The notes beneath the pieces are model-generated. The model saw only the letters and a program-made list of their open reading frames with translations, searched no databases and was not told the DNA's origin. The position numbers and the translations under genes were made by a program. Below are positions 1-36,220 of a DNA stretch of 36,220 nt, one piece after another. Within the stretch, counting starts at the first letter, position 1; the number at the start of each line of letters is the position of its first letter. This stretch comes from a virus. The stretch covers positions 1 to 36,220 of IMG/VR virus record IMGVR_UViG_3300045988_159601. One strand, 5' to 3'.

Positions 1-119
1 GAAGTTTCCGATAGTCGTTATTGACGAACTCTCTAGCTTCAAATCGGCGCAGGCCAAACGCTGGAAAGCGTTGAAACAGGTCAGGCGGCGTATGCGCCGC
101 GTTATCGAGCTGACTGGTA
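1..119. repeat. Terminal direct repeat, identical to 36102..36220 (circular-closure overlap of the contig)
   Basis: Base-by-base reading: nt 1..119 (gaagtttccgatagtcg...gagctgactggta) equal 36102..36220. The repeat lies inside the SNF2 helicase coding sequence. Confidence 0.95.
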
Positions 120-1000
120 CACCCCGCCCGAACGGCCTAGCTGACCTGTGGCCGGAACTGTACCTGCTGGACGGTGGCCGGAGACTGGGCCGCACACTCA
201 CCCAGTTCCGGCGGGACTACCTGCTGCCCGACAAGTCCAACGGGCCTATCGTGTACAGCTACCGGCCCAGGCCTGGGGCGGAAGAAGAGGTCTACGGCCT
301 TATTTCTGATATATGTATGTCGATAAAAAAGGAAGACGTGATTTCCCTTCCAGGCCAAACCTACCATGACATTCTGCTACCCGCCCCGCCCGATCTAATG
401 AGGCAATACAGACAGTTTGAGCGGGAGCAGGTGATGGAGTGCATGGACGGAGACGGGCAGATCGTGGCCACGTCCGCCGCTACGTTGAGTAACAAATTGT
501 TACAGTTTGCGAATGGGGCTATCTACGATACCGACGGACAGACGCACAGCATCCACGCCCTGAAACTGGAAGCCCTGGAAGAGCTGGTAGAACGTGCGGG
601 CGGGGACAGCGTGCTAGTGCTGTACAGCTACAAACACGATGCCGAACGAATCCGGCGGCGCATACAGTGCCGGACGTTGGACACTCCGGCGGACATAGAG
701 GCGTGGAACCGGGGAGAAATCCCCGTAGCCCTGGCCCACCCGGCCAGCATCGGGCACGGGCTAAATCTGCAATACGGCGGGCATATCATTATCTGGTTCG
801 GCCTGCCGTGGAGCCTTGAGCTGTACCAGCAGGCTAATGAGCGGTTAAACCGCCCAGGACAGCAGAACGTGTGCCATGTGTACCATCTCATGCTAGCCGG
901 TACGCACGACAGCCGGGTACTAAAGGCCCTACAAGATAAGGACTTCGGACAAGCCGGGGCACTGGAGGCGCTACGCCTGGAAATCACGAAGGGGGGATAA
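2..1000 (+). CDS. SNF2/DEAD-like helicase, C-terminal part. The 5' part is 35746..36220; the full gene is about 451 aa across the circular junction.
   Basis: The reading frame is continuous with 35746..36220 through the 119-nt overlap (position 2 = 36103, in frame with ATG 35746). Helicase C-terminal type sequence (LVLYSYKHD..., IPVALAHPASIGHGLNLQ, NRPGQ). Stop at 998..1000. Confidence 0.85.
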   Translation, partial: KFPIVVIDELSSFKSAQAKRWKALKQVRRRMRRVIELTGTPRPNGLADLWPELYLLDGGRRLGRTLTQFRRDYLLPDKSNGPIVYSYRPRPGAEEEVYGLISDICMSIKKEDVISLPGQTYHDILLPAPPDLMRQYRQFEREQVMECMDGDGQIVATSAATLSNKLLQFANGAIYDTDGQTHSIHALKLEALEELVERAGGDSVLVLYSYKHDAERIRRRIQCRTLDTPADIEAWNRGEIPVALAHPASIGHGLNLQYGGHIIIWFGLPWSLELYQQANERLNRPGQQNVCHVYHLMLAGTHDSRVLKALQDKDFGQAGALEALRLEITKGG

Positions 1001-1001
1001 T

Positions 1002-1460
1002 ATGCCTTTTACCAAGGAGGAACTGGCTGCCATGGCAGCAGCGGACGCAGAGATCGAGCGTGATTTTTGCATGGACCTGGAAGAGCGCCGAGCGGCCCAC
1101 GAGAGAGATGACGAGGCAGACAGCCGGAAACGGCCCGGTCGGGACGCTAGGCGGCGAGAATATTCCCGGCGGTACAAAGCCAGGAACAAAGCCGAGCTAG
1201 CACGCAAAAAACAGGCGGAAAGGGCTGCTTGGTCTCCCGAAAAACGAGAGCAAGAGCTGATAAAGCAGCGGGAGAGATACCGCCGAAACCGTGAGGAACG
1301 GCTGGCCTACCAACGGGCGTATGACGCGGCGCACAAGGACCAAATAACGGCCCGGAAAAAGGCCAAAAAAGAGAGGGAGAAAAAACAGGCTGAGGGGATG
1401 CAGGTAACGAAATCAGGGTCCAACTGGACCCTAAGCGGAATGAGGGGGACGGACGAATGA
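1002..1460 (+). CDS. Hypothetical, highly charged Arg/Glu/Lys-rich protein (152 aa)
   Basis: The ATG is 2 nt after the helicase stop, with a G-rich SD (aaggggggataat) upstream. Internally repetitive RR-EY-RRY-ARN / RERYRRNRE segments. No family recognised. Confidence 0.6.
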   Translation: MPFTKEELAAMAAADAEIERDFCMDLEERRAAHERDDEADSRKRPGRDARRREYSRRYKARNKAELARKKQAERAAWSPEKREQELIKQRERYRRNREERLAYQRAYDAAHKDQITARKKAKKEREKKQAEGMQVTKSGSNWTLSGMRGTDE

Positions 1461-1732
1461 GGCAGAAACCACGCCGGGACCGGGACGCTATCATCCCCTA
1501 CCGGGAGCGAATCTTGCTCTTGGCAAAAATCCTGTACAATGAGACCGACAGGGACAACCCGGTAACATTAACGGAGTTGTTGGACGTGCTTGACACGAAT
1601 TTTGGTAGGGGCGCAAAACGGGCCACTTTGCAGGCCGACATTAAGGCCATTAGTGAAACGTTATTCCCCGTTAACTACTATTACATGCGGGACCACGGAT
1701 ACGGATATTACAGAGAGGATGGAGATAAATAA
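1457..1732 (+). CDS. Hypothetical small protein (91 aa), possible winged-helix regulator
   Basis: ATGA start/stop overlap with the upstream gene and TAATG overlap with dcd indicate translational coupling. The function call is a weak impression only. Confidence 0.55.
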   Translation: MRQKPRRDRDAIIPYRERILLLAKILYNETDRDNPVTLTELLDVLDTNFGRGAKRATLQADIKAISETLFPVNYYYMRDHGYGYYREDGDK

Positions 1733-2262
1733 TGCTCACAGGAAACGAAATCAGATTGCAAGTGGAGTCTAAGCGGCTCGTGATCGAGCCGTTCGACCCC
1801 GCCTGTATCGGCCCCAACAGCTACGACGTGCATTTAGCCCCGGACATGTTTGTCTACCGGGAGCCGGTGCTCGACACCCGCCGGGAGAACCGGGGCCGGT
1901 CGTTCCGCATCCCGGATGAGGGACTGGTACTCCAACCCGGTACGCTGTACCTGGGTGCTACCGTGGAGACCACGGAGTGCATAGATTTAATCCCTATGTA
2001 TGAGGGCCGCTCTAGCATGGGGCGATTGGGACTGTTCAGCCACATCACCGCCGGATTCGGGGACGTGGGCTTCCGGGGCCGCTGGACGTTGGAGTTGGCA
2101 GTAGTTCAGCCCGTGCGGATATACGCCGGTATGCGTATCGGGCAGCTGTCGTTCTATCGCCCGGACGGGGAGATACTGCAACAGTACACCGGGAAATATC
2201 AGGACCAGGTAGGCGCAACGGCAAGCCGCGCATACCGTGATCGAGAGTGGGGGTTGGACTAA
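1732..2262 (+). CDS. dcd: dCTP deaminase (dCTP deaminase/dUTPase superfamily)
   Basis: 176 aa with the characteristic segments NSYDVHL, LQPGTLYLGATVE, YEGRSSMGRLGL, HITAGFGDVGFRGRWTLEL and MRIGQLSF. Confidence 0.85.
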   Translation: MLTGNEIRLQVESKRLVIEPFDPACIGPNSYDVHLAPDMFVYREPVLDTRRENRGRSFRIPDEGLVLQPGTLYLGATVETTECIDLIPMYEGRSSMGRLGLFSHITAGFGDVGFRGRWTLELAVVQPVRIYAGMRIGQLSFYRPDGEILQQYTGKYQDQVGATASRAYRDREWGLD

Positions 2263-2402
2263 TGCAGGGCGCTAAATACCGGCTGTGCCGTAAGTGTGGC
2301 CAGCGTTGGAACGTGTCGGCGCTGGAACCGGGAGAACGGGTGTATATCTGCCCGGTCTGTGACTGGAAAGCCCGCCGGGAACGGCGGGCGCGGGAGGTGT
2401 AA
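2262..2402 (+). CDS. Small zinc-ribbon protein (46 aa), below the ORF-track size cutoff
   Basis: The ATG overlaps the dcd stop (TAATG). Translation is MQGAKYRLCRKCGQRWNVSALEPGERVYICPVCDWKARRERRAREV, with two CxxC pairs and a basic tail. The TAA at 2400..2402 is followed by a GGGAGG SD for the next gene. Confidence 0.55.
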   Translation: MQGAKYRLCRKCGQRWNVSALEPGERVYICPVCDWKARRERRAREV

Positions 2403-2405
2403 GCT

Positions 2406-2738
2406 GTGGAACTGTTGGTAGTCAACGGTTGGGCGCGTATCGTGTACCGCCCGGAAGATTTTGAGGCGTTAATCCGTGAGAACATGGGTGATGATGCAGC
2501 CGCCTATTTCCGCCGCTTTTATGTGCAGTTGGGGGAGAAATCCGCTCAGGAACGCGAGTTAGTGCAGGCGGATTTAGACTACATGATGGAGGAATTGGGG
2601 CAGAACTCCGGAGCGTTCCGGGAAATCTATGACACTGTGGAGAAAATTCGTGCGCTATTCAGTCAGCCCCGCACCCGCTGGAAAGCCATTAAAGGGCTGG
2701 TGGACAGCATTGGATATGTGGCAGTAGATTATATGTAA
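2406..2738 (+). CDS. Hypothetical protein (110 aa, GTG start)
   Basis: ORF with a GGGAGG SD 8 nt upstream of the GTG, in the same tightly packed operon. Confidence 0.55.
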   Translation: MELLVVNGWARIVYRPEDFEALIRENMGDDAAAYFRRFYVQLGEKSAQERELVQADLDYMMEELGQNSGAFREIYDTVEKIRALFSQPRTRWKAIKGLVDSIGYVAVDYM

Positions 2739-2751
2739 TAGGAGGTACAGC

Positions 2752-3108
2752 ATGGACAACAAAAAATTCAATACCCTGGTGGATGAGCTTCGGACTGCTA
2801 GCATCGACACGCTGGCCGCGAAAAATGCAAAATACGCAGGCTATTCGGGGGATGCTCTCCATAATTTCCGGGAGGGTGCGGCTTTTACCGGGGATACCAC
2901 AGCACAAACCTGCTGGGGTTACATGGCGAAACACCTGGTAGCCCTGCATGATATGGTGATTCTCAACCGATTTGATGATCGAGAGGATTTTCTGGAGAAG
3001 TGCAAAGACACGGTAAACTACCTGTGTATCCTGTGGGCTATTGGCAACGAACAGCGGGAAATCGCACAAATGGCCCTGAATTGGGAGAAGGAAGAGACGA
3101 AAGAATAA
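2752..3108 (+). CDS. Hypothetical all-alpha protein. Tentatively DUF1599/Nmad1-like (nucleotide-modification-associated) or DUF3310-like.
   Basis: 118 aa with an AGGAGG SD upstream. Pattern AKNAKYAG...ALHNF...KHLVAL...DTVNYLCILWAI resembles those families from memory. Needs an HMM check. Confidence 0.6.
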   Translation: MDNKKFNTLVDELRTASIDTLAAKNAKYAGYSGDALHNFREGAAFTGDTTAQTCWGYMAKHLVALHDMVILNRFDDREDFLEKCKDTVNYLCILWAIGNEQREIAQMALNWEKEETKE

Positions 3109-3116
3109 AAGCCAAA

Positions 3117-3138
3117 GGCCGGGGACTATTCCCCGGCC
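3117..3138. terminator. Bidirectional rho-independent-type hairpin at the convergence of the plus early operon and the minus HTH gene
   Basis: ggccgggga-ctat-tccccggcc: 9-bp GC stem. T-rich run downstream on the plus strand (tcttcttc) and on the minus strand (tttggcttttattctttc). The right arm overlaps the last codons of the minus HTH gene. Confidence 0.6.
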
Positions 3139-3338
3139 TCTTCTTCGTCCACATATTCCATTAAATCACCTGGTTGGCAGTTCAGCAGCTTACAGAGTTT
3201 GTCGATGGTCACCGTCTCAAACCCGCCCGTGCCATTCAACGCCTTTGCTATGATGGTTGGGCTGATACCGGCTTTTCTCAGCCGGTATTTAGCTCCACGC
3301 TCTTCGAGCTTCGCCTTAAATCCGTTGTAGGTAATCAT
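3126..3338 (-). CDS. Small Cro/C1-type (HTH_26-like) DNA-binding protein, 70 aa
   Basis: MITYNGFKAKLEERGAKYRLRKAGISPTIIAKALNGTGGFETVTIDKLCKLLNCQPGDLMEYV has the typical HTH pattern. The ATG at 3338 overlaps the upstream stop (TAATG). The longer track ORF start (3401) would overlap the upstream gene. Confidence 0.75.
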   Translation of the reverse strand: MITYNGFKAKLEERGAKYRLRKAGISPTIIAKALNGTGGFETVTIDKLCKLLNCQPGDLMEYVDEEEAGE

Positions 3339-3700
3339 TAGCACACCGCCAATTCTGTTTTGAGCTGTACCAGCGTTTCTGTGTCTACCGATTCCGGCCA
3401 TACTGCGGCTCGGCGGACCTGGGCGCTGAACCGCTTAACCCTGGCCAGCCGCTCTCTTTCTTCGGGCGGTCTCACCGTCTCTATTTCGTCCCAGTCCAGC
3501 TCTTCAGGGTCCATGCTGGATTCAAAATCCAGTACGTTTGTAAAATCCAGGCCCAGGATGAGCGCCCCCTGCAACAGGGCCGGGTCAAGGTGGCCTTCCC
3601 GGTAGGTCAGTACTTCCCCATCGTCAAAAGTCACGGTCGTGATAACTAACCGCCGGGGTTCCGTCTCGCGGATTTCGCTCTTAACAGCTACGAGTTTCAT
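3338..3700 (-). CDS. Acidic hypothetical protein (120 aa), first gene of a two-gene moron
   Basis: The start at 3700 was chosen because the AGAAAGGA SD lies 8 nt upstream, as in five paralogous leaders. The track N-terminal extension (to 3820) coincides with promoter sequence. Strong excess of D/E residues. Confidence 0.65.
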   Translation of the reverse strand: MKLVAVKSEIRETEPRRLVITTVTFDDGEVLTYREGHLDPALLQGALILGLDFTNVLDFESSMDPEELDWDEIETVRPPEERERLARVKRFSAQVRRAAVWPESVDTETLVQLKTELAVC

Positions 3701-3751
3701 AGTGTCCATCCTTTCTGCCTTTCGGCTGTCCGTCTCCTTTACTGTGCCTTT

Positions 3752-3780
3752 ATTGTATACCAGCTTATACAGAATTGCAA
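3752..3780 (-). promoter_or_regulatory. Sigma70-like promoter of the acidic-protein/HTH operon
   Basis: Minus strand reads TTGCAA, 17 nt, TACAAT. About 80 nt of promoter plus leader is near-identical to 24096..24176. Confidence 0.5.
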
Positions 3781-3835
3781 CAGGCAGACTGTACAAAAAC
3801 AAGTACACCGCTTTGTGCAACCCGAAAAGAAAAAA

Positions 3836-3857
3836 CCCACCGGGTTTAGCCGGTGGG
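3836..3857. terminator. Bidirectional terminator hairpin ending the minus-strand late (lysis) operon
   Basis: cccaccgg-gtttag-ccggtggg, flanked by an A run upstream and cttt ctttt downstream. On the minus strand it is followed by ttttttcttttc. Confidence 0.7.
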
Positions 3858-3944
3858 CTTTCTTTTGCTGAAAAACGGGACTTTCGAGTGGTCCATATTC
3901 ATTATATCACTGGGCGCTCGAATCGTCAAGCGTTTTACCATGAC

Positions 3945-4730
3945 TTACTTGAGCAGCCCCAAACGGCCCAGCACAGCGGCCAGCTCATCCCGTTTGACAG
4001 GGCGCTCCGGCCCCGTGCCGTCCATGATACCGCGATGCTTCAGGCCCTGGAAAGCGCCCTCTTTTTTCGACCACTCAGGCTCCGGCAGGTTGTCGGCGTA
4101 GGCCATGGCCTCAGCTACGATAGCATAGCACATTTCAGGGGTGAGCTGCTCGACGATCTTCTTGATGTCCATATCGTTTTCCTCTCTGCCCGCAAGACGG
4201 GCGTTTACCTGCCCGGCAATCCACGGATGCAGGTTGTACAGGTAGTCCCCAGGACACACCTTGTCCGTTCGCGTCCAACGGTGTACCACCATGTTCTGCG
4301 CGGCCCAATTACCCATCAAATCCCGCCGTCCGTGCCACAGCAGCGCTTTAATACCGTTCCGCTGGCAGATGTCGGTCAGCAGGTCGAGCAGGGCAGACAG
4401 GGCTTTGTCCGTCACCCGGTTAGGCGCGTCAATGTCGCTTGCCACCTCAATAGATACTATTTGATGGTCAATCGGGTTTGACGTACACCATGCCCGATCC
4501 GATTCAGGCACGACTAAGGCAATGGACCCGTCCCCACCTACCGCATAGTTGCAGGAAGCACCATTTTTCCGGTCGTAGGTGGTAAACCGGCCCAGGTCCG
4601 CCGTATCCCGTGCGCGTTTGTTCCGTCCGCCCGCGGTGCAGTGGATAGCCACGCCCCGGATGACGCCGTTCCGGGGGCTTGTGCGGTTCGGAGAGATACG
4701 GGTATAGGTTACGAGTTTACTGTTGCTCAT
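3945..4730 (-). CDS. Endolysin: N-acetylmuramoyl-L-alanine amidase (Amidase_2/PGRP type) with an SLH-like C-terminal segment
   Basis: N-terminal IHCTAG...YAVGGDG...AWCTSN...IEV pattern of amidase_2. Located directly after the holin. AGAGG SD. Confidence 0.85.
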   Translation of the reverse strand: MSNSKLVTYTRISPNRTSPRNGVIRGVAIHCTAGGRNKRARDTADLGRFTTYDRKNGASCNYAVGGDGSIALVVPESDRAWCTSNPIDHQIVSIEVASDIDAPNRVTDKALSALLDLLTDICQRNGIKALLWHGRRDLMGNWAAQNMVVHRWTRTDKVCPGDYLYNLHPWIAGQVNARLAGREENDMDIKKIVEQLTPEMCYAIVAEAMAYADNLPEPEWSKKEGAFQGLKHRGIMDGTGPERPVKRDELAAVLGRLGLLK

Positions 4731-4923
4731 TTTGTTTTACCTCTGGCAGTCCTGCAACGCTGGTCAGCAGGGAGATGATACCGGCCAGCACCGTAGCGGA
4801 CAGTACAACCGGCCAGTCAACGGCGGACAGTACAGCCGCCGCGCCGATGCAGGCGATTGCGGTCTGTGCCATAGTCCGCACGGCCCGAACAAGCGCAGCT
4901 TTTAACCAAGCCTTGTTAATCAT
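4717..4923 (-). CDS. Holin (LL-H / phi LC3-like, 68 aa)
   Basis: KAALVRAVRTMAQTAIACIGAA plus a second hydrophobic helix and a charged C-terminus. GGAGG SD. Overlaps the endolysin start. Confidence 0.75.
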   Translation of the reverse strand: MINKAWLKAALVRAVRTMAQTAIACIGAAAVLSAVDWPVVLSATVLAGIISLLTSVAGLPEVKQNEQQ

Positions 4924-4928
4924 AGGTA

Positions 4929-5249
4929 TTACCTCCTATCTATCGGAAGTTCTTCGATTTCTGCTATTACAGTGTCAAGGTGGCCGTTACCACCCAGAGC
5001 TTTGTAATTTTTGTGCATTTCAAGTAAGGTTTCCTTGTCTGCAAGACTAATACTTCCCTTATTGATATAACACTGCCCCAAATAGCGCACACGGTCAACC
5101 ATCATAATTTTCTGGGCTGATACCAAGGCTGTTAAACGGTCATCCTCCCTGTCCTTCTTTGTCCAATATCTATTGAGCAGGGCTACGATGATAGCAGACA
5201 GCCCGCCGCCACCGAACGCGGCTAAAATGAGTTGCGCGATAGTATCCAA
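4929..5249 (-). CDS. Membrane protein with one N-terminal TM helix (106 aa, TTG start). Possible lysis accessory protein.
   Basis: The hydrophobic N-terminus ILAAFGGGGLSAIIVALL is followed by a charged soluble domain. Lies immediately upstream of the holin. Confidence 0.6.
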   Translation of the reverse strand: MDTIAQLILAAFGGGGLSAIIVALLNRYWTKKDREDDRLTALVSAQKIMMVDRVRYLGQCYINKGSISLADKETLLEMHKNYKALGGNGHLDTVIAEIEELPIDRR

Positions 5250-5279
5250 ATAGAATACCTCTCTATCTAATGTTCTGTA

Positions 5280-5729
5280 TTAGTTTTGTACCTCTTCCCA
5301 CCCAGCCGGGTAGGCATCCGGGGCATAGACGTTATTGGCAATTTTTGACCGGTAGGTCTTTCCGGAATAGGTACAACAGTCCCCAATGCCGTAGGGGCTG
5401 GTAGATAAGGCTACGAATGGTAGGGCTTTCGCGGGGTCGGTGGACCACTTAAACCCCCACTGAGCGGGTAGCTCTTCCGGCTCCTGTGTGTATACGCTGC
5501 TGTCGTAGGGCTGCAACAGAACAACAACACGCCCAGCGGTGGAACGGCAGACAAACCCGGCGGAACGGGTAGACATATTTTTCAGGGCTACGGCGCTCTT
5601 GAACGCCGGAATTTTATCCGTCTCAGCGTACAACTCCGTACCAGTCAGCGCAGAGGCCCGATCTTGCAGGTCTTTAGCATCTGCAAGGCCCTTCTCACGC
5701 ATTGCGGTAAAATAGATAGACTCAGTCAA
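5280..5729 (-). CDS. Tail-fibre-region protein with a possible carbohydrate-binding (CBM5/12-like) C-terminus
   Basis: 149 aa. C-terminal GDCCTYSGKTYRSKIANNVYAPDAYPAGWEEV resembles the aromatic-rich chitin-binding-type motif (from memory). Confidence 0.55.
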   Translation of the reverse strand: MTESIYFTAMREKGLADAKDLQDRASALTGTELYAETDKIPAFKSAVALKNMSTRSAGFVCRSTAGRVVVLLQPYDSSVYTQEPEELPAQWGFKWSTDPAKALPFVALSTSPYGIGDCCTYSGKTYRSKIANNVYAPDAYPAGWEEVQN

Positions 5730-6030
5730 CGCCGTTCACCCCTTCCATGTATGCCGCGTCTAAGTCGGCGGTAGAGATATACTCCGGTTCAGAGATAGGC
5801 TCAGACGGCTCAGGCTCCGGGACCGGCTCAGGGACGGGCGGGTCGGAGAACGTGCCCGTCTCAGGGTCGTACACCTGATTCTGTTTTACTGCTGTATCGT
5901 CGGCAACGTGCAGCAGTTTCGCCACAAAATCGGGGGCGTACCGGGCCTCGATTGGGATACCCGGAAAAATAGGGTCTTCGTCGGGAATGATTTCCGCGAC
6001 ATAGTTAGACTCCGAGAGTAAGATATACAT
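5722..6030 (-). CDS. Hypothetical tail-region protein (102 aa) with a PEP-repeat linker
   Basis: AAAGGAGA SD. Overlaps the downstream gene by 8 nt. Confidence 0.55.
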   Translation of the reverse strand: MYILLSESNYVAEIIPDEDPIFPGIPIEARYAPDFVAKLLHVADDTAVKQNQVYDPETGTFSDPPVPEPVPEPEPSEPISEPEYISTADLDAAYMEGVNGVD

Positions 6031-6058
6031 TGATAGTTAGTCTCCTTTCTAGGTGGTG

Positions 6059-7210
6059 TTACCAGAACAGCAGAACGACGCCGGGACTGGCTTCGCCGTA
6101 GTGAGGATCACCTAAATAGGTATAGGATGGACCGACAGCCGCTTCCTCAGAATCCAAGGAGCGACCCGCAAAGCCTCCGCCCCTACCACCAAAGCCGCAC
6201 CCGCCACCACCAGGGTACCCACTGTTGTCACTCTCCTTAGCGGAAGCATAGCCTCCGCCTGTGCTGCTGACACCGCCATTTCCTTCGCCACCGTAGGCGT
6301 TTAGCAGATTCCCGAACTTAGATACACCCCCGGAATTGTTAGTATATGGGGTGCTGGTGGCGTATCCGCCACCGGCTCCGCCCCCGCCACCGGCTCCGCC
6401 CCCGCCATTGGCGTTGCTATGGGAAACCCCACTACCCCCGGAACCCCCGCAGACTATGTTAGAGGCGCCTTTGGCGTTACCTGAGTCGGTGGGGGTGTTA
6501 CCAGCTCCGCCGCCACCACCGCCATAGGGACTAGCAAGAGACCCAGGACCCGAAATAATCTGTTTTTGAGGGATGACAAATAACCCCGGCTGGAAACCTT
6601 CGCCGCCTCCGCCGCCTCCGCCGCCACAGGCTGTATAATAGGGGCTGGTGGACTCTATGGATTGTGTGCGGCCACCGCGACCACCACCGCCGCCAAACCC
6701 TCCGGGCGCAGTGAGAAAAGTTCCGAACGACGTAGCCCCGCCGTTTCCACCGGTCCCGCCATCTCCGCCTGATGAACCAGAAACTGTCGCGACGGCACCA
6801 GCGGAACCATTCGCCCCTGCCTGTCCCACGGTGACAGGGATAGATAAGGCCGCGTTTAGTATCACAAAACTACAGGATTCTACCTGTCCGGCGGACCCAC
6901 CGCCACCGCCACCGCCGCCCTCATAGCTAGCGCCTCTAGAACCGGATGAACCAGCCCCGCCGCCGCCGCCACCGCCGCCACCGAATCCACCGCCGGAACC
7001 ACCGGCTGCGCCACCGGAATAGGGTAGGTCTGTGCTGTACTTGCTTCCGCCGCCAAGTTTACCCCCTTCGCCGCCGGAATAGGCCGCGCCACCGCCACCG
7101 CCGCCACCGCCGCCGCCACCGACGGCGATAGCTGTAAGCACAGTGCCATTTCTAATACCATGATCTTTCGGAATGAACGTCATAGATTCCTTGATAATCA
7201 TAAAACCCAT
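6059..7210 (-). CDS. Glycine-rich (polyglycine-tract) protein, putative receptor-binding adhesin
   Basis: 383 aa with many G6-G11 runs separated by short variable segments. AAGGGGG SD. Lies in the tail-fibre block. Confidence 0.7.
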   Translation of the reverse strand: MGFMIIKESMTFIPKDHGIRNGTVLTAIAVGGGGGGGGGGGAAYSGGEGGKLGGGSKYSTDLPYSGGAAGGSGGGFGGGGGGGGGAGSSGSRGASYEGGGGGGGGSAGQVESCSFVILNAALSIPVTVGQAGANGSAGAVATVSGSSGGDGGTGGNGGATSFGTFLTAPGGFGGGGGRGGRTQSIESTSPYYTACGGGGGGGGEGFQPGLFVIPQKQIISGPGSLASPYGGGGGGAGNTPTDSGNAKGASNIVCGGSGGSGVSHSNANGGGGAGGGGGAGGGYATSTPYTNNSGGVSKFGNLLNAYGGEGNGGVSSTGGGYASAKESDNSGYPGGGGCGFGGRGGGFAGRSLDSEEAAVGPSYTYLGDPHYGEASPGVVLLFW

Positions 7211-7227
7211 GCTGATTTACCCCCTTA

Positions 7228-7659
7228 TTAGTTACCGAAAAAGGACCCGTCATAGGTCGTTAGTGTCTGCGCATCACCGGTCAACGCGGTTTCACGTTCC
7301 AACCAAGGCCGATTCATTGCCCACTTGTATTGGAAATAATCGTTTGCGGGGTGTGCGGATAAAATCGGGTGTTGCCCGGTGATATACAGGTAGAAATCCG
7401 ACGCAAACGCGGGTTTGATATTGGTTAGCTGTACCAGCCCGTCCCCGGCGGCTTGAAAAGCGTCCTTCGGCTCGGATGTTGTCGGGTCAATGCCTAGATC
7501 GTTGCACACGTCATCGGGCAGAACGTTCGCCTTGTTGTAGGCGCTTCCCTCCTGGGTGGCATCGTCCGCGTAGGACAGCACGCCCTCCACCACCTGCCCG
7601 CTGTCCAGAGTGATCTTTACCCGGTTCGCCTTACCAGGAGCCGGAACCCTATCACGCAT
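7228..7659 (-). CDS. Tail fibre / minor structural protein (143 aa from ATG 7659)
   Basis: AGGGGG SD 8-9 nt before ATG 7659 (the track start 7668 is a GTG). N-terminal RVPAPGKANRVKITLDSG is typical of prophage tail-fibre N-termini (from memory). Confidence 0.6.
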   Translation of the reverse strand: MRDRVPAPGKANRVKITLDSGQVVEGVLSYADDATQEGSAYNKANVLPDDVCNDLGIDPTTSEPKDAFQAAGDGLVQLTNIKPAFASDFYLYITGQHPILSAHPANDYFQYKWAMNRPWLERETALTGDAQTLTTYDGSFFGN

Positions 7660-8149
7660 TAAAAACACCCCCTGCTATCATAAACGGTGTAGCCGCCTGC
7701 CGGATGAGATACCCGGCCTGTATTTCCTGCAAGATAATTTCTAGCCTGTACAAAATTTCTTCTATCGCGTTGGCCTGTTGCCACGTCAACGCGCCCATAC
7801 TGCCCGGTGCGTCGGGCGCGACGTAGGGCAGGCAGTCGCGCAGCTTATGGATGTTGCCCAGGTACACGGCCATTTGCTCGGTGTCCTGTATGCTATCCTC
7901 TGCCCAGTCTGTCACTGGGCTGGTGGGCACGGTATAACCCATGTCATGCAGTACGCCGGTCAGGTACTCCACCGCCGCACCGACACGGTTTAGGTCCGTC
8001 GCGTTATATGCGCCCTTCATCCCGGCCACGAACTCAGCCCGTTCCGCCGCCGTAGCGGTACCAGCAACAAGAGCAGCTGTCAGCTGTTTTACCCGCTCGA
8101 CGTCGGACTGTGTGCGGTCGAAAATCAGATTATCTAATTGCCTCGGCAT
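7652..8149 (-). CDS. Hypothetical tail-associated protein (165 aa)
   Basis: ORF in the tail-tip block, coupled to its neighbours by overlaps. Confidence 0.6.
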   Translation of the reverse strand: MPRQLDNLIFDRTQSDVERVKQLTAALVAGTATAAERAEFVAGMKGAYNATDLNRVGAAVEYLTGVLHDMGYTVPTSPVTDWAEDSIQDTEQMAVYLGNIHKLRDCLPYVAPDAPGSMGALTWQQANAIEEILYRLEIILQEIQAGYLIRQAATPFMIAGGVFNA

Positions 8150-9659
8150 CGCATGTTAGCCCCCCGTCGTAACTATAATCCAGCTGTGTTATCACCGCGT
8201 CCCCGTTGACACCATACACATCGTCGATTTTAGCCGTGTCCAACAGGTCAAGAGCCGGATTACCCCGCGTGGTCAGCTCATACGACACGCGCCGCTGTAC
8301 CCACGCAAGCAACCAGTTAGCCACCTGCTGACCAAGCGCAGGCGTGACACACGGGTTAGATACCTCGTAAACTCGCTCTATGTCATCGCTTGCTATGTTC
8401 CTACCATAGTATACCACATCTTCACCGTCTGCGCCCTGTCCGGCTGTCAATTTAATGGAATTGTAGAGCTGTCCCACCTTAATTTGTGCGGCGCTGTGCT
8501 GCACGTCGAGCGTCCACTCATCCGACGGGGTAGACAGGGCGGGCCGGGTGAAATGTAGGGCGTTATTCCTATCAATGTAGCAGGTACACATAGCCGCCTG
8601 AGCGCATAGGCGCAGGGCCTCCCGGATGCTGGTATTTTCCGGGATGGTGTTACCGATCACCACGCTGTCTAGGTCAGCGTCGTACACAGCGGTAAACTTG
8701 TTGGACACCTTAGCAAGCAGGGCAGTCACAGCCGACTTTAGCGTCCACGTCCCGGAACCGGCCCCCGTGTACTCCACGTTGTCCAGCACATACAGCCAAT
8801 CGTTAAACGTGATACTCGCTGTCAGTCCCCCATCCTCGCTTTCGGCGGTGGTGAAATAGGCTCTACCCATGTACACCGCGTCCCCGTTAACGGTTATTGT
8901 CCAGTCCATAAACTGCCCGTCTTGCAGGTAGGCATACAGGCCGGACGGGTTGACCATGTTATACAGCTGCTCACTGTTATCTACCGTAGCCTCGACCTCA
9001 GCAGAGGGCAGAGACTCAGCAAATGGAGAGATGGACTGCCTGATTTCCACTCCCTCGATGGTGTCCGCGTTGTAGTCATAGCGAACACCGAAGCGGACGC
9101 CGCACACCCGCACCCGTCGGTGAGGAATGGCGGATTTTGTAAACGTGAACCGTACTCTCCGGTAGTCCTGCGTGGGTAGGCTGATAACGTGGATATAGTC
9201 GGTGGGGTTGGTGGTGGTTGTACCCAGTTGTACCCCGCTTGCGTCCCATGCCGTTGTGACGATTTCCGCCGGATGGTTTTCCGGCTGGGTATCATCAAAA
9301 ATCAGGGTAAACCCGTAGCTGTCCTGATTCTCCGGAAATGTAAACTCCAAATAGGGCGCGGAACTGTACGCCCCATCATCCCCGGATAGTACGGCGCTGT
9401 TCCACCCGGTTTGCTCACCGGGGTACAGCTCACGGGAGCCGTCCAGCACCCACATATTTTTTTCTAGGCTGGTGTAGTCCCCGCTCATCTGCTCCACCCC
9501 GTCCACCGTCTGCCCGATAACGGAGACGGTGGACTGAGCGGACGATGCAGGGACGGCCAACTCAGCCGCTTCCGGCGCGACTACGCCGAACGAAAACGAC
9601 AGCTCGACCCGGCGGGTATCGGTGTACGGATTGTAACCGGTTGGGACTGAAACCATCAT
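8130..9659 (-). CDS. Tail-tip / baseplate-hub-like minor tail protein (509 aa)
   Basis: The ATG at 9659 overlaps the upstream stop (ATGA), with an AGGGGGTGG SD. Position (second gene after the tape measure) and size fit a Tal/hub-type protein. Confidence 0.65.
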   Translation of the reverse strand: MMVSVPTGYNPYTDTRRVELSFSFGVVAPEAAELAVPASSAQSTVSVIGQTVDGVEQMSGDYTSLEKNMWVLDGSRELYPGEQTGWNSAVLSGDDGAYSSAPYLEFTFPENQDSYGFTLIFDDTQPENHPAEIVTTAWDASGVQLGTTTTNPTDYIHVISLPTQDYRRVRFTFTKSAIPHRRVRVCGVRFGVRYDYNADTIEGVEIRQSISPFAESLPSAEVEATVDNSEQLYNMVNPSGLYAYLQDGQFMDWTITVNGDAVYMGRAYFTTAESEDGGLTASITFNDWLYVLDNVEYTGAGSGTWTLKSAVTALLAKVSNKFTAVYDADLDSVVIGNTIPENTSIREALRLCAQAAMCTCYIDRNNALHFTRPALSTPSDEWTLDVQHSAAQIKVGQLYNSIKLTAGQGADGEDVVYYGRNIASDDIERVYEVSNPCVTPALGQQVANWLLAWVQRRVSYELTTRGNPALDLLDTAKIDDVYGVNGDAVITQLDYSYDGGLTCDAEAIR

Positions 9660-10015
9660 GCCACCCCCTGCGCCGTAGCGGTCAACTCGACGTTGTACCA
9701 CACCGGCACACCGTCAACGAACTTAAAAATCTTTTGGCTACCAATCTCGATGGTAAACGCACCAGAAACAGTCTGACCCGTGGGGTCGGGGTAAGAGATC
9801 GTCACGAATCGGCCCGAACGGGCCAGCTGTACAACCTGGGCCAACAGGTCAGCCGGTACCCATTCCCACGTTGCAGACAGTTCGGTACGCCACCCCAGCA
9901 CGTCGCGGACGATTTTCCCGCTGGCCATGGTTGCCTCCTGGCTCTCATAGCCGCCGCCCACCTCTAGGGTTTTGGTTCGGGGCATCTCAAGCCCGCCAAT
10001 GGTAATATTTGCCAT
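9656..10015 (-). CDS. Putative distal tail protein (119 aa)
   Basis: Lies immediately downstream of the tape measure gene. Assignment is by position only. Confidence 0.5.
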   Translation of the reverse strand: MANITIGGLEMPRTKTLEVGGGYESQEATMASGKIVRDVLGWRTELSATWEWVPADLLAQVVQLARSGRFVTISYPDPTGQTVSGAFTIEIGSQKIFKFVDGVPVWYNVELTATAQGVA

Positions 10016-10017
10016 TA

Positions 10018-13000
10018 TTAGTATTGCCCCCTTTGCCGTCCCACTTGTTTGAGCGGGTCGTAAACCACTTCCGCGATTTGCTTACCATTGAGGTTTACCG
10101 GGATTACCACGGTTTGCGCTCCACCGGCCCCGGCCATGGCCAGGCCAGCGTTACCGTTTACCACACCGGCCGCCGCATCCATGAGGTCCCCACGGGACAG
10201 GGTCTCGAACGGGGACAGTACGGTATCCGCAATCTGTCGATTGATACGCTCCATCTCAGCCATAAACCCGGCCCCGATACCCTGGGCCAGGGGTTTGCCT
10301 ACCATGTTCCGCGTCACCCGTGACGGGGAGTGGATGTCAGCCGCCGCACGCATAGCGGCGATAGCGCTGGACACGATACGTTGCGCGGTTGCGTAGAGCG
10401 CCCCGCTTCGGTTGTTCATACCGTCGATCAGACCTTGAATACTCTGAATACCTAGGTCCCGCATCTCCTGCTTCATGCCGTCCAATTCGCCGGGGAGCTT
10501 GTCTACAAACTCATAGCCCAGCAGTTGCAGTTCATCCGCATAAAATTTCTGCGCGACGGCCTGGGCCTCTGCCTGTTTTTTCTCCCACAGGGCAATATAG
10601 TCGCTGTATTCTTCGTCTGTCATGGACAACAGCTTCTCGGTGTATGCCGTGGCCTTGTCTACGTCCATACCGATGATTTCATCAAGCAGGCTATCCGATA
10701 CGCCCCGGTTTTTGAGGCTGTCCAGTGCATCGCCGTATCTCTGGATACCGTCAATCTGCTCTTGCAGGTCGGACAGCTCCAAAAATTCCCCGGTTTCGTC
10801 TTTCACGGACTGGAACAGTTCGCCGTAGTCCCGCAGTTTGTCGGCCATGCTTTCCTGAGCTTTTTCAATCTCAGACAGCGCGGCCTCATACTCCGTGCGG
10901 AAATCTTTTACCGCGCTTAACTGAGAATTAAGTGCTTCTTTGGTGGCTTCGTCAAGCCCGGTATCCTCTAACCGCTTTGTAAGCTCTTCCTCTTTCGCCA
11001 CTAGGCGGTTATTAAGCTCACTGGTGAGGTCAACGACCTGGTTATAAGACTTTTTGTAAGTGTCAACGCTGACATTAAGCCTCTTTGCGGTATCGTCAAG
11101 CAGTCTCTGGTTGGTTTCTTTCCAGGTATCTTCCACCTCATCAGCTGCACCCGCCGCAACAGCTACGACTTTGGCAGCCTGAGATTTTTCCGCCCGGATA
11201 ACGTAGCTCTCACCGTCCCGGATACCCAGGGCCATACCTTTAGCCAACTGCACGCCCACCTCGTCACGCATCACACGAGACGGGGAATGGATACCAAAAA
11301 ATCCCTTTATGCCGTTCAGGATGTTGCTGCACCAGCCCTTAATCCGCCCAAGCAACCAACCAGCTGCGCCCTGGATACCGTTCCATAGGCCCTGCACGAT
11401 ATTTCTACCGACGGACGCCACCCGTCCAGGGATTGACTGTAAGGTGCTTACAATAGCATTTCTCACGTTGTTCATTCCGGCCCGTGCCTTAGCCGCCATA
11501 TTCGCGGCCCAGGTAGCCAACGCGGACAGCGCACCGGCAAGAAGGGATGCAATTTTTCCGGGTATCTGGCCAAAAAAGTTACCGATAGCCGAAAGAACAC
11601 CGTTCCCGGCTTCCGCCGCTTTGGCTATCGCGTTGGAAGCCCACCCGGTAATTGCACTGAGCGCACCGGCAAGGAAAGAGGCGATTTTTCCGGGTAGCTG
11701 CCCGAAGAAATTACCGATGGAAGACAAAAACCGTCCGCCAACGTCCACGGCCTTAGAAACCATCTCGGAAGCCCAGGCGGATACATTGGCTATCACCGTC
11801 GAGAAGAAAGAGCTTATTTTCCCCGGAAGCTGGGCTATCCAGCTCACCGCGGTTTGAATCGCGCTGGGCAGTGTCTCGCTGAAAAACCCCACCAACGCGC
11901 CGATCACATTGATCAATAGCTCTACCGCCGTTACCACGATGTTAATCACTGCGGCCAGCGCAGCAAACGGGGCAGCAACGACTAACGTAGCAAGCGTACT
12001 AAAAAACTTAGAGATCGCGGCCTGCTGTTCGGGGGTGAAAGCCTCATTTATCGCGTTCTTGACATCCTGAAATCGCTCTTTCAACCCGTCTATGACAGGC
12101 TGTAACAGCTCAAACGCCTTGAGAAATACTGTGGAAATAGCCTCCCCGACAGGGGTCAAGGCCGCCATAAGCCCCGCAAGAGCCTCTGTCACCCCGGCAA
12201 CAACGGGGGCAAAAGCCGCACCAAGGCCAGCCATAGCATCCTGCATTTGCGCCTGCGCTTCGTTCATGGCCACGACTTCCGGGTTTGCCTCCCGGAAAGC
12301 ATCGGCTAGTTGCGGTAAGCCCTGCCTTGCTAGTTCGTCCAGCACCAGCCGGGCGCGTTCGGCGGGGTCTTTTGTGGCCTCTAATTTTTTGTTAAATTCG
12401 TCCTCGCTGGTTCCCGCCCAATTGAGTACATCGGCGAATGACGAAGTCACGGTACCCGTCTTTATGGTTTCGTTCACCGCTTCGGCCAACGAATCAATAG
12501 GGACGCTATCACCATACGTTGCCCATGCACCAATGCACCCGTCAATAAGTGTTGTTAGCTCCGACTGAGACAAACCAAGAGCTTGCAGGTTAGCCAACGC
12601 CGTAGCACTTGCCTGGTCTTCGCCGATAATAGCGTATAACTGCCTGTAACTCTGCCCGGTCTGTTCCGCTGTGTACCCGGCCTTTTGGCTAGACACCTCC
12701 AGCACGCCCATGATTTTTTGATATTCGGCGGTTTCCTCTACTAGAGATTTTATGCCAGAGACGGCGGATTGAACCAATCCAGATATTGCGCCGCCAATAG
12801 CGCCGCCAACAAGCGAGCCCTTGATGCCGCCGAGCTTGTCCATTAGCCCGCCTGCGCCGTCCCCCGCATCGTCCATAGAGTTATCAAAATCGTCCGCCGC
12901 GTCTGCCGCCTGCCGGAACGCGGTTTTACTCTGTTTTAGCTCCGTAGACAGCCGGTCAATCTGATTCTCAAGGTCTCGCGCCTCGCGGGAACCTTTACCA

Positions 13001-13671
13001 AAGGACAGCACGGCGCTACTATACGCGGATTTCAGCCTGTTCAGCTCCGCCTCCTGCCGGGAAATTTTATCGCCCAGCTGCTGAAAGGCGTTACCCGCCT
13101 GGTCCGCATCGTCTCCCAACCTGTCCAGGTCACGGCGGGCACGACCCGCTTGGTCCCCCATCCGGTCCAGATCATCCCCGGCCCTGTCCGCATCGTCACC
13201 CAGTCGGTCCATATCGTCCCCGGCCCGGTCGGCATCGTCCGCAAGGTCCCGTAACTCTGCCTCCATTTTATTCATGTCGGCGGTTGCGTTATTGATCTTG
13301 GTACCCAGGTTGTTCACTGTTACCGCCTGCCTGTTGTAGGCGGCTTCGGCTTTCAAGGCTTCGGCTGAGTTTTCCCCGAACTGCTGCCGGGCGTTTTCCA
13401 GCTCTGCGCCCAGTTCATCCAGTTTGGCTTTCGCCTTGTCGTACTGCTGCGACAAAATGCCGATTTTGTCCTTCGTTGCGTCGATAGACCGGGTGAGAAT
13501 GTCGGATTTCTTCGCCGCCTGCTGTTCTGCGCTCTCAAGTCCAGACATAGACGAAACGGCGGCTTTCATCTCTGAGTTGAGGTTCTTGATTCTGCTTTCT
13601 ACGCCCTTTAAGGCAGACGTTAGGTCGCTTTCACCGGTAACACCCAGCTTAATAGATACGTCTGTTGCCAT
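10018..13671 (-). CDS. Tail tape measure protein (1217 aa)
   Basis: Size, coiled-coil N-terminus, hydrophobic Gly/Ala-rich repeats (SAIGNFFGQ(I/L)PGKIAS..AGALSA, three copies), and a duplicated IHSPSRV motif. Follows the G/GT chaperone. Confidence 0.9.
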   Translation of the reverse strand: MATDVSIKLGVTGESDLTSALKGVESRIKNLNSEMKAAVSSMSGLESAEQQAAKKSDILTRSIDATKDKIGILSQQYDKAKAKLDELGAELENARQQFGENSAEALKAEAAYNRQAVTVNNLGTKINNATADMNKMEAELRDLADDADRAGDDMDRLGDDADRAGDDLDRMGDQAGRARRDLDRLGDDADQAGNAFQQLGDKISRQEAELNRLKSAYSSAVLSFGKGSREARDLENQIDRLSTELKQSKTAFRQAADAADDFDNSMDDAGDGAGGLMDKLGGIKGSLVGGAIGGAISGLVQSAVSGIKSLVEETAEYQKIMGVLEVSSQKAGYTAEQTGQSYRQLYAIIGEDQASATALANLQALGLSQSELTTLIDGCIGAWATYGDSVPIDSLAEAVNETIKTGTVTSSFADVLNWAGTSEDEFNKKLEATKDPAERARLVLDELARQGLPQLADAFREANPEVVAMNEAQAQMQDAMAGLGAAFAPVVAGVTEALAGLMAALTPVGEAISTVFLKAFELLQPVIDGLKERFQDVKNAINEAFTPEQQAAISKFFSTLATLVVAAPFAALAAVINIVVTAVELLINVIGALVGFFSETLPSAIQTAVSWIAQLPGKISSFFSTVIANVSAWASEMVSKAVDVGGRFLSSIGNFFGQLPGKIASFLAGALSAITGWASNAIAKAAEAGNGVLSAIGNFFGQIPGKIASLLAGALSALATWAANMAAKARAGMNNVRNAIVSTLQSIPGRVASVGRNIVQGLWNGIQGAAGWLLGRIKGWCSNILNGIKGFFGIHSPSRVMRDEVGVQLAKGMALGIRDGESYVIRAEKSQAAKVVAVAAGAADEVEDTWKETNQRLLDDTAKRLNVSVDTYKKSYNQVVDLTSELNNRLVAKEEELTKRLEDTGLDEATKEALNSQLSAVKDFRTEYEAALSEIEKAQESMADKLRDYGELFQSVKDETGEFLELSDLQEQIDGIQRYGDALDSLKNRGVSDSLLDEIIGMDVDKATAYTEKLLSMTDEEYSDYIALWEKKQAEAQAVAQKFYADELQLLGYEFVDKLPGELDGMKQEMRDLGIQSIQGLIDGMNNRSGALYATAQRIVSSAIAAMRAAADIHSPSRVTRNMVGKPLAQGIGAGFMAEMERINRQIADTVLSPFETLSRGDLMDAAAGVVNGNAGLAMAGAGGAQTVVIPVNLNGKQIAEVVYDPLKQVGRQRGQY

Positions 13672-13683
13672 TGATACACCCCT

Positions 13684-14249
13684 TTACTGGTAGGTTAGCA
13701 AGCGCATAAATTCCCGCGCTTCGTCTTCCCTGGTGGGCTTCGGTTCTGCCCCCTCTGTTTTGATTTGATGCACCGCAATCAAATCTAGCAAGCAGGATAC
13801 GGGTAAATCAAAGGTCTCCAGGCGGGTTAATCCCACCTGGAGACCGTACCAGATATACCAGGCGGGAGTTACCCGTCCTCCCGGCTGGTTTCTGCGTTTT
13901 TTCGGCCACCCTTGCCGGGTTTGGCTTCCACGGTGGGGGTCGTACCGGCCCGCACCGTCTCAGTCATCGCCATGGTCATACCGTCGTAATCGTCCGGCCC
14001 CATAGAGTCCATAAGTTCGTCGAGCGACAGGGAGCCGGGATTGTCCAGCCCCTCAAGTTTGGCGTACCGGTTGCCCGCGTCGATCATCTGGGCCAGCAAC
14101 CAAAACAGGTCGGACAGTTTGGCTGATTTCATAATGCGGGCTAGCTCTTTGTCTGCATCCCCGCCGCGCTCTTCCAGGGCCACGAGTACACGGGTAGACA
14201 GACAGGTGATATAGTCCAGTCCGTTCACAGTGATTTTTCCAGTTCTCAT
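13684..14249 (-). CDS. Tail assembly chaperone long form (G-T) produced by a -1 programmed frameshift
   Basis: The -1 frame is open from the slippery site to a TAA at 13684..13686 (...KRRNQPGGRVTPAWYIWYGLQVGLTRLETFDLPVSCLLDLIAVHQIKTEG...LLTYQ). This fills the otherwise ORF-free gap before the tape measure gene. Confidence 0.65.
13869..14249 (-). CDS. Tail assembly chaperone, short form (G), 126 aa
   Basis: Lies between the major tail and tape measure genes. Acidic protein of typical size. Confidence 0.8.
   Translation of the reverse strand: MRTGKITVNGLDYITCLSTRVLVALEERGGDADKELARIMKSAKLSDLFWLLAQMIDAGNRYAKLEGLDNPGSLSLDELMDSMGPDDYDGMTMAMTETVRAGTTPTVEAKPGKGGRKNAETSREDG
13896..13902 (-). promoter_or_regulatory. 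-1 ribosomal frameshift slippery heptamer A_AAA_AAC
   Basis: In the zero frame the minus strand reads ggc cgA AAA AAC gca, near the 3' end of the chaperone gene. This matches the canonical X_XXY_YYZ pattern. Confidence 0.65.
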
Positions 14250-14264
14250 GTCCTGCCCCTCCTA

Positions 14265-14867
14265 TTAAGCCGCCGCGTCGGTGATGCCCAACGCCTTTTT
14301 AATGGCTGCCTCAGCCGCCGCCTCGGTTGCCAGCGGGGTGCTCTGCATCTGCCACACATGATTAGTGCTGTCATCACGCATCACGGTGGCGCTCAGGCTC
14401 TTGGTCTGCCACTCGATGGTTTCGCCCTGGGTGGTCGCAGAGACGCCGGGGTTGGTAAACTGCACCTTGGTAAGCACCAGAGCAATCCATTTCACCGTGC
14501 CGCCCTGTTTGGCCTTGATAATGCCGCCGAAACCGACGTAGGGAATGGCCTGACTATCATCAAACACAAGCCACTTGTCGGTAGAGCCGGAAGCCGCCGC
14601 ATCCATGGCCTTCTCAGTGATACCCAAGATAGCTTTCATGGGTTCGGGGAGCAGATCGTCGGTGGTGATATTCAGGGTACCGCCCGCAAACTGGTTGTCA
14701 CTCTCAGCCGGGGCATTGTCTGCATACAGTACGTTCGTATCTGCGCCCTCAAGCTCCAGGGACAGCTCGGTTGCCTTGCCCAGCAGACCGCCGCCGGAAT
14801 AGGTAACGGTGCCGCCGGTGGCACTGTACAGGGCGTAATAGGGCTTAGATAAACCAATGCTTGCCAT
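14265..14867 (-). CDS. Major tail (tube) protein, phi13-like
   Basis: 200 aa. Assigned by position and the N-terminal IGLSKPYYALY pattern. Confidence 0.8.
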   Translation of the reverse strand: MASIGLSKPYYALYSATGGTVTYSGGGLLGKATELSLELEGADTNVLYADNAPAESDNQFAGGTLNITTDDLLPEPMKAILGITEKAMDAAASGSTDKWLVFDDSQAIPYVGFGGIIKAKQGGTVKWIALVLTKVQFTNPGVSATTQGETIEWQTKSLSATVMRDDSTNHVWQMQSTPLATEAAAEAAIKKALGITDAAA

Positions 14868-14876
14868 AAATTACAC

Positions 14877-15329
14877 TCATCCTTTCACGATTTTTTGGAT
14901 TTCTTCTTCCAGAGTAGCCTTGACTGCGGCCTGAGCCGCGCCACGGCTTGAGCGAACAGCCCTGTCGAAAAAGGGCTGCTTGCTACTGAATGATGTTCCA
15001 GAGTTGAAAACGCGGGCAACCATCCGGTTTGACTGGCCCCGGCTGTTTGTGCCGGAGAACCCAACGCCGCCCTCGATCTTGCCGCCCTTATCCTCTATCT
15101 GGTAGGTGGTCAGCCCCGCTTGCAGTCCGGCTTTCTGCTCCGTTCTGCGTCGGGTCTCCCACGCGCTGGGGCCGTCAACGCGCAGGCCGTTAATGCCAGA
15201 GCGCACGGCATCGGCGATTACAGCCGCGCCGTCGAACACGGCTTTTTTAATCGCGCCCTCCGATTCCTCAGACAGGCGGTTTAGCACCATCACTAGCTCA
15301 TCGGCCCCGGTGATTTTGATACTGGGCAT
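14877..15329 (-). CDS. HK97 gp10-family tail-completion/neck protein
   Basis: 150 aa. N-terminal KITGADELVMVLNRL...AVFDGAAVIADAVRS pattern. Confidence 0.7.
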   Translation of the reverse strand: MPSIKITGADELVMVLNRLSEESEGAIKKAVFDGAAVIADAVRSGINGLRVDGPSAWETRRRTEQKAGLQAGLTTYQIEDKGGKIEGGVGFSGTNSRGQSNRMVARVFNSGTSFSSKQPFFDRAVRSSRGAAQAAVKATLEEEIQKIVKG

Positions 15330-15331
15330 TT

Positions 15332-15652
15332 TTACACCACCTCAGCATACCACTCAAAATGATATAGGCCCGTCTCATTCTCGTACTGCGTAGAGTTTAG
15401 ATACCAGGACGCGCCCGCACCCTCCAACGCCGCCGGGATACTTGCTACTAACGGGTCTTTCGCTTTCTTGGTGAACAGGTCAACGATTACAACCGCCGCT
15501 GTCTCTGCGTGGCGGTTCCCCGCGCAGAGGTCGTTGTCCCCGTCCTGCTGATAAATGATATAGGGCGGCACGGTGCTAGGAGCGGAAACAAACTGAAATA
15601 CATTAGAGGTCAACGCCAATAGTGCCTGTTTAATGGTTTCCATCCAGCGCAT
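15332..15652 (-). CDS. Head-tail joining / neck protein (106 aa)
   Basis: Assigned by position in the connector block. Confidence 0.55.
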   Translation of the reverse strand: MRWMETIKQALLALTSNVFQFVSAPSTVPPYIIYQQDGDNDLCAGNRHAETAAVVIVDLFTKKAKDPLVASIPAALEGAGASWYLNSTQYENETGLYHFEWYAEVV

Positions 15653-15983
15653 CCATCCTCTCTAGTGTAATGTCCGTAGCCGGTAGGCCGTCGGAATCCG
15701 TCACCTGCTGCACCTGTGCCACCCTATACGTCGCATCATCCAGATGGTCCACCGGGGACAGTTTCACCCGGTCGGTGGTGGGTGAGATCGCGTAATATCT
15801 GGGTACACGAATCAGCAAATCAGCCCGGTTTGCATGTTCCAACGCGGTATAATACCGCTGGATGCCTACCGTCCTGTTTTCGTAGTTCGCGCCCCAGACC
15901 TGAACGTACACCAGCTCCGGGGCCTCTCCAGGTTCCGCGACGTTCGCGCCCCGGTGCAAAAACATTACCCCGCTGTCGTACAT
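15630..15983 (-). CDS. Head closure / head-tail adaptor protein (117 aa)
   Basis: Position after the gp6-like connector, and size. Confidence 0.65.
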   Translation of the reverse strand: MYDSGVMFLHRGANVAEPGEAPELVYVQVWGANYENRTVGIQRYYTALEHANRADLLIRVPRYYAISPTTDRVKLSPVDHLDDATYRVAQVQQVTDSDGLPATDITLERMDALDGNH

Positions 15984-15985
15984 GT

Positions 15986-16261
15986 TCAGCCCCCCGATTT
16001 CTGGCTAAAGAGCCTGTTGTTTAGTGCCCACCGCAGCATACGCGGCATTGCCTCGGTGGTGTTGCGTTTACGCACCAGATAGGCCGCGTACATCTCCACC
16101 AGTTGCAGGTCCTCGACGGTATCCTCCAGGGTGATACCCTCGCGGGTGATAAACGCAATGGCCGCGTCTATCACCTGCGAGAGGTAGTTTTTCCGTTCAT
16201 CCGTGGGGTACAGTTCCCCAAGATCGACCTGCAACAGCGGCAACACATTAGCCGCCGTCAT
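15986..16261 (-). CDS. gp6-like head-tail connector protein (91 aa)
   Basis: Lies immediately downstream of the capsid gene. LLQVDLGE...YLSQVIDAAIAFITREGI pattern. Confidence 0.7.
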   Translation of the reverse strand: MTAANVLPLLQVDLGELYPTDERKNYLSQVIDAAIAFITREGITLEDTVEDLQLVEMYAAYLVRKRNTTEAMPRMLRWALNNRLFSQKSGG

Positions 16262-16263
16262 GA

Positions 16264-17946
16264 TCAGGACTTGGTGACGGCCACGGTGTAGACCTTGGTC
16301 TTGTTGCCGTTCTTGACGGTGATAACCAGGTCCTTAGTACCGGTCACGGGGGTCACACTCGCGCCGTTCACGACGTTCTTACCGTTGTAGGACAGTGCAA
16401 CGGCGGCGTTGGCGTTGGCGGGGGTGGCGGTAACATTGGCCGCGGTGGAAGCGGTGGCAGTGTAAGCCGTCACGTCTGCGCTGAACGCGGGAGACAGGGT
16501 CAGGCCGTCGATACCGGTCAGGTCTGCGTCGTTGGCAGTGTCGGCGGCGAAGGTCGCAGTAGTGGTAACGTCAACGTTGTTGATATTGACCGCCACAAAA
16601 GCGCCGGGAATGATAGGAGTACCATCCATACGCTGCTTGCCCTTGAAAACAGTGTTGTCCTGGATGAACTGCACCTCGGTAGAACTCTCGATAGTCATAC
16701 CGGAACGCTGGGTCAGCAGGTACAGATCACCGTAACCGCCGACGATATCACCATCGGAGATGAACTCCAGAACGTCGATGTCACCGTTGATGATAGGCAG
16801 GACGCCGAACAGGTTGGCCACGATGTCACCGGTGGCGGTGAAGGAAATCAGCTTAGACTTCAGCTTTGCATAGGTCTTGGAGTTCATGGCCCAGAACTGA
16901 TTGCCCCGGCTGTATCTGGTGTAGGTCGCGCCGGTTGCCTCCATGAGCTGCGCCCAGAACTGTGCGCCGGTCACGGAATCGCCGCCGATTTTCTTGATGT
17001 TGGAGACGTGCAGGTCCTCCCAAGCGGGGGCGTTGGCGGGGTAGTCGGTGGGCTGGCTGGACTGTGCCAGTCTGGTAACAATGCCCAAGGGCATCTTGCT
17101 CGCGCCGCCCTTGCCGTACAAAATGGCCTTGTCGGCGGCCAGACCGATAGCCTCAGACAGCGCCTCGACGATGTAAGAGGCAAGGTTGATGTCGTTGTCC
17201 TCCAACAGGGAGTTGCAGACGGGGATGAAACCGGCAACTTTGTAGCCGTCGGTGGTAATCTGGTTGAAACCGAACGACAGCTCATTGATAGCACCGCACA
17301 TCTCGGTCCATACGGCTTCGGGGATGGTACCGGCGATGGTCTGTCTGGCCTCACCGGTCACGTTCCGCACACGGACGCGGTTCATCAGTTTGGAGTAGCG
17401 GTACATGTTCTCCGCCACCAACTCCAGGAAGGTGATGGGGATGGTCAGCTCGGCACCGGTCACGGCGCGGGTCTGGCCGCGCATGTCACGGACGCGGGCC
17501 AAAAAATCCTTGACGTCGGGCTGTGCGATGATGGCGCTTCTCTGCTCGGTGGGCAGGGCCTCAAAAGCCCGGCAGTTCATGGGCAGGGAGCGCAGGTTGA
17601 TAGTGTTCTGCATGTTTGCACCTCTCATTTCAGGCTCGGTTTTGGGTTCAGCAGGGGCGGCGGGCTTGGGGGCGGAACGCTCCAGTTCCTCAAGCTCCGT
17701 TTCTAAGGCTGCAATACCGGCGCGCAGGGTTTCCACCTGCTCATCATGTGCGGTCTTGTCTGCCTCGAACTTCTCGATCTCGGCGTTTACAGCCTGCTCC
17801 TGCTCGGTGTTGCCGGGTTCCACCTCGGCAATTGCGGCCTCAAGCTCGGCCTCTCTGGTGGCGAACTGCTCAGCAACTCTTTCCAGCTCGGCCAGTTCGG
17901 TGCGCTTCCCGTCCAGGGAGCGCTTCAGCATAAGGGCTTTAAGCAT
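16264..17946 (-). CDS. HK97-fold major capsid protein with an N-terminal coiled-coil (delta/scaffold) domain and a C-terminal cadherin-like Ig domain
   Basis: 560 aa. The N-terminal ~100 aa are Glu/Ala-rich coiled coil, followed by the capsid core. The last ~85 aa read LTLSPAFSADVTAYTATAS...KTKVYTVAVTKS. Confidence 0.9.
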   Translation of the reverse strand: MLKALMLKRSLDGKRTELAELERVAEQFATREAELEAAIAEVEPGNTEQEQAVNAEIEKFEADKTAHDEQVETLRAGIAALETELEELERSAPKPAAPAEPKTEPEMRGANMQNTINLRSLPMNCRAFEALPTEQRSAIIAQPDVKDFLARVRDMRGQTRAVTGAELTIPITFLELVAENMYRYSKLMNRVRVRNVTGEARQTIAGTIPEAVWTEMCGAINELSFGFNQITTDGYKVAGFIPVCNSLLEDNDINLASYIVEALSEAIGLAADKAILYGKGGASKMPLGIVTRLAQSSQPTDYPANAPAWEDLHVSNIKKIGGDSVTGAQFWAQLMEATGATYTRYSRGNQFWAMNSKTYAKLKSKLISFTATGDIVANLFGVLPIINGDIDVLEFISDGDIVGGYGDLYLLTQRSGMTIESSTEVQFIQDNTVFKGKQRMDGTPIIPGAFVAVNINNVDVTTTATFAADTANDADLTGIDGLTLSPAFSADVTAYTATASTAANVTATPANANAAVALSYNGKNVVNGASVTPVTGTKDLVITVKNGNKTKVYTVAVTKS

Positions 17947-18529
17947 TGTCCTTACTCTCCTTTCCCGCGGCCTTTCTCAGCCGCTCCATCGTGCGCTTTT
18001 TCCAGGCGTCGGCCCGGCGGCGCTTTGCATCCTCAAAATCCCACTTACGGGCGGAAATATTCGTAGCCTCATAGGCCGGGAACGTACAGGGTGATACCTC
18101 ATACAGCGGGGAGATTTTCTCCAGTGTCCAGTGAATCGTCCCATCGTCCCGGAACTCTTCAGTCTGTTTCTCCACGTCGAAACCAAACGAGCAGCCGGTA
18201 ACATCACCCCGTGCGATACGCTGGTAAGCGTTCATAGCGTCGGTGTCGTTTCGATTGATTTTAACCCGGCCATACAGTCCCCGCGCATCGTCGCTCAACT
18301 CCAACGTGCCGTTGGTCGTGCGGCCTAACACGATGTCCTGATTGTGGTTGAACAGCGCCCGAACGTCCCCGGTCAAGCTCTCAGAAAACGCGCCGGGTGC
18401 TACGCTCTCGGTCGCACCGGGCCACAGTTCGTATGGGGAGTTGTAGACTACGAAGTAACCCTCAAGGTAGAGATCGTCCCCGTCTTCACGGGTTTTCATG
18501 TCCTGCATTAACATGCTTCTGTGTTCCAC
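17939..18529 (-). CDS. HK97-family prohead protease
   Basis: 196 aa. LEGYFVVYN...ALFNHNQD..LGRT...GCSFGF pattern. Lies between the portal and capsid genes. Confidence 0.9.
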   Translation of the reverse strand: MEHRSMLMQDMKTREDGDDLYLEGYFVVYNSPYELWPGATESVAPGAFSESLTGDVRALFNHNQDIVLGRTTNGTLELSDDARGLYGRVKINRNDTDAMNAYQRIARGDVTGCSFGFDVEKQTEEFRDDGTIHWTLEKISPLYEVSPCTFPAYEATNISARKWDFEDAKRRRADAWKKRTMERLRKAAGKESKDNA

Positions 18530-18531
18530 GT

Positions 18532-19716
18532 TTATTCACCTCCCTGGGTCAGCTTGCCTTGGTCACCCAACCGGTCAGCCGGAATATAGTTCTCAAGGGC
18601 AAGTAATTCATTCATGTCTGGGTCAGGCGGCAGGTTCAGCCACCCGCGCCATTCATTGCGGCGTAATGCCATTCTGTCCACCATCTCAGCACCCGCACTC
18701 ACCAGCTCGGTTATGTTGTAGCTGTACAAGCTCCAGCTGTTGAACCGGAAGAACAGGTCGGGGGAATACAGCAGTTTCCGGGTCAGCTCCTGCTCGATAC
18801 AACGGGCCAGGGGCATGATGGTCGTATTTACAAAATTATTCCAGGCGTCGCGATTGAAATCGCCAACACCCAGCACAAACGGCGGAATACCAAGCACAGC
18901 CGCAACAGTCCGTTTGTCCAGCGTGACCATCGCGTCAAGGGCCAGGTCGGACAGAGTGAGCGGTTTGATTTGCTCAACGCTGAACTGGTCGGACGGGATG
19001 AGCCACGGTTCCCCGGCCTCACCGCTCGCGGCGTAGGAATCCAGCAGGTTTTTCCGGCCCTCCGGGCTGGAAAATTCGTCGATCAAACCGTCTACCTTCA
19101 CCACCAGCGACGGCTTCCATTTGCTGGCCATGAATCCACGCTGAGTTGCCGCCGCCTGTTTCAGGTTGTCTGCGACAGCGGCCAGGGATACGCGGTACCC
19201 GGTACCAAGCCACGGATACAGGCTATCCGGGTTCAATGCAAAATGCAGAATTTTGTCCGGGCTGTACGTCTGCCCGCTGATTACTGCCCGGTACCCCCAG
19301 CCGTCAGGGATGAACGCCACAAACGCAGGCGGGACCGGGTTAAGGTCCCGGATAATACCGGCCCGTGTGTTGGGCCAGACCACCGCGTTACCGTGCCCCT
19401 CTAGGTACATCGTGCGGACAATCCAATGGATAAACCCGGCCCGCGTGGTGTAACTGTTCGGGTTAATGTCGATCTTCCGGGCCAGTTCGTTTCTGATACG
19501 CACATCTCCCGCGTCGGTGTTCTGCATGAGATTGATAGTCATACTGCCCACCAGCCGGGCGATTGTATCCACGCCCGCCGCGATTTCCGGGTTATGTGCC
19601 AGGCTGATATAGCCCCGACAGGCCAGACTATCGTATTGCGACGCATCGCACAGCCACGCGGCGGCGCTCCGTCTCTGCGTAGGCTCGGCCCGCGCTTTCT
19701 GTCTGCGTTTACTCAA
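18532..19716 (-). CDS. Portal protein (HK97 family)
   Basis: 394 aa. Position after TerL and typical sequence. Confidence 0.9.
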
Positions 19717-21500
19717 TCGTCATCACCTCTGCGTTCGCCCCACCAGGCGCTTGCTTTCTGTCGTTTGTCCATGTTTTCCAGGTATCGGATGCAGGCAAAT
19801 ACCGACGCATCAAACAGGTCAATCCGGTGTTCCGGCTGTACCTTCTCGTACTGAATCATGTCATCGGTTTTTTCAATGGCCGCGACGTTCTCCACGCAAT
19901 ACTCAAACGCCTCAGAGTGCAGGTAGTACAGTTTGCCGTTTTTGGCAGAATGTTCGATATACCGGAAACCCTCAGATTTTTTGTAGTAGTATTGTGGTTG
20001 GTCGATGATCTTAAACCCGGCCTCTTTCATACCGAGAAAATACTCACGGCAGAATTTCCGGTCGTGTCCAACCTGTCGGATACGGAAGCCCATCTGTCGC
20101 ATATCAGCAAACCAGGCTACCACGTCCTGGTGATTCACCGTGGGGCTGTTGCACAGCGTCAACCAGCCGTCTTCCGCCCAGCCGAACAGCGGGATATTAT
20201 CCTGGTCAGCTTTCAGATGAGCCGCCACAACAGGGAAAAATGCGTGAGTGATTACGATGTCAACGCCCTTATAGTGGCCGAACAGGGCCGCAGCTGTCAG
20301 ATCGTGGAGTTTGGACAGGTCAGCCCCGCCGTACCAGTCAATCGGGAGTTTGGCCAGTTCTTCCAGCGTCCAATGATATTCATTATCACTGGCCCGGAAC
20401 TCATCGACGTCAAAATATGCCCGCATTGCGTTTGTATACACGTTCAAGCTCTTTGCAAAAAAGTCTTTCCGCTGTTGCGGGTCGTTCTGGGCCTGCAAGC
20501 TGTCGTTCAAAATTTCCTCCGGTCGGATGCTCACCCCGTAAGCCGGATTAGCCATTTCATGCACTGCGGGGTCGGTAAAATCTACCGAGCCGTCACGCAC
20601 ACCATCCGGGGCGCAGCACATAAAGATAAAATACTGTTCATCGGAAACCGTACCGTCCAGGACCTTCCGACAGTATTTCAAGCGCTGTCCAAGAAAGGCC
20701 TGCTCATTATCGCCTGCTGTGGAAATGCCGATCAGCAGTTTATTTGTATAGGCTTTCATGGCTTCCTTGAACAGGTTGTATTGCTTGGGTTGCTTGAACG
20801 CATGAATCTCATCACAGATTGCAATGTTCGCGTTCAACGAATCCTGACTGTCTGGGTTTGCAGCCAGCGCCCGAATGAAAAACGAACCATCCCCTAGATC
20901 AGCAGAGAGACTGTGTTCGTTGTGGTTGTCTACAATGCGGACACTCCCGCCGTCTTTGGAATCCTCACCCAGCCGCCGGATGTTGTAGGCCAGGAAGTTA
21001 TAGGATTCCATGGACTGCATGAGCGCAGCGGACGCAATGTACATTTTCGAGCCGGAACGCCGATACAGCAGGGACAGCGCCCAGGCAAGAGAAGCAGCAA
21101 AAGAAGTTTTGATATTTTTGCGCGGGATATATATCAATGCTTCGTGGTATCTGACGATCTTCGTTCCAGTCAGCTTGAAACCAACCAGGTTGTAAATGAT
21201 GAATTTGTGAAACGGCTCTAGCAAGAACGGCTTACCCCTCAGCGGCTCACCGTCCAGCCGTTCGCCCTGCTGGTGGCACATCGTTTTTTCGATGATGCCA
21301 ATGCAAAACTCCGGCGCTTTGTAATCCATCCAGTAATCAGGGTTTTCCAAATCCCGGAAAAACCGCTCGACGGTTTGTTTCAGTTCGTCACAGGCGATTT
21401 TCCGCCCGTCCCGGATGGAGGTGGCGTATTCAAGCACCACGGGCCAGTTACGTCCTGGTTTGTTTTCGCGCTTACTCAAGGCTAGCAAGTGCCGCCGCAA
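19713..21500 (-). CDS. terL: Terminase large subunit
   Basis: 595 aa of Terminase_1 type, with ATPase and nuclease halves. Overlaps the TerS 3' end. Confidence 0.9.
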
Positions 21501-21825
21501 GCGGTGGCAACTTCTTGTCCTTCCGACTTTCGTCCCCGGTCACCTTTTTATAGCTAGCCGGGGTCAAACCCATTTCCCGCCAATACGCCAAAGCGGTTTT
21601 ATTCAGGTCATCCCATGCCACGAGTAGGGGATTTTTCCGCGTTACCCCGCTGGCCGTCGGTTCGCTGAGAGAACTAGCCCCCTCAGCCTCGAACTCTGCG
21701 CGGGTCGCGTCACGTTGGGCCAGAATCCCGGCCAGCGCGTCAATCTGGGCCGCATACGGCACCGGGTCAGTGCCTAATTTTTCTAATTGTTCAGAAATAC
21801 TCTGAAACCAAGTCTCTTTATCCAT
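21472..21825 (-). CDS. terS: Terminase small subunit (P27 family)
   Basis: 117 aa. Ends ...[35 protein letters not shown]. Confidence 0.8.
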
Positions 21826-21980
21826 TTCTAGCTCCTAAAAGTTCAGTTTTGCCATAAAAACGAGCAAAAAGGTTCATACCAGTTTCTGACAGCGTGTCAG
21901 AATGGGAAAAACCTCACCAGGCCACCGACCGCCAAATATTTTTTATCGACAACCGATGGGGGGGGGATGCAAAAAAAATT

Positions 21981-22259
21981 TTACTCCGGCGGACTCGTCC
22001 GACGCATTAACGCGACGCCTTCCGCTGTTAATTTATCGCTATCCCTGTCGTGCAGTTTGTTGTGGGCAGCTCGACTAACTGCCACTAGGTTCCACGGCTC
22101 GAACGCATACTCTGGAAACTCATCTACTGGGTAGATATGATGCACCAGATCAGCCGGTACGGCTTTTCCAAATCTTTTGGACAGCTGGCACCTATACCCG
22201 TCGCGCCTCATTACCTGTGCGCGTAAACGTTCCCAGCGCCTAGCCTTGTAATCAAACAT
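21981..22259 (-). CDS. HNH endonuclease associated with terminase (cos-type packaging accessory)
   Basis: 92 aa. RRDGYRCQ...HHIYP...NLVAVSRAAHNKLH. Confidence 0.85.
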   Translation of the reverse strand: MFDYKARRWERLRAQVMRRDGYRCQLSKRFGKAVPADLVHHIYPVDEFPEYAFEPWNLVAVSRAAHNKLHDRDSDKLTAEGVALMRRTSPPE

Positions 22260-22442
22260 AGATCACACCACCCTTACCCTCTCCCCCGTTCATCGTGCCC
22301 GGCGCTGGACTTGCACCAACTCTAGGGGCTACGCCCCGCCGCGCATGTGGGGCAAGGCCCCCCGGCCCTGCCCCGGTAAAGGAAGGAGGAGATAGAAATG
22401 GAAGAATCCCACACGAGACTGCACACTATGGAACCCAGATAT

Positions 22443-22470
22443 ATTATACCATATCGTGAGGCGTAGACAA
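22443..22470 (-). promoter_or_regulatory. Candidate promoter of the HNH/terminase/structural operon
   Basis: Minus strand reads TTGTCT, 16 nt, tgg-TATAAT (extended -10 with TG). About 175 nt upstream of the HNH ATG. Confidence 0.5.
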
Positions 22471-22528
22471 AACCTCATGTACCAAACTATTGAATTAGTT
22501 TAACCCATACACCAACCCAGTCCAGTCC

Positions 22529-22622
22529 ATACACCAACTCACACCAGCCAATACACCAACTCATACACCAGCCAATACACCAACTCATACACCAACTCAT
22601 ACACCAACTCATACACCAACTC
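22529..22622. repeat. Tandem array of about 8 units of a 12-mer (ATACACCAACTC, variant ATACACCAGCCA)
   Basis: Perfect units start at 22529, 22551, 22575, 22587, 22599 and 22611. Variants are at 22541 and 22563, and there is an isolated copy at 22507. Confidence 0.9.
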
Positions 22623-22641
22623 AGCCCTGCTGTTTACTTTA

Positions 22642-22962
22642 GTGGAACAAAGGGCACAAAAGACACAAGGGTTTCTTATAAACCCCTATATAAGGCTGTA
22701 TATTAGTCTATATCCGTACTATATACCCTATTTACCTATTTAATTATATATTTGTTCCTATTGTTCCACTTGTTCCATAGATATAGAAAACCCTTGGGGG
22801 GCCAACGGTTTGCGGGCGGGACAGAGGTGGAACAAGAGGCGCAAAAAGTGGAACAATGGGAACAAGGCTGTTGTTCCACTCAAGGGACCTGGTGGAACAA
22901 GGAACAAGGAACGGGGACAGACCCGGCTTGTTCCAGGCTCTTGTCCCCGTTCCTTGTTCCAC
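22642..22962. repeat. Iteron-like array: at least 13 copies of (GT)GGAACAA in both orientations, flanking an AT-rich tract
   Basis: Forward copies start at 22642, 22827, 22848, 22859, 22892 and 22901. Reverse copies (TTGTTCC(AC)) start at 22752, 22761, 22770, 22871, 22928 and 22954. The AT-rich tata-repeat tract is 22675..22760. Confidence 0.85.
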
Positions 22963-22976
22963 TCTTCGACCCTGTT

Positions 22977-23231
22977 TCATGCGCCCACAATGGGGCGCTT
23001 CCATTTTAATTCACTGGCAGGGATACGATATTTTTTCTGCTCATTAAACGACCGGTTGAAATACGATTGTACCCCGTCCGGGTGCGTGAAGATGTCATCG
23101 CCGTTTAGGACGATACCATAGCAAATGATATAGGCATTATGTCCAGGGATTCTGTGATAGGTTGCGTTCTCCGTTTCTACCTCATAGAATCCCCTGGTGC
23201 CGTGTTCGTAGATAGGGACATAGACTTTCAT
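22977..23231 (-). CDS. Hypothetical small protein (84 aa)
   Basis: The ATG at 23231 is preceded by GGGCAGAAAGGAAGG. The track start 23255 lacks an SD. Confidence 0.6.
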   Translation of the reverse strand: MKVYVPIYEHGTRGFYEVETENATYHRIPGHNAYIICYGIVLNGDDIFTHPDGVQSYFNRSFNEQKKYRIPASELKWKRPIVGA

Positions 23232-23262
23232 AGCGTCCTTCCTTTCTGCCCACAATGGGCTG

Positions 23263-23511
23263 TCACCGGCTCAGAGCCTCACAGATAAAAGATCTTCTCC
23301 GGTCCGGGACGTAAACGAAAATGGTAACGTCGCGCTCTCTGTCTCTCATATCGTTGGAGCAGATTTCACACTTGACCGTGATAAATCCAATCGCGCCGTC
23401 TGTCTCATGGTATCCGTAGCCGGTGAGTCTGGAATCCTTGCCGTCGCGTTTCTGCGCGAACTTCTCAACCTTCTTGATCTCGCTTCTCAACAGCCCTTCA
23501 AACTTCTTCAT
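23263..23511 (-). CDS. Hypothetical small protein (82 aa)
   Basis: The ATG is preceded by GGCCAGAAAGGAAGATAACT, the conserved leader. Confidence 0.6.
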   Translation of the reverse strand: MKKFEGLLRSEIKKVEKFAQKRDGKDSRLTGYGYHETDGAIGFITVKCEICSNDMRDRERDVTIFVYVPDRRRSFICEALSR

Positions 23512-23584
23512 AGTTATCTTCCTTTCTGGCCGGGCTTGTGACCGGCCTGCCGCATTACCGGGGCCGAAGCCCCGTCACTCTGCG
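23512..23584 (-). repeat. Structured intergenic element, copy A
   Basis: Minus strand: cgcagagtgac-CGGGGC-ttcg-GCCCCG-gtaatgcggca-GGCCGG-tcacaagc-CCGGCC-agaaaggaagataact. Confidence 0.8.
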
Positions 23585-23585
23585 A

Positions 23586-23789
23586 TTAAAAAAGTTCCAT
23601 TACGTTCCCGTCGATGGCGCTCATTATGTGGGTGTAGCCTTCTCTCAGGTAATGACTATAACGGGTTGTGTCCTTGGCGGAGATCACAACGGCGCTGTTC
23701 CCCTTTACTAGGGCTGCATACTTTGTTGCTTTCCCGTGGGACTTGCGGATACACTCTCTCTCCAGGTTTTTTAATTGCAGTTTGTTCAT
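23586..23789 (-). CDS. Hypothetical small protein (67 aa)
   Basis: The ATG at 23789 is preceded by GGCCAGAAAGGAAGATAAAA. The track start 23834 lies inside the repeat element. Confidence 0.6.
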   Translation of the reverse strand: MNKLQLKNLERECIRKSHGKATKYAALVKGNSAVVISAKDTTRYSHYLREGYTHIMSAIDGNVMELF

Positions 23790-23865
23790 TTTTATCTTCC
23801 TTTCTGGCCGGGGTTGTGACCGGCTCTCCCGCATTACCAGAGGCTTGCGCCCCTGTCACTCTGCG
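23790..23865 (-). repeat. Structured intergenic element, copy B
   Basis: Minus strand: cgcagagtgac-AGGGGC-gcaa-GCCTCT-ggtaatgcgggaga-GCCGG-tcacaacc-CCGGC-cagaaaggaagataaaa. The TGA stop of the upstream gene lies within it. Confidence 0.8.
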
Positions 23866-24095
23866 TTGTTGATGTAGGCTCTCAGTTCTCCGTCGTATGC
23901 GTCGCTGTCGAGCCAGGCGTTGAACGCTTCCGGGTATCGGCGCTCGATCTCGTCCATCAACCATCCGCGCATGAGAACGCTTTCCTTGTTTCTCTGGCCC
24001 TCTGTACTCTCCCAGATGGTCAGGAGCAGGTTGTCGTTCATTGCTTCTACCCTCTCCACTGCCTGTCTAGTCATGGCCTCTACGTTCTTTTTCAT
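23856..24095 (-). CDS. Hypothetical small protein (79 aa), first gene of the small-ORF cassette
   Basis: The ATG is preceded by GGGCAGAAAGGAAATAGAT, downstream of the promoter at 24148..24176. Confidence 0.6.
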   Translation of the reverse strand: MKKNVEAMTRQAVERVEAMNDNLLLTIWESTEGQRNKESVLMRGWLMDEIERRYPEAFNAWLDSDAYDGELRAYINNAE

Positions 24096-24147
24096 ATCTA
24101 TTTCCTTTCTGCCCTGTCGGGCTGTCCGTTTCCTTTACTGTGATTAT

Positions 24148-24176
24148 ATTGTACACCAGCTTGTACAATAATACAA
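24148..24176 (-). promoter_or_regulatory. Sigma70-like promoter of the small-ORF cassette, paralogous to 3752..3780
   Basis: Minus strand reads TTGTAT, 17 nt, TACAAT. Four TTGTAC(A) copies lie at 24149, 24161, 24185 and 24197. Confidence 0.5.
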
Positions 24177-24303
24177 TAGACACATTGTACAAATTCTTGT
24201 ACTGTTTCCTGTGCGCTTTGACAGAGATTTGACAGGCTAATATCTCCTAAAACGTGCTAAAATATGCTAAAATCCGTACCCCGAAGCATAGCTTCAGGGT
24301 ATG

Positions 24304-24345
24304 CAAAAATCCCGTGAAACCATTGGCGCTCAACGGTTTCACGGG
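24304..24345 (-). terminator. Rho-independent terminator downstream of the integrase
   Basis: 11-bp stem cccgtgaaacc / ggtttcacggg, followed on the minus strand by atttttgcat. Confidence 0.65.
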
Positions 24346-24409
24346 ATTTGATGTACCCATTTATCAGATTTTTACCCCCACCTGCCAGAGGTGGAAGAAA
24401 CCGTTGAAT

Positions 24410-25483
24410 CTATTCGTCTTTTTCGTCGCTGACCGGATTTTGACACAAATACCGATTTAGCTTGTCAGCCGTGGCCTGTTTGCGGCTCTGCATGATGTGG
24501 GTATATATGTTCATCGTGGTTCTTATATCGGAGTGCCCTAGTAACGTTTGCATTTCCTTTACCCCGACACCCGCATCATATAGCACGGTTGCATAGAAGT
24601 GCCTCAGCTGGTGGGTAGTTACTGCCGTACCCCGGCCCCGTGTACCTACGCCTACCGATATGCACCACGTCCGCCACGCGCTCTTAAATTGGCTCAGGCG
24701 TAACAGTTCCCCGGTAGGGCCAGGGAATACTAGTCCCTGTTTCCGGTCTCCTAGCAGGGCGTCCAGCGGGGCAGGAATAACTACGTCTCGCACTCCCTGC
24801 GCCGTTTTGGGCGGCTTGGTGTGTGGAGCCTCACCGATAAACTGCACGGCCCGTCTAACGTGTATCACCCCCGCGGCCCGGTCGAAATCTTCCCATTGGA
24901 GAGCTAGTATCTCTCCCCGGCGCATGCCTGTATACCCTTCCAGCGCCGCGAACAAACCGAACGGCAGGCGAAACCCTGCCCCGATCATTGCTAATTGCTC
25001 AGGCGTGGGCGGCTCTCTGGTTCCGGCTGGTAGGCCCTTGGGCATTTTGGATTGCCGGGCCACGTTGTACCTCACAATCCGTTTTCCGATTGCGTAGTCC
25101 CACGTCTGAGTTAATACATCCCGCCGCCGCTGGACTGTCCAACGGGTGTATCCACGGGCCGCGATAGCCTGTAAGAACTCCGTGATCTCATCCGGGTATA
25201 TGTCCCCGATCTCCCGGCCCTGAAACCACTGTAACACGTCCCGCACGGCGGGCGCATAGTTTCCCCACGATGTGGCCTCAACCTCTTCTCTGTGCCGTTC
25301 TGCCCACTGCTCGACGATGGTACACAGCTGCATAGCCTGCGCCTGTTCCTGCTCTCGCTCCATGCTCCATGTGGCTAGCTTCCGCTGCACCTCTCGCTGT
25401 GTCCGCCCGTAGAAATATTTGGGCCGTTCCATCCCCGGCAGCTTCACTTGCTCTTGCCAGCGTCCGTCCTTCCGTTTTATCAT
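24410..25483 (-). CDS. int: Tyrosine recombinase / phage integrase
   Basis: 357 aa. C-terminal HQLRHFYATVLYDAGVGVKEMQTLLGHSDIRTTMNIYTH (R..H.R.Y catalytic pattern) and an N-terminal SAM-like domain. Confidence 0.9.
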   Translation of the reverse strand: MIKRKDGRWQEQVKLPGMERPKYFYGRTQREVQRKLATWSMEREQEQAQAMQLCTIVEQWAERHREEVEATSWGNYAPAVRDVLQWFQGREIGDIYPDEITEFLQAIAARGYTRWTVQRRRDVLTQTWDYAIGKRIVRYNVARQSKMPKGLPAGTREPPTPEQLAMIGAGFRLPFGLFAALEGYTGMRRGEILALQWEDFDRAAGVIHVRRAVQFIGEAPHTKPPKTAQGVRDVVIPAPLDALLGDRKQGLVFPGPTGELLRLSQFKSAWRTWCISVGVGTRGRGTAVTTHQLRHFYATVLYDAGVGVKEMQTLLGHSDIRTTMNIYTHIMQSRKQATADKLNRYLCQNPVSDEKDE

Positions 25484-25651
25484 GTTCTCACCCCTAAAAT
25501 AAACAAAATTGTTAGGTTTTGTTTGCTAAAAGTTTGCTTTTCCCCTGCTTCTCCAATAATTCGGCATAGTACACCAACAAAAAAGCCGCCCTTTTGTAGG
25601 TGTGGAGTGATATACTGGCCTCACCGCATAGGATGGAAACGGAGGTAAATA

Positions 25652-25759
25652 ATGGATGATAGAGAAACCCTGCGCGCTATCCTGCATCTGCTAGGCGCTC
25701 TGAACAGTAAACAGTTACGCCTGGTATACCTGTTTCTGCGCGGTCTCACCGCACAGTGA
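25652..25759 (+). CDS. Very small ORF (35 aa) between integrase and repressor
   Basis: GGAGG SD 7 nt before the ATG. Translation MDDRETLRAILHLLGALNSKQLRLVYLFLRGLTAQ. Followed directly by a terminator hairpin. Confidence 0.45.
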   Translation: MDDRETLRAILHLLGALNSKQLRLVYLFLRGLTAQ

Positions 25760-25767
25760 AGAAGACA

Positions 25768-25792
25768 CCCCGGCCCCGTGATAGGGCCGGGG
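25768..25792 (+). terminator. Rho-independent terminator
   Basis: ccccggccc-cgtgata-gggccgggg followed by cttttcttt. Confidence 0.65.
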
Positions 25793-25799
25793 CTTTTCT

Positions 25800-26177
25800 T
25801 TACCCTTTTAGTTCGTCCAGCAGTTTACGGGCTACCTGCTCTAGCATGCTCCACTCTGATTCGTCCAGCCGCGACAGTGCAGCCAGCAGACGCTGTTTGA
25901 AATCGTCACGGGCCAGAACTTTCCCGAAAAACTCCGCGAGTTCCTCATCCCGTGTCTTTTCAATAAACATCGGGCCGGTACCATTGCGTAGCCATTCCTC
26001 GGACACGTCGAACTCGCGGCAAATATCCGCAATGGTTCGATCACTAGGGACACGTTCTCCCTTTTCCAGCATCCAAACATAGTTTCTGGAAAGGCCGCCG
26101 ATTCTAGCCCCGAACGCCTCTTGCGTTAGGTTATTCGTTTTGCGGGTCTGTGCTATTCGTTCGCTCAGTTTTTCCAA
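25800..26177 (-). CDS. cI-like XRE-family repressor (125 aa, TTG start)
   Basis: HTH segment NNLTQEAFGARIGGLSRNYVWMLEKGERVPS. The 20 codons upstream in the track ORF coincide exactly with a TTGACA-17-TATTAT promoter, so the TTG at 26177 with a GGGGTGA SD is preferred. Confidence 0.8.
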   Translation of the reverse strand: MEKLSERIAQTRKTNNLTQEAFGARIGGLSRNYVWMLEKGERVPSDRTIADICREFDVSEEWLRNGTGPMFIEKTRDEELAEFFGKVLARDDFKQRLLAALSRLDESEWSMLEQVARKLLDELKG

Positions 26178-26208
26178 ACTCTCACCCCTTTCCCTTGGAT
26201 ACACATAT

Positions 26209-26237
26209 ATAATAGCACGGCTCTCTAACTGTGTCAA
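26209..26237 (-). promoter_or_regulatory. Repressor promoter (TTGACA, 17 nt, TATTAT)
   Basis: Read on the minus strand. The -35 is embedded in operator-like TTGACACAGTTAG. Confidence 0.6.
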
Positions 26238-26267
26238 CTTTTATTTCAAAAAATTTTGTTCTTGGGG

Positions 26268-26296
26268 TTGACATAGTTAGCCCCTTGTGTTATTAT
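26268..26296 (+). promoter_or_regulatory. Early rightward promoter (TTGACA, 17 nt, TATTAT)
   Basis: Consensus -35, near-consensus -10 and 17-nt spacer. The -35 is embedded in TTGACATAGTTAG. Confidence 0.65.
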
Positions 26297-26330
26297 AGTC
26301 TCACAGAGTTAGCAAGTGAGGTGAACAACG

Positions 26331-26483
26331 ATGACAGATGTTGAGCGTCGAATCGCTGAGAGTTTGGCTACGGCGCTTGAGCTGTTGCCCGACAGCAAGA
26401 AAGAGTTTCTGCTGGGCTACGCTGAGGGCGTCGCGGCCATGGCCGCACGGAAGGCAACCGAGGACAGCACCAAGAGTGCGTGA
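26331..26483 (+). CDS. Small hypothetical protein (50 aa), first early gene
   Basis: GTGAGGTG SD-like sequence upstream of the ATG. Translation MTDVERRIAESLATALELLPDSKKEFLLGYAEGVAAMAARKATEDSTKSA. Below the track cutoff. Confidence 0.5.
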   Translation: MTDVERRIAESLATALELLPDSKKEFLLGYAEGVAAMAARKATEDSTKSA

Positions 26484-26503
26484 AAGAAAGGAAGTGGCTA
26501 GAT

Positions 26504-26713
26504 ATGACTAGTGAGATGAAAAAGGTATCCGCCCCCCAGAAACAGACTGAGGAGCGGATGTGGCGCCGGTTCGAGCTGTGCGTAGAGGGCAAAGAGAAAG
26601 AAGAACTCTACGCCCTGCTGGACCGACTGCATCTGACCCGGCGGGAGCTGGCCCTTATCGTGCTAGGTCTTCGCGCTCGACCTGGATTCGAGCTGAAAGA
26701 TTTTGGCATCTAA
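26504..26713 (+). CDS. Ribbon-helix-helix-like small DNA-binding protein (69 aa)
   Basis: AAAGGAAG SD before ATG 26504. RRFELCVEGKEKEELYALLDRLHLTRRELALIVLG fits a beta-alpha-alpha RHH pattern (from memory). Confidence 0.65.
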   Translation: MTSEMKKVSAPQKQTEERMWRRFELCVEGKEKEELYALLDRLHLTRRELALIVLGLRARPGFELKDFGI

Positions 26714-26963
26714 AGGCTAGGTACCCTAGGGTATCTGCAAGATCTTCCTTGCTGGAAATACCGTTGTAAATGCACATCAATTCGGTGTGTGGTATCCGTT
26801 GCCAGAGATAGACCGCGTATCTTTCTGGCCCAGAGGAATCGCATACTTCTAGCTCGTAGGCGTCATCGACCTTTCGGTAGATGGCTTCCGCGTGGTCTAT
26901 AACCTTTATGGAATACAACGGCCCCAGAAACTTGCAGGTATCCTGTAATCGCTTAAGCCCCAG
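26655..26963 (-). CDS. Possible small protein (102 aa) with a CTG in the start position of the conserved leader
   Basis: The leader GCCCTT...AAGGGCAGAAAGGAGGGATAAAA-CTG is paralogous to the five ATG-initiated leaders. Its 3' end overlaps the RHH gene by 59 nt, so it is uncertain. Confidence 0.35.
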   Translation of the reverse strand: MGLKRLQDTCKFLGPLYSIKVIDHAEAIYRKVDDAYELEVCDSSGPERYAVYLWQRIPHTELMCIYNGISSKEDLADTLGYLAFRCQNLSARIQVEREDLAR

Positions 26964-27033
26964 TTTTATCCCTCCTTTCTGCCCTTTAGCATAGCACAAG
27001 GGCGGGAGTAGGGCAAGAACAAGGAGAGAACGC

Positions 27034-27771
27034 ATGAACGAACTGAAAACCTTCAACAATCCCGACTTCGGAGAAGTCAGAACCCTGAACATCGGTGGTG
27101 AACCCTGGTTCATTGCGGTGGACGTTTGTAAGGCGTTAGACATCGGCAATGTGAGTATGGCGATTTCTCGCTTGGACGATGATGAAAGAAATACCGTCAG
27201 TTTAACTGAGGGTATTCCTGGTAATCCCAATAAGACCATCATCAATGAACCGGGTCTTTACGCCCTGGTTCTCAGTTCCCGTAAGCCGGAAGCTAAGAAG
27301 TTCAAGCGCTGGATTACACATGAGGTCATCCCTTCCATCCGCAAGACGGGCGGCTATATCGCCGGGCAGGAAACCCTGTCCCCGGAAGAGCTTATGGCAA
27401 AGGCCCTTCTCGTGGCCCAGAAAACCATTGCTGAAAAGGAAGCCGAACTGTCCCGTACCCAGGTTGAGAATGCAATCCTCCAGCCCAAGGCGGACTACTT
27501 CGACGAACTGGTCGAGCGGAACACACTCACCAATTTCCGCGAGACCGCTAAACAGCTTGGTATCGGCCAGAAGGCCCTTATCCGATTCCTGCTCGACCGG
27601 AAATTCATCTACCGCGACCAGAAGGGAAAGCTTCTCCCCACGGCGGGCAAGGGCACCGGCCTGTTTGAGGTGAAGGAGTGCTACAACGACAAAACCCGGT
27701 GGGCCGGTACTCAGACTCTGGTAACGCCCAAAGGCCGCGAGACCTTCCGGCTTCTGTGCCAGGGGGTGTAA
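27034..27771 (+). CDS. ant: Antirepressor (BRO-N domain + KilAC/Ant C-terminal domain)
   Basis: FNNPDFGEVRTLNIGGEPWFIAVDVCKALDI...EPGLYALVLSSRKPEAKKFKRWITHEVIPSIRKTGGY. Confidence 0.85.
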   Translation: MNELKTFNNPDFGEVRTLNIGGEPWFIAVDVCKALDIGNVSMAISRLDDDERNTVSLTEGIPGNPNKTIINEPGLYALVLSSRKPEAKKFKRWITHEVIPSIRKTGGYIAGQETLSPEELMAKALLVAQKTIAEKEAELSRTQVENAILQPKADYFDELVERNTLTNFRETAKQLGIGQKALIRFLLDRKFIYRDQKGKLLPTAGKGTGLFEVKECYNDKTRWAGTQTLVTPKGRETFRLLCQGV

Positions 27772-27773
27772 TT

Positions 27774-27971
27774 ATGGCACTGGAAATACCCGGCTACCGT
27801 GAGAATCTCGCAGACCTGCTGGAGTTTTTCGACGGAAAACGAATTCTGTCCATTACGGACGTTTGCCGGTACACCGGGCATGACAGGCGGTGGGTGAAGG
27901 TACACCTGGAAATCAAACCTTGCGCGGGTGTGTCTGTCCCCACCCTGGCCCGGAAACTGGCCGAATTATAG
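27774..27971 (+). CDS. Small putative HTH (excisionase/HTH_17-like) protein, 65 aa
   Basis: The ATG at 27774 is 3 nt after the ant stop. ILSITDVCRYTGHDRRWVKVHL resembles an Xis-type HTH. Confidence 0.55.
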   Translation: MALEIPGYRENLADLLEFFDGKRILSITDVCRYTGHDRRWVKVHLEIKPCAGVSVPTLARKLAEL

Positions 27972-27984
27972 GAGGAAACAGAAA

Positions 27985-28236
27985 ATGACTGCAACACAGA
28001 TCAGACAGTTCCACGACCTCGACCTGTTCGTGGACATGTTGGCCGCCGACAAGGCGCACATCGACCGGGCCATGGCCAAGGCCGAGGCCGTGCGGGAGGC
28101 TCAGGCTAAGGCCGAAAGGGCCAGACAGCACAAGGCCCGCGAAGAGGCCCGTGTGACCCGGCGGATGGAGATCACGGCCAGCTCTACCGTTGCCCTGGCT
28201 GGGCTGTGGACGTTCCTGGCCGCGTGGCTGGCGTGA
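27985..28236 (+). CDS. Hypothetical protein (83 aa) with a coiled coil and a C-terminal hydrophobic helix
   Basis: AGGAGG SD. C-terminus STVALAGLWTFLAAWLA. Confidence 0.6.
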   Translation: MTATQIRQFHDLDLFVDMLAADKAHIDRAMAKAEAVREAQAKAERARQHKAREEARVTRRMEITASSTVALAGLWTFLAAWLA

Positions 28237-28252
28237 AAGGAGGTAGAACCAC

Positions 28253-28657
28253 ATGAACAACCTGAATCTCACTATTGAGCTGTGCGCGGAAGACCGCGCC
28301 CGCCTGGACGCGATTCTCACGGCACTGCAAGCCGTGGGGACACCGTTCAGCCCGCCTGAATCCGCCCAGACCGTCGAGACGGCCCCGGAGACGCACGACA
28401 CGCCCGCCCCCGTAACTGGTGGCCCTGAGCCGGAACAACCCGCACAGGACACGCAGGACGGCGCAGAGACGCAACACGCCACGCATGGCATGGTGCAGGA
28501 CCTGGTGATTACTCTCGCATCGTGGGGCCACAAATCAGAGGCCCGCGAGATCGTCCAGCGGTATGCCCCGCGTGTCTCAGCTATCCCGGACGCAGACCTG
28601 GACGCCGTGTATGTCGCGCTCGACGCGGTACGCCTGGCGCATGAGGGGGAAAACTGA
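28253..28657 (+). CDS. Acidic hypothetical protein (134 aa)
   Basis: AAGGAGG SD. First gene of the replication module. Confidence 0.6.
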   Translation: MNNLNLTIELCAEDRARLDAILTALQAVGTPFSPPESAQTVETAPETHDTPAPVTGGPEPEQPAQDTQDGAETQHATHGMVQDLVITLASWGHKSEAREIVQRYAPRVSAIPDADLDAVYVALDAVRLAHEGEN

Positions 28658-28658
28658 T

Positions 28659-29765
28659 ATGGGACACGCAGACCGGGCACATGCCCTTCTTTCCGCCTCT
28701 AGCGCCCACCGGTGGCTGAACTGTCCGCCGTCCGCCGTAGCCGCTGAGTTGTACCCCCGCGAGAGCAGCGAGTTTGCCGCTGAGGGCACTCTGGCCCATG
28801 AGGTGGCGGAGGCCGTGGTACGGGGCATCCCCCCGGAGGGCAACCCTGAGATTACCCAGGAGATGCTAGACTGTGCCGCTGGGTACAAAGGCTACATCTG
28901 GGAGCAGACCAACGGAGAGGATTATCACCTGCTGCTAGAGCAGAGAGTGGATTTCTCCGACTGGGTCCCCGGCGGGTTTGGTACCTGCGACTGCATCCTG
29001 TTGCAGGGCGATACCCTGGACGTGATCGACTACAAATACGGTAAGGGAGTACCTGTTAATGCGGTGTGCAACCCGCAACTCATGCTGTACGGCCTGGGCG
29101 CCCTGAACGACTACGGCCTAGCCGTGGACGTGCAGACCGTGCGCCTGCACATCTATCAGCCCAGGATTAACAATATCAGCACCTGTGAGGTACCCACCCA
29201 AGACCTGCTCAAATGGGCGGACAGTGTGCGAGAGATTGCCGCTGTTGCCGCTCAGGGCGGCGGGGAGTACCACGCCGGGGACTGGTGCAAATTCTGTCCC
29301 CACGCGGGAGAGTGCAGGGAGCTGACCCAGACCTGTACCCGTCTGGTGGACAGGTACAACGTGGAGGTCACCGTTTTGGCCCCCTATGAGGTAGCCCAAA
29401 TCCTGGAGCAGGAGCCGCTTATCTCTCTGTGGCTCAGACGGGTAAAAACCCGCGCCCTGGCCATGGCCCTGAATGGTAAGCCCGCCCCCGGTTGGAAAGC
29501 CGTTGAGGGTAGACAAGGCAATCGGAAATGGAAGGATGAGCTGGAAGCCCTGCACATCCTCGACGCGGCGGGCTACGACCGGGCCGAAACTACTGAGACC
29601 CACCTACTCAGTCCCGCTGGTGTTGACAAACTGGTGGGCAAGAAAAAGGCCGCTGAACTGTTGGCGGGCCAGATCGAGCGGTCCCCCGGTGCGCCTATCC
29701 TGGTACCGGAGAGCGACAAACGCCCACCATACGACCCCGCGAACGACTTCGACAATATTGATTAA
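28659..29765 (+). CDS. DUF2800-type PD-(D/E)XK (Cas4-like) nuclease
   Basis: The ATG at 28659 overlaps the previous TGA region. SASSAHRWLNCP, DVIDYKYGKG and a C-terminal Cys cluster CKFCPHAGEC. Confidence 0.8.
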   Translation: MGHADRAHALLSASSAHRWLNCPPSAVAAELYPRESSEFAAEGTLAHEVAEAVVRGIPPEGNPEITQEMLDCAAGYKGYIWEQTNGEDYHLLLEQRVDFSDWVPGGFGTCDCILLQGDTLDVIDYKYGKGVPVNAVCNPQLMLYGLGALNDYGLAVDVQTVRLHIYQPRINNISTCEVPTQDLLKWADSVREIAAVAAQGGGEYHAGDWCKFCPHAGECRELTQTCTRLVDRYNVEVTVLAPYEVAQILEQEPLISLWLRRVKTRALAMALNGKPAPGWKAVEGRQGNRKWKDELEALHILDAAGYDRAETTETHLLSPAGVDKLVGKKKAAELLAGQIERSPGAPILVPESDKRPPYDPANDFDNID

Positions 29766-29779
29766 AGGAGACCTATACT

Positions 29780-30343
29780 ATGAGTGTAAAAATTATGCTG
29801 CGTAACGTGCGCCTGAGCTATGAGCACATCTTCACCCCAACCGCGTTTGACGATAGTCAGGATGCAAAGTATTCCGCGACGTTCATCATCCCCAAGGAAC
29901 ACACGGACCTCGACAAGGTCAAGGCCGCTTTCCGTGCCGCCGGTGCGGACAAGTACCCCAATTCCTTCAAGGGCACCGAGTGGCCGAAGGGTTTCACTTG
30001 CAGTCTCAAGGACGCAGACGTGCAGACCGACAGCATGGGTGAGCTGCTGGCAGAAAAGAATCCCGCTTATGCCGGTTGCTACATTCTGGAGGCCAACAGC
30101 ACCCGCCGCCCTGTTGTCGTGGGCCGTCGGAAAGAGGCCCTGACCGCTGAGGATGGAGTGATCTATTCTGGGTGCTATGTCAACGCATCCCTGGCCGCTG
30201 CGCCCTACGAGTACGGCAAAGTTAAGCGGGGCGTGAAAGCCTACCTGAACGGTGTGCAGTTTGTCAAGGACGGTGAGCGGTTCGGAACGGACGCGCTGAG
30301 CGACTTCGATGACCTGGAAGATGACGATGACTTCACGAACTGA
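29780..30343 (+). CDS. DUF2815-type phage single-stranded DNA-binding protein
   Basis: 187 aa. N-terminal LRNVRLSYEHIF and an acidic C-terminal tail DFDDLEDDDDF. Confidence 0.8.
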   Translation: MSVKIMLRNVRLSYEHIFTPTAFDDSQDAKYSATFIIPKEHTDLDKVKAAFRAAGADKYPNSFKGTEWPKGFTCSLKDADVQTDSMGELLAEKNPAYAGCYILEANSTRRPVVVGRRKEALTAEDGVIYSGCYVNASLAAAPYEYGKVKRGVKAYLNGVQFVKDGERFGTDALSDFDDLEDDDDFTN

Positions 30344-33074
30344 GCCGTCCCGGCGGTTAGTGCTGGACTTAGAGACGTTTTCCAGCGCTGACCTGCCCCG
30401 TGGCGGGGTAAAAAAATACACGGAAGCGCCGGACTTCGAGATTCTTCTCATGTCCTACGCTTGGGATGGTGGGCCGGTGCAACTGTGGGATTTCACCCAG
30501 TACGGCCCGCCGGACTGGTTGGCCCCCGTACTCGTGGACCCTGCATTTACTAAAATCGCCTGGAACGTATCATTTGAGCGGAACTGTCTCAACGCGGCCC
30601 TGGGCATCTATACCCCGCCCGAACAGTGGCGGGACGCTATGACCCTGGCCGCTATGAACGGCCTGCCTATGTCGCTGGACGCGGCGGGCGCGGCCCTGCA
30701 ACTCCAACAGCAGAAACTCGCTATCGGTAAAGCCCTTATCCGGTATTTCTGCACACCGTGTAAGCCCACGATTTCAAATAAGGGCCGAACTCGTAACCTG
30801 CCCGAACACGCCCCGGACAAGTGGGAGCAGTTCAAGGAATACTGTTTGAGGGATACCGTTGTTGAGCAAACCATATACGACCGGTTAGCGTCGTTCCCCG
30901 TCCCCGAATGGGAGCGCCGGTTAGAGGCATTGGACGCCCACATAAACGAAAGGGGCGTGCTGGTGGACATGGAACTAGCCGAATCCGCCGTAGCGCTCGA
31001 CGAACGGTCCCGCGCTCAGAACGTGGCAGAGATGCAGGCAATCACCGGGCTGGATAACCCCGGAAGTGTGGCCCAGCTCAAGGCGTGGCTCTCCACTAAA
31101 AACGTCAACGTGGCCAGCCTGAACAAGGCCACCGTGTCCGAATTGTTGGACACTGTGACAGACCCAGCAACCCGCCGGGTGCTGGAATTGCGACAGCTGA
31201 CCGGCAAAACGTCTACCAAAAAATACCAGGCTATCCTAGACGCGGCCTGTGCAGACCACCGAATCCGTGGCCTGCTCCAATACTACGGAGCGGCCCGGAC
31301 TGGGCGGTGGGCCGGGCGGCGGGTACAGCTGCAAAACCTGGCACAGAACCATCTAGAGAATATCGGCACTGTGAGAGAGTTAGTCCGTGCCCGCGACCTG
31401 GAGACCCTAGAGCTTGCCTATGACAGCGTGCCTGACGTACTGTCTCAGCTCATCCGCACTGCCCTGATAGCCAAACCGGGGCACACGTTCCTGGTGGCGG
31501 ACTATTCGGCGATTGAGGCCCGCGTCGTGGCGTGGATGGCCGGGGAGCAGTGGCGGATGGATGTTTTCGCCCAGGGTGGGGACATCTATTGCAGCTCTGC
31601 CTCTCAGATGTTCCATGTGCCCGTCGTAAAACACGGCGTAAACGGTCACTTGCGCCAAAAGGGCAAGATCGCGGAGCTGGCTTGTATCGCTGAGGGACAA
31701 TTAGTGCTAACCGATACCGGCCTAGTGCCTATCGAGCAGGTGACAACGGACCATCTCGTATGGGATGGGATAGAGTGGGTAAACCATGACGGCGTTGTTT
31801 GCCGTGGAGAACGGGAGGTAATCAGTTATGGGGGATTGGAGGCGACAGCGGACCACCTCGTATGGGCCACGCTCGACGGGAACAGTGGGCCGGTACAGTT
31901 CGGAGACGCCGCCACCAGCGGCGCACATCTCTTACAAACCGGAACAGGTAGGAACCCGGTTCGGGTGGGTGACGATCATCGACCCGGAAAAACGATGGAA
32001 CAAGAGCTGGAACCATTGTTACGTCCTGACCCGGTGCAACGGTTGCGGACGGGAACAATGACAGTATCTGGACAACCTGAGAAGCGGAAAATCCAAAGGC
32101 GGCCAGAGTTGTTCTCAGCGTCGAGCGGTTCCCCGTTGGTTGGACCGGCGTTTTACGGCGGCAAAACAGCGTTGCGAGAATCCGAAGGATACGAATTACA
32201 AGAACTACGGGGCACGGGGGATACAGTTTCGGTTTCCGAGTGTGACAGACGCCGCTATTTACATGATCGAGACGAACGGGCTTCCAGACCGGAGTTTAGA
32301 GCTGGACCGGATAGACGTAAACGGCCACTACGAGCCGGGCAATCTGAGATGGGTAACACACCAACAGAACTGCCAGAACCAACGCCGATTTCTGGAAAAG
32401 TGAGAGTGTACGATATCCTGAACGCGGGGCCGCGTCACCGATTCACCGTATCCGGGGTTCTGGTTCATAACTGCGGTTACGGCGGCGGTGTAGGCGCGTT
32501 GAAAGCGTTTGGTGCAGACAAAATGGGCCTGTCGGAGGATGAAATGCAAACCATCGTCCAGCATTGGAGACGGGCATCTCCTACTATCCCCCGTTTCTGG
32601 TCTGCGACCGAGCGGGCCGCCCGGTCTGCGCTGGCCCACCCCGGCAAAACGTTTTCCGTCCAGCCCTGCGGGGTGAAATACCGCCGGGACGCGGACGCCC
32701 TGCGGTGTAAGCTGCCCAGCGGGCGTATCCTGTCGTACTGGGGCGCGAACATAGGCCCAGACGGACACCTGTATTACATGGGCCAGAACCAGACTACTAG
32801 AAAATGGGAGCGGACGGAGACATGGGGCGGCAAACTGGTAGAGAACATCGTCCAGGCCGTGGCCCGTGACTGTCTGGCCGTTGCCCTGCTTCGGCTTGAT
32901 GATGCTGGTTTTCAAACACTATTCACCGTCCACGATGAGGTAATAGTGGAGGAACCACAGGGACGCAGGACATGGCAGGACGTGGCCGAAATCATGGGCC
33001 AACCCATTGACTGGGCACCAGGTCTGTTGTTACGCGGGGACGGCTACGAGACACCATTTTATATGAAGGACTGA
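30309..33074 (+). CDS. Family-A DNA polymerase (3'-5' exo + pol) containing an intein. The start could be 30309, 30321 or 30327.
   Basis: ExoI LVLDLETFS, motif A LVADYSAIEARV, motif B KGKIAELA/CGYGGG interrupted by the intein, and motif C FTVHDEV. Confidence 0.9.
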   Translation: MTWKMTMTSRTEPSRRLVLDLETFSSADLPRGGVKKYTEAPDFEILLMSYAWDGGPVQLWDFTQYGPPDWLAPVLVDPAFTKIAWNVSFERNCLNAALGIYTPPEQWRDAMTLAAMNGLPMSLDAAGAALQLQQQKLAIGKALIRYFCTPCKPTISNKGRTRNLPEHAPDKWEQFKEYCLRDTVVEQTIYDRLASFPVPEWERRLEALDAHINERGVLVDMELAESAVALDERSRAQNVAEMQAITGLDNPGSVAQLKAWLSTKNVNVASLNKATVSELLDTVTDPATRRVLELRQLTGKTSTKKYQAILDAACADHRIRGLLQYYGAARTGRWAGRRVQLQNLAQNHLENIGTVRELVRARDLETLELAYDSVPDVLSQLIRTALIAKPGHTFLVADYSAIEARVVAWMAGEQWRMDVFAQGGDIYCSSASQMFHVPVVKHGVNGHLRQKGKIAELACIAEGQLVLTDTGLVPIEQVTTDHLVWDGIEWVNHDGVVCRGEREVISYGGLEATADHLVWATLDGNSGPVQFGDAATSGAHLLQTGTGRNPVRVGDDHRPGKTMEQELEPLLRPDPVQRLRTGTMTVSGQPEKRKIQRRPELFSASSGSPLVGPAFYGGKTALRESEGYELQELRGTGDTVSVSECDRRRYLHDRDERASRPEFRAGPDRRKRPLRAGQSEMGNTPTELPEPTPISGKVRVYDILNAGPRHRFTVSGVLVHNCGYGGGVGALKAFGADKMGLSEDEMQTIVQHWRRASPTIPRFWSATERAARSALAHPGKTFSVQPCGVKYRRDADALRCKLPSGRILSYWGANIGPDGHLYYMGQNQTTRKWERTETWGGKLVENIVQAVARDCLAVALLRLDDAGFQTLFTVHDEVIVEEPQGRRTWQDVAEIMGQPIDWAPGLLLRGDGYETPFYMKD
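31683..32471 (+). mobile_element. Intein (263 codons) in motif B of the DNA polymerase
   Basis: Starts CIAEGQLVLTDTGLVPIEQV (block A). Has GGLEATADHLVW (block B, TxxH). Ends RVYDILNAGPRHRFTVSGVLVHN, followed by a +1 Cys (CGYGGG). Confidence 0.85.
31828..32403 (+). pseudogene. HNH_3-like homing-endonuclease reading frame nested in the intein in the +1 frame, interrupted by one TGA (32059..32061)
   Basis: GGGAGG SD at 31813..31818, then ATG 31828. The frame reads ...VGTRFGWVTIIDPEKRWNKSWNHCYVLTRCNGCGREQ*QYLDNLRSGKSKG...FTAAKQRCENPKDTNYKNYGARGIQF...SLELDRIDVNGHYEPGNLRWVTHQQNCQN. Confidence 0.7.
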
Positions 33075-33078
33075 TTAA

Positions 33079-35454
33079 ATGGGACTAACACATGACCGAC
33101 CCCTTGCTATTGCTACCGGTAACAGCCGGAAAACCAAGAGCTGGAAAAATGTATCAATGCCGTGGGGGGAACTGTTGGCCCGCCTGTCCAGCACCGTCCG
33201 CACCCCCGAAACCGTTGCTGAGTACAAGGCGGCAAGCCGGGACCGGCAGGCCGAAATTAAGGACGTCGGTGGGTTTGTCGGTGGGTACTGCCCGAACGGG
33301 CGGCGGGTAGACGTTGAGAGTCGAGCGGTGCTGTGCCTGGACGCCGATTATGCAGATGCCACCCTGTGGGAGGATTACTGTAATTTAATCGTCCGCGCCG
33401 GGGCGATATACAGCACGCACAAACACACCCCGAACAATCCGCGGCTGCGCCTGGTGATACCACTGGCCCGCGACGTGTCCCCGGATGAGTACCAGGCCAT
33501 AGGCCGCAAGATAGCCGATATTCTGGGCATCGACAAGTTTGACGATACCACATACCAGCCTGAGCGGCTTATGTACTGGCCTAGTACGAGCCGGGACGGA
33601 GAGTATGTATTCCACAGCTATGACGCGCCGTTTCTGAATCCCGATGACGTGTTAGCCCTGTATCGGGATTGGCGTGACGTGTCCGCCTGGCCCATGTCCA
33701 GCAGGCAGGCGGGCATAGTCCGCCGGGCCGCGAAGAAACAGGCTGACCCGCTGGACAAGCCCGGCCTAGTCGGCGCATTTTGCAGGGCGTATAGCATCCG
33801 GGATGCTATCGCGGTATTCGTCCCGGAGTATGAACCTTGTGACGTGCCTAACCGGTACACCTACACGGGCGGCTCAACGGCGGCGGGAGTTATTATCTAC
33901 GATGATAAATTTTCGTTTTCGCACCATGCCACCGACCCGGCCAGCGGCCAGTTATGCAACGCTTGGGACCTGGTTCGTATCCATAAATACGGCCCGCTGG
34001 ACGATGATACAGACCCGGACACCCCGGCCAATCAACGGCCCAGCTACAAGGCCATGTGCGACTATGCCAGCGATGACAGCCGGGTAAAGGCCCAGATTCT
34101 GGAAGACCGCCGAGCAGAGTTGGACGCATTCGACACGCTGGACGCTCCGGGCAGTTCACCCACCCAGGCATGGACAGACAAGTTGAAAATGACGGACAAG
34201 GGGGTACTGGTGCAGTCCATCGAAAACACTGTAACGGTGCTATCCAACGACCCCGATCTAGTGGGCTGCGTGGCCCTGAACGAACTGCAAAACAATATTG
34301 TAGCTGTGAAACGGCTTCCGTGGCGGGACGTAGGCAGAGAAAGCCCCTGGGTAGACGCGGACGATGCACAGTTGCGCCTATACCTAGAACAGTGTTACGG
34401 GCTAACCAGCAGGGACAAAATCTTCGACGCGGTGAACGTGGTCGCACAGGTCAACCGGTTCCACCCTATCCGGGACTACCTGGACGGATGCAAATGGGAC
34501 GGTGTGCCCCGCGCGGATACCCTGCTCGTGGACTACCTGGGCGCAGAGGATACCGAGTACACCCGCGCCGTGACCCGCAAAACCCTGGTTGCAGCTGTGT
34601 CCCGAATCTATAACCCTGGTTGTAAATTCGACTACATGTTGACCTTACAGGGGCGGCAAGGCCTGGGCAAATCCGCCATTATTGCCAAACTAGGCGGGCC
34701 GTGGTACTCCGACACGCTGACCACGGTAACGGGCAAAGAGGCCTATGAGCAGCTGGTGGGCGTGTGGATTATGGAGGTTGGTGAGTTGGCCGGTATGCGT
34801 ATCGCAGAGAGCAACGCGGTAAAACAGTTTATCTCTAAGGCGTCTGACCGGTACCGCCCCGCATACGGGCGGCGCATCCAGGATTTCCCCAGGCAGTGCA
34901 TTTTTATCGGCACCACGAATGAGATGCAGTTCCTTCGGGACAGCACTGGTAACCGCCGTTTCTGGGTGGTGGCCACACCCAACGACCCGGCCTGTGACAT
35001 GTGGACAGACCTGGACGCTGAGACGGTAAAGCAGGTATGGGCAGAAGCCCGCCACTACTACCAGGCGGGAGAGACGTTGTACCTGTCCCGCGAGCTGGAA
35101 GAGCAGGCGCAGGCTGTGCAGGAAGGGTTTGAAGAGGAAGACCCCCACGTTGGCCTTGTGGCCGAGTTTTTGGAGCGCCTACTCCCCCCGGACTGGAAGG
35201 ACCGGGACCTGTTCGACCGGCGGCAATGGCTGGAATCAGGCGCGGTTGGTACCGTCCAGCGTGAAACAGTCTGCACCGCTGAGATTTGGGCGGAAGCCCT
35301 GGACGGGGACCCCCGGAAATTCGACCGCTACGCCGGTATGAAAATCCGGGCCATTATGAGCAAACTGCCGGGTTGGCGGTCCTGCGGGAACCTGAAAATC
35401 GTCGTAAAGCCCTACGGGCGTCAACGGTATTTCAAACGGAAGGGGGTGTTGTGA
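33079..35454 (+). CDS. Primase/helicase: N-terminal primase-like domain + VirE-family P-loop NTPase
   Basis: 791 aa. Walker A QGRQGLGKSA, and RYRPAYGRRIQDFPRQCIFIGTTNE...GNRRFWVV typical of VirE (PF05272-like). Confidence 0.85.
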   Translation: MGLTHDRPLAIATGNSRKTKSWKNVSMPWGELLARLSSTVRTPETVAEYKAASRDRQAEIKDVGGFVGGYCPNGRRVDVESRAVLCLDADYADATLWEDYCNLIVRAGAIYSTHKHTPNNPRLRLVIPLARDVSPDEYQAIGRKIADILGIDKFDDTTYQPERLMYWPSTSRDGEYVFHSYDAPFLNPDDVLALYRDWRDVSAWPMSSRQAGIVRRAAKKQADPLDKPGLVGAFCRAYSIRDAIAVFVPEYEPCDVPNRYTYTGGSTAAGVIIYDDKFSFSHHATDPASGQLCNAWDLVRIHKYGPLDDDTDPDTPANQRPSYKAMCDYASDDSRVKAQILEDRRAELDAFDTLDAPGSSPTQAWTDKLKMTDKGVLVQSIENTVTVLSNDPDLVGCVALNELQNNIVAVKRLPWRDVGRESPWVDADDAQLRLYLEQCYGLTSRDKIFDAVNVVAQVNRFHPIRDYLDGCKWDGVPRADTLLVDYLGAEDTEYTRAVTRKTLVAAVSRIYNPGCKFDYMLTLQGRQGLGKSAIIAKLGGPWYSDTLTTVTGKEAYEQLVGVWIMEVGELAGMRIAESNAVKQFISKASDRYRPAYGRRIQDFPRQCIFIGTTNEMQFLRDSTGNRRFWVVATPNDPACDMWTDLDAETVKQVWAEARHYYQAGETLYLSRELEEQAQAVQEGFEEEDPHVGLVAEFLERLLPPDWKDRDLFDRRQWLESGAVGTVQRETVCTAEIWAEALDGDPRKFDRYAGMKIRAIMSKLPGWRSCGNLKIVVKPYGRQRYFKRKGVL

Positions 35455-35455
35455 G

Positions 35456-35749
35456 ATGCTGGAAAAATTTTTAGAACAGAAGCTCGTGCGGCGTGTAAAG
35501 GCCGCCGGGGGTATGTGCCTGAAATGGTCCAGCCCCGGCGCGGCGGGTGTGCCGGATAGAATCGTACTCCTACCCGGCGGGCGCGTGATCTTCGTGGAAA
35601 CGAAGCGCCCCAAGGGCGGGCGCAGGTCTGCGTTGCAAAAATGGTGGGCCTCTGAACTGATTGCATTAAATTTCAGATACTGGTGCATCTGGAATGAGAA
35701 GGACCTGCAAGAGTTTGTCAGCTACGAGTTAGGGGGAAACGATGAATGA
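35456..35749 (+). CDS. VRR-NUC domain nuclease
   Basis: 97 aa. GVPDRIVLLPGGRVIFVETKRPKG (PD..ExK). Confidence 0.85.
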   Translation: MLEKFLEQKLVRRVKAAGGMCLKWSSPGAAGVPDRIVLLPGGRVIFVETKRPKGGRRSALQKWWASELIALNFRYWCIWNEKDLQEFVSYELGGNDE

Positions 35750-36220
35750 GATTCAACCCCTATCCCCACCAACGCGCAGGAATTGATTGGATTGTTTCCC
35801 GGCCCGCCTGTGCCCTGTTTTGGGGCATGGGCAGCGGGAAAACCGTCACCACGCTAACCGCGCTGAACACCATCCTCTATGATCTAATGGAGGATGGTCC
35901 CGCGCTGGTGATAGCCCCTAAACGGGTGGCAGAAAATACCTGGTCTACCGAGTGTGCAAAATGGGAGCATCTGCGACACCTGCGAGTATCCCGTGTCACC
36001 GGTTCGGCCCGTGAACGGCTCGACGCTCTGGCCCGCCCTGCTGATATTTACGTTACCAACCGGGAGAACGTGATTTGGTTGTGTGAGCAGTCCGATGTCT
36101 GGAAGTTTCCGATAGTCGTTATTGACGAACTCTCTAGCTTCAAATCGGCGCAGGCCAAACGCTGGAAAGCGTTGAAACAGGTCAGGCGGCGTATGCGCCG
36201 CGTTATCGAGCTGACTGGTA
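35746..36220 (+). CDS. SNF2/DEAD-like helicase, N-terminal part (continues at nt 120 after the 119-nt overlap)
   Basis: The ATG at 35746 overlaps the VRR-NUC stop (ATGA). Walker A WGMGSGKT and DExx-type VVIDELSSF. Open to the window end. Confidence 0.85.
   Translation, partial: MRFNPYPHQRAGIDWIVSRPACALFWGMGSGKTVTTLTALNTILYDLMEDGPALVIAPKRVAENTWSTECAKWEHLRHLRVSRVTGSARERLDALARPADIYVTNRENVIWLCEQSDVWKFPIVVIDELSSFKSAQAKRWKALKQVRRRMRRVIELTG
36102..36220. repeat. Terminal direct repeat, identical to 1..119
   Basis: See the feature at 1..119. Confidence 0.95.

Follow-up and report, generated by a model that had tools for sequence, protein, structure and literature searches.

A promoter–leader unit duplicated at two accessory loci of a temperate phage, with a small HTH protein as candidate Aca-like regulator

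Aca repressors bind inverted repeats in the strong promoters of acr genes, and their control of further operons has been either predicted or shown; several anti-defence operons per Aca are described for Aca11, Aca13 and Aca14 and predicted for most Aca families, and some Aca proteins bind hairpins in the 5'UTR (PMC13551039; PMC9410906). For the N-terminal domain of AcrIIA1 from Listeria prophages, both HTH_26 and HTH_3 are given in Table 1 of PMC9410906. We analysed a stretch of 36,220 nucleotides (the whole of which we call the window), the genome of a circular 36.1-kb temperate siphophage of gut type, in which a promoter, its operator-like boxes and a 5' leader occur twice, 20 kb apart, at the head of two operons of small accessory genes. 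We consider it probable that the two sites are copies of a portable cassette and that a 70-aa HTH protein (HTH70) is an Aca-like autorepressor of its own operon which also acts on the second operon in trans.

Both sites lie on the minus strand, at approximately 3820..3698 (site A) and 24216..24093 (site B), and each comprises promoter, boxes, leader and the start of the first cargo gene. The original prediction had picked out one minus-strand string from each site, judged them about four-fifths identical by eye and called for a formal alignment. Both strings are present, and a blastn search of the remaining genome with site A as query returned 81.3% identity over 91 nt (81.5 bits, E 2.4e-18), compared to a best match of 32.8 bits in 200 dinucleotide shuffles. 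An ungapped repeat (3724–3806 versus 24120–24202; repeat family D7) is 78% identical. The strings themselves had been placed with their ends 3 nt short, the true extents being 3780..3698 and 24176..24093, and the likeness reaches farther upstream than had been described, to approximately −72, where GCAC stands in register at 3818..3815 and 24214..24211. The duplication of promoter and leader is real, and each copy has a promoter of sigma-70 type with GTAC-type boxes at 12-bp intervals, a conserved predicted start and, directly against the ribosome-binding site (RBS), a GC hairpin. A minus-strand terminator at 3825..3865 insulates site A from the endolysin gene on its 5' side (4730..3945), while another at 24305..24345, recognised in the sequence 3' of the integrase gene (25483..24410), insulates site B from upstream transcription; both genes were identified by database matches. 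No similarity was found between the DNA around site A and deposited phages.

The core promoter of site A (3752..3780, minus strand) was returned by a promoter scan as TTGCAA-17-TACAAT with 9 of 12 consensus matches (−35 at 3780–3775, −10 at 3757–3752). At site B (24148..24176, minus strand) the −35 TTGTAT (24176–24171), a 17-bp spacer and the −10 TACAAT (24153–24148) give 8 of 12 matches, and the promoter is missing from the scan list because its −35 agrees with only three of six consensus bases, below the threshold of the scan for that element. The −35/−10 spacing of both predicted promoters falls within the 16–18 bp of the sigma-70 type. The −35 elements of the cassette are weak (TTGTAT, TTGCTT, TTGCAT; 3–4/6) and an extended −10 is absent, a combination typical of activator-dependent promoters, and given these features the upstream boxes could be activating.

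The boxes are arranged in 16-bp units of the form GTAC-N8-GTAC, one of which covers the spacer and −10 while one or two lie upstream, from −47 to −72. At site A the upstream array (3791..3818, minus strand) reads GCAC(3818–3815)-N8-GTAC(3806–3803)-N8-GTAC(3794–3791), with box centres at about −71.5, −59.5 and −47.5 and exact or one-mismatch matches to the unit at 3791 and 3803; the promoter-proximal operator, GTAT(3770–3767)-N8-ATAC(3758–3755), also on the minus strand, is a symmetric variant that is degenerate in this phage. Site B has the equivalent minus-strand array at 24187..24214, GCAC(24214–24211)-N8-GTAC(24202–24199)-N8-GTAC(24190–24187), and an intact proximal unit over spacer and −10, GTAC(24166–24163)-N8-GTAC(24154–24151). 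The richness of both regions in TGTACA that had originally been noticed is borne out: the window holds 14 exact copies against 5.8 expected, a count that no shuffle reached, and three of these fall within 24150–24191 and one at 3790. The exact unit GTAC-N8-GTAC occurs three times in the genome (3791, 24151 and 24187), always within the two sites, while shuffles contain 0.37 on average and 0.7% of them reach three. In an alignment of 17 unique promoter copies the box positions are kept, and the GTAC bases are conserved at 0.81–0.97 as against about 0.6 for the N8 spacers. The highest values (0.93–0.97) belong to the boxes over spacer and −10, palindromes which we take to be predicted operators within the core promoter, as in Aca-controlled operons. 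The box at −11.5 overlaps the −10 hexamer (TGTACAAT), and because of this overlap its conservation could reflect promoter function alone. In the related contigs L004, L035 and L059 the upstream pair is shifted by 2 bp with its internal 12-bp spacing intact.

Transcription would start at A3745 and A24141, the former placed by its distance from the −10. The resulting minus-strand leaders (3701..3745 and 24096..24141) share a conserved predicted start, ACAGUAAAGGA..., and each runs through a start-proximal element, a hairpin and an RBS. At site A these are ACAGUAAAGGAGACGG, which contains the Shine-Dalgarno-like AAAGGAG, a GCC-GAAA-GGC hairpin (3726–3717) seen in the minimum-free-energy fold, and GAAAGGA (3715–3709); at site B they are ACAGUAAAGGAAACGG, GCCC-GACA-GGGC (24122–24111; fold z-score −2.4) and GAAAGGA (24109–24103), with both RBSs read from the sequence. 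The leader element was found in 16 places across related loci, and a third hairpin-RBS copy in the window (23241..23263, minus strand; ACA-GCCCA-UUG-UGGGC-AGAAAGG; repeat family D11) lies between the third and fourth cargo genes of the second operon. The stem is nearly invariant (GCC(C)/(G)GGC), with no true compensatory covariation. An Rfam search with both leaders (E up to 10) produced no fitting family and only chance-level miRNA and sRNA matches. The hairpin and the start-proximal Shine-Dalgarno-like sequence may serve mRNA stability or translation. A small RNA candidate 5' of site A (3894..3826) was considered as a partner pairing with the shared leader and set aside, its duplex energies being no better than those of shuffles.

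Operon A runs on the minus strand from its promoter through a 120-aa gene (3338..3700, ATG at 3700–3698) to HTH70 (3126..3338) and ends at a bidirectional terminator-like hairpin (3114..3141) that faces converging early genes. HTH70, whose start codon overlaps the preceding stop (TAATG), is thus the last gene, a position of the Aca type. The small HTH protein named in the original prediction is real: it matches Pfam HTH_26 (Xre/Cro-type) with E 5.9e-12 and 46.1 bits against a cutoff of 22, and the same Cro/C1-type domain (PF13443) is carried by all 22 of its database homologues. Among cultured phages the closest homologues, from phages of Faecalibacterium, Flavonifractor and Clostridium, share no more than 39% identity over most of their length. 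Its nearest solved structures are VanU(G) (3tyr; profile E 3.8e-10) and CylR2 (1utx), with Foldseek TM scores of 0.71–0.76, and further neighbours include the N-terminal domains of SaPI2 Stl and TP901-1 CI, which like them belong to the small operator-binding Xre-type repressors. The PDB yielded no Aca or AcrIIA1 chain, whether by sequence (E up to 1), by profile (E up to 10) or among the 50 best Foldseek matches. The restriction-modification controllers C.BclI and C.AhdI match weakly (profile E 1.4; Foldseek ranks 18 and 34), and no restriction-modification genes, which such a controller would accompany, are found near either site.

The idea that one regulator serves both operons, with HTH70 as the candidate, is supported by four agreeing comparative tests on sequence. 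In every lineage examined (the window, L009, L014, L028, L033, L004, L035, the L059 group and L076), HTH70 or a homologue is transcribed from, or divergently beside, a GTAC-N8-GTAC promoter. The accompanying gene varies: the window, L009 and L028 have the 120-aa gene, L014 has one of 107 aa and L033 a homologue of the second gene of operon B, and there is none in the divergent arrangements of L004, L035, L059 and L076. In the sequence compared, which for L004 and several other contigs was part of the contig, the HTH protein is the only one specifically common to the window, L004 (an unrelated backbone) and L035 (a 5.4-kb element); single-contig matches were an SNF2 protein in L004 and, in L035, an integrase of 23% identity. 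The recognition helix G(I/V)(S/H)P(T/S) goes with GTAC boxes, and homologues bearing it adjoin GTAC-N8-GTAC even in unrelated backbones, while I(G/S)Q(S/A/G)T goes with GCAC-N8-GTGC or TCAC-N8-GTGA, so that the N8 spacing stays constant as the half-site changes with the helix. A search for the DNA pattern that was blind to protein content found HTH-encoding contigs behind 13 of 17 multi-box matches and none of 41 single-box matches (Fisher p 7.5e-10). The CI-like repressor (26237..25800) was tried as a binder of the boxes and rejected, as the cI/cro intergenic region has AGTTAG/CTAACT-type repeats (putative CI operators, read by eye) and no GTAC boxes.

The cargo consists of small proteins that changed quickly. 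The 120-aa protein of locus A has no known domain and only 11 homologues, all unnamed. Operon B (22977..24095, minus strand) holds four small genes without assigned function, of 79 aa (24095..23856), 67 aa (23789..23586), 82 aa (23511..23263) and 84 aa (23231..22977). Searches of the window cargo against Pfam, PHROGs, NCBIfam and PADLOC matched no family of known function and no anti-CRISPR or anti-defence partner; cargo at related loci gave a sub-threshold Phage_Gp111 match, PHROG families without function and, for a 91-aa gene of L035, a RecE-like PHROG match, and searches of large databases returned unnamed phage proteins only. An AF2 model of the third gene product (pLDDT 89.6) had no significant fold match in the PDB (best E 0.27). 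Near-identical phages carry the same cassette with different downstream genes, which points to cargo turnover, and the cargo may have an anti-defence role. Two of the junctions in operon B are occupied by full-length minus-strand matches to the Twister-P5 ribozyme (Rfam RF02684, gathering score 37.6), at 23808..23865 between genes 1 and 2 (64.0 bits) and at 23530..23584 between genes 2 and 3 (69.6 bits). The former extends from the stop codon of gene 1 to the RBS of gene 2, and L004 and L005 also have Twister-P5 ribozymes in their cargo operons. Judging by the twister cleavage site, those of operon B would presumably leave the RBS with an equivalent hairpin beside it.

From these comparisons we infer that HTH70 binds the boxes, and that it represses rather than activates. 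It would bind GTAC-N8-GTAC operators, probably as a dimer. Because its gene is the last of operon A it would autoregulate promoter A, and it would control promoter B in trans from 20 kb away, keeping both sets of fast-swapping small accessory genes under one negative-feedback regulator, by the same logic as Aca repressors that govern their own and further anti-defence operons. HTH70 might instead bind the boxes mainly as an activator or dual regulator, with the upstream pair (about −53) recruiting RNA polymerase to the poor −35 and the proximal operator repressing only at high HTH70 concentration. Dual regulation of this kind is familiar from lambda CI at PRM and from restriction-modification controller proteins, and the latter are among the distant structural neighbours of HTH70; the weak −35 hexamers, the lack of an extended −10 and the two or three operator units per promoter, both upstream and over the core, also fit. 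However, the best-conserved boxes are those over spacer and −10, where an operator normally excludes RNA polymerase, and the palindromes of distant homologues likewise lie within compact divergent promoter regions. We regard a mainly activating or dual role as unlikely.

It is distinctly unlikely, in our view, that the module is a recently copied constitutive promoter and leader without a dedicated regulator, or that a host factor or some other phage protein recognises its boxes. TGTACA might then be a by-product of promoter-like sequence (TTGTAC resembles TTGACA, and TGTACAAT includes TACAAT), which would suit the −11.5 box that is part of the −10 and the promoter-like matches that the palindromes create on the opposite strand (+ strand, 24150..24177). 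The confirmed copies are, moreover, all confined to a single narrow group of metagenomic phages, and a pattern scan across 185,579 reference genomes turned up chance matches only and no relatives. Yet the boxes at −23.5, −47.5 and −59.5 are dispensable for sigma-70 and are kept while the intervening bases drift; boxes move as 12-bp pairs in L004, L035 and L059; and the HTH gene co-occurs with them across unrelated backbones, its recognition helix changing with the half-site. The putative CI operators look different as well. A third possibility, which we think very unlikely, places the main shared control on RNA, the leader (ACAGUAAAGGA..., hairpin, RBS) being the target of a translational repressor or stability factor and the DNA boxes secondary. 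The leader is conserved at least as well as the promoter in 13 of the 17 copies, and the hairpin-RBS element recurs between cistrons, at a distance from any promoter (23263..23241; L003 at 11051), and in the divergent operon of L030. Its loops are free to vary but the stem is retained, its length altering by paired C/G insertion and one G-C pair becoming G-U. The binder could even be HTH70 itself, as Aca2 and Aca1 are described to bind 5'UTR hairpins (PMC13551039). But the hairpin leaves the Shine-Dalgarno sequence unsequestered and is unlike the GTAC operator, the folds are only marginally better than those of shuffles (z −1.4, −2.4 and 0.0), compensatory double substitutions are absent, and an mRNA-stabilising or insulating 5' hairpin would fit equally well.

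A wider proposal, possible rather than probable, is that the promoter-operator-leader unit, the hairpin-RBS linkers and the twisters form a modular cassette system. The linkers would standardise expression by providing all cistrons with the same 5' end, defined by a ribozyme or a hairpin, and would double as recombination joints through which accessory, possibly anti-defence, genes might be swapped between loci and unrelated backbones under one trans-acting HTH protein. If HTH70 does bind the boxes, the regulon would be compact and readily testable, made up of a 70-aa regulator, a 16-bp operator and two or three promoters per genome, and the GCAC and TCAC half-sites paired with the other helix would offer a small model for the evolution of HTH specificity. 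The cassette marks hot spots of differing small genes among near-identical phages. Such hot spots are the usual source of new anti-defence or superinfection-related proteins, and for this reason the operator could serve as a handle when looking for genes of that kind in Clostridia-type gut phages. Twister ribozymes of bacteria and phages are still said to have an undetermined role (PMC6765202). Twisters within a putatively regulated operon provide a defined setting for the effect of self-cleavage on a phage, and if the modular proposal holds they would gain a concrete function and a selective context.

The arrangement invites comparison with several known systems. It resembles type II Xre toxin-antitoxin loci (HigBA-like, toxin first) in being an operon of two genes whose stop and start codons overlap, with the HTH gene downstream, and in having a palindromic predicted operator over the core promoter, and distant HTH70 homologues precede Zeta-toxin-like and Fic-like genes. 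It differs in that the gene 5' of the HTH gene is of 120, 107 or 67 aa or is absent, and in that the same predicted operator stands at a second operon. We rejected a toxin-antitoxin pair as the leading interpretation of the 120-aa gene and HTH70: a dedicated one-toxin antitoxin is unlikely because the upstream partner is not conserved, differing or missing in L004 and among HTH orthologues that are 80–99% identical. VanU(G) (3tyr/3tys) and CylR2 (1utx) have the same fold and size as HTH70, being stand-alone Xre-type proteins of about 66–75 aa from Firmicutes; both form dimers that bind inverted repeats in their target promoters. They are, however, only 18–24% identical to HTH70 and regulate chromosomal or resistance operons, not phage cargo cassettes, and their operator sequences are not known to be related to the GTAC boxes. 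At the RNA level, synthetic insulators of the RiboJ type place a self-cleaving ribozyme and a hairpin upstream of the RBS. The operon B twisters are similar in ending in a hairpin directly followed by an RBS, and with the hairpin and RBS alone at the other junctions each cistron receives a standard 5' context; unlike RiboJ, the arrangement is natural and its cleavage is predicted from sequence.

Closer to the cassette in type is the N-terminal domain of AcrIIA1, which shares the Pfam HTH type of HTH70 and belongs to a protein that autorepresses a prophage acr promoter through a palindrome. AcrIIA1 is nevertheless a two-domain protein of 149 aa with anti-CRISPR activity of its own, whereas HTH70 consists of a single free-standing domain of 70 aa, and AcrIIA1 gave no match to it in PDB sequence and profile searches up to E 10. 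The features shared with Aca systems are a small HTH gene at the 3' end of an operon, small fast-changing cargo without assigned function, palindromic predicted operators in the promoter, a second cargo operon lacking its own regulator gene and a conserved 5'UTR hairpin beside the RBS (PMC13551039; PMC9410906). The cassette departs from them in several respects. No cargo gene matches a known anti-CRISPR or anti-defence protein, and PDB searches by sequence, profile and fold gave HTH70 no match among Aca or AcrIIA1 chains. The second operon, instead of being adjacent, lies 20 kb off, the 4-bp GTAC cores are set on a 12-bp lattice and twister ribozymes lie between cargo cistrons. On balance, the proposed circuit is best read as a further instance of the known Aca-like regulation, with an operator lattice of its own.

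Formal alignment of the two minus-strand regions upheld the duplication claimed in the original prediction, with 81.3% identity over 91 nt (blastn). Both of its quoted strings are present on the minus strand of the window, although their true ends lie at 3698 and 24093, 3 nt beyond those given, and the similarity, which was itself confirmed, stretches further upstream than had been noted, to about -72. The alignment of site A (~3820..3698) with site B (~24216..24093) is gap-free from about -72 to +20, and a repeat finder returned an ungapped 83-nt pair (3724-3806 and 24120-24202; 78% identity). When site A was compared with the rest of the genome by blastn there was one outstanding match, site B (81.5 bits, E 2.4e-18), against a top score of 32.8 bits among 200 dinucleotide shuffles of site A. 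The described richness in TGTACA also holds at both sites: of the 14 copies in the window (5.8 expected), three fall within 24150-24191 and one lies at 3790. The sharper unit is GTAC-N8-GTAC, whose three exact genomic matches (3791, 24151 and 24187) are all inside site A or B (shuffles: mean 0.37; 0.7% reach three).

Both sites have the layout of a promoter with a 17 bp spacer on the minus strand. Site A combines the -35 element TTGCAA (3780-3775) with the -10 element TACAAT (3757-3752), and site B combines TTGTAT (24176-24171) with TACAAT (24153-24148). The starts inferred from the distance to the -10, A3745 and A24141, are exactly the first base of the conserved leader. The 4-bp palindromes of the GTAC type follow a 12-bp lattice, with centres near -11.5, -23.5, -47.5, -59.5 and -71.5, whose vacant point is taken by the -35 hexamer; each site thus has a GTAC-N8-GTAC-type unit covering the spacer and -10, and one or two more upstream. 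Across 17 non-identical promoter copies, GTAC conservation is 0.97 at -11.5, 0.93 at -23.5, 0.90 at -47.5 and 0.81 at -59.5, against roughly 0.6 in the N8 spacer. In three other cassette-bearing contigs (L004, L035 and L059) the upstream pair is shifted by 2 bp with its internal 12-bp spacing kept, which speaks for the pair as the functional unit. GTAC boxes are absent from the CI/Cro control region of the window, where AGTTAG/CTAACT repeats were read by eye.

Since its ends (1-119 and 36102-36220) are identical, the window represents a whole circular phage genome (36,101 bp), which on its gene content is assigned to a temperate siphophage. The minus-strand order runs from a CI-like HTH gene (26237..25800) and the integrase (25483..24410) to a terminator (24345..24305), site B with four small cargo genes of no assigned function, a repeat-rich non-coding stretch, the HNH endonuclease, terminase and structural genes, the endolysin (4730..3945), a second terminator (3865..3825), site A with a 120-aa gene of no assigned function, and the 70-aa HTH_26 gene (3338..3126; HTH70). 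Operon A ends in a bidirectional terminator (3141..3114) that faces the converging early genes. Gene order and terminators therefore make both sites self-contained transcription units at typical accessory-gene positions, A after the lysis gene and B adjoining the integrase.

Several other features of the genome were recorded. Just past the endolysin stop (3929-3826, minus), a near-consensus promoter (TTGACG-17-TGaTATAAT, 11/12; 3929..3901) is followed about 70 nt downstream by a strong intrinsic terminator with a T-run (3857-3836), delimiting a candidate small RNA of ~70 nt that is conserved in the related contig L028; the duplexes predicted between it and the shared leaders do not surpass those of shuffles. 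Between operon B and the HNH/terminase genes (22740-23000 and 22500-22624, minus) GGAACAA(G)/CTTGTTCC repeats are numerous, one of them a long inverted repeat at about 22964-22899, and stand together with a tandem array of at least five copies of a 12-nt, GAGTTGGTGTAT-like unit. These could be attP arm, packaging or late-regulator sites; similar CTTGTT repeats stand upstream of the small terminase gene in L004, an unrelated phage contig with the same cassette. Directly upstream of the HNH-terminase genes (22470-22260, minus), a promoter-like TTGTCT-16-TGgTATAAT (10/12) precedes a GC-rich untranslated stretch of ~180 nt, which may be a structured late-operon leader and matches no Rfam family (best FMN, 13.5 bits, chance level). 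The family A DNA polymerase gene (30309-33074, plus) matches Pfam DNA_pol_A only at residues 239-455, after which an insert of ~270 aa, beginning CIAEGQLV and ending LVHNC, looks like an intein by eye and has no Pfam match at E <= 0.001. An extremely glycine-rich 383-aa tail-region protein with GGGGGG runs (6059-7210, minus) is the source of most low-complexity direct repeats reported in the window.

HTH70 had been named as the obvious candidate for a shared regulator of both operons, and four independent comparative lines point to it. The gene or its homologue either closes a cassette-driven operon or stands divergently within ~130 bp of one, a rule without exception in the window, L001, L009, L014, L028, L033, L096-L099, L004/L094, L035, L059/L066/L072/L074 and L076; in L004 the putative promoter of the HTH gene itself is laid out alike, its spacer and -10 carrying TGTACA boxes. 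In a six-frame comparison of all window ORFs with the available sequence of L004 and L035, the HTH is the only specific protein common to the three, the exceptions being an SNF2 helicase (L004) and a 23%-identical integrase (L035). The recognition-helix region also varies together with the palindromes directly upstream of each HTH gene: G(I/V)(S/H)P(T/S) adjoins GTAC-N8-GTAC (window, homologues P0007 and P0010, L004), while I(G/S)Q(S/A/G)T adjoins GCAC-N8-GTGC (L030, L031, second L006 copy) or TCAC-N8-GTGA (L037, L039), all keeping AC-N8-GT geometry, with one exception, the first L006 copy, which adjoins AATAGACG repeats instead. Finally, the protein-blind pattern GTAC-N8-GTACAAT-N6-ACAG matched 58 IMG/VR loci. 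Where at least two boxes lie nearby, 13 of 17 loci come from contigs encoding an HTH homologue, nine of them inside the fetched locus, compared with none inside the fetched locus for the 41 single-box matches (Fisher p 7.5e-10).

The protein matches Pfam HTH_26. Its family is rare, with 22 homologues found by shared words among 5.8 billion proteins, and the family profile matches VanU(G) (3tyr; E 3.8e-10) and did not match Aca or AcrIIA1 chains. The structures nearest to its AF2 model (pLDDT 75.6; TM 0.6-0.76) are VanU(G), a Bacteroides HTH, the SaPI2 Stl and TP901-1 CI N-terminal domains and CylR2, all small Xre-type operator-binding proteins. More distant homologues precede Zeta-toxin-like, Fic-like or unassigned genes and have small genes divergent to them.

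The shared leader reads ACAGUAAAGGA(G/A)ACGGACA, followed by a short GC hairpin with a variable loop (GCC-GAAA-GGC at site A, GCCC-GACA-GGGC at site B), then (A/G)GAAAGGA and, after 7-8 nt, ATG; a third hairpin-RBS copy lies between cargo genes 3 and 4 (23263..23241, minus). The hairpins are predicted minimum-free-energy structures whose margin over shuffles is small (z -1.4, -2.4 and 0.0), and neither leader matches an Rfam family. An SD-like AAAGGAG/A occupies +6 to +12, and the 5'-proximal hairpin abuts the true RBS, an arrangement resembling 5' stabilisers known in Firmicutes. The element ACAGCC(C)-loop-(G)GGC(A/G)GAAAGG also occurs in L030 (~2814, minus), L033 (~2576, minus) and L003 (~11051). 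The element thus stands ahead of genes even in more distant phages where the HTH homologue is paired with another operator, as well as between cistrons within operons. It therefore seems not to depend on the GTAC boxes and to serve this phage group as a general module for starting translation.

Operon B also contains two full-length Twister-P5 ribozymes on the minus strand (23865-23808, 64 bits; 23584-23530, 69.6 bits; gathering score 37.6), each starting at the upstream stop codon and ending at the next ribosome-binding site. Cleavage presumably falls at U^AAUGC, just behind the closed P1 hairpin, and the resulting 3' products would start ~30 nt before an equivalent hairpin-RBS arrangement. 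Further copies occur in L004 (11953-11899) and in a related contig, L005 (3640-3695), which lacks window 23562..23792, exactly gene 2 plus one twister, a stretch flanked by the two twister copies, as if these had recombined. L004 additionally carries two skipping-rope RNA motifs (RF02924; 6238-6464, minus; 49.5 and 44.5 bits).

In exact-pattern scans the cassette turned up in a few IMG/VR phage contigs, most of which come from a single metagenome, and in seven further metagenome contigs; it is also present in contigs reached via HTH homologues. A scan of one genome per prokaryotic species gave chance matches only, and phages of Faecalibacterium, Flavonifractor and Clostridium encode weak homologues of the HTH, which hints at a gut Clostridia host. 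Phages ~90% identical to the window have two or three cassette copies with different first genes (79/80-aa, 67-aa, 185-aa fusion, 75-aa, 120-aa, 65-aa, 107-aa and 167/98-aa). Locus A of L033 carries a homologue of locus-B gene 2, and in L100 a window-type locus-B promoter precedes the 75-aa cargo of the unrelated L004 backbone. Homology between window and relatives breaks at start-codon/RBS, hairpin or twister elements, the stretch missing from L005 being one instance, and the non-coding linkers therefore behave as a constant frame of exchangeable gene cassettes. A bolder reading, possible but of rather low probability, sees the linkers and ribozymes as a modular system for exchanging genes and standardising their expression. 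Neither family libraries nor two large-database searches assigned a cargo function, and the one confident cargo structure model had no PDB neighbour.

We propose that GTAC-N8-GTAC is the binding site of HTH70, which probably acts as a dimer. Binding over the spacer and -10 should keep RNA polymerase out, and HTH70 would thus repress both promoters, A by autoregulation and B in trans, with upstream units perhaps adding cooperativity. The weak -35 elements leave room for a dual regulator in which the upstream boxes activate. The HTH protein may also act at the RNA level, as published for Aca2 and Aca1; the leader itself probably serves the mRNA rather than the regulator. A toxin-antitoxin reading of the operon was rejected for want of a conserved partner gene.

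Systems in which an autoregulated Xre-type protein has operators at several accessory promoters are already known, and the published kind closest to the one proposed here is the Aca circuit. In it, a small HTH protein ends an operon of small variable genes and binds inverted repeats in a strong promoter; control of further anti-defence operons has been predicted or demonstrated for Aca proteins, and in some circuits 5'UTR hairpins are additional targets (PMC13551039; PMC9410906). The AcrIIA1 repressor domain is listed as Pfam HTH_26, the same type as HTH70 (PMC9410906). By analogy the HTH70 system would work like an Aca circuit, yet it cannot be filed as one, since the family libraries (Pfam, PHROGs, NCBIfam and PADLOC) identified none of the cargo as a known anti-CRISPR or anti-defence gene, and sequence, profile and fold searches of the PDB did not connect HTH70 with any solved Aca protein. 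What is new here is the HTH_26 subfamily of HTH70, the simple putative operator with its 12-bp lattice, the long-range (20 kb) second predicted target, and the cassette-like frame with twister ribozymes.

Follow-up and report, generated by a model that had tools for sequence, protein, structure and literature searches.

An intein with a predicted HNH-type nuclease gene in the +1 frame splits motif B of a phage family-A DNA polymerase

DNA polymerase I is listed among the hosts of inteins (Novikova et al., PMC4760082), and a nuclease encoded out of frame within an intein was first reported in 2025 for actinophages, as an endonuclease VII-like protein in 'frame 3' (Gosselin et al. preprint). The inteins of that report and the one described here share a splicing domain encoded in the host frame, a same-strand nuclease ORF in another frame at the endonuclease-insertion region, an in-frame middle without recognisable structure, and a proposed origin from a free-standing nuclease gene that invaded an intein. 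They differ in that the nuclease described here is PHROG-374/HNH_3-like with four cysteines, lies in the +1 frame, and is found in family-A polymerases. Canonical HNH-containing inteins (Dalgaard et al. 1997, as cited in the preprint) likewise combine a Hint domain and an HNH-type nuclease in one mobile element, but there a single polypeptide carries both as domains, whereas here the nuclease would be a separate polypeptide from another frame.

In fractured genes, a free-standing homing endonuclease gene is located between the halves of a split intein (Dassa et al. 2009, PMC2677866), and nuclease invasion of this sort has been proposed as the route by which inteins gain an endonuclease (PMC2677866). 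As at the present locus, the nuclease gene lies between the N- and C-terminal Hint parts and overlaps the downstream coding region; however, the host is split into two ORFs, the intein acts in trans, and the nucleases are GIY-YIG or Vsr-like, whereas the host frame is continuous here. ShiLan, in a mycobacteriophage DNA methylase, resembles the present element in having an out-of-frame HNH and an open host frame (Arsenault et al. 2025, PMC11855218). It has no detectable splicing domain or ribosome-binding site, and a leaderless GTG start has been proposed for it, whereas a complete Hint domain and a Shine-Dalgarno sequence with an ATG are present here.

Inteins in motif B of family-A polymerases also occur in Jersey-like Salmonella phages (vB_SenS-Ent3, HG934470) and in Sodalis phage SO-1, again with an open polymerase frame and a homologous nuclease out of frame (31% identity over 99% of P0065, an intact relative of the nuclease described here). 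The Hint sequence of these inteins (CLHRHTQVLT...LVAHN) is unrelated to that of the present one, their insertion point is three residues upstream (RQIGKA/C ELGLGY versus AELA/C GY, the slash marking the junction), and their nuclease is encoded in the +2 frame. The Ent3 annotation, 'putative intein-containing DNA polymerase precursor', 'encoding splicing domains' only, leaves the nested layout unrecognised. Searches of the literature for an intein at this PolA position, or for a polymerase intein with an HNH out of frame, turned up only two Gogarten-lab papers, both about other systems. The architecture found here, an overlapping-gene layout of a rare type that more than a hundred related prophages conserve, is a very widespread version of the recently recognised out-of-frame intein nuclease, and not a new kind.

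This paper describes an insert within the gene for DNA polymerase in IMG/VR virus record IMGVR_UViG_3300045988_159601, of which positions 1 to 36,220 were analysed (36,220 nucleotides, referred to as the window). The data suggest that the insert is probably a mobile class-1 intein made up of two same-strand genes that overlap, the window's copy of which has decayed (Table 1).

Table 1. Coordinates of the polymerase gene, the intein and the nested nuclease gene in the window
Feature	Position	Strand	Basis
Family-A (SPO2-type) DNA polymerase precursor ORF, 921 aa with intein, stop TGA	30309..33074	+	
N-extein, C-terminal end ...LRQKGKIAELA (first half of motif B / O-helix); includes motif A LVADYSAIEARV	30309..31682	+	
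Intein in polymerase frame, 263 codons, Cys1 ... His262-Asn263	31683..32471	+	Clean insertion, Hint fold
N-terminal Hint part, blocks A and B; C1, T55, H58	31683..31970	+	Invariant residues, fold
Shine-Dalgarno-like GGGAGGT; 9 nt from GGAGG to nuclease ATG (31828)	31813..31819	+	
Nested HNH-type nuclease gene (predicted), four-Cys motif, 191 codons, +1 frame; pseudogene here	31828..32403	+	
Polymerase-frame 'linker', ~aa 97-233	31971..32381	+	No family match, predicted disordered
Premature TGA in nuclease frame at Trp78; polymerase frame T-M-T, silent in effect	32059..32061	+	
GGC (Gly) for Cys92 of the nuclease C70/C73/C92/C95 motif	32101..32103	+	
C-terminal Hint part, blocks F and G: VYDILNAGPRHRFTVSGVLVHN	32382..32471	+	Invariant residues, fold, codon-position variability
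+1 Cys of C-extein, followed by GYGGG (second half of motif B)	32472..32474	+	

The splicing domain and its insertion site

The ORF that carries the insert was matched by the Pfam family DNA_pol_A (E 2.6e-20) and is approximately 49% identical to the polymerases of phages SPO2, Emery and LWP01. Motif A and motif C (VHDEV) were found on either side of the insert, as had been claimed in the original prediction. The intein-free polymerases of Bacillus phage SPO2 (648 aa) and Brevibacillus phage Emery read AELA/LGYQGG at the insertion point, and the sole gap in the alignment with these proteins is the insert of 263 (or 309) aa, while the +1 residue changes from Leu in the intein-free homologues to Cys in the intein-bearing polymerase. 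This alignment confirms, at the sequence level, the predicted clean insertion of 263 codons into motif B of a family-A polymerase of the SPO2 type.

The insert starts with the residues CIAEGQLVLT, contains EATADH (with T55 and H58), and ends with GVLVHN. The class-1 signature that had been quoted for it (Cys1, TxxH, His-Asn and a +1 Cys) was recovered residue by residue, and C1, T55, H58, H262, N263 and the +1 Cys are invariant across 19 family members. AlphaFold2 modelling with a 36-row alignment gave pLDDT values of 93-97 for intein residues 1-90 and 237-264; without an alignment, the model of the single intein sequence reached a pLDDT of 39 and was uninformative. When the intein model was compared with the PDB by Foldseek, inteins and Hint domains made up essentially all of the best 50 matches listed, with 6zgq as the best (E 6.5e-4) and 4kl5, 6frg, 2in8 and 1at0 as further matches.

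An HMM search for the Hint domain, suggested originally as a check, had a divided outcome: Pfam gave no match at E<=1 for the window's insert in the polymerase frame, whereas Hint_2 was matched by 2 of 19 close relatives (best E 1.7e-4). The sole NCBIfam match of the window's intein was an intein-containing RtcB model (E 0.02). In phmmer searches of PDB sequences the Hint part obtained non-significant matches only, with inteins on top, and with the Hint family profile the top three were again inteins, at non-significant E-values of 0.2-0.6. For the window's own sequence, the missing Pfam match formally amounts to a refuting outcome named in the original prediction (no Hint HMM hit), but the fold evidence overrides it. 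The insert is confirmed as an intein with a class-1 sequence signature, the splicing residues of which are intact. Moreover, relatives of its N-terminal Hint part are encoded in 246 IMG/VR stretches and 124 GTDB-representative stretches, and the intein is therefore not a chance observation.

The predicted nuclease gene in the +1 frame

The polymerase-frame linker between the Hint parts yielded no Pfam family, and the AlphaFold2 model built with the alignment had a pLDDT below 50 over intein residues 105-230. Amino-acid identity in this central region amounted to 0.66 in the +1 frame, as compared to 0.33 in frame 0 and 0.33 in the non-coding +2 frame. At approximately nt 170 of the insert the variable codon position leaves the polymerase frame for the +1 frame, and it returns near the end of the insert; GC3 also changes frame in the central segment. 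By these sequence measures, the coding signal of the central ~140 codons is that of the +1 frame. The frame-0 linker is unconserved, its sole constraint being the absence of stop codons, and alignment and model depict it as a meaningless read-through of the out-of-frame nuclease gene. The notion of a single-protein intein with an internal domain, implicit in the original prediction, is contradicted by this result. Mini-inteins of 120-157 aa, without any middle, occur naturally. These mini-inteins keep pieces of the +1 frame, which overlap Hint-coding sequence or the conserved frame-0 sequence next to it. As independent evidence of nuclease-gene deletion they are only suggestive.

The +1 frame was matched by four PHROG families annotated as HNH endonuclease (E 3.2e-12 to 1.8e-24), including phrog_374 'HNH endonuclease' (E 1.8e-24), the alignment of which spans the premature stop, and marginally by phrog_1035 'endonuclease VII' (E 9.7e-4). 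Pfam returned nothing for the window's +1-frame product, HNH_3 was matched weakly by 7 of 34 nuclease members (best E 0.013), and phmmer and profile searches of PDB sequences with the nuclease retrieved no relative. The nuclease has the motif D160-R161-I-D...N172...N184, in which every member carries Arg where HNH_3 enzymes have the catalytic His. A total of 423 called proteins are homologous to it, with a size of 191 aa in the length class of the window; the window's nuclease is 95% identical to the intact P0065, and HNH endonuclease is the annotation given to many free-standing homologues in phages. On the basis of the PHROG annotation, the nested product is predicted to be an HNH-type nuclease.

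The nuclease ORF starts within the DNA that encodes Hint block B, and its ATG is present in 105 of 114 long alleles. The Shine-Dalgarno-like motif is encoded within the conserved Hint residues R-E-V, and GAGGT or GGAGGT is found at the same spot in most alleles, ~8 nt 5' of the ATG. The Tyr codon at the nuclease start is TAT in 92% of cases versus a background of 54%, and in most alleles a stop closes the +1 ORF just 5' of the ATG (codons 45-46). Gene callers independently reported ORFs of 191, 257 and 270 aa that span 97-100% of the nuclease ORF as read from the conserved ATG. In the 927-nt allele class, the nuclease ORF extends through the C-terminal Hint part and often beyond the splice junction.

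In the mechanism proposed here, translation of the polymerase frame would give an N-terminal Hint part (~96 aa) and a C-terminal Hint part (~30 aa) joined by a disordered peptide of ~137 aa, and the Hint domain would excise the 263 aa and join ...AELA to CGYGGG, by which polymerase motif B is restored; we infer splicing from the intact catalytic residues and the fold. A separate HNH-type nuclease of 191 aa would be produced from the +1 frame, starting at an ATG in the Hint-N coding region and ending just before Hint-C, most likely by internal initiation on the polymerase mRNA. This nuclease would, again most likely, cut intein-free polymerase alleles, into which the whole element would then be copied (homing). 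The window's copy may still be spliceable while having lost its mobility, which would place it in the decay phase of the homing cycle.

Selection on two frames and alternative explanations

Although counted over loci of shared descent and not over independent events, both frames are open in 133 of 135 related long alleles, and among 115 distinct long sequences the polymerase frame is open in 114 and the nuclease lies in the +1 frame in all. All 133 complete long alleles of the two unbiased scans keep the host frame open, the only closed one is L002, and frameshifts are present in L001. The distinct sequences come from isolates as well as from MAGs and viromes, and complete RefSeq chromosomes are among them. 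Codons of the NNT type followed by AA, AG or GA codons, a combination that creates a polymerase-frame stop, were encountered at 2 of 6,288 positions, against a background of 29%. Shuffling of synonymous codons gave a mean probability of an open polymerase frame of 0.007 (0.004 for the window). In addition, the layout recurs in a distant PolA clade in which nuclease identity is only 38-41%; this clade and the dicodon statistic mitigate the concern of shared descent. These codon statistics demonstrate that stop-creating codon combinations in the nuclease gene have been purged by selection on the polymerase frame, since translation of the polymerase has to pass through the nuclease gene.

The allele is present in hundreds of copies in prophages of Bacillota, Actinomycetota and others, and in RefSeq/GenBank entries such as Gardnerella phage vB_Gva_AB1 and the Streptococcus Javan phages, where it is annotated only as DNA polymerase. 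This occurrence in many genomes and phages weakens the earlier suggestion that the insertion site may be a new, undescribed intein allele, as does the annotated Jersey-like polymerase intein located three residues away in the same motif. An in-frame version of the nuclease was not found among the related alleles. The 321-aa protein P0071 was discarded as an in-frame fusion, being a mis-assembled ORF with internal duplications, and the 'Hint-C + C-extein' proteins P0052 and P0056 were discarded as split inteins; their contigs begin inside the intein and have a polymerase frame that is open to the edge.

Several other explanations of the insert were considered. A canonical bifunctional intein, with an in-frame homing endonuclease or another folded domain in the middle of the 263 aa, would agree with all 263 codons being open in the polymerase frame and with a length typical of endonuclease-containing inteins. 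Such an intein is nevertheless highly improbable, given a frame-0 middle without family match, with a pLDDT below 50 and with an identity equal to that of the non-coding frame, the codon-position variability and GC3 that put the coding in the +1 frame, and the natural mini-inteins that have no middle. Programmed +1 frameshifting could generate a fusion of N-extein, Hint-N and nuclease, or, by two compensating shifts, an in-frame intein-nuclease; the open overlap is long, a shift anywhere from ~31828 to 31970 would be productive, and the ShiLan paper leaves the mechanism of hidden-HNH translation open (PMC11855218). The conserved ATG, the well-spaced Shine-Dalgarno sequence and the TAT bias argue for ordinary initiation instead, and the stop just 5' of the ATG in most alleles also renders frameshifting unlikely. 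Two sequencing or assembly indels that moved an in-frame HNH domain out of frame might be suspected from the combination of a frame change and an in-frame stop in a single window, and L001 does contain frameshifts, but the chance of such an artefact is negligible, as the identical +1 offset recurs in 115 distinct sequences and in the clade of 38-41% identity, and related alleles include no in-frame version.

Restoration of the polymerase by RNA splicing of a group I intron with an HNH ORF has a precedent in annotation, since the gp38 polymerase and nested HNH gp39 of Sodalis phage SO-1 (NC_013600) have been noted as 'type I self-splicing intron', and phage polymerase genes host such introns (PMC3428280). 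It is hardly credible here: Rfam finds no intron or ribozyme in 31683..32471, the insert codes at its two ends for a Hint domain whose fold is predicted with confidence and whose catalytic residues fall exactly at the junctions, and stops have been purged (2 of 6,288 positions) from a host frame that an intron would not need to keep open. An insert tolerated without splicing, as a surface loop with a hidden nuclease, would be comparable to ShiLan, in which an out-of-frame HNH resides in an open host frame without a splicing domain (PMC11855218). Against this very unlikely possibility stand the location of the insert, which splits the O-helix/motif B of the polymerase, the conserved Hint flanks with invariant C1, T55, H58, H262, N263 and +1 Cys, and the exchange of the +1 Leu for Cys exactly as splicing requires. 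The favoured explanation is the intein with overlapping Hint and nuclease genes outlined above. Within this explanation, the chances are about even that the out-of-frame layout is no fleeting accident but an old arrangement, maintained by selection, in which a free-standing nuclease and a mini-intein move as a pair, with one nuclease family targeting motif B in at least two unrelated inteins and frames (+1 for the CIAEG type, +2 for the Jerseyvirus/SO-1 type), at 38-41% protein divergence and never fused in frame.

Nuclease decay, family mobility and implications

The codon of Trp78 is TGG in L004 and L005, relatives of the window's copy with 92-93% nt identity, and both W78 and C92 are 99% conserved among the nuclease relatives. 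Recoding of the TGA or its reading by a suppressor tRNA was rejected; the window contains no tRNA gene, and TGA serves as the stop codon of the polymerase and of other genes. As read from its sequence, the window's nuclease is dead. Its inactivation is recent, since most differences between the window and its nearest relatives are at nuclease-frame third positions. Mobility of the window's intein would have been lost through this inactivation (Trp78 to stop and Cys92 to Gly), with the splicing residues and the open frame being kept. In several pairs of alleles, e.g. L023 and L099, nt identity is 93-99.9% in the intein and only 68-71% in the distal N-extein, a difference that indicates ongoing homing in the family.

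These findings call for correction of the annotation of a very common prophage and phage gene, as hundreds of 'DNA polymerase' CDSs conceal an intein and, overlapping it, a nuclease gene, both unannotated, and the arrangement is called an intron in at least one RefSeq phage. They provide strong statistical support for a recently proposed architecture, in the form of 2 stop-creating dicodons per 6,288 positions, and supply living intermediates for a hypothesis in which free-standing homing endonuclease genes invaded mini-inteins and so gave rise to mobile inteins. Cultivable systems in which nested-gene translation and homing can be studied include vB_Gva_AB1, the Streptococcus Javan prophages, the prophage of Ruminococcus callidus ATCC 27760, and the Salmonella Jersey-like phages. 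The Hint domain appears to tolerate ~140-190 essentially random residues in the place of an endonuclease, a point of relevance for the engineering of inteins, and the window's intein copy would illustrate the decay step of the homing cycle. If the layout is indeed long-lived, it would constitute a widespread case of a 'splicing-first, nuclease-invades-later' origin of mobile inteins, and would rank among the longest same-strand overlaps that are conserved in viruses of bacteria. In that case, 140-190 codons of the host precursor would be translated as stop-free junk, providing natural examples of very long disordered linkers.

The polymerase insert and its splicing domain

The family-A DNA polymerase of the window is interrupted in motif B by 263 codons that are stop-free in the polymerase frame, which start with CIAEGQLVLT, contain EATADH (T55 and H58), end in GVLVHN, and are directly followed by a Cys codon and GYGGG. 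When aligned with MAFFT to two polymerases that lack the intein, those of Bacillus phage SPO2 (648 aa) and Brevibacillus phage Emery, the protein showed one clean gap exactly at the insert. At this site the intein-free proteins read ...RQKGKVAELA/LGYQGG... (the slash marks the insertion point), with Leu as the +1 residue versus Cys in occupied alleles, and the insertion site of an intein-free polA gene, such as gene L of SPO2, codes for ...KVAELALGYQGG. The intein of the original prediction is real, and its limits had been placed correctly. The DUF2800/DUF2815 replication module predicted around it was also recovered by annotation of the window. The presence of a tyrosine integrase gene indicates that the window is a temperate phage or prophage; two Twister-P5 ribozymes, about 220 nt apart, adjoin this gene.

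Coordinates of features in the window and in related loci
Feature	Position	Strand	Basis or remark
Window
Twister-P5 ribozymes	23530..23584, 23808..23865	-	Rfam RF02684; 69.6 and 64 bits; E 1e-12 and 3e-11
Tyrosine integrase	24410..25483
DUF2800/PD-(D/E)xK gene	28563..29765		neighbour of polymerase
Enc34-type ssDNA-binding protein (DUF2815)	29780..30343		neighbour of polymerase
Family-A DNA polymerase, 921 aa	30309..33074	+	Pfam DNA_pol_A, E 2.6e-20
Intein	31683..32471		polymerase frame
Shine-Dalgarno-like GGGAGGT	31813-31819		window sequence; ATG at 31828
Nested nuclease gene	31828..32403		+1 frame
Premature TGA at Trp78	32059-32061		nuclease frame, vs P0065
GGC (Gly) at Cys92	32101-32103		nuclease frame, vs P0065
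D160-R161 of nested nuclease	32305..32310		alignment of nuclease family
+1 Cys codon	32472-32474
VapE-like protein	33079..35454		neighbour of polymerase
Related loci
L001 insert	1254..2180		JGI 3300002168 contig
L002 insert	4598..5387		ENA ERZ21549425 contig
L003 insert	261..1188		927-nt class
L058 and L059 inserts	from 2486 and from 3525		identical IMG/VR loci
vB_SenS-Ent3 polymerase intein (L169)	2409..3305		Salmonella phage, HG934470; annotated 'intein encoding splicing domains'
vB_SenS-Ent3 gp34 helicase intein (L169)	4760..5654
SO-1 polymerase (L170)	849..4037		Sodalis phage, NC_013600; nested nuclease 2333..3091
SAP012 nuclease homologue (L171)	2501..3058		Salmonella phage, NC_053008

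A search with Hint profiles had been proposed as a check of the intein. Pfam returned no Hint match for the window's own insert sequence, and PDB sequence searches with its Hint part gave non-significant matches, so that by this standard the intein call needed further evidence. Pfam Hint_2 was matched by 2 of 19 close family members (best E 1.7e-4), and the three best matches of a family profile to PDB sequences, all non-significant, were inteins. In an AlphaFold2 model based on a 36-row alignment, residues 1-90 and 237-264 form a beta-rich domain (pLDDT 93-97), for which the matches listed by Foldseek were almost exclusively inteins and Hint domains (best E 6.5e-4), including AceL NrdHF, Npu DnaE, Ssp DnaB, Mtu RecA, gp41-1, and Hedgehog. 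Moreover, C1, T55, H58, H262, N263, and the +1 Cys are invariant across the insert family. Residues of approximately 105-230 were modelled with pLDDT below 50 and had no Pfam family match in the polymerase frame. As modelled, only the two ends of the polymerase-frame product form a Hint domain, and the insert is predicted to be removed by protein splicing.

A putative nuclease gene in the +1 frame of the insert

The reading of the insert as a canonical intein did not hold for its middle, where the coding signal lies in the +1 frame and the polymerase-frame translation is unconserved. Four PHROG families with the annotation HNH endonuclease are matched by the +1-frame product (E 3.2e-12 to 1.8e-24), and the best of these alignments passes uninterrupted over a single in-frame TGA. 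GC3 marks the polymerase frame within the exteins (0.66-0.71) and the +1 frame within the central segment (0.63 vs 0.45). A search of 5.8 billion proteins yielded 423 homologues of the nested nuclease, the best 120 of which are gene-caller predictions on short contigs, 139-321 aa long and usually of 191, 257, or 270 aa, in most cases covering 97-100% of a query that begins at the candidate ATG. The family weakly matches Pfam HNH_3, and a PDB sequence search with the nested nuclease found no relative. An invariant YG-RGI motif and a near-invariant four-Cys motif (C70, C73, C92, and C95) are common to its members, and all have Arg in place of the catalytic His of HNH_3 enzymes (D160-R161). This D-R-I-D, versus D-H in HNH_3 nucleases, occurs in a group that is widely annotated as 'HNH endonuclease'. 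The gene product is a putative HNH-type homing nuclease.

The start ATG arises from TAT-G, a Tyr codon plus the next G, within the conserved Hint stretch ...REVI(S/T)Y(G/E)G...; 105 of 114 long alleles have this ATG, and TAT encodes the Tyr in 92%, compared with a TAT share of 54% in the extein upstream. GAGGT or GGAGGT is found about 8 nt upstream of the ATG, and most alleles have a +1-frame stop one or two codons before it. Taken together, the ATG, the GAGGT, the TAT bias and the upstream stop would favour ordinary internal initiation over frameshifting.

Conservation, probable mobility and decay of the dual-frame layout

Searching with an alignment of the N-terminal Hint part (A1) retrieved 80 IMG/VR and 80 GTDB species-representative loci, the latter being prophages in Anaerococcus, Gardnerella, Centipeda, Selenomonas, Ruminococcus callidus ATCC 27760, Megasphaera, Acetobacterium, Streptococcus, Corynebacterium, Brevibacillus, and others. 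Classification of these 160 loci, the window, and L001-L003 identified 135 long inserts and 23 mini-inteins of 360-471 nt. Long inserts fall into two sharply conserved length classes, 927 nt and about 789 nt, and that of the window is in the shorter one. The nuclease is in the +1 frame in 135/135 long alleles and the polymerase frame is open in 133/135, counts that are non-independent as related loci share ancestry. Among 115 distinct inserts of both classes, nearly all have an open +1 ORF that starts at about codon 46 and extends to codons 239-244 in the 789-nt class and to codons 290-318, often beyond the splice junction, in the 927-nt class. Nucleotide entropy by codon phase places the variable third position in the polymerase frame at insert nt 1-170, in the +1 frame from about nt 180 to about nt 690 or 860, and then back in the polymerase frame, and entropy is lowered at all three codon positions where the nuclease overlaps Hint block B.

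In the central region, +1-frame translations share a mean pairwise amino acid identity of 0.66, versus 0.33 for both the polymerase frame and the non-coding +2 frame; for Hint-N in the polymerase frame the value is 0.71. Because its identity equals that of the non-coding frame, the polymerase-frame linker is not selected as protein; it is selected to stay open. A stop in the polymerase frame can only arise where a nuclease codon with T at its third position is followed by one starting with AA, AG, or GA, and T occurs at 2 of 6,288 positions before such codons versus 29% T elsewhere. Upon synonymous-codon shuffling of the nuclease, the probability of an open polymerase frame is 0.007 on average and 0.004 for the window. 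Furthermore, a distant polymerase clade with the classical LGIMYGMG motif B (L167 and L168) has the same +1 layout and an open polymerase frame, with an intact nested nuclease of only 38-41% identity. The dicodon statistic, this divergent clade, and a second intein family with its nuclease in another frame (see below) argue that selection, and not chance inheritance, maintains the pattern.

Nucleases of the 927-nt class, the more frequent of the two (e.g., L003), are 257-284 aa long and have an extra C-terminal domain; their ORF spans the Hint-C coding region and often extends 5-10 codons into the C-extein, the overlap reaching both ends of the splicing domain. L002 is the sole allele with an intact nuclease and a closed polymerase frame, having two linker stops and gene calls for an N-fragment of 362 aa and a C-fragment of 238 aa, and may represent either a split intein in the making ('fractured gene') or a polymerase that is dead. 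In the long allele shared by L058 and L059, Hint-C ends after ...KAGVYDIP and a stop, followed by unrelated sequence; this copy either is truncated or disrupted, or has received a second insertion. In L001, the nuclease of a 926-nt insert is frameshifted midway, and the polymerase frame enters the nuclease frame and is broken, by either decay or sequencing error.

Some pairs of loci have inserts that are 93-99.9% identical and distal N-exteins of only 68-71% identity (99.9% and 71% for L023 vs L099), which supports mobility of the composite element, presumably by homing. Compared to the intact, 95% identical 191-aa nuclease P0065, the window has TGA for Trp78 and Gly for Cys92, residues that are each 99% conserved among the 112 distinct nested nucleases, and its nearest DNA relatives, L004 (93%) and L005 (92%), have TGG and TGC/TGT at these positions. 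TGA functions as a normal stop codon here, as it also ends the polymerase gene and no tRNA gene is found anywhere in the window. Central-region differences fall mostly on nuclease-frame third positions (20/28 vs L004 and 29/38 vs L005), implying that purifying selection acted on the nuclease until recent times. The window copy retains intact Hint residues and an open polymerase frame, and its nuclease gene appears to be freshly inactivated. A homing cycle with a decay phase is an established model, and the window copy, with its nuclease lost, fits that phase.

Related elements and earlier descriptions

Jersey-like Salmonella phages have an annotated 'intein-containing DNA polymerase precursor' with a 299-aa intein described as 'splicing domains' only, and in Sodalis phage SO-1 a nested 'HNH endonuclease' CDS within a continuous polymerase CDS is annotated as 'type I self-splicing intron', very probably a misannotation. 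These elements form a second family, with a Hint sequence (CLHRHTQVLT...LVAHN) unrelated to that of the window family and an insertion point three residues upstream in the same motif B (RQIGKA/CELGLGYEGG). Their nuclease is homologous (31% identity) but lies in the +2 frame, and there too the polymerase frame is open. Besides this intein, Ent3-type phages have a helicase intein, also annotated, whose LAGLIDADG endonuclease is in frame; one replication module thus combines the canonical and the out-of-frame architecture. Salmonella phage SAP012 contains an unannotated free-standing homologue of the nested nuclease that overlaps the polymerase CDS at the 3' end and the following gene at its start, possibly a free-living relative targeting the polymerase gene. 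Numerous other free-standing homologues carry the annotation HNH endonuclease.

An intein with an endonuclease in another frame was described as a concept in a 2025 preprint, which reported an endonuclease VII-like ORF 'in frame 3' of actinophage inteins, as well as antisense LAGLIDADG and Vsr-like cases, and shares the interpretation that a free-standing nuclease invades an intein (10.1101/2025.01.02.630785). The same laboratory described a hidden out-of-frame HNH without a splicing domain in ShiLan (PMC11855218), and fractured genes with a nuclease gene between the two halves of a split intein were reported by Dassa et al. (PMC2677866). A literature search found no paper on this polymerase allele or its out-of-frame nuclease. 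The 967-aa products annotated as 'DNA polymerase' in Gardnerella phage vB_Gva_AB1 (MW387018, ORF9) and Streptococcus Javan phages mean that GenBank already contains the arrangement, unrecognised; vB_Gva_AB1 and Streptococcus phage Javan101 are among the carriers of an intact allele. With these entries, the Jersey-like phages, and the listing of DNA polymerase I among bacterial intein hosts by Novikova et al. (PMC4760082), neither the host nor the site class is new, and the initial suggestion of a new allele is weak.

The insert is a composite mobile element, in which the linker of a class-1 mini-intein is the stop-free read-through of an overlapping gene for a putative HNH-type homing nuclease, and represents a new, very widespread form of an architecture recognised only in 2025. 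The scale and stability of this layout would surprise most intein specialists, and the hypothesis that a nuclease invades an intein is made directly testable in cultivable phages.

Follow-up and report, generated by a model that had tools for sequence, protein, structure and literature searches.

How can one stretch of phage DNA encode both the interior of a polymerase intein and, in another frame, an endonuclease-like protein? We examined this question in a 36,220-nt stretch of viral DNA (IMG/VR record IMGVR_UViG_3300045988_159601; hereafter, the window), in which a family-A DNA polymerase gene carries an intein and the region between the two Hint halves of that intein reads like an endonuclease in the +1 frame. 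An earlier note made from the sequence alone had offered three readings: an intein endonuclease domain that was knocked out of frame and is decaying, a free-standing endonuclease gene overprinted inside a mini-intein, and assembly indels. The coordinates given there for the GGGAGG, the ATG, and the internal and terminal TGA were all correct, and the polymerase frame is open throughout (Table 1). We consider it quite likely that the locus is a composite selfish element, consisting of a mini-intein in a phage family-A polymerase gene and, within it but read in the +1 frame, a separate homing-endonuclease gene.

Table 1 Features of the intein-bearing polymerase locus, in window positions
Feature	Position	Strand	Evidence or remark
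Family-A DNA polymerase precursor ORF	30309..33074	+	921 aa; Pfam DNA_pol_A E=2.6e-20
Intein, 263 aa, frame 0	31683..32471	+	CIAEGQ...VLVHN|C; sequence and AlphaFold2 (AF2) model
N-terminal Hint lobe, intein residues 1-95	31683..31967	+	AF2 pLDDT 88-97, beta strands
Shine-Dalgarno (SD)-like GGGAGG	31813..31818	+	9 nt 5' of the +1-frame ATG; within Hint codons R-E-V
Endonuclease ORF, +1 frame, 191 codons and stop, broken at codon 78	31828..32403	+	PHROG 374/3377/2081
Frame-0 linker, intein residues ~96-234	31968..32384	+	pLDDT 33-58, no secondary structure; predicted disordered
Premature TGA, endonuclease codon 78	32059..32061	+	TGG (Trp) in 9/9 aligned relatives
GGC (Gly), endonuclease codon 92	32101..32103	+	TGC or TGT (Cys) in relatives; predicted zinc-ribbon ligand
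Predicted beta-beta-alpha motif, ELDRID...YEPGNLRWVTHQQN; D160, R161, N172, N184	32299..32379	+	DSSP strands 158-161 and 173-176, helix 178-183
C-terminal Hint lobe, residues 235-263, blocks F and G, ...VYDILNAGPRHRFTVSGVLVHN	32385..32471	+	pLDDT 94-96, strands
Junction lacking 144 nt (48 codons) relative to 309-aa 'long' inteins	32394..32395	+	DNA alignment; window and closest relatives
+1 extein Cys codon TGC	32472..32474	+	Predicted splicing nucleophile; Leu in the intein-less allele

Anatomy of the nested genes

The host gene is not split in two, as a single 921-codon ORF spans the insert, and the spliced polymerase would have 658 aa. With the intein removed, this product aligns end to end with the intein-less polymerase of Acutalibacteraceae phage NatCom_991 (residues 15-658 vs 2-646, 48.6% identity); the alignment crosses the junction, where the NatCom_991 allele reads KIAELALGYGGS and has no insert. 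Matches obtained with blastn to intein-less polymerases end at the intein boundary. The insertion point, KIAELA|CGYGGG, is a conserved host site and is entered in frame. The intein-less allele, together with free-standing homologues of the endonuclease (e.g., in Salmonella phage SAP012), can be counted as putative indicators of mobility.

The intein opens with Cys1 (TGT, 31683..31685) and closes with ...LVHN (32460..32471), its C-terminal His-Asn lying at 32466..32471, and its block B reads T55-A-D-H58, in which T55 and H58 are at least 90% conserved among 52 homologues. When the intein model was compared to the PDB with Foldseek, the best ~45 matches were all intein or Hint structures (best E=7e-4, probability 1.0), including AceL NrdHF, Npu DnaE, Ssp DnaB, Mtu RecA, and Hedgehog; Pfam and NCBIfam HMM scans of the intein matched no intein family. 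The Cys1/Cys+1 pair, TxxH, His-Asn, modelled Hint fold, and insertion site are those of a class 1 Hint intein, which would be expected to splice. The frame-0 linker between the lobes is the polymerase-frame reading of the endonuclease gene; the earlier note had judged this stretch of low plausibility, and it indeed has no family match in Pfam, NCBIfam, or PHROG and is modelled as disorder.

The endonuclease ORF starts with ATG at 31828..31830, in the +1 frame of the polymerase ((31828-30309) mod 3 = 1), overlaps the N-terminal Hint lobe with its first 40 codons, and ends after codon 191 with TGA at 32401..32403. Its endonuclease-like character was borne out by HMM matches, which came from PHROG only: phrog_374 (E=2.4e-24) covers +1 residues 41-188 and crosses the internal TGA, and phrog_3377 matches with E=3.9e-22, these families being labelled HNH endonuclease. 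The narrower 'HNH_3-type' label is unsupported, because the Pfam HNH and HNH_3 models gave no match. At E up to 10, Pfam yielded no family for the window protein, for its intact 191-aa relative P0001 (96% identical), or for five further relatives, and NCBIfam scans of the +1 protein and relatives yielded no endonuclease family. Compared with the +1 frames of Streptococcus Javan phages and Gardnerella phage AB1, the window +1 frame is 62% and 52% identical, respectively. The AF2 model of the P0001 endonuclease (pLDDT 87) is similar to numerous phage proteins annotated as HNH or homing endonucleases; in the PDB, the best Foldseek match of the endonuclease model reached only E=0.39, and a profile search of PDB sequences returned one marginal match, located in the C-terminal domain of the long form.

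The protein is predicted to carry a zinc ribbon (C70/C73/C92/C95) and a beta-beta-alpha motif, and the latter stretch also has weak PHROG HNH matches (phrog_4578 and phrog_99). R161, N172, and N184 are invariant in 120 endonuclease homologues, and the invariant Arg occupies the position of the usual HNH general-base His. Because Pfam, NCBIfam, and the PDB hold no relative and Arg stands at the position of this His, we treat nuclease activity as presumptive; with no solved relative, the protein might represent an uncharacterised nuclease type. The stretch absent from this short form corresponds to the helix-rich C-terminal domain found in the long endonuclease, and the short form is intact in other elements (L007, L008, L009, L087, and P0001-P0011). 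No intact second copy of the endonuclease was found within the window.

From this anatomy we infer a cycle in which frame-0 ribosomes would produce the polymerase precursor, whose two Hint lobes would fold around a disordered linker of ~140 residues and allow the intein to excise itself at Cys1 and His-Asn|Cys+1, leaving an active polymerase. Other ribosomes would initiate at the SD and ATG inside the codons of the Hint N-lobe and make a free 191-aa endonuclease that carries the zinc ribbon and the beta-beta-alpha module. In relatives with intact copies, this endonuclease would cleave polymerase alleles that lack the intein, at or near KIAELA|xGYGGG, and repair of the cut would copy intein and endonuclease together.

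Selection on two frames and distribution of nested copies

With the +1 protein held fixed, we reshuffled synonymous codons and counted stops in the polymerase frame. For the window, 5.6 stops were expected and none was observed (P of zero = 0.0008); with the codon usage of the extein the expectation was 7.6, and stop-free trials numbered 0 of 5000. The codon shuffling that the earlier note had suggested thus places the open polymerase frame beyond chance. In AT-rich relatives 15-18 stops were expected and again none was observed, and the host frame was stop-free in 27/27 loci tested, against 1-18 expected; as had been suggested, selection keeps it open.

Substitutions between the window and the relative L087 are distributed over polymerase codon positions 1/2/3 as 27/9/3 in the endonuclease core and as 7/6/26 in the C-extein. 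This phase switch, from endonuclease position 3 in the insert to polymerase position 3 outside it, recurred in 9/9 comparisons, and GC3 shifts its phase within the insert. Differences from relatives in the N-terminal Hint lobe fall mainly at polymerase codon position 3, and those in the C-terminal lobe are distributed as 0/0/5 and 0/1/12. These comparisons show purifying selection on the +1 protein, with the frame-0 linker constrained only against stops and free of amino-acid constraint. The SD and ATG are kept in 39 of 43 elements, a figure confounded with the conserved Hint residues (K/R)-E-V..Y-G. At least 4 of the six AGGAGG positions are matched in each of the 39 elements that have the ATG, and 22 of these match 5 or more, a level that 4.6% of control ATGs reach (n=2202); the Hint-frame Tyr codon is TAT in all 39 elements with SD and ATG, GC-rich genomes included.

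Our survey covered 159 loci with an endonuclease homologue, 80 viral and 79 genomic. Out-of-frame nesting (+1 or +2) in a long host ORF was found at 77 of them (23 of the viral and 54 of the genomic loci), mostly in PolA at the same site and in several bacterial phyla. Nesting in the +1 frame occurs in Javan101 and Gardnerella phage AB1, and the same offset was seen across six Streptococcus phage records, the Gardnerella phage, dozens of metagenomic contigs, and the complete chromosomes of Ruminococcus callidus ATCC 27760, Allobaculum mucilyticum, and Gardnerella spp.; a sister clade that includes EBPR siphovirus 2, Pseudomonas phage MR14, and Vibrio phage 97.13 is nested in +2. At least 200 open endonuclease codons are present in 46 of the 49 genomic +1 elements. 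A comparison with related alleles, which had been called for to see whether the endonuclease is in frame elsewhere, turned up no in-frame ancestor among the 159 loci, and the out-of-frame state is therefore no recent accident. One in-frame candidate, L163, was rejected as a free-standing ORF that follows a spuriously open GC-rich frame.

For the lineage, the reading of a free-standing gene overprinted in a mini-intein is thus the correct one, given the uninterrupted +1 ORF, the SD and ATG, selection, and the free-standing homologues. A stricter proposal, which we put forward tentatively and which may well be wrong, is that this endonuclease family joins inteins only as an overlapping, separately translated gene, because it is never in frame, uses two alternative frames, and has its start signals in Hint codons. 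If true, the PolA element would represent a stable design shared across phyla and no transient accident, possibly the largest group of non-canonical inteins, and direct support for the view that inteins gain homing endonucleases by capturing free-standing genes. Across 33 loci compared, identity was 67% for the intein, 63% for the endonuclease, and 51% for the flanking extein, a modest excess; near-identical endonucleases or inteins in divergent exteins were absent from these loci.

Lesions in the window copy and alternative explanations

The two lesions of the window copy affect W78 and Cys92, positions that are each at least 90% conserved (among 120 endonuclease homologues for W78), and neither is present in the 96%-identical P0001/L087. 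The SD and ATG are still in place. Recoding of TGA as Trp was rejected, as TGA terminates 5 of the 14 long ORFs in the window, the polymerase among them, a search of the window found no tRNA, and its GC content is 56%. Judged from the premature TGA and the lost zinc-ligand Cys, the endonuclease looks inactivated. With the endonuclease apparently just inactivated, the element in the window has probably lost its mobility, and the need for a polymerase continues to hold the polymerase frame open. The window element is a selfish element entering its decay phase, which is ordinary biology here.

We regard it as unlikely that the window endonuclease still functions, be it through a miscalled TGA or minority variant, low-level readthrough as Trp, or cooperation of its two halves. 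Among stop codons TGA leaks the most, and the residue then usually inserted is Trp; here it is one base from TGG, and a TTG at 32140 is available to the downstream half. The divergence from the 96%-identical relative is mostly synonymous (27/9/3), so that inactivation is at most very recent. The Cys92-to-Gly change, however, is an independent lesion at a near-invariant residue of the same copy, and TGA acts as a genuine stop in a window that lacks a suppressor tRNA.

The decay reading of the earlier note held in one respect: the TGA at Trp78 and the lost Cys92 are signs of decay, and decayed relatives exist in the form of a nonsense-bearing copy (L097), a remnant (L138), and mini-inteins (P0126 and P0138). 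Its other part, that the endonuclease had been knocked out of frame, did not stand as a recent event (0 of 159 loci in frame). It is very unlikely that the whole +1 ORF is the relic of a domain recently knocked out of frame, since relatives keep the out-of-frame ORF intact and show purifying selection on it, with changes mostly at third positions and with SD and ATG conserved, and since every nested case is out of frame, across phyla and in two different frames. Compared with an intact copy of 96% identity, the decay in the window comes to no more than two point changes.

Programmed ribosomal frameshifting could in principle yield a fusion of N-extein, Hint-N, and endonuclease, or a canonical intein if a second shift led back. 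The ORF overlap with the Hint N-lobe, ~40 codons in the +1 clade and ~70 in the +2 clade, would suit such a product, as would the moderate to high confidence of the overlap models (pLDDT 88-94 at residues 21-40). We find this highly improbable, because a stop lies 1-2 codons 5' of the conserved ATG in most elements, SD and ATG are themselves conserved, the +1 and +2 clades would require opposite shift directions, and free-standing homologues begin ~20 residues ahead of the conserved core; informal inspection of the alignment revealed no conserved slippery motif in the overlap.

The chance that two compensating assembly or sequencing indels disrupted an ordinary intein with an in-frame endonuclease is practically negligible: although metagenomic contigs of the family do have indels (L088 and L105 with a shifted upstream polymerase part; P0122 passing from frame 0 into the endonuclease frame), the explanation is excluded because more than 70 independent assemblies, including isolate phages and complete chromosomes, show the same frame relationship, the +1 offset is identical in the window, the Streptococcus and Gardnerella phages, complete chromosomes, and dozens of metagenomic contigs, none of the 159 loci is in frame, and a stop-free host frame with phase-switched substitutions is an evolutionary signal and no error signature.

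Relation to known intein architectures

The arrangement had been called unusual, and this stands in that it is rarely described, though its kind is already in the literature. Out-of-frame endonucleases in inteins have been reported (Gorbalenya 1998; 2025-2026 preprints), and the PolA element is a new, widespread case of this architecture; we found no description of it in the literature on Javan phages, vB_Gva_AB1, EBPR siphovirus, or PolA inteins. A cellular dnaX intein with a LAGLIDADG endonuclease in a '+2 ORF' resembles it in being contiguous, with Hint and extein in one frame and the endonuclease in another, and in its open host frame, purifying selection on the endonuclease with a relaxed overlapping frame, coexisting mini-inteins, and proposed origin by secondary invasion of a mini-intein. 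The PolA element differs in that its endonuclease is a member of an unrelated phage family predicted to have a zinc ribbon and beta-beta-alpha motif, its host is a phage or prophage PolA, its frame is +1 in the window clade and +2 in the sister clade, and its SD and ATG are embedded in Hint coding sequence.

Actinobacteriophage inteins with an endonuclease VII-like protein in 'frame 3' share the same-strand, out-of-frame nesting between splicing blocks; their in-frame reading is predicted to be unstructured, and capture of a free-standing endonuclease gene was inferred (Gosselin, Arsenault and Gogarten, bioRxiv 10.1101/2025.01.02.630785). The nuclease in those inteins is a classical Endonuclease_7 (CxxC ... 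DHDH ... CN; in the Keitabear insert, ...CDVCG...CVDHDHETGRVRGLLCNDCN...), a motif absent from the window protein, which matches PHROG 1035 only weakly (E=0.005). Homology to the published out-of-frame endonuclease VII elements was rejected at the level examined, as the motif differs. The host genes there are actinophage genes. The authors called the architecture rare, whereas here it is the sole arrangement of 77 nested copies from several bacterial phyla.

Fractured genes (Dassa et al. 2009, PMC2677866) likewise place a free-standing-type endonuclease gene between N and C splicing lobes in a replication gene. There the host is broken into two ORFs and joined by trans-splicing, whereas the PolA element is an unbroken counterpart in which a continuous host ORF runs through the endonuclease gene, so that cis-splicing is expected. 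Both are compatible with free-standing endonuclease genes invading inteins. The ShiLan insertion in a mycobacteriophage DNA methylase is also a nested, same-strand, out-of-frame endonuclease (HNH) with a stop-free host frame; its host-frame reading is predicted to form a loop, and its route of translation is an open question (Arsenault et al. 2025, PMC11855218). Splicing domains are lacking in ShiLan, whose insert therefore remains part of the host protein, and no SD was identified there, whereas the PolA element has a conserved SD and ATG and clear Hint lobes that would remove the insert. Canonical inteins with in-frame HNH or LAGLIDADG domains resemble it in the endonuclease between Hint blocks, the insertion in a conserved catalytic motif of a replication protein, and the presumed homing cycle of invasion, decay, and mini-intein; they carry the endonuclease within the intein polypeptide, whereas here two proteins would be made from overlapping frames.

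The layout is intermediate between contiguous canonical inteins and the split-intein genes known as 'fractured', and it bears on whether inteins obtained their endonucleases by capturing free-standing genes or through in-frame fusion. As a well-replicated natural pair of unrelated proteins in overlapping frames, one of which only avoids stops, the element also offers a test bed for the evolution of overlapping genes. An intein that tolerates an arbitrary linker of ~140 residues, if it splices as predicted, would be of interest as a tool, as would an uncharacterised endonuclease family whose recognition sites may be long and lie in a conserved polymerase motif. Annotation pipelines mishandle such loci, either splitting the polymerase call or missing the endonuclease: they often report two truncated polymerase genes on either side of a call in the endonuclease frame, and in GenBank phage records the endonuclease has no gene call.

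An intein in the polymerase and the protein of its +1 frame

The family-A DNA polymerase ORF of the window is interrupted after ...KGKIAELA by an insert that starts CIAEGQLVLTD, ends ...VLVHN and is followed by CGYGGG. Intein-less polymerase alleles exist among relatives, and the empty site of the Acutalibacteraceae phage NatCom_991 reads AAAATTGCCGAGCTGGCT|CTTGGCTACGGTGGC. In the AF2 model of the insert as read in the polymerase frame (frame 0), residues 1-95 and 235-263 form beta strands at pLDDT 88-97, and residues ~100-225 have pLDDT 33-58 and no secondary structure; this middle part had no match in Pfam, PHROG or NCBIfam searches. Because the top ~45 matches of the model in a Foldseek search of the PDB are all inteins or Hedgehog Hint domains, and because the residues needed for splicing are present (Cys1, TADH, HN and Cys+1), the insert is predicted to be a class-1 mini-intein whose linker is long and disordered. 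The earlier note had placed an endonuclease ORF in the +1 frame of this region, with a ribosome-binding hexamer, an ATG, and an internal and a terminal TGA; all of these positions were borne out, as was its claim of an open polymerase frame, which is stop-free across the entire region of the +1 ORF.

Features of the polymerase locus and ribozyme matches in the window
Feature	Position	Strand	Evidence or remark
Family-A DNA polymerase ORF, 921 codons	30309..33074	+	Pfam DNA_pol_A, E=2.6e-20
Intein insert, 263 codons	31683..31685 (first codon) to 32469..32471 (last codon)	+	sequence
GGGAGG	31813..31818	+	9 nt before the +1-frame ATG at 31828
+1-frame internal TGA	32059..32061	+	in frame with the endonuclease ORF
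+1-frame terminal TGA	32401..32403	+	end of the endonuclease ORF
Type-P5 twister ribozyme RF02684, full-length match	23530-23584	-	69.6 bits
Type-P5 twister ribozyme RF02684, full-length match	23808-23865	-	64 bits

The +1 translation matches phrog_374 (E=2.4e-24, residues 41-188, spanning the internal TGA) and phrog_3377 (E=3.9e-22), both annotated as HNH endonuclease. The AF2 model of P0001, an intact 191-aa relative (pLDDT 87), has an N-terminal beta region with a predicted C70/C73/C92/C95 zinc ribbon, followed by two helices and a C-terminal beta-beta-alpha element (D160-R161...N172...N184), and it is similar to numerous predicted phage proteins that are annotated as HNH, homing endonuclease or AP2-domain protein. 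Neither Foldseek of this model against the PDB nor a profile search of PDB sequences found a solved-structure relative, Pfam and NCBIfam scans of the +1 protein matched no family, and the homologue alignment has an invariant Arg at the position of the HNH general-base His. The HNH_3-type assignment of the earlier note has no support from Pfam or NCBIfam, HNH being the PHROG annotation, and for these three reasons we use 'HNH' as a label without claiming membership of that family.

We identified 43 distinct +1 elements, and in 39 of them an ATG precedes the conserved VGxxYGW, where homology starts, by 38-42 codons. This ATG is made by a Hint-frame Tyr codon, TAT, and the G that follows; the four elements that lack it have TAC as the Tyr codon. 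Upstream of the ATG, all 39 agree with AGGAGG in at least 4 of the 6 positions and 22 of 39 in at least 5, a level that only 4.6% of control ATGs from the same genes reach (n=2202). The conserved ATG and SD-like match favour a putative independent internal initiation, a signal partly confounded with conservation of the Hint residues themselves. A second ATG lies directly before the core in 33 of the 43 elements and is absent from the window. Codons of Hint block F supply the endonuclease stop in the window and in three related loci (L008, at 2305-2307, L018 and L058), and the ORF ends ...TTS* in several relatives because YDILN (…ATC CTG AAC) reads TCC TGA in the +1 frame. Long-form endonuclease ORFs stop no more than 8 nt short of the intein end or overrun it by 22 nt.

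Selection on the two reading frames

We evaluated stop avoidance by holding the endonuclease protein fixed, reshuffling synonymous codons and counting stops in the host frame. For the window, reshuffling codons within the ORF gave an expectation of 5.6 host-frame stops (P of zero = 0.0008), and drawing on extein codon usage gave 7.6, with zero stops in 0 of 5000 trials; for AT-richer relatives the expectation was 15-18 stops, again with zero stops in 0 of 5000 trials. The observed number was zero in each case, and in 27 of 27 loci tested.

We also tallied substitutions by polymerase codon position (1/2/3). Between the window and L087, the 96% identical contig that encodes P0001, the counts were 27/9/3 in the endonuclease core vs 7/6/26 in the C-extein; between the window and the related locus L007 they were 87/28/24 in the core vs 23/12/60 in the N-extein. 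The switch in codon position was seen in 9 of 9 comparisons. The first polymerase position corresponds to the third position of the endonuclease codons, so evolution of the insert follows the pattern of an endonuclease gene: the +1 protein is under purifying selection, and the polymerase-frame 'protein' of the core is without sequence constraint. In the 40 codons shared by the endonuclease ORF and the Hint N-lobe, most comparisons had fewer differences, scattered across all three codon positions as expected of dual coding.

Occurrence of the nested layout in other genomes

A tblastn search of GenBank phages with the +1 protein recovered six Streptococcus phage records at 61-63% identity (five Javan phages and PhiSdyV1524) and the Gardnerella phage vB_Gva_AB1 at 52%. 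These matches begin at the protein's first Met, and each falls within one CDS that is annotated as 'DNA polymerase'. The homologue starts 1507 nt from the polymerase start in Javan101 and 1528 nt in AB1, and therefore again occupies the +1 frame; in both phages neither the polymerase frame nor the +1 ORF is interrupted by a stop codon. Three other phages, EBPR siphovirus 2, Pseudomonas phage MR14 and Vibrio phage 97.13, carry more distant homologues (29-38% identity) in polymerase inteins whose insertion point matches that of the window or lies no more than 3 codons away; here the endonuclease is in the +2 frame and the host frame is open. This recurrence in independent phage records rules out an assembly artefact, one of the readings raised in the earlier note, as the source of the frame offset.

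The three phages (L003, L004 and L006, respectively) belong to a sister clade with +2-frame endonucleases in PolA inteins, with which L017, L019, L020, L022, L025, L030, L033, L037, L053, L056 and L069 are also listed. Its candidate ATG is made by the Hint codons GAA-TGG of 'GVEWV', and in MR14 the insertion point lies three codons upstream (KIGKV|C...HN|CELALGF).

Homologues were found at 80 loci on viral contigs, 23 nested out of frame (12 in +1, 11 in +2; host ORFs of 696-1211 codons) and 57 free-standing. Species-representative bacterial genomes held a further 79 loci, with 54 nested out of frame in a long host ORF (51 in +1, 3 in +2; 3 of the 54 extend past the end of a contig), 24 free-standing and one, L163, flagged as a possible in-frame fusion. 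L163 proved to stand alone, behind a GC-rich frame that is open only spuriously, and since it was the sole candidate, no in-frame endonuclease was found among the 159 loci. Nearly all nested genomic cases lie at K..ELA|CGYGG of the PolA gene, and they include complete chromosomes (Ruminococcus callidus ATCC 27760, Allobaculum mucilyticum and Gardnerella species) as well as MAGs whose assignments cover several other phyla. A Pfam scan of eight viral nested host ORFs identified five PolA and one SF2 helicase, with two lacking a match; the three non-PolA hosts, each with its +1 endonuclease inside an intein, are L012 (host ORF 2800-5346), L013 and L058, the helicase among them matching ResIII + Helicase_C. 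The element in PolA is apparently abundant.

Gene callers have recorded endonuclease-frame proteins in 419 protein clusters. Annotation is mishandled at such loci (gene calls of the Logan contig L088, proteins P0121-P0171, GenBank MK448666.1 and MW387018.1): metagenome callers often end the polymerase gene at the Hint N-lobe and annotate the endonuclease frame in its place, and GenBank phage records give one long polymerase and omit the endonuclease. Shifts of 1 nt, real or artefactual, occur in L105 (Eubacterium plexicaudatum ASF492) and L088, where the polymerase sequence upstream shares the frame of the endonuclease, and in protein P0122, which passes mid-gene from the frame-0 linker into that frame.

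Decay, proposed homing and possible origin of the element

P0001, the closest relative of the window copy, shares its ATG and stop and lacks its two lesions: TGA in the window stands against TGG in P0001, and GGC against TGC. The affected residues, W78 and C92, are each at least 90% conserved in 120 homologues, and 9 of 9 aligned relatives have Trp and Cys there. TGA is a true stop codon here, as it ends 5 of 14 long ORFs in the window, the polymerase included, and no tRNA was found in the window. The 48-codon C-terminal domain of the 309-aa 'long' inteins is absent from the window, L007-L009 and P0001-P0011; several relatives have this short form in an intact state and under selection, so the missing domain is not a lesion. 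Other relatives have also decayed, L097 by a nonsense codon and Streptococcus porci L138 to a remnant. P0126 and P0138, metagenomic PolA proteins, have mini-inteins at the same site with about 25 codons of endonuclease-derived linker and appear to derive from the nested element by deletion; this linker corresponds to the N-terminal part of the endonuclease as read in frame 0 (…GDGQRAIRLGENYKAREKVEQEVES…), the remainder being lost. The window copy thus appears freshly broken, and its two lesions, together with decay in relatives, would place it where degeneration begins within the homing cycle.

The nested element is real and well supported, and biologically interesting. Cis-splicing would excise the insert from the polymerase, and the endonuclease would be made by separate translation; in intact copies it may cleave polymerase alleles that lack the insert, at the insertion site or close to it, and so drive gene conversion. 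The layout may have arisen when a mini-intein captured a free-standing endonuclease gene, an origin that fits a family in which most homologues are free-standing and no in-frame member was found. Salmonella phage SAP012 (L005) has a free-standing, unannotated homologue at about 3001-3558, just downstream of an intein-less polymerase; it overlaps the polymerase 3' end and the start of a VRR-NUC gene.

Inteins with an out-of-frame endonuclease are a known but seldom reported kind. The Synechocystis DnaX intein was handled as non-canonical (Gorbalenya 1998) and was re-analysed in a 2026 preprint with the same type of selection argument. Actinophage inteins contain antisense LAGLIDADG and VSR-like endonucleases and a same-strand 'frame 3' endonuclease VII-like protein, which were called rare and for which capture of free-standing genes was proposed (bioRxiv 10.1101/2025.01.02.630785); that endonuclease VII element differs from ours in motif and host gene. 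The ShiLan insertion, an out-of-frame HNH, has no intein around it (PMC11855218), unlike the PolA element, and Dassa et al. 2009 (PMC2677866) described a split-gene version of such a layout. Our literature searches found no description of the PolA element or of its endonuclease family inside inteins, and it is a previously undescribed example of an already described architecture rather than a new one.

Elsewhere in the window, the two twister matches (RF02684 gathering score, 37.6 bits) lie about 220 nt apart, between minus-strand structural genes and plus-strand replication genes.
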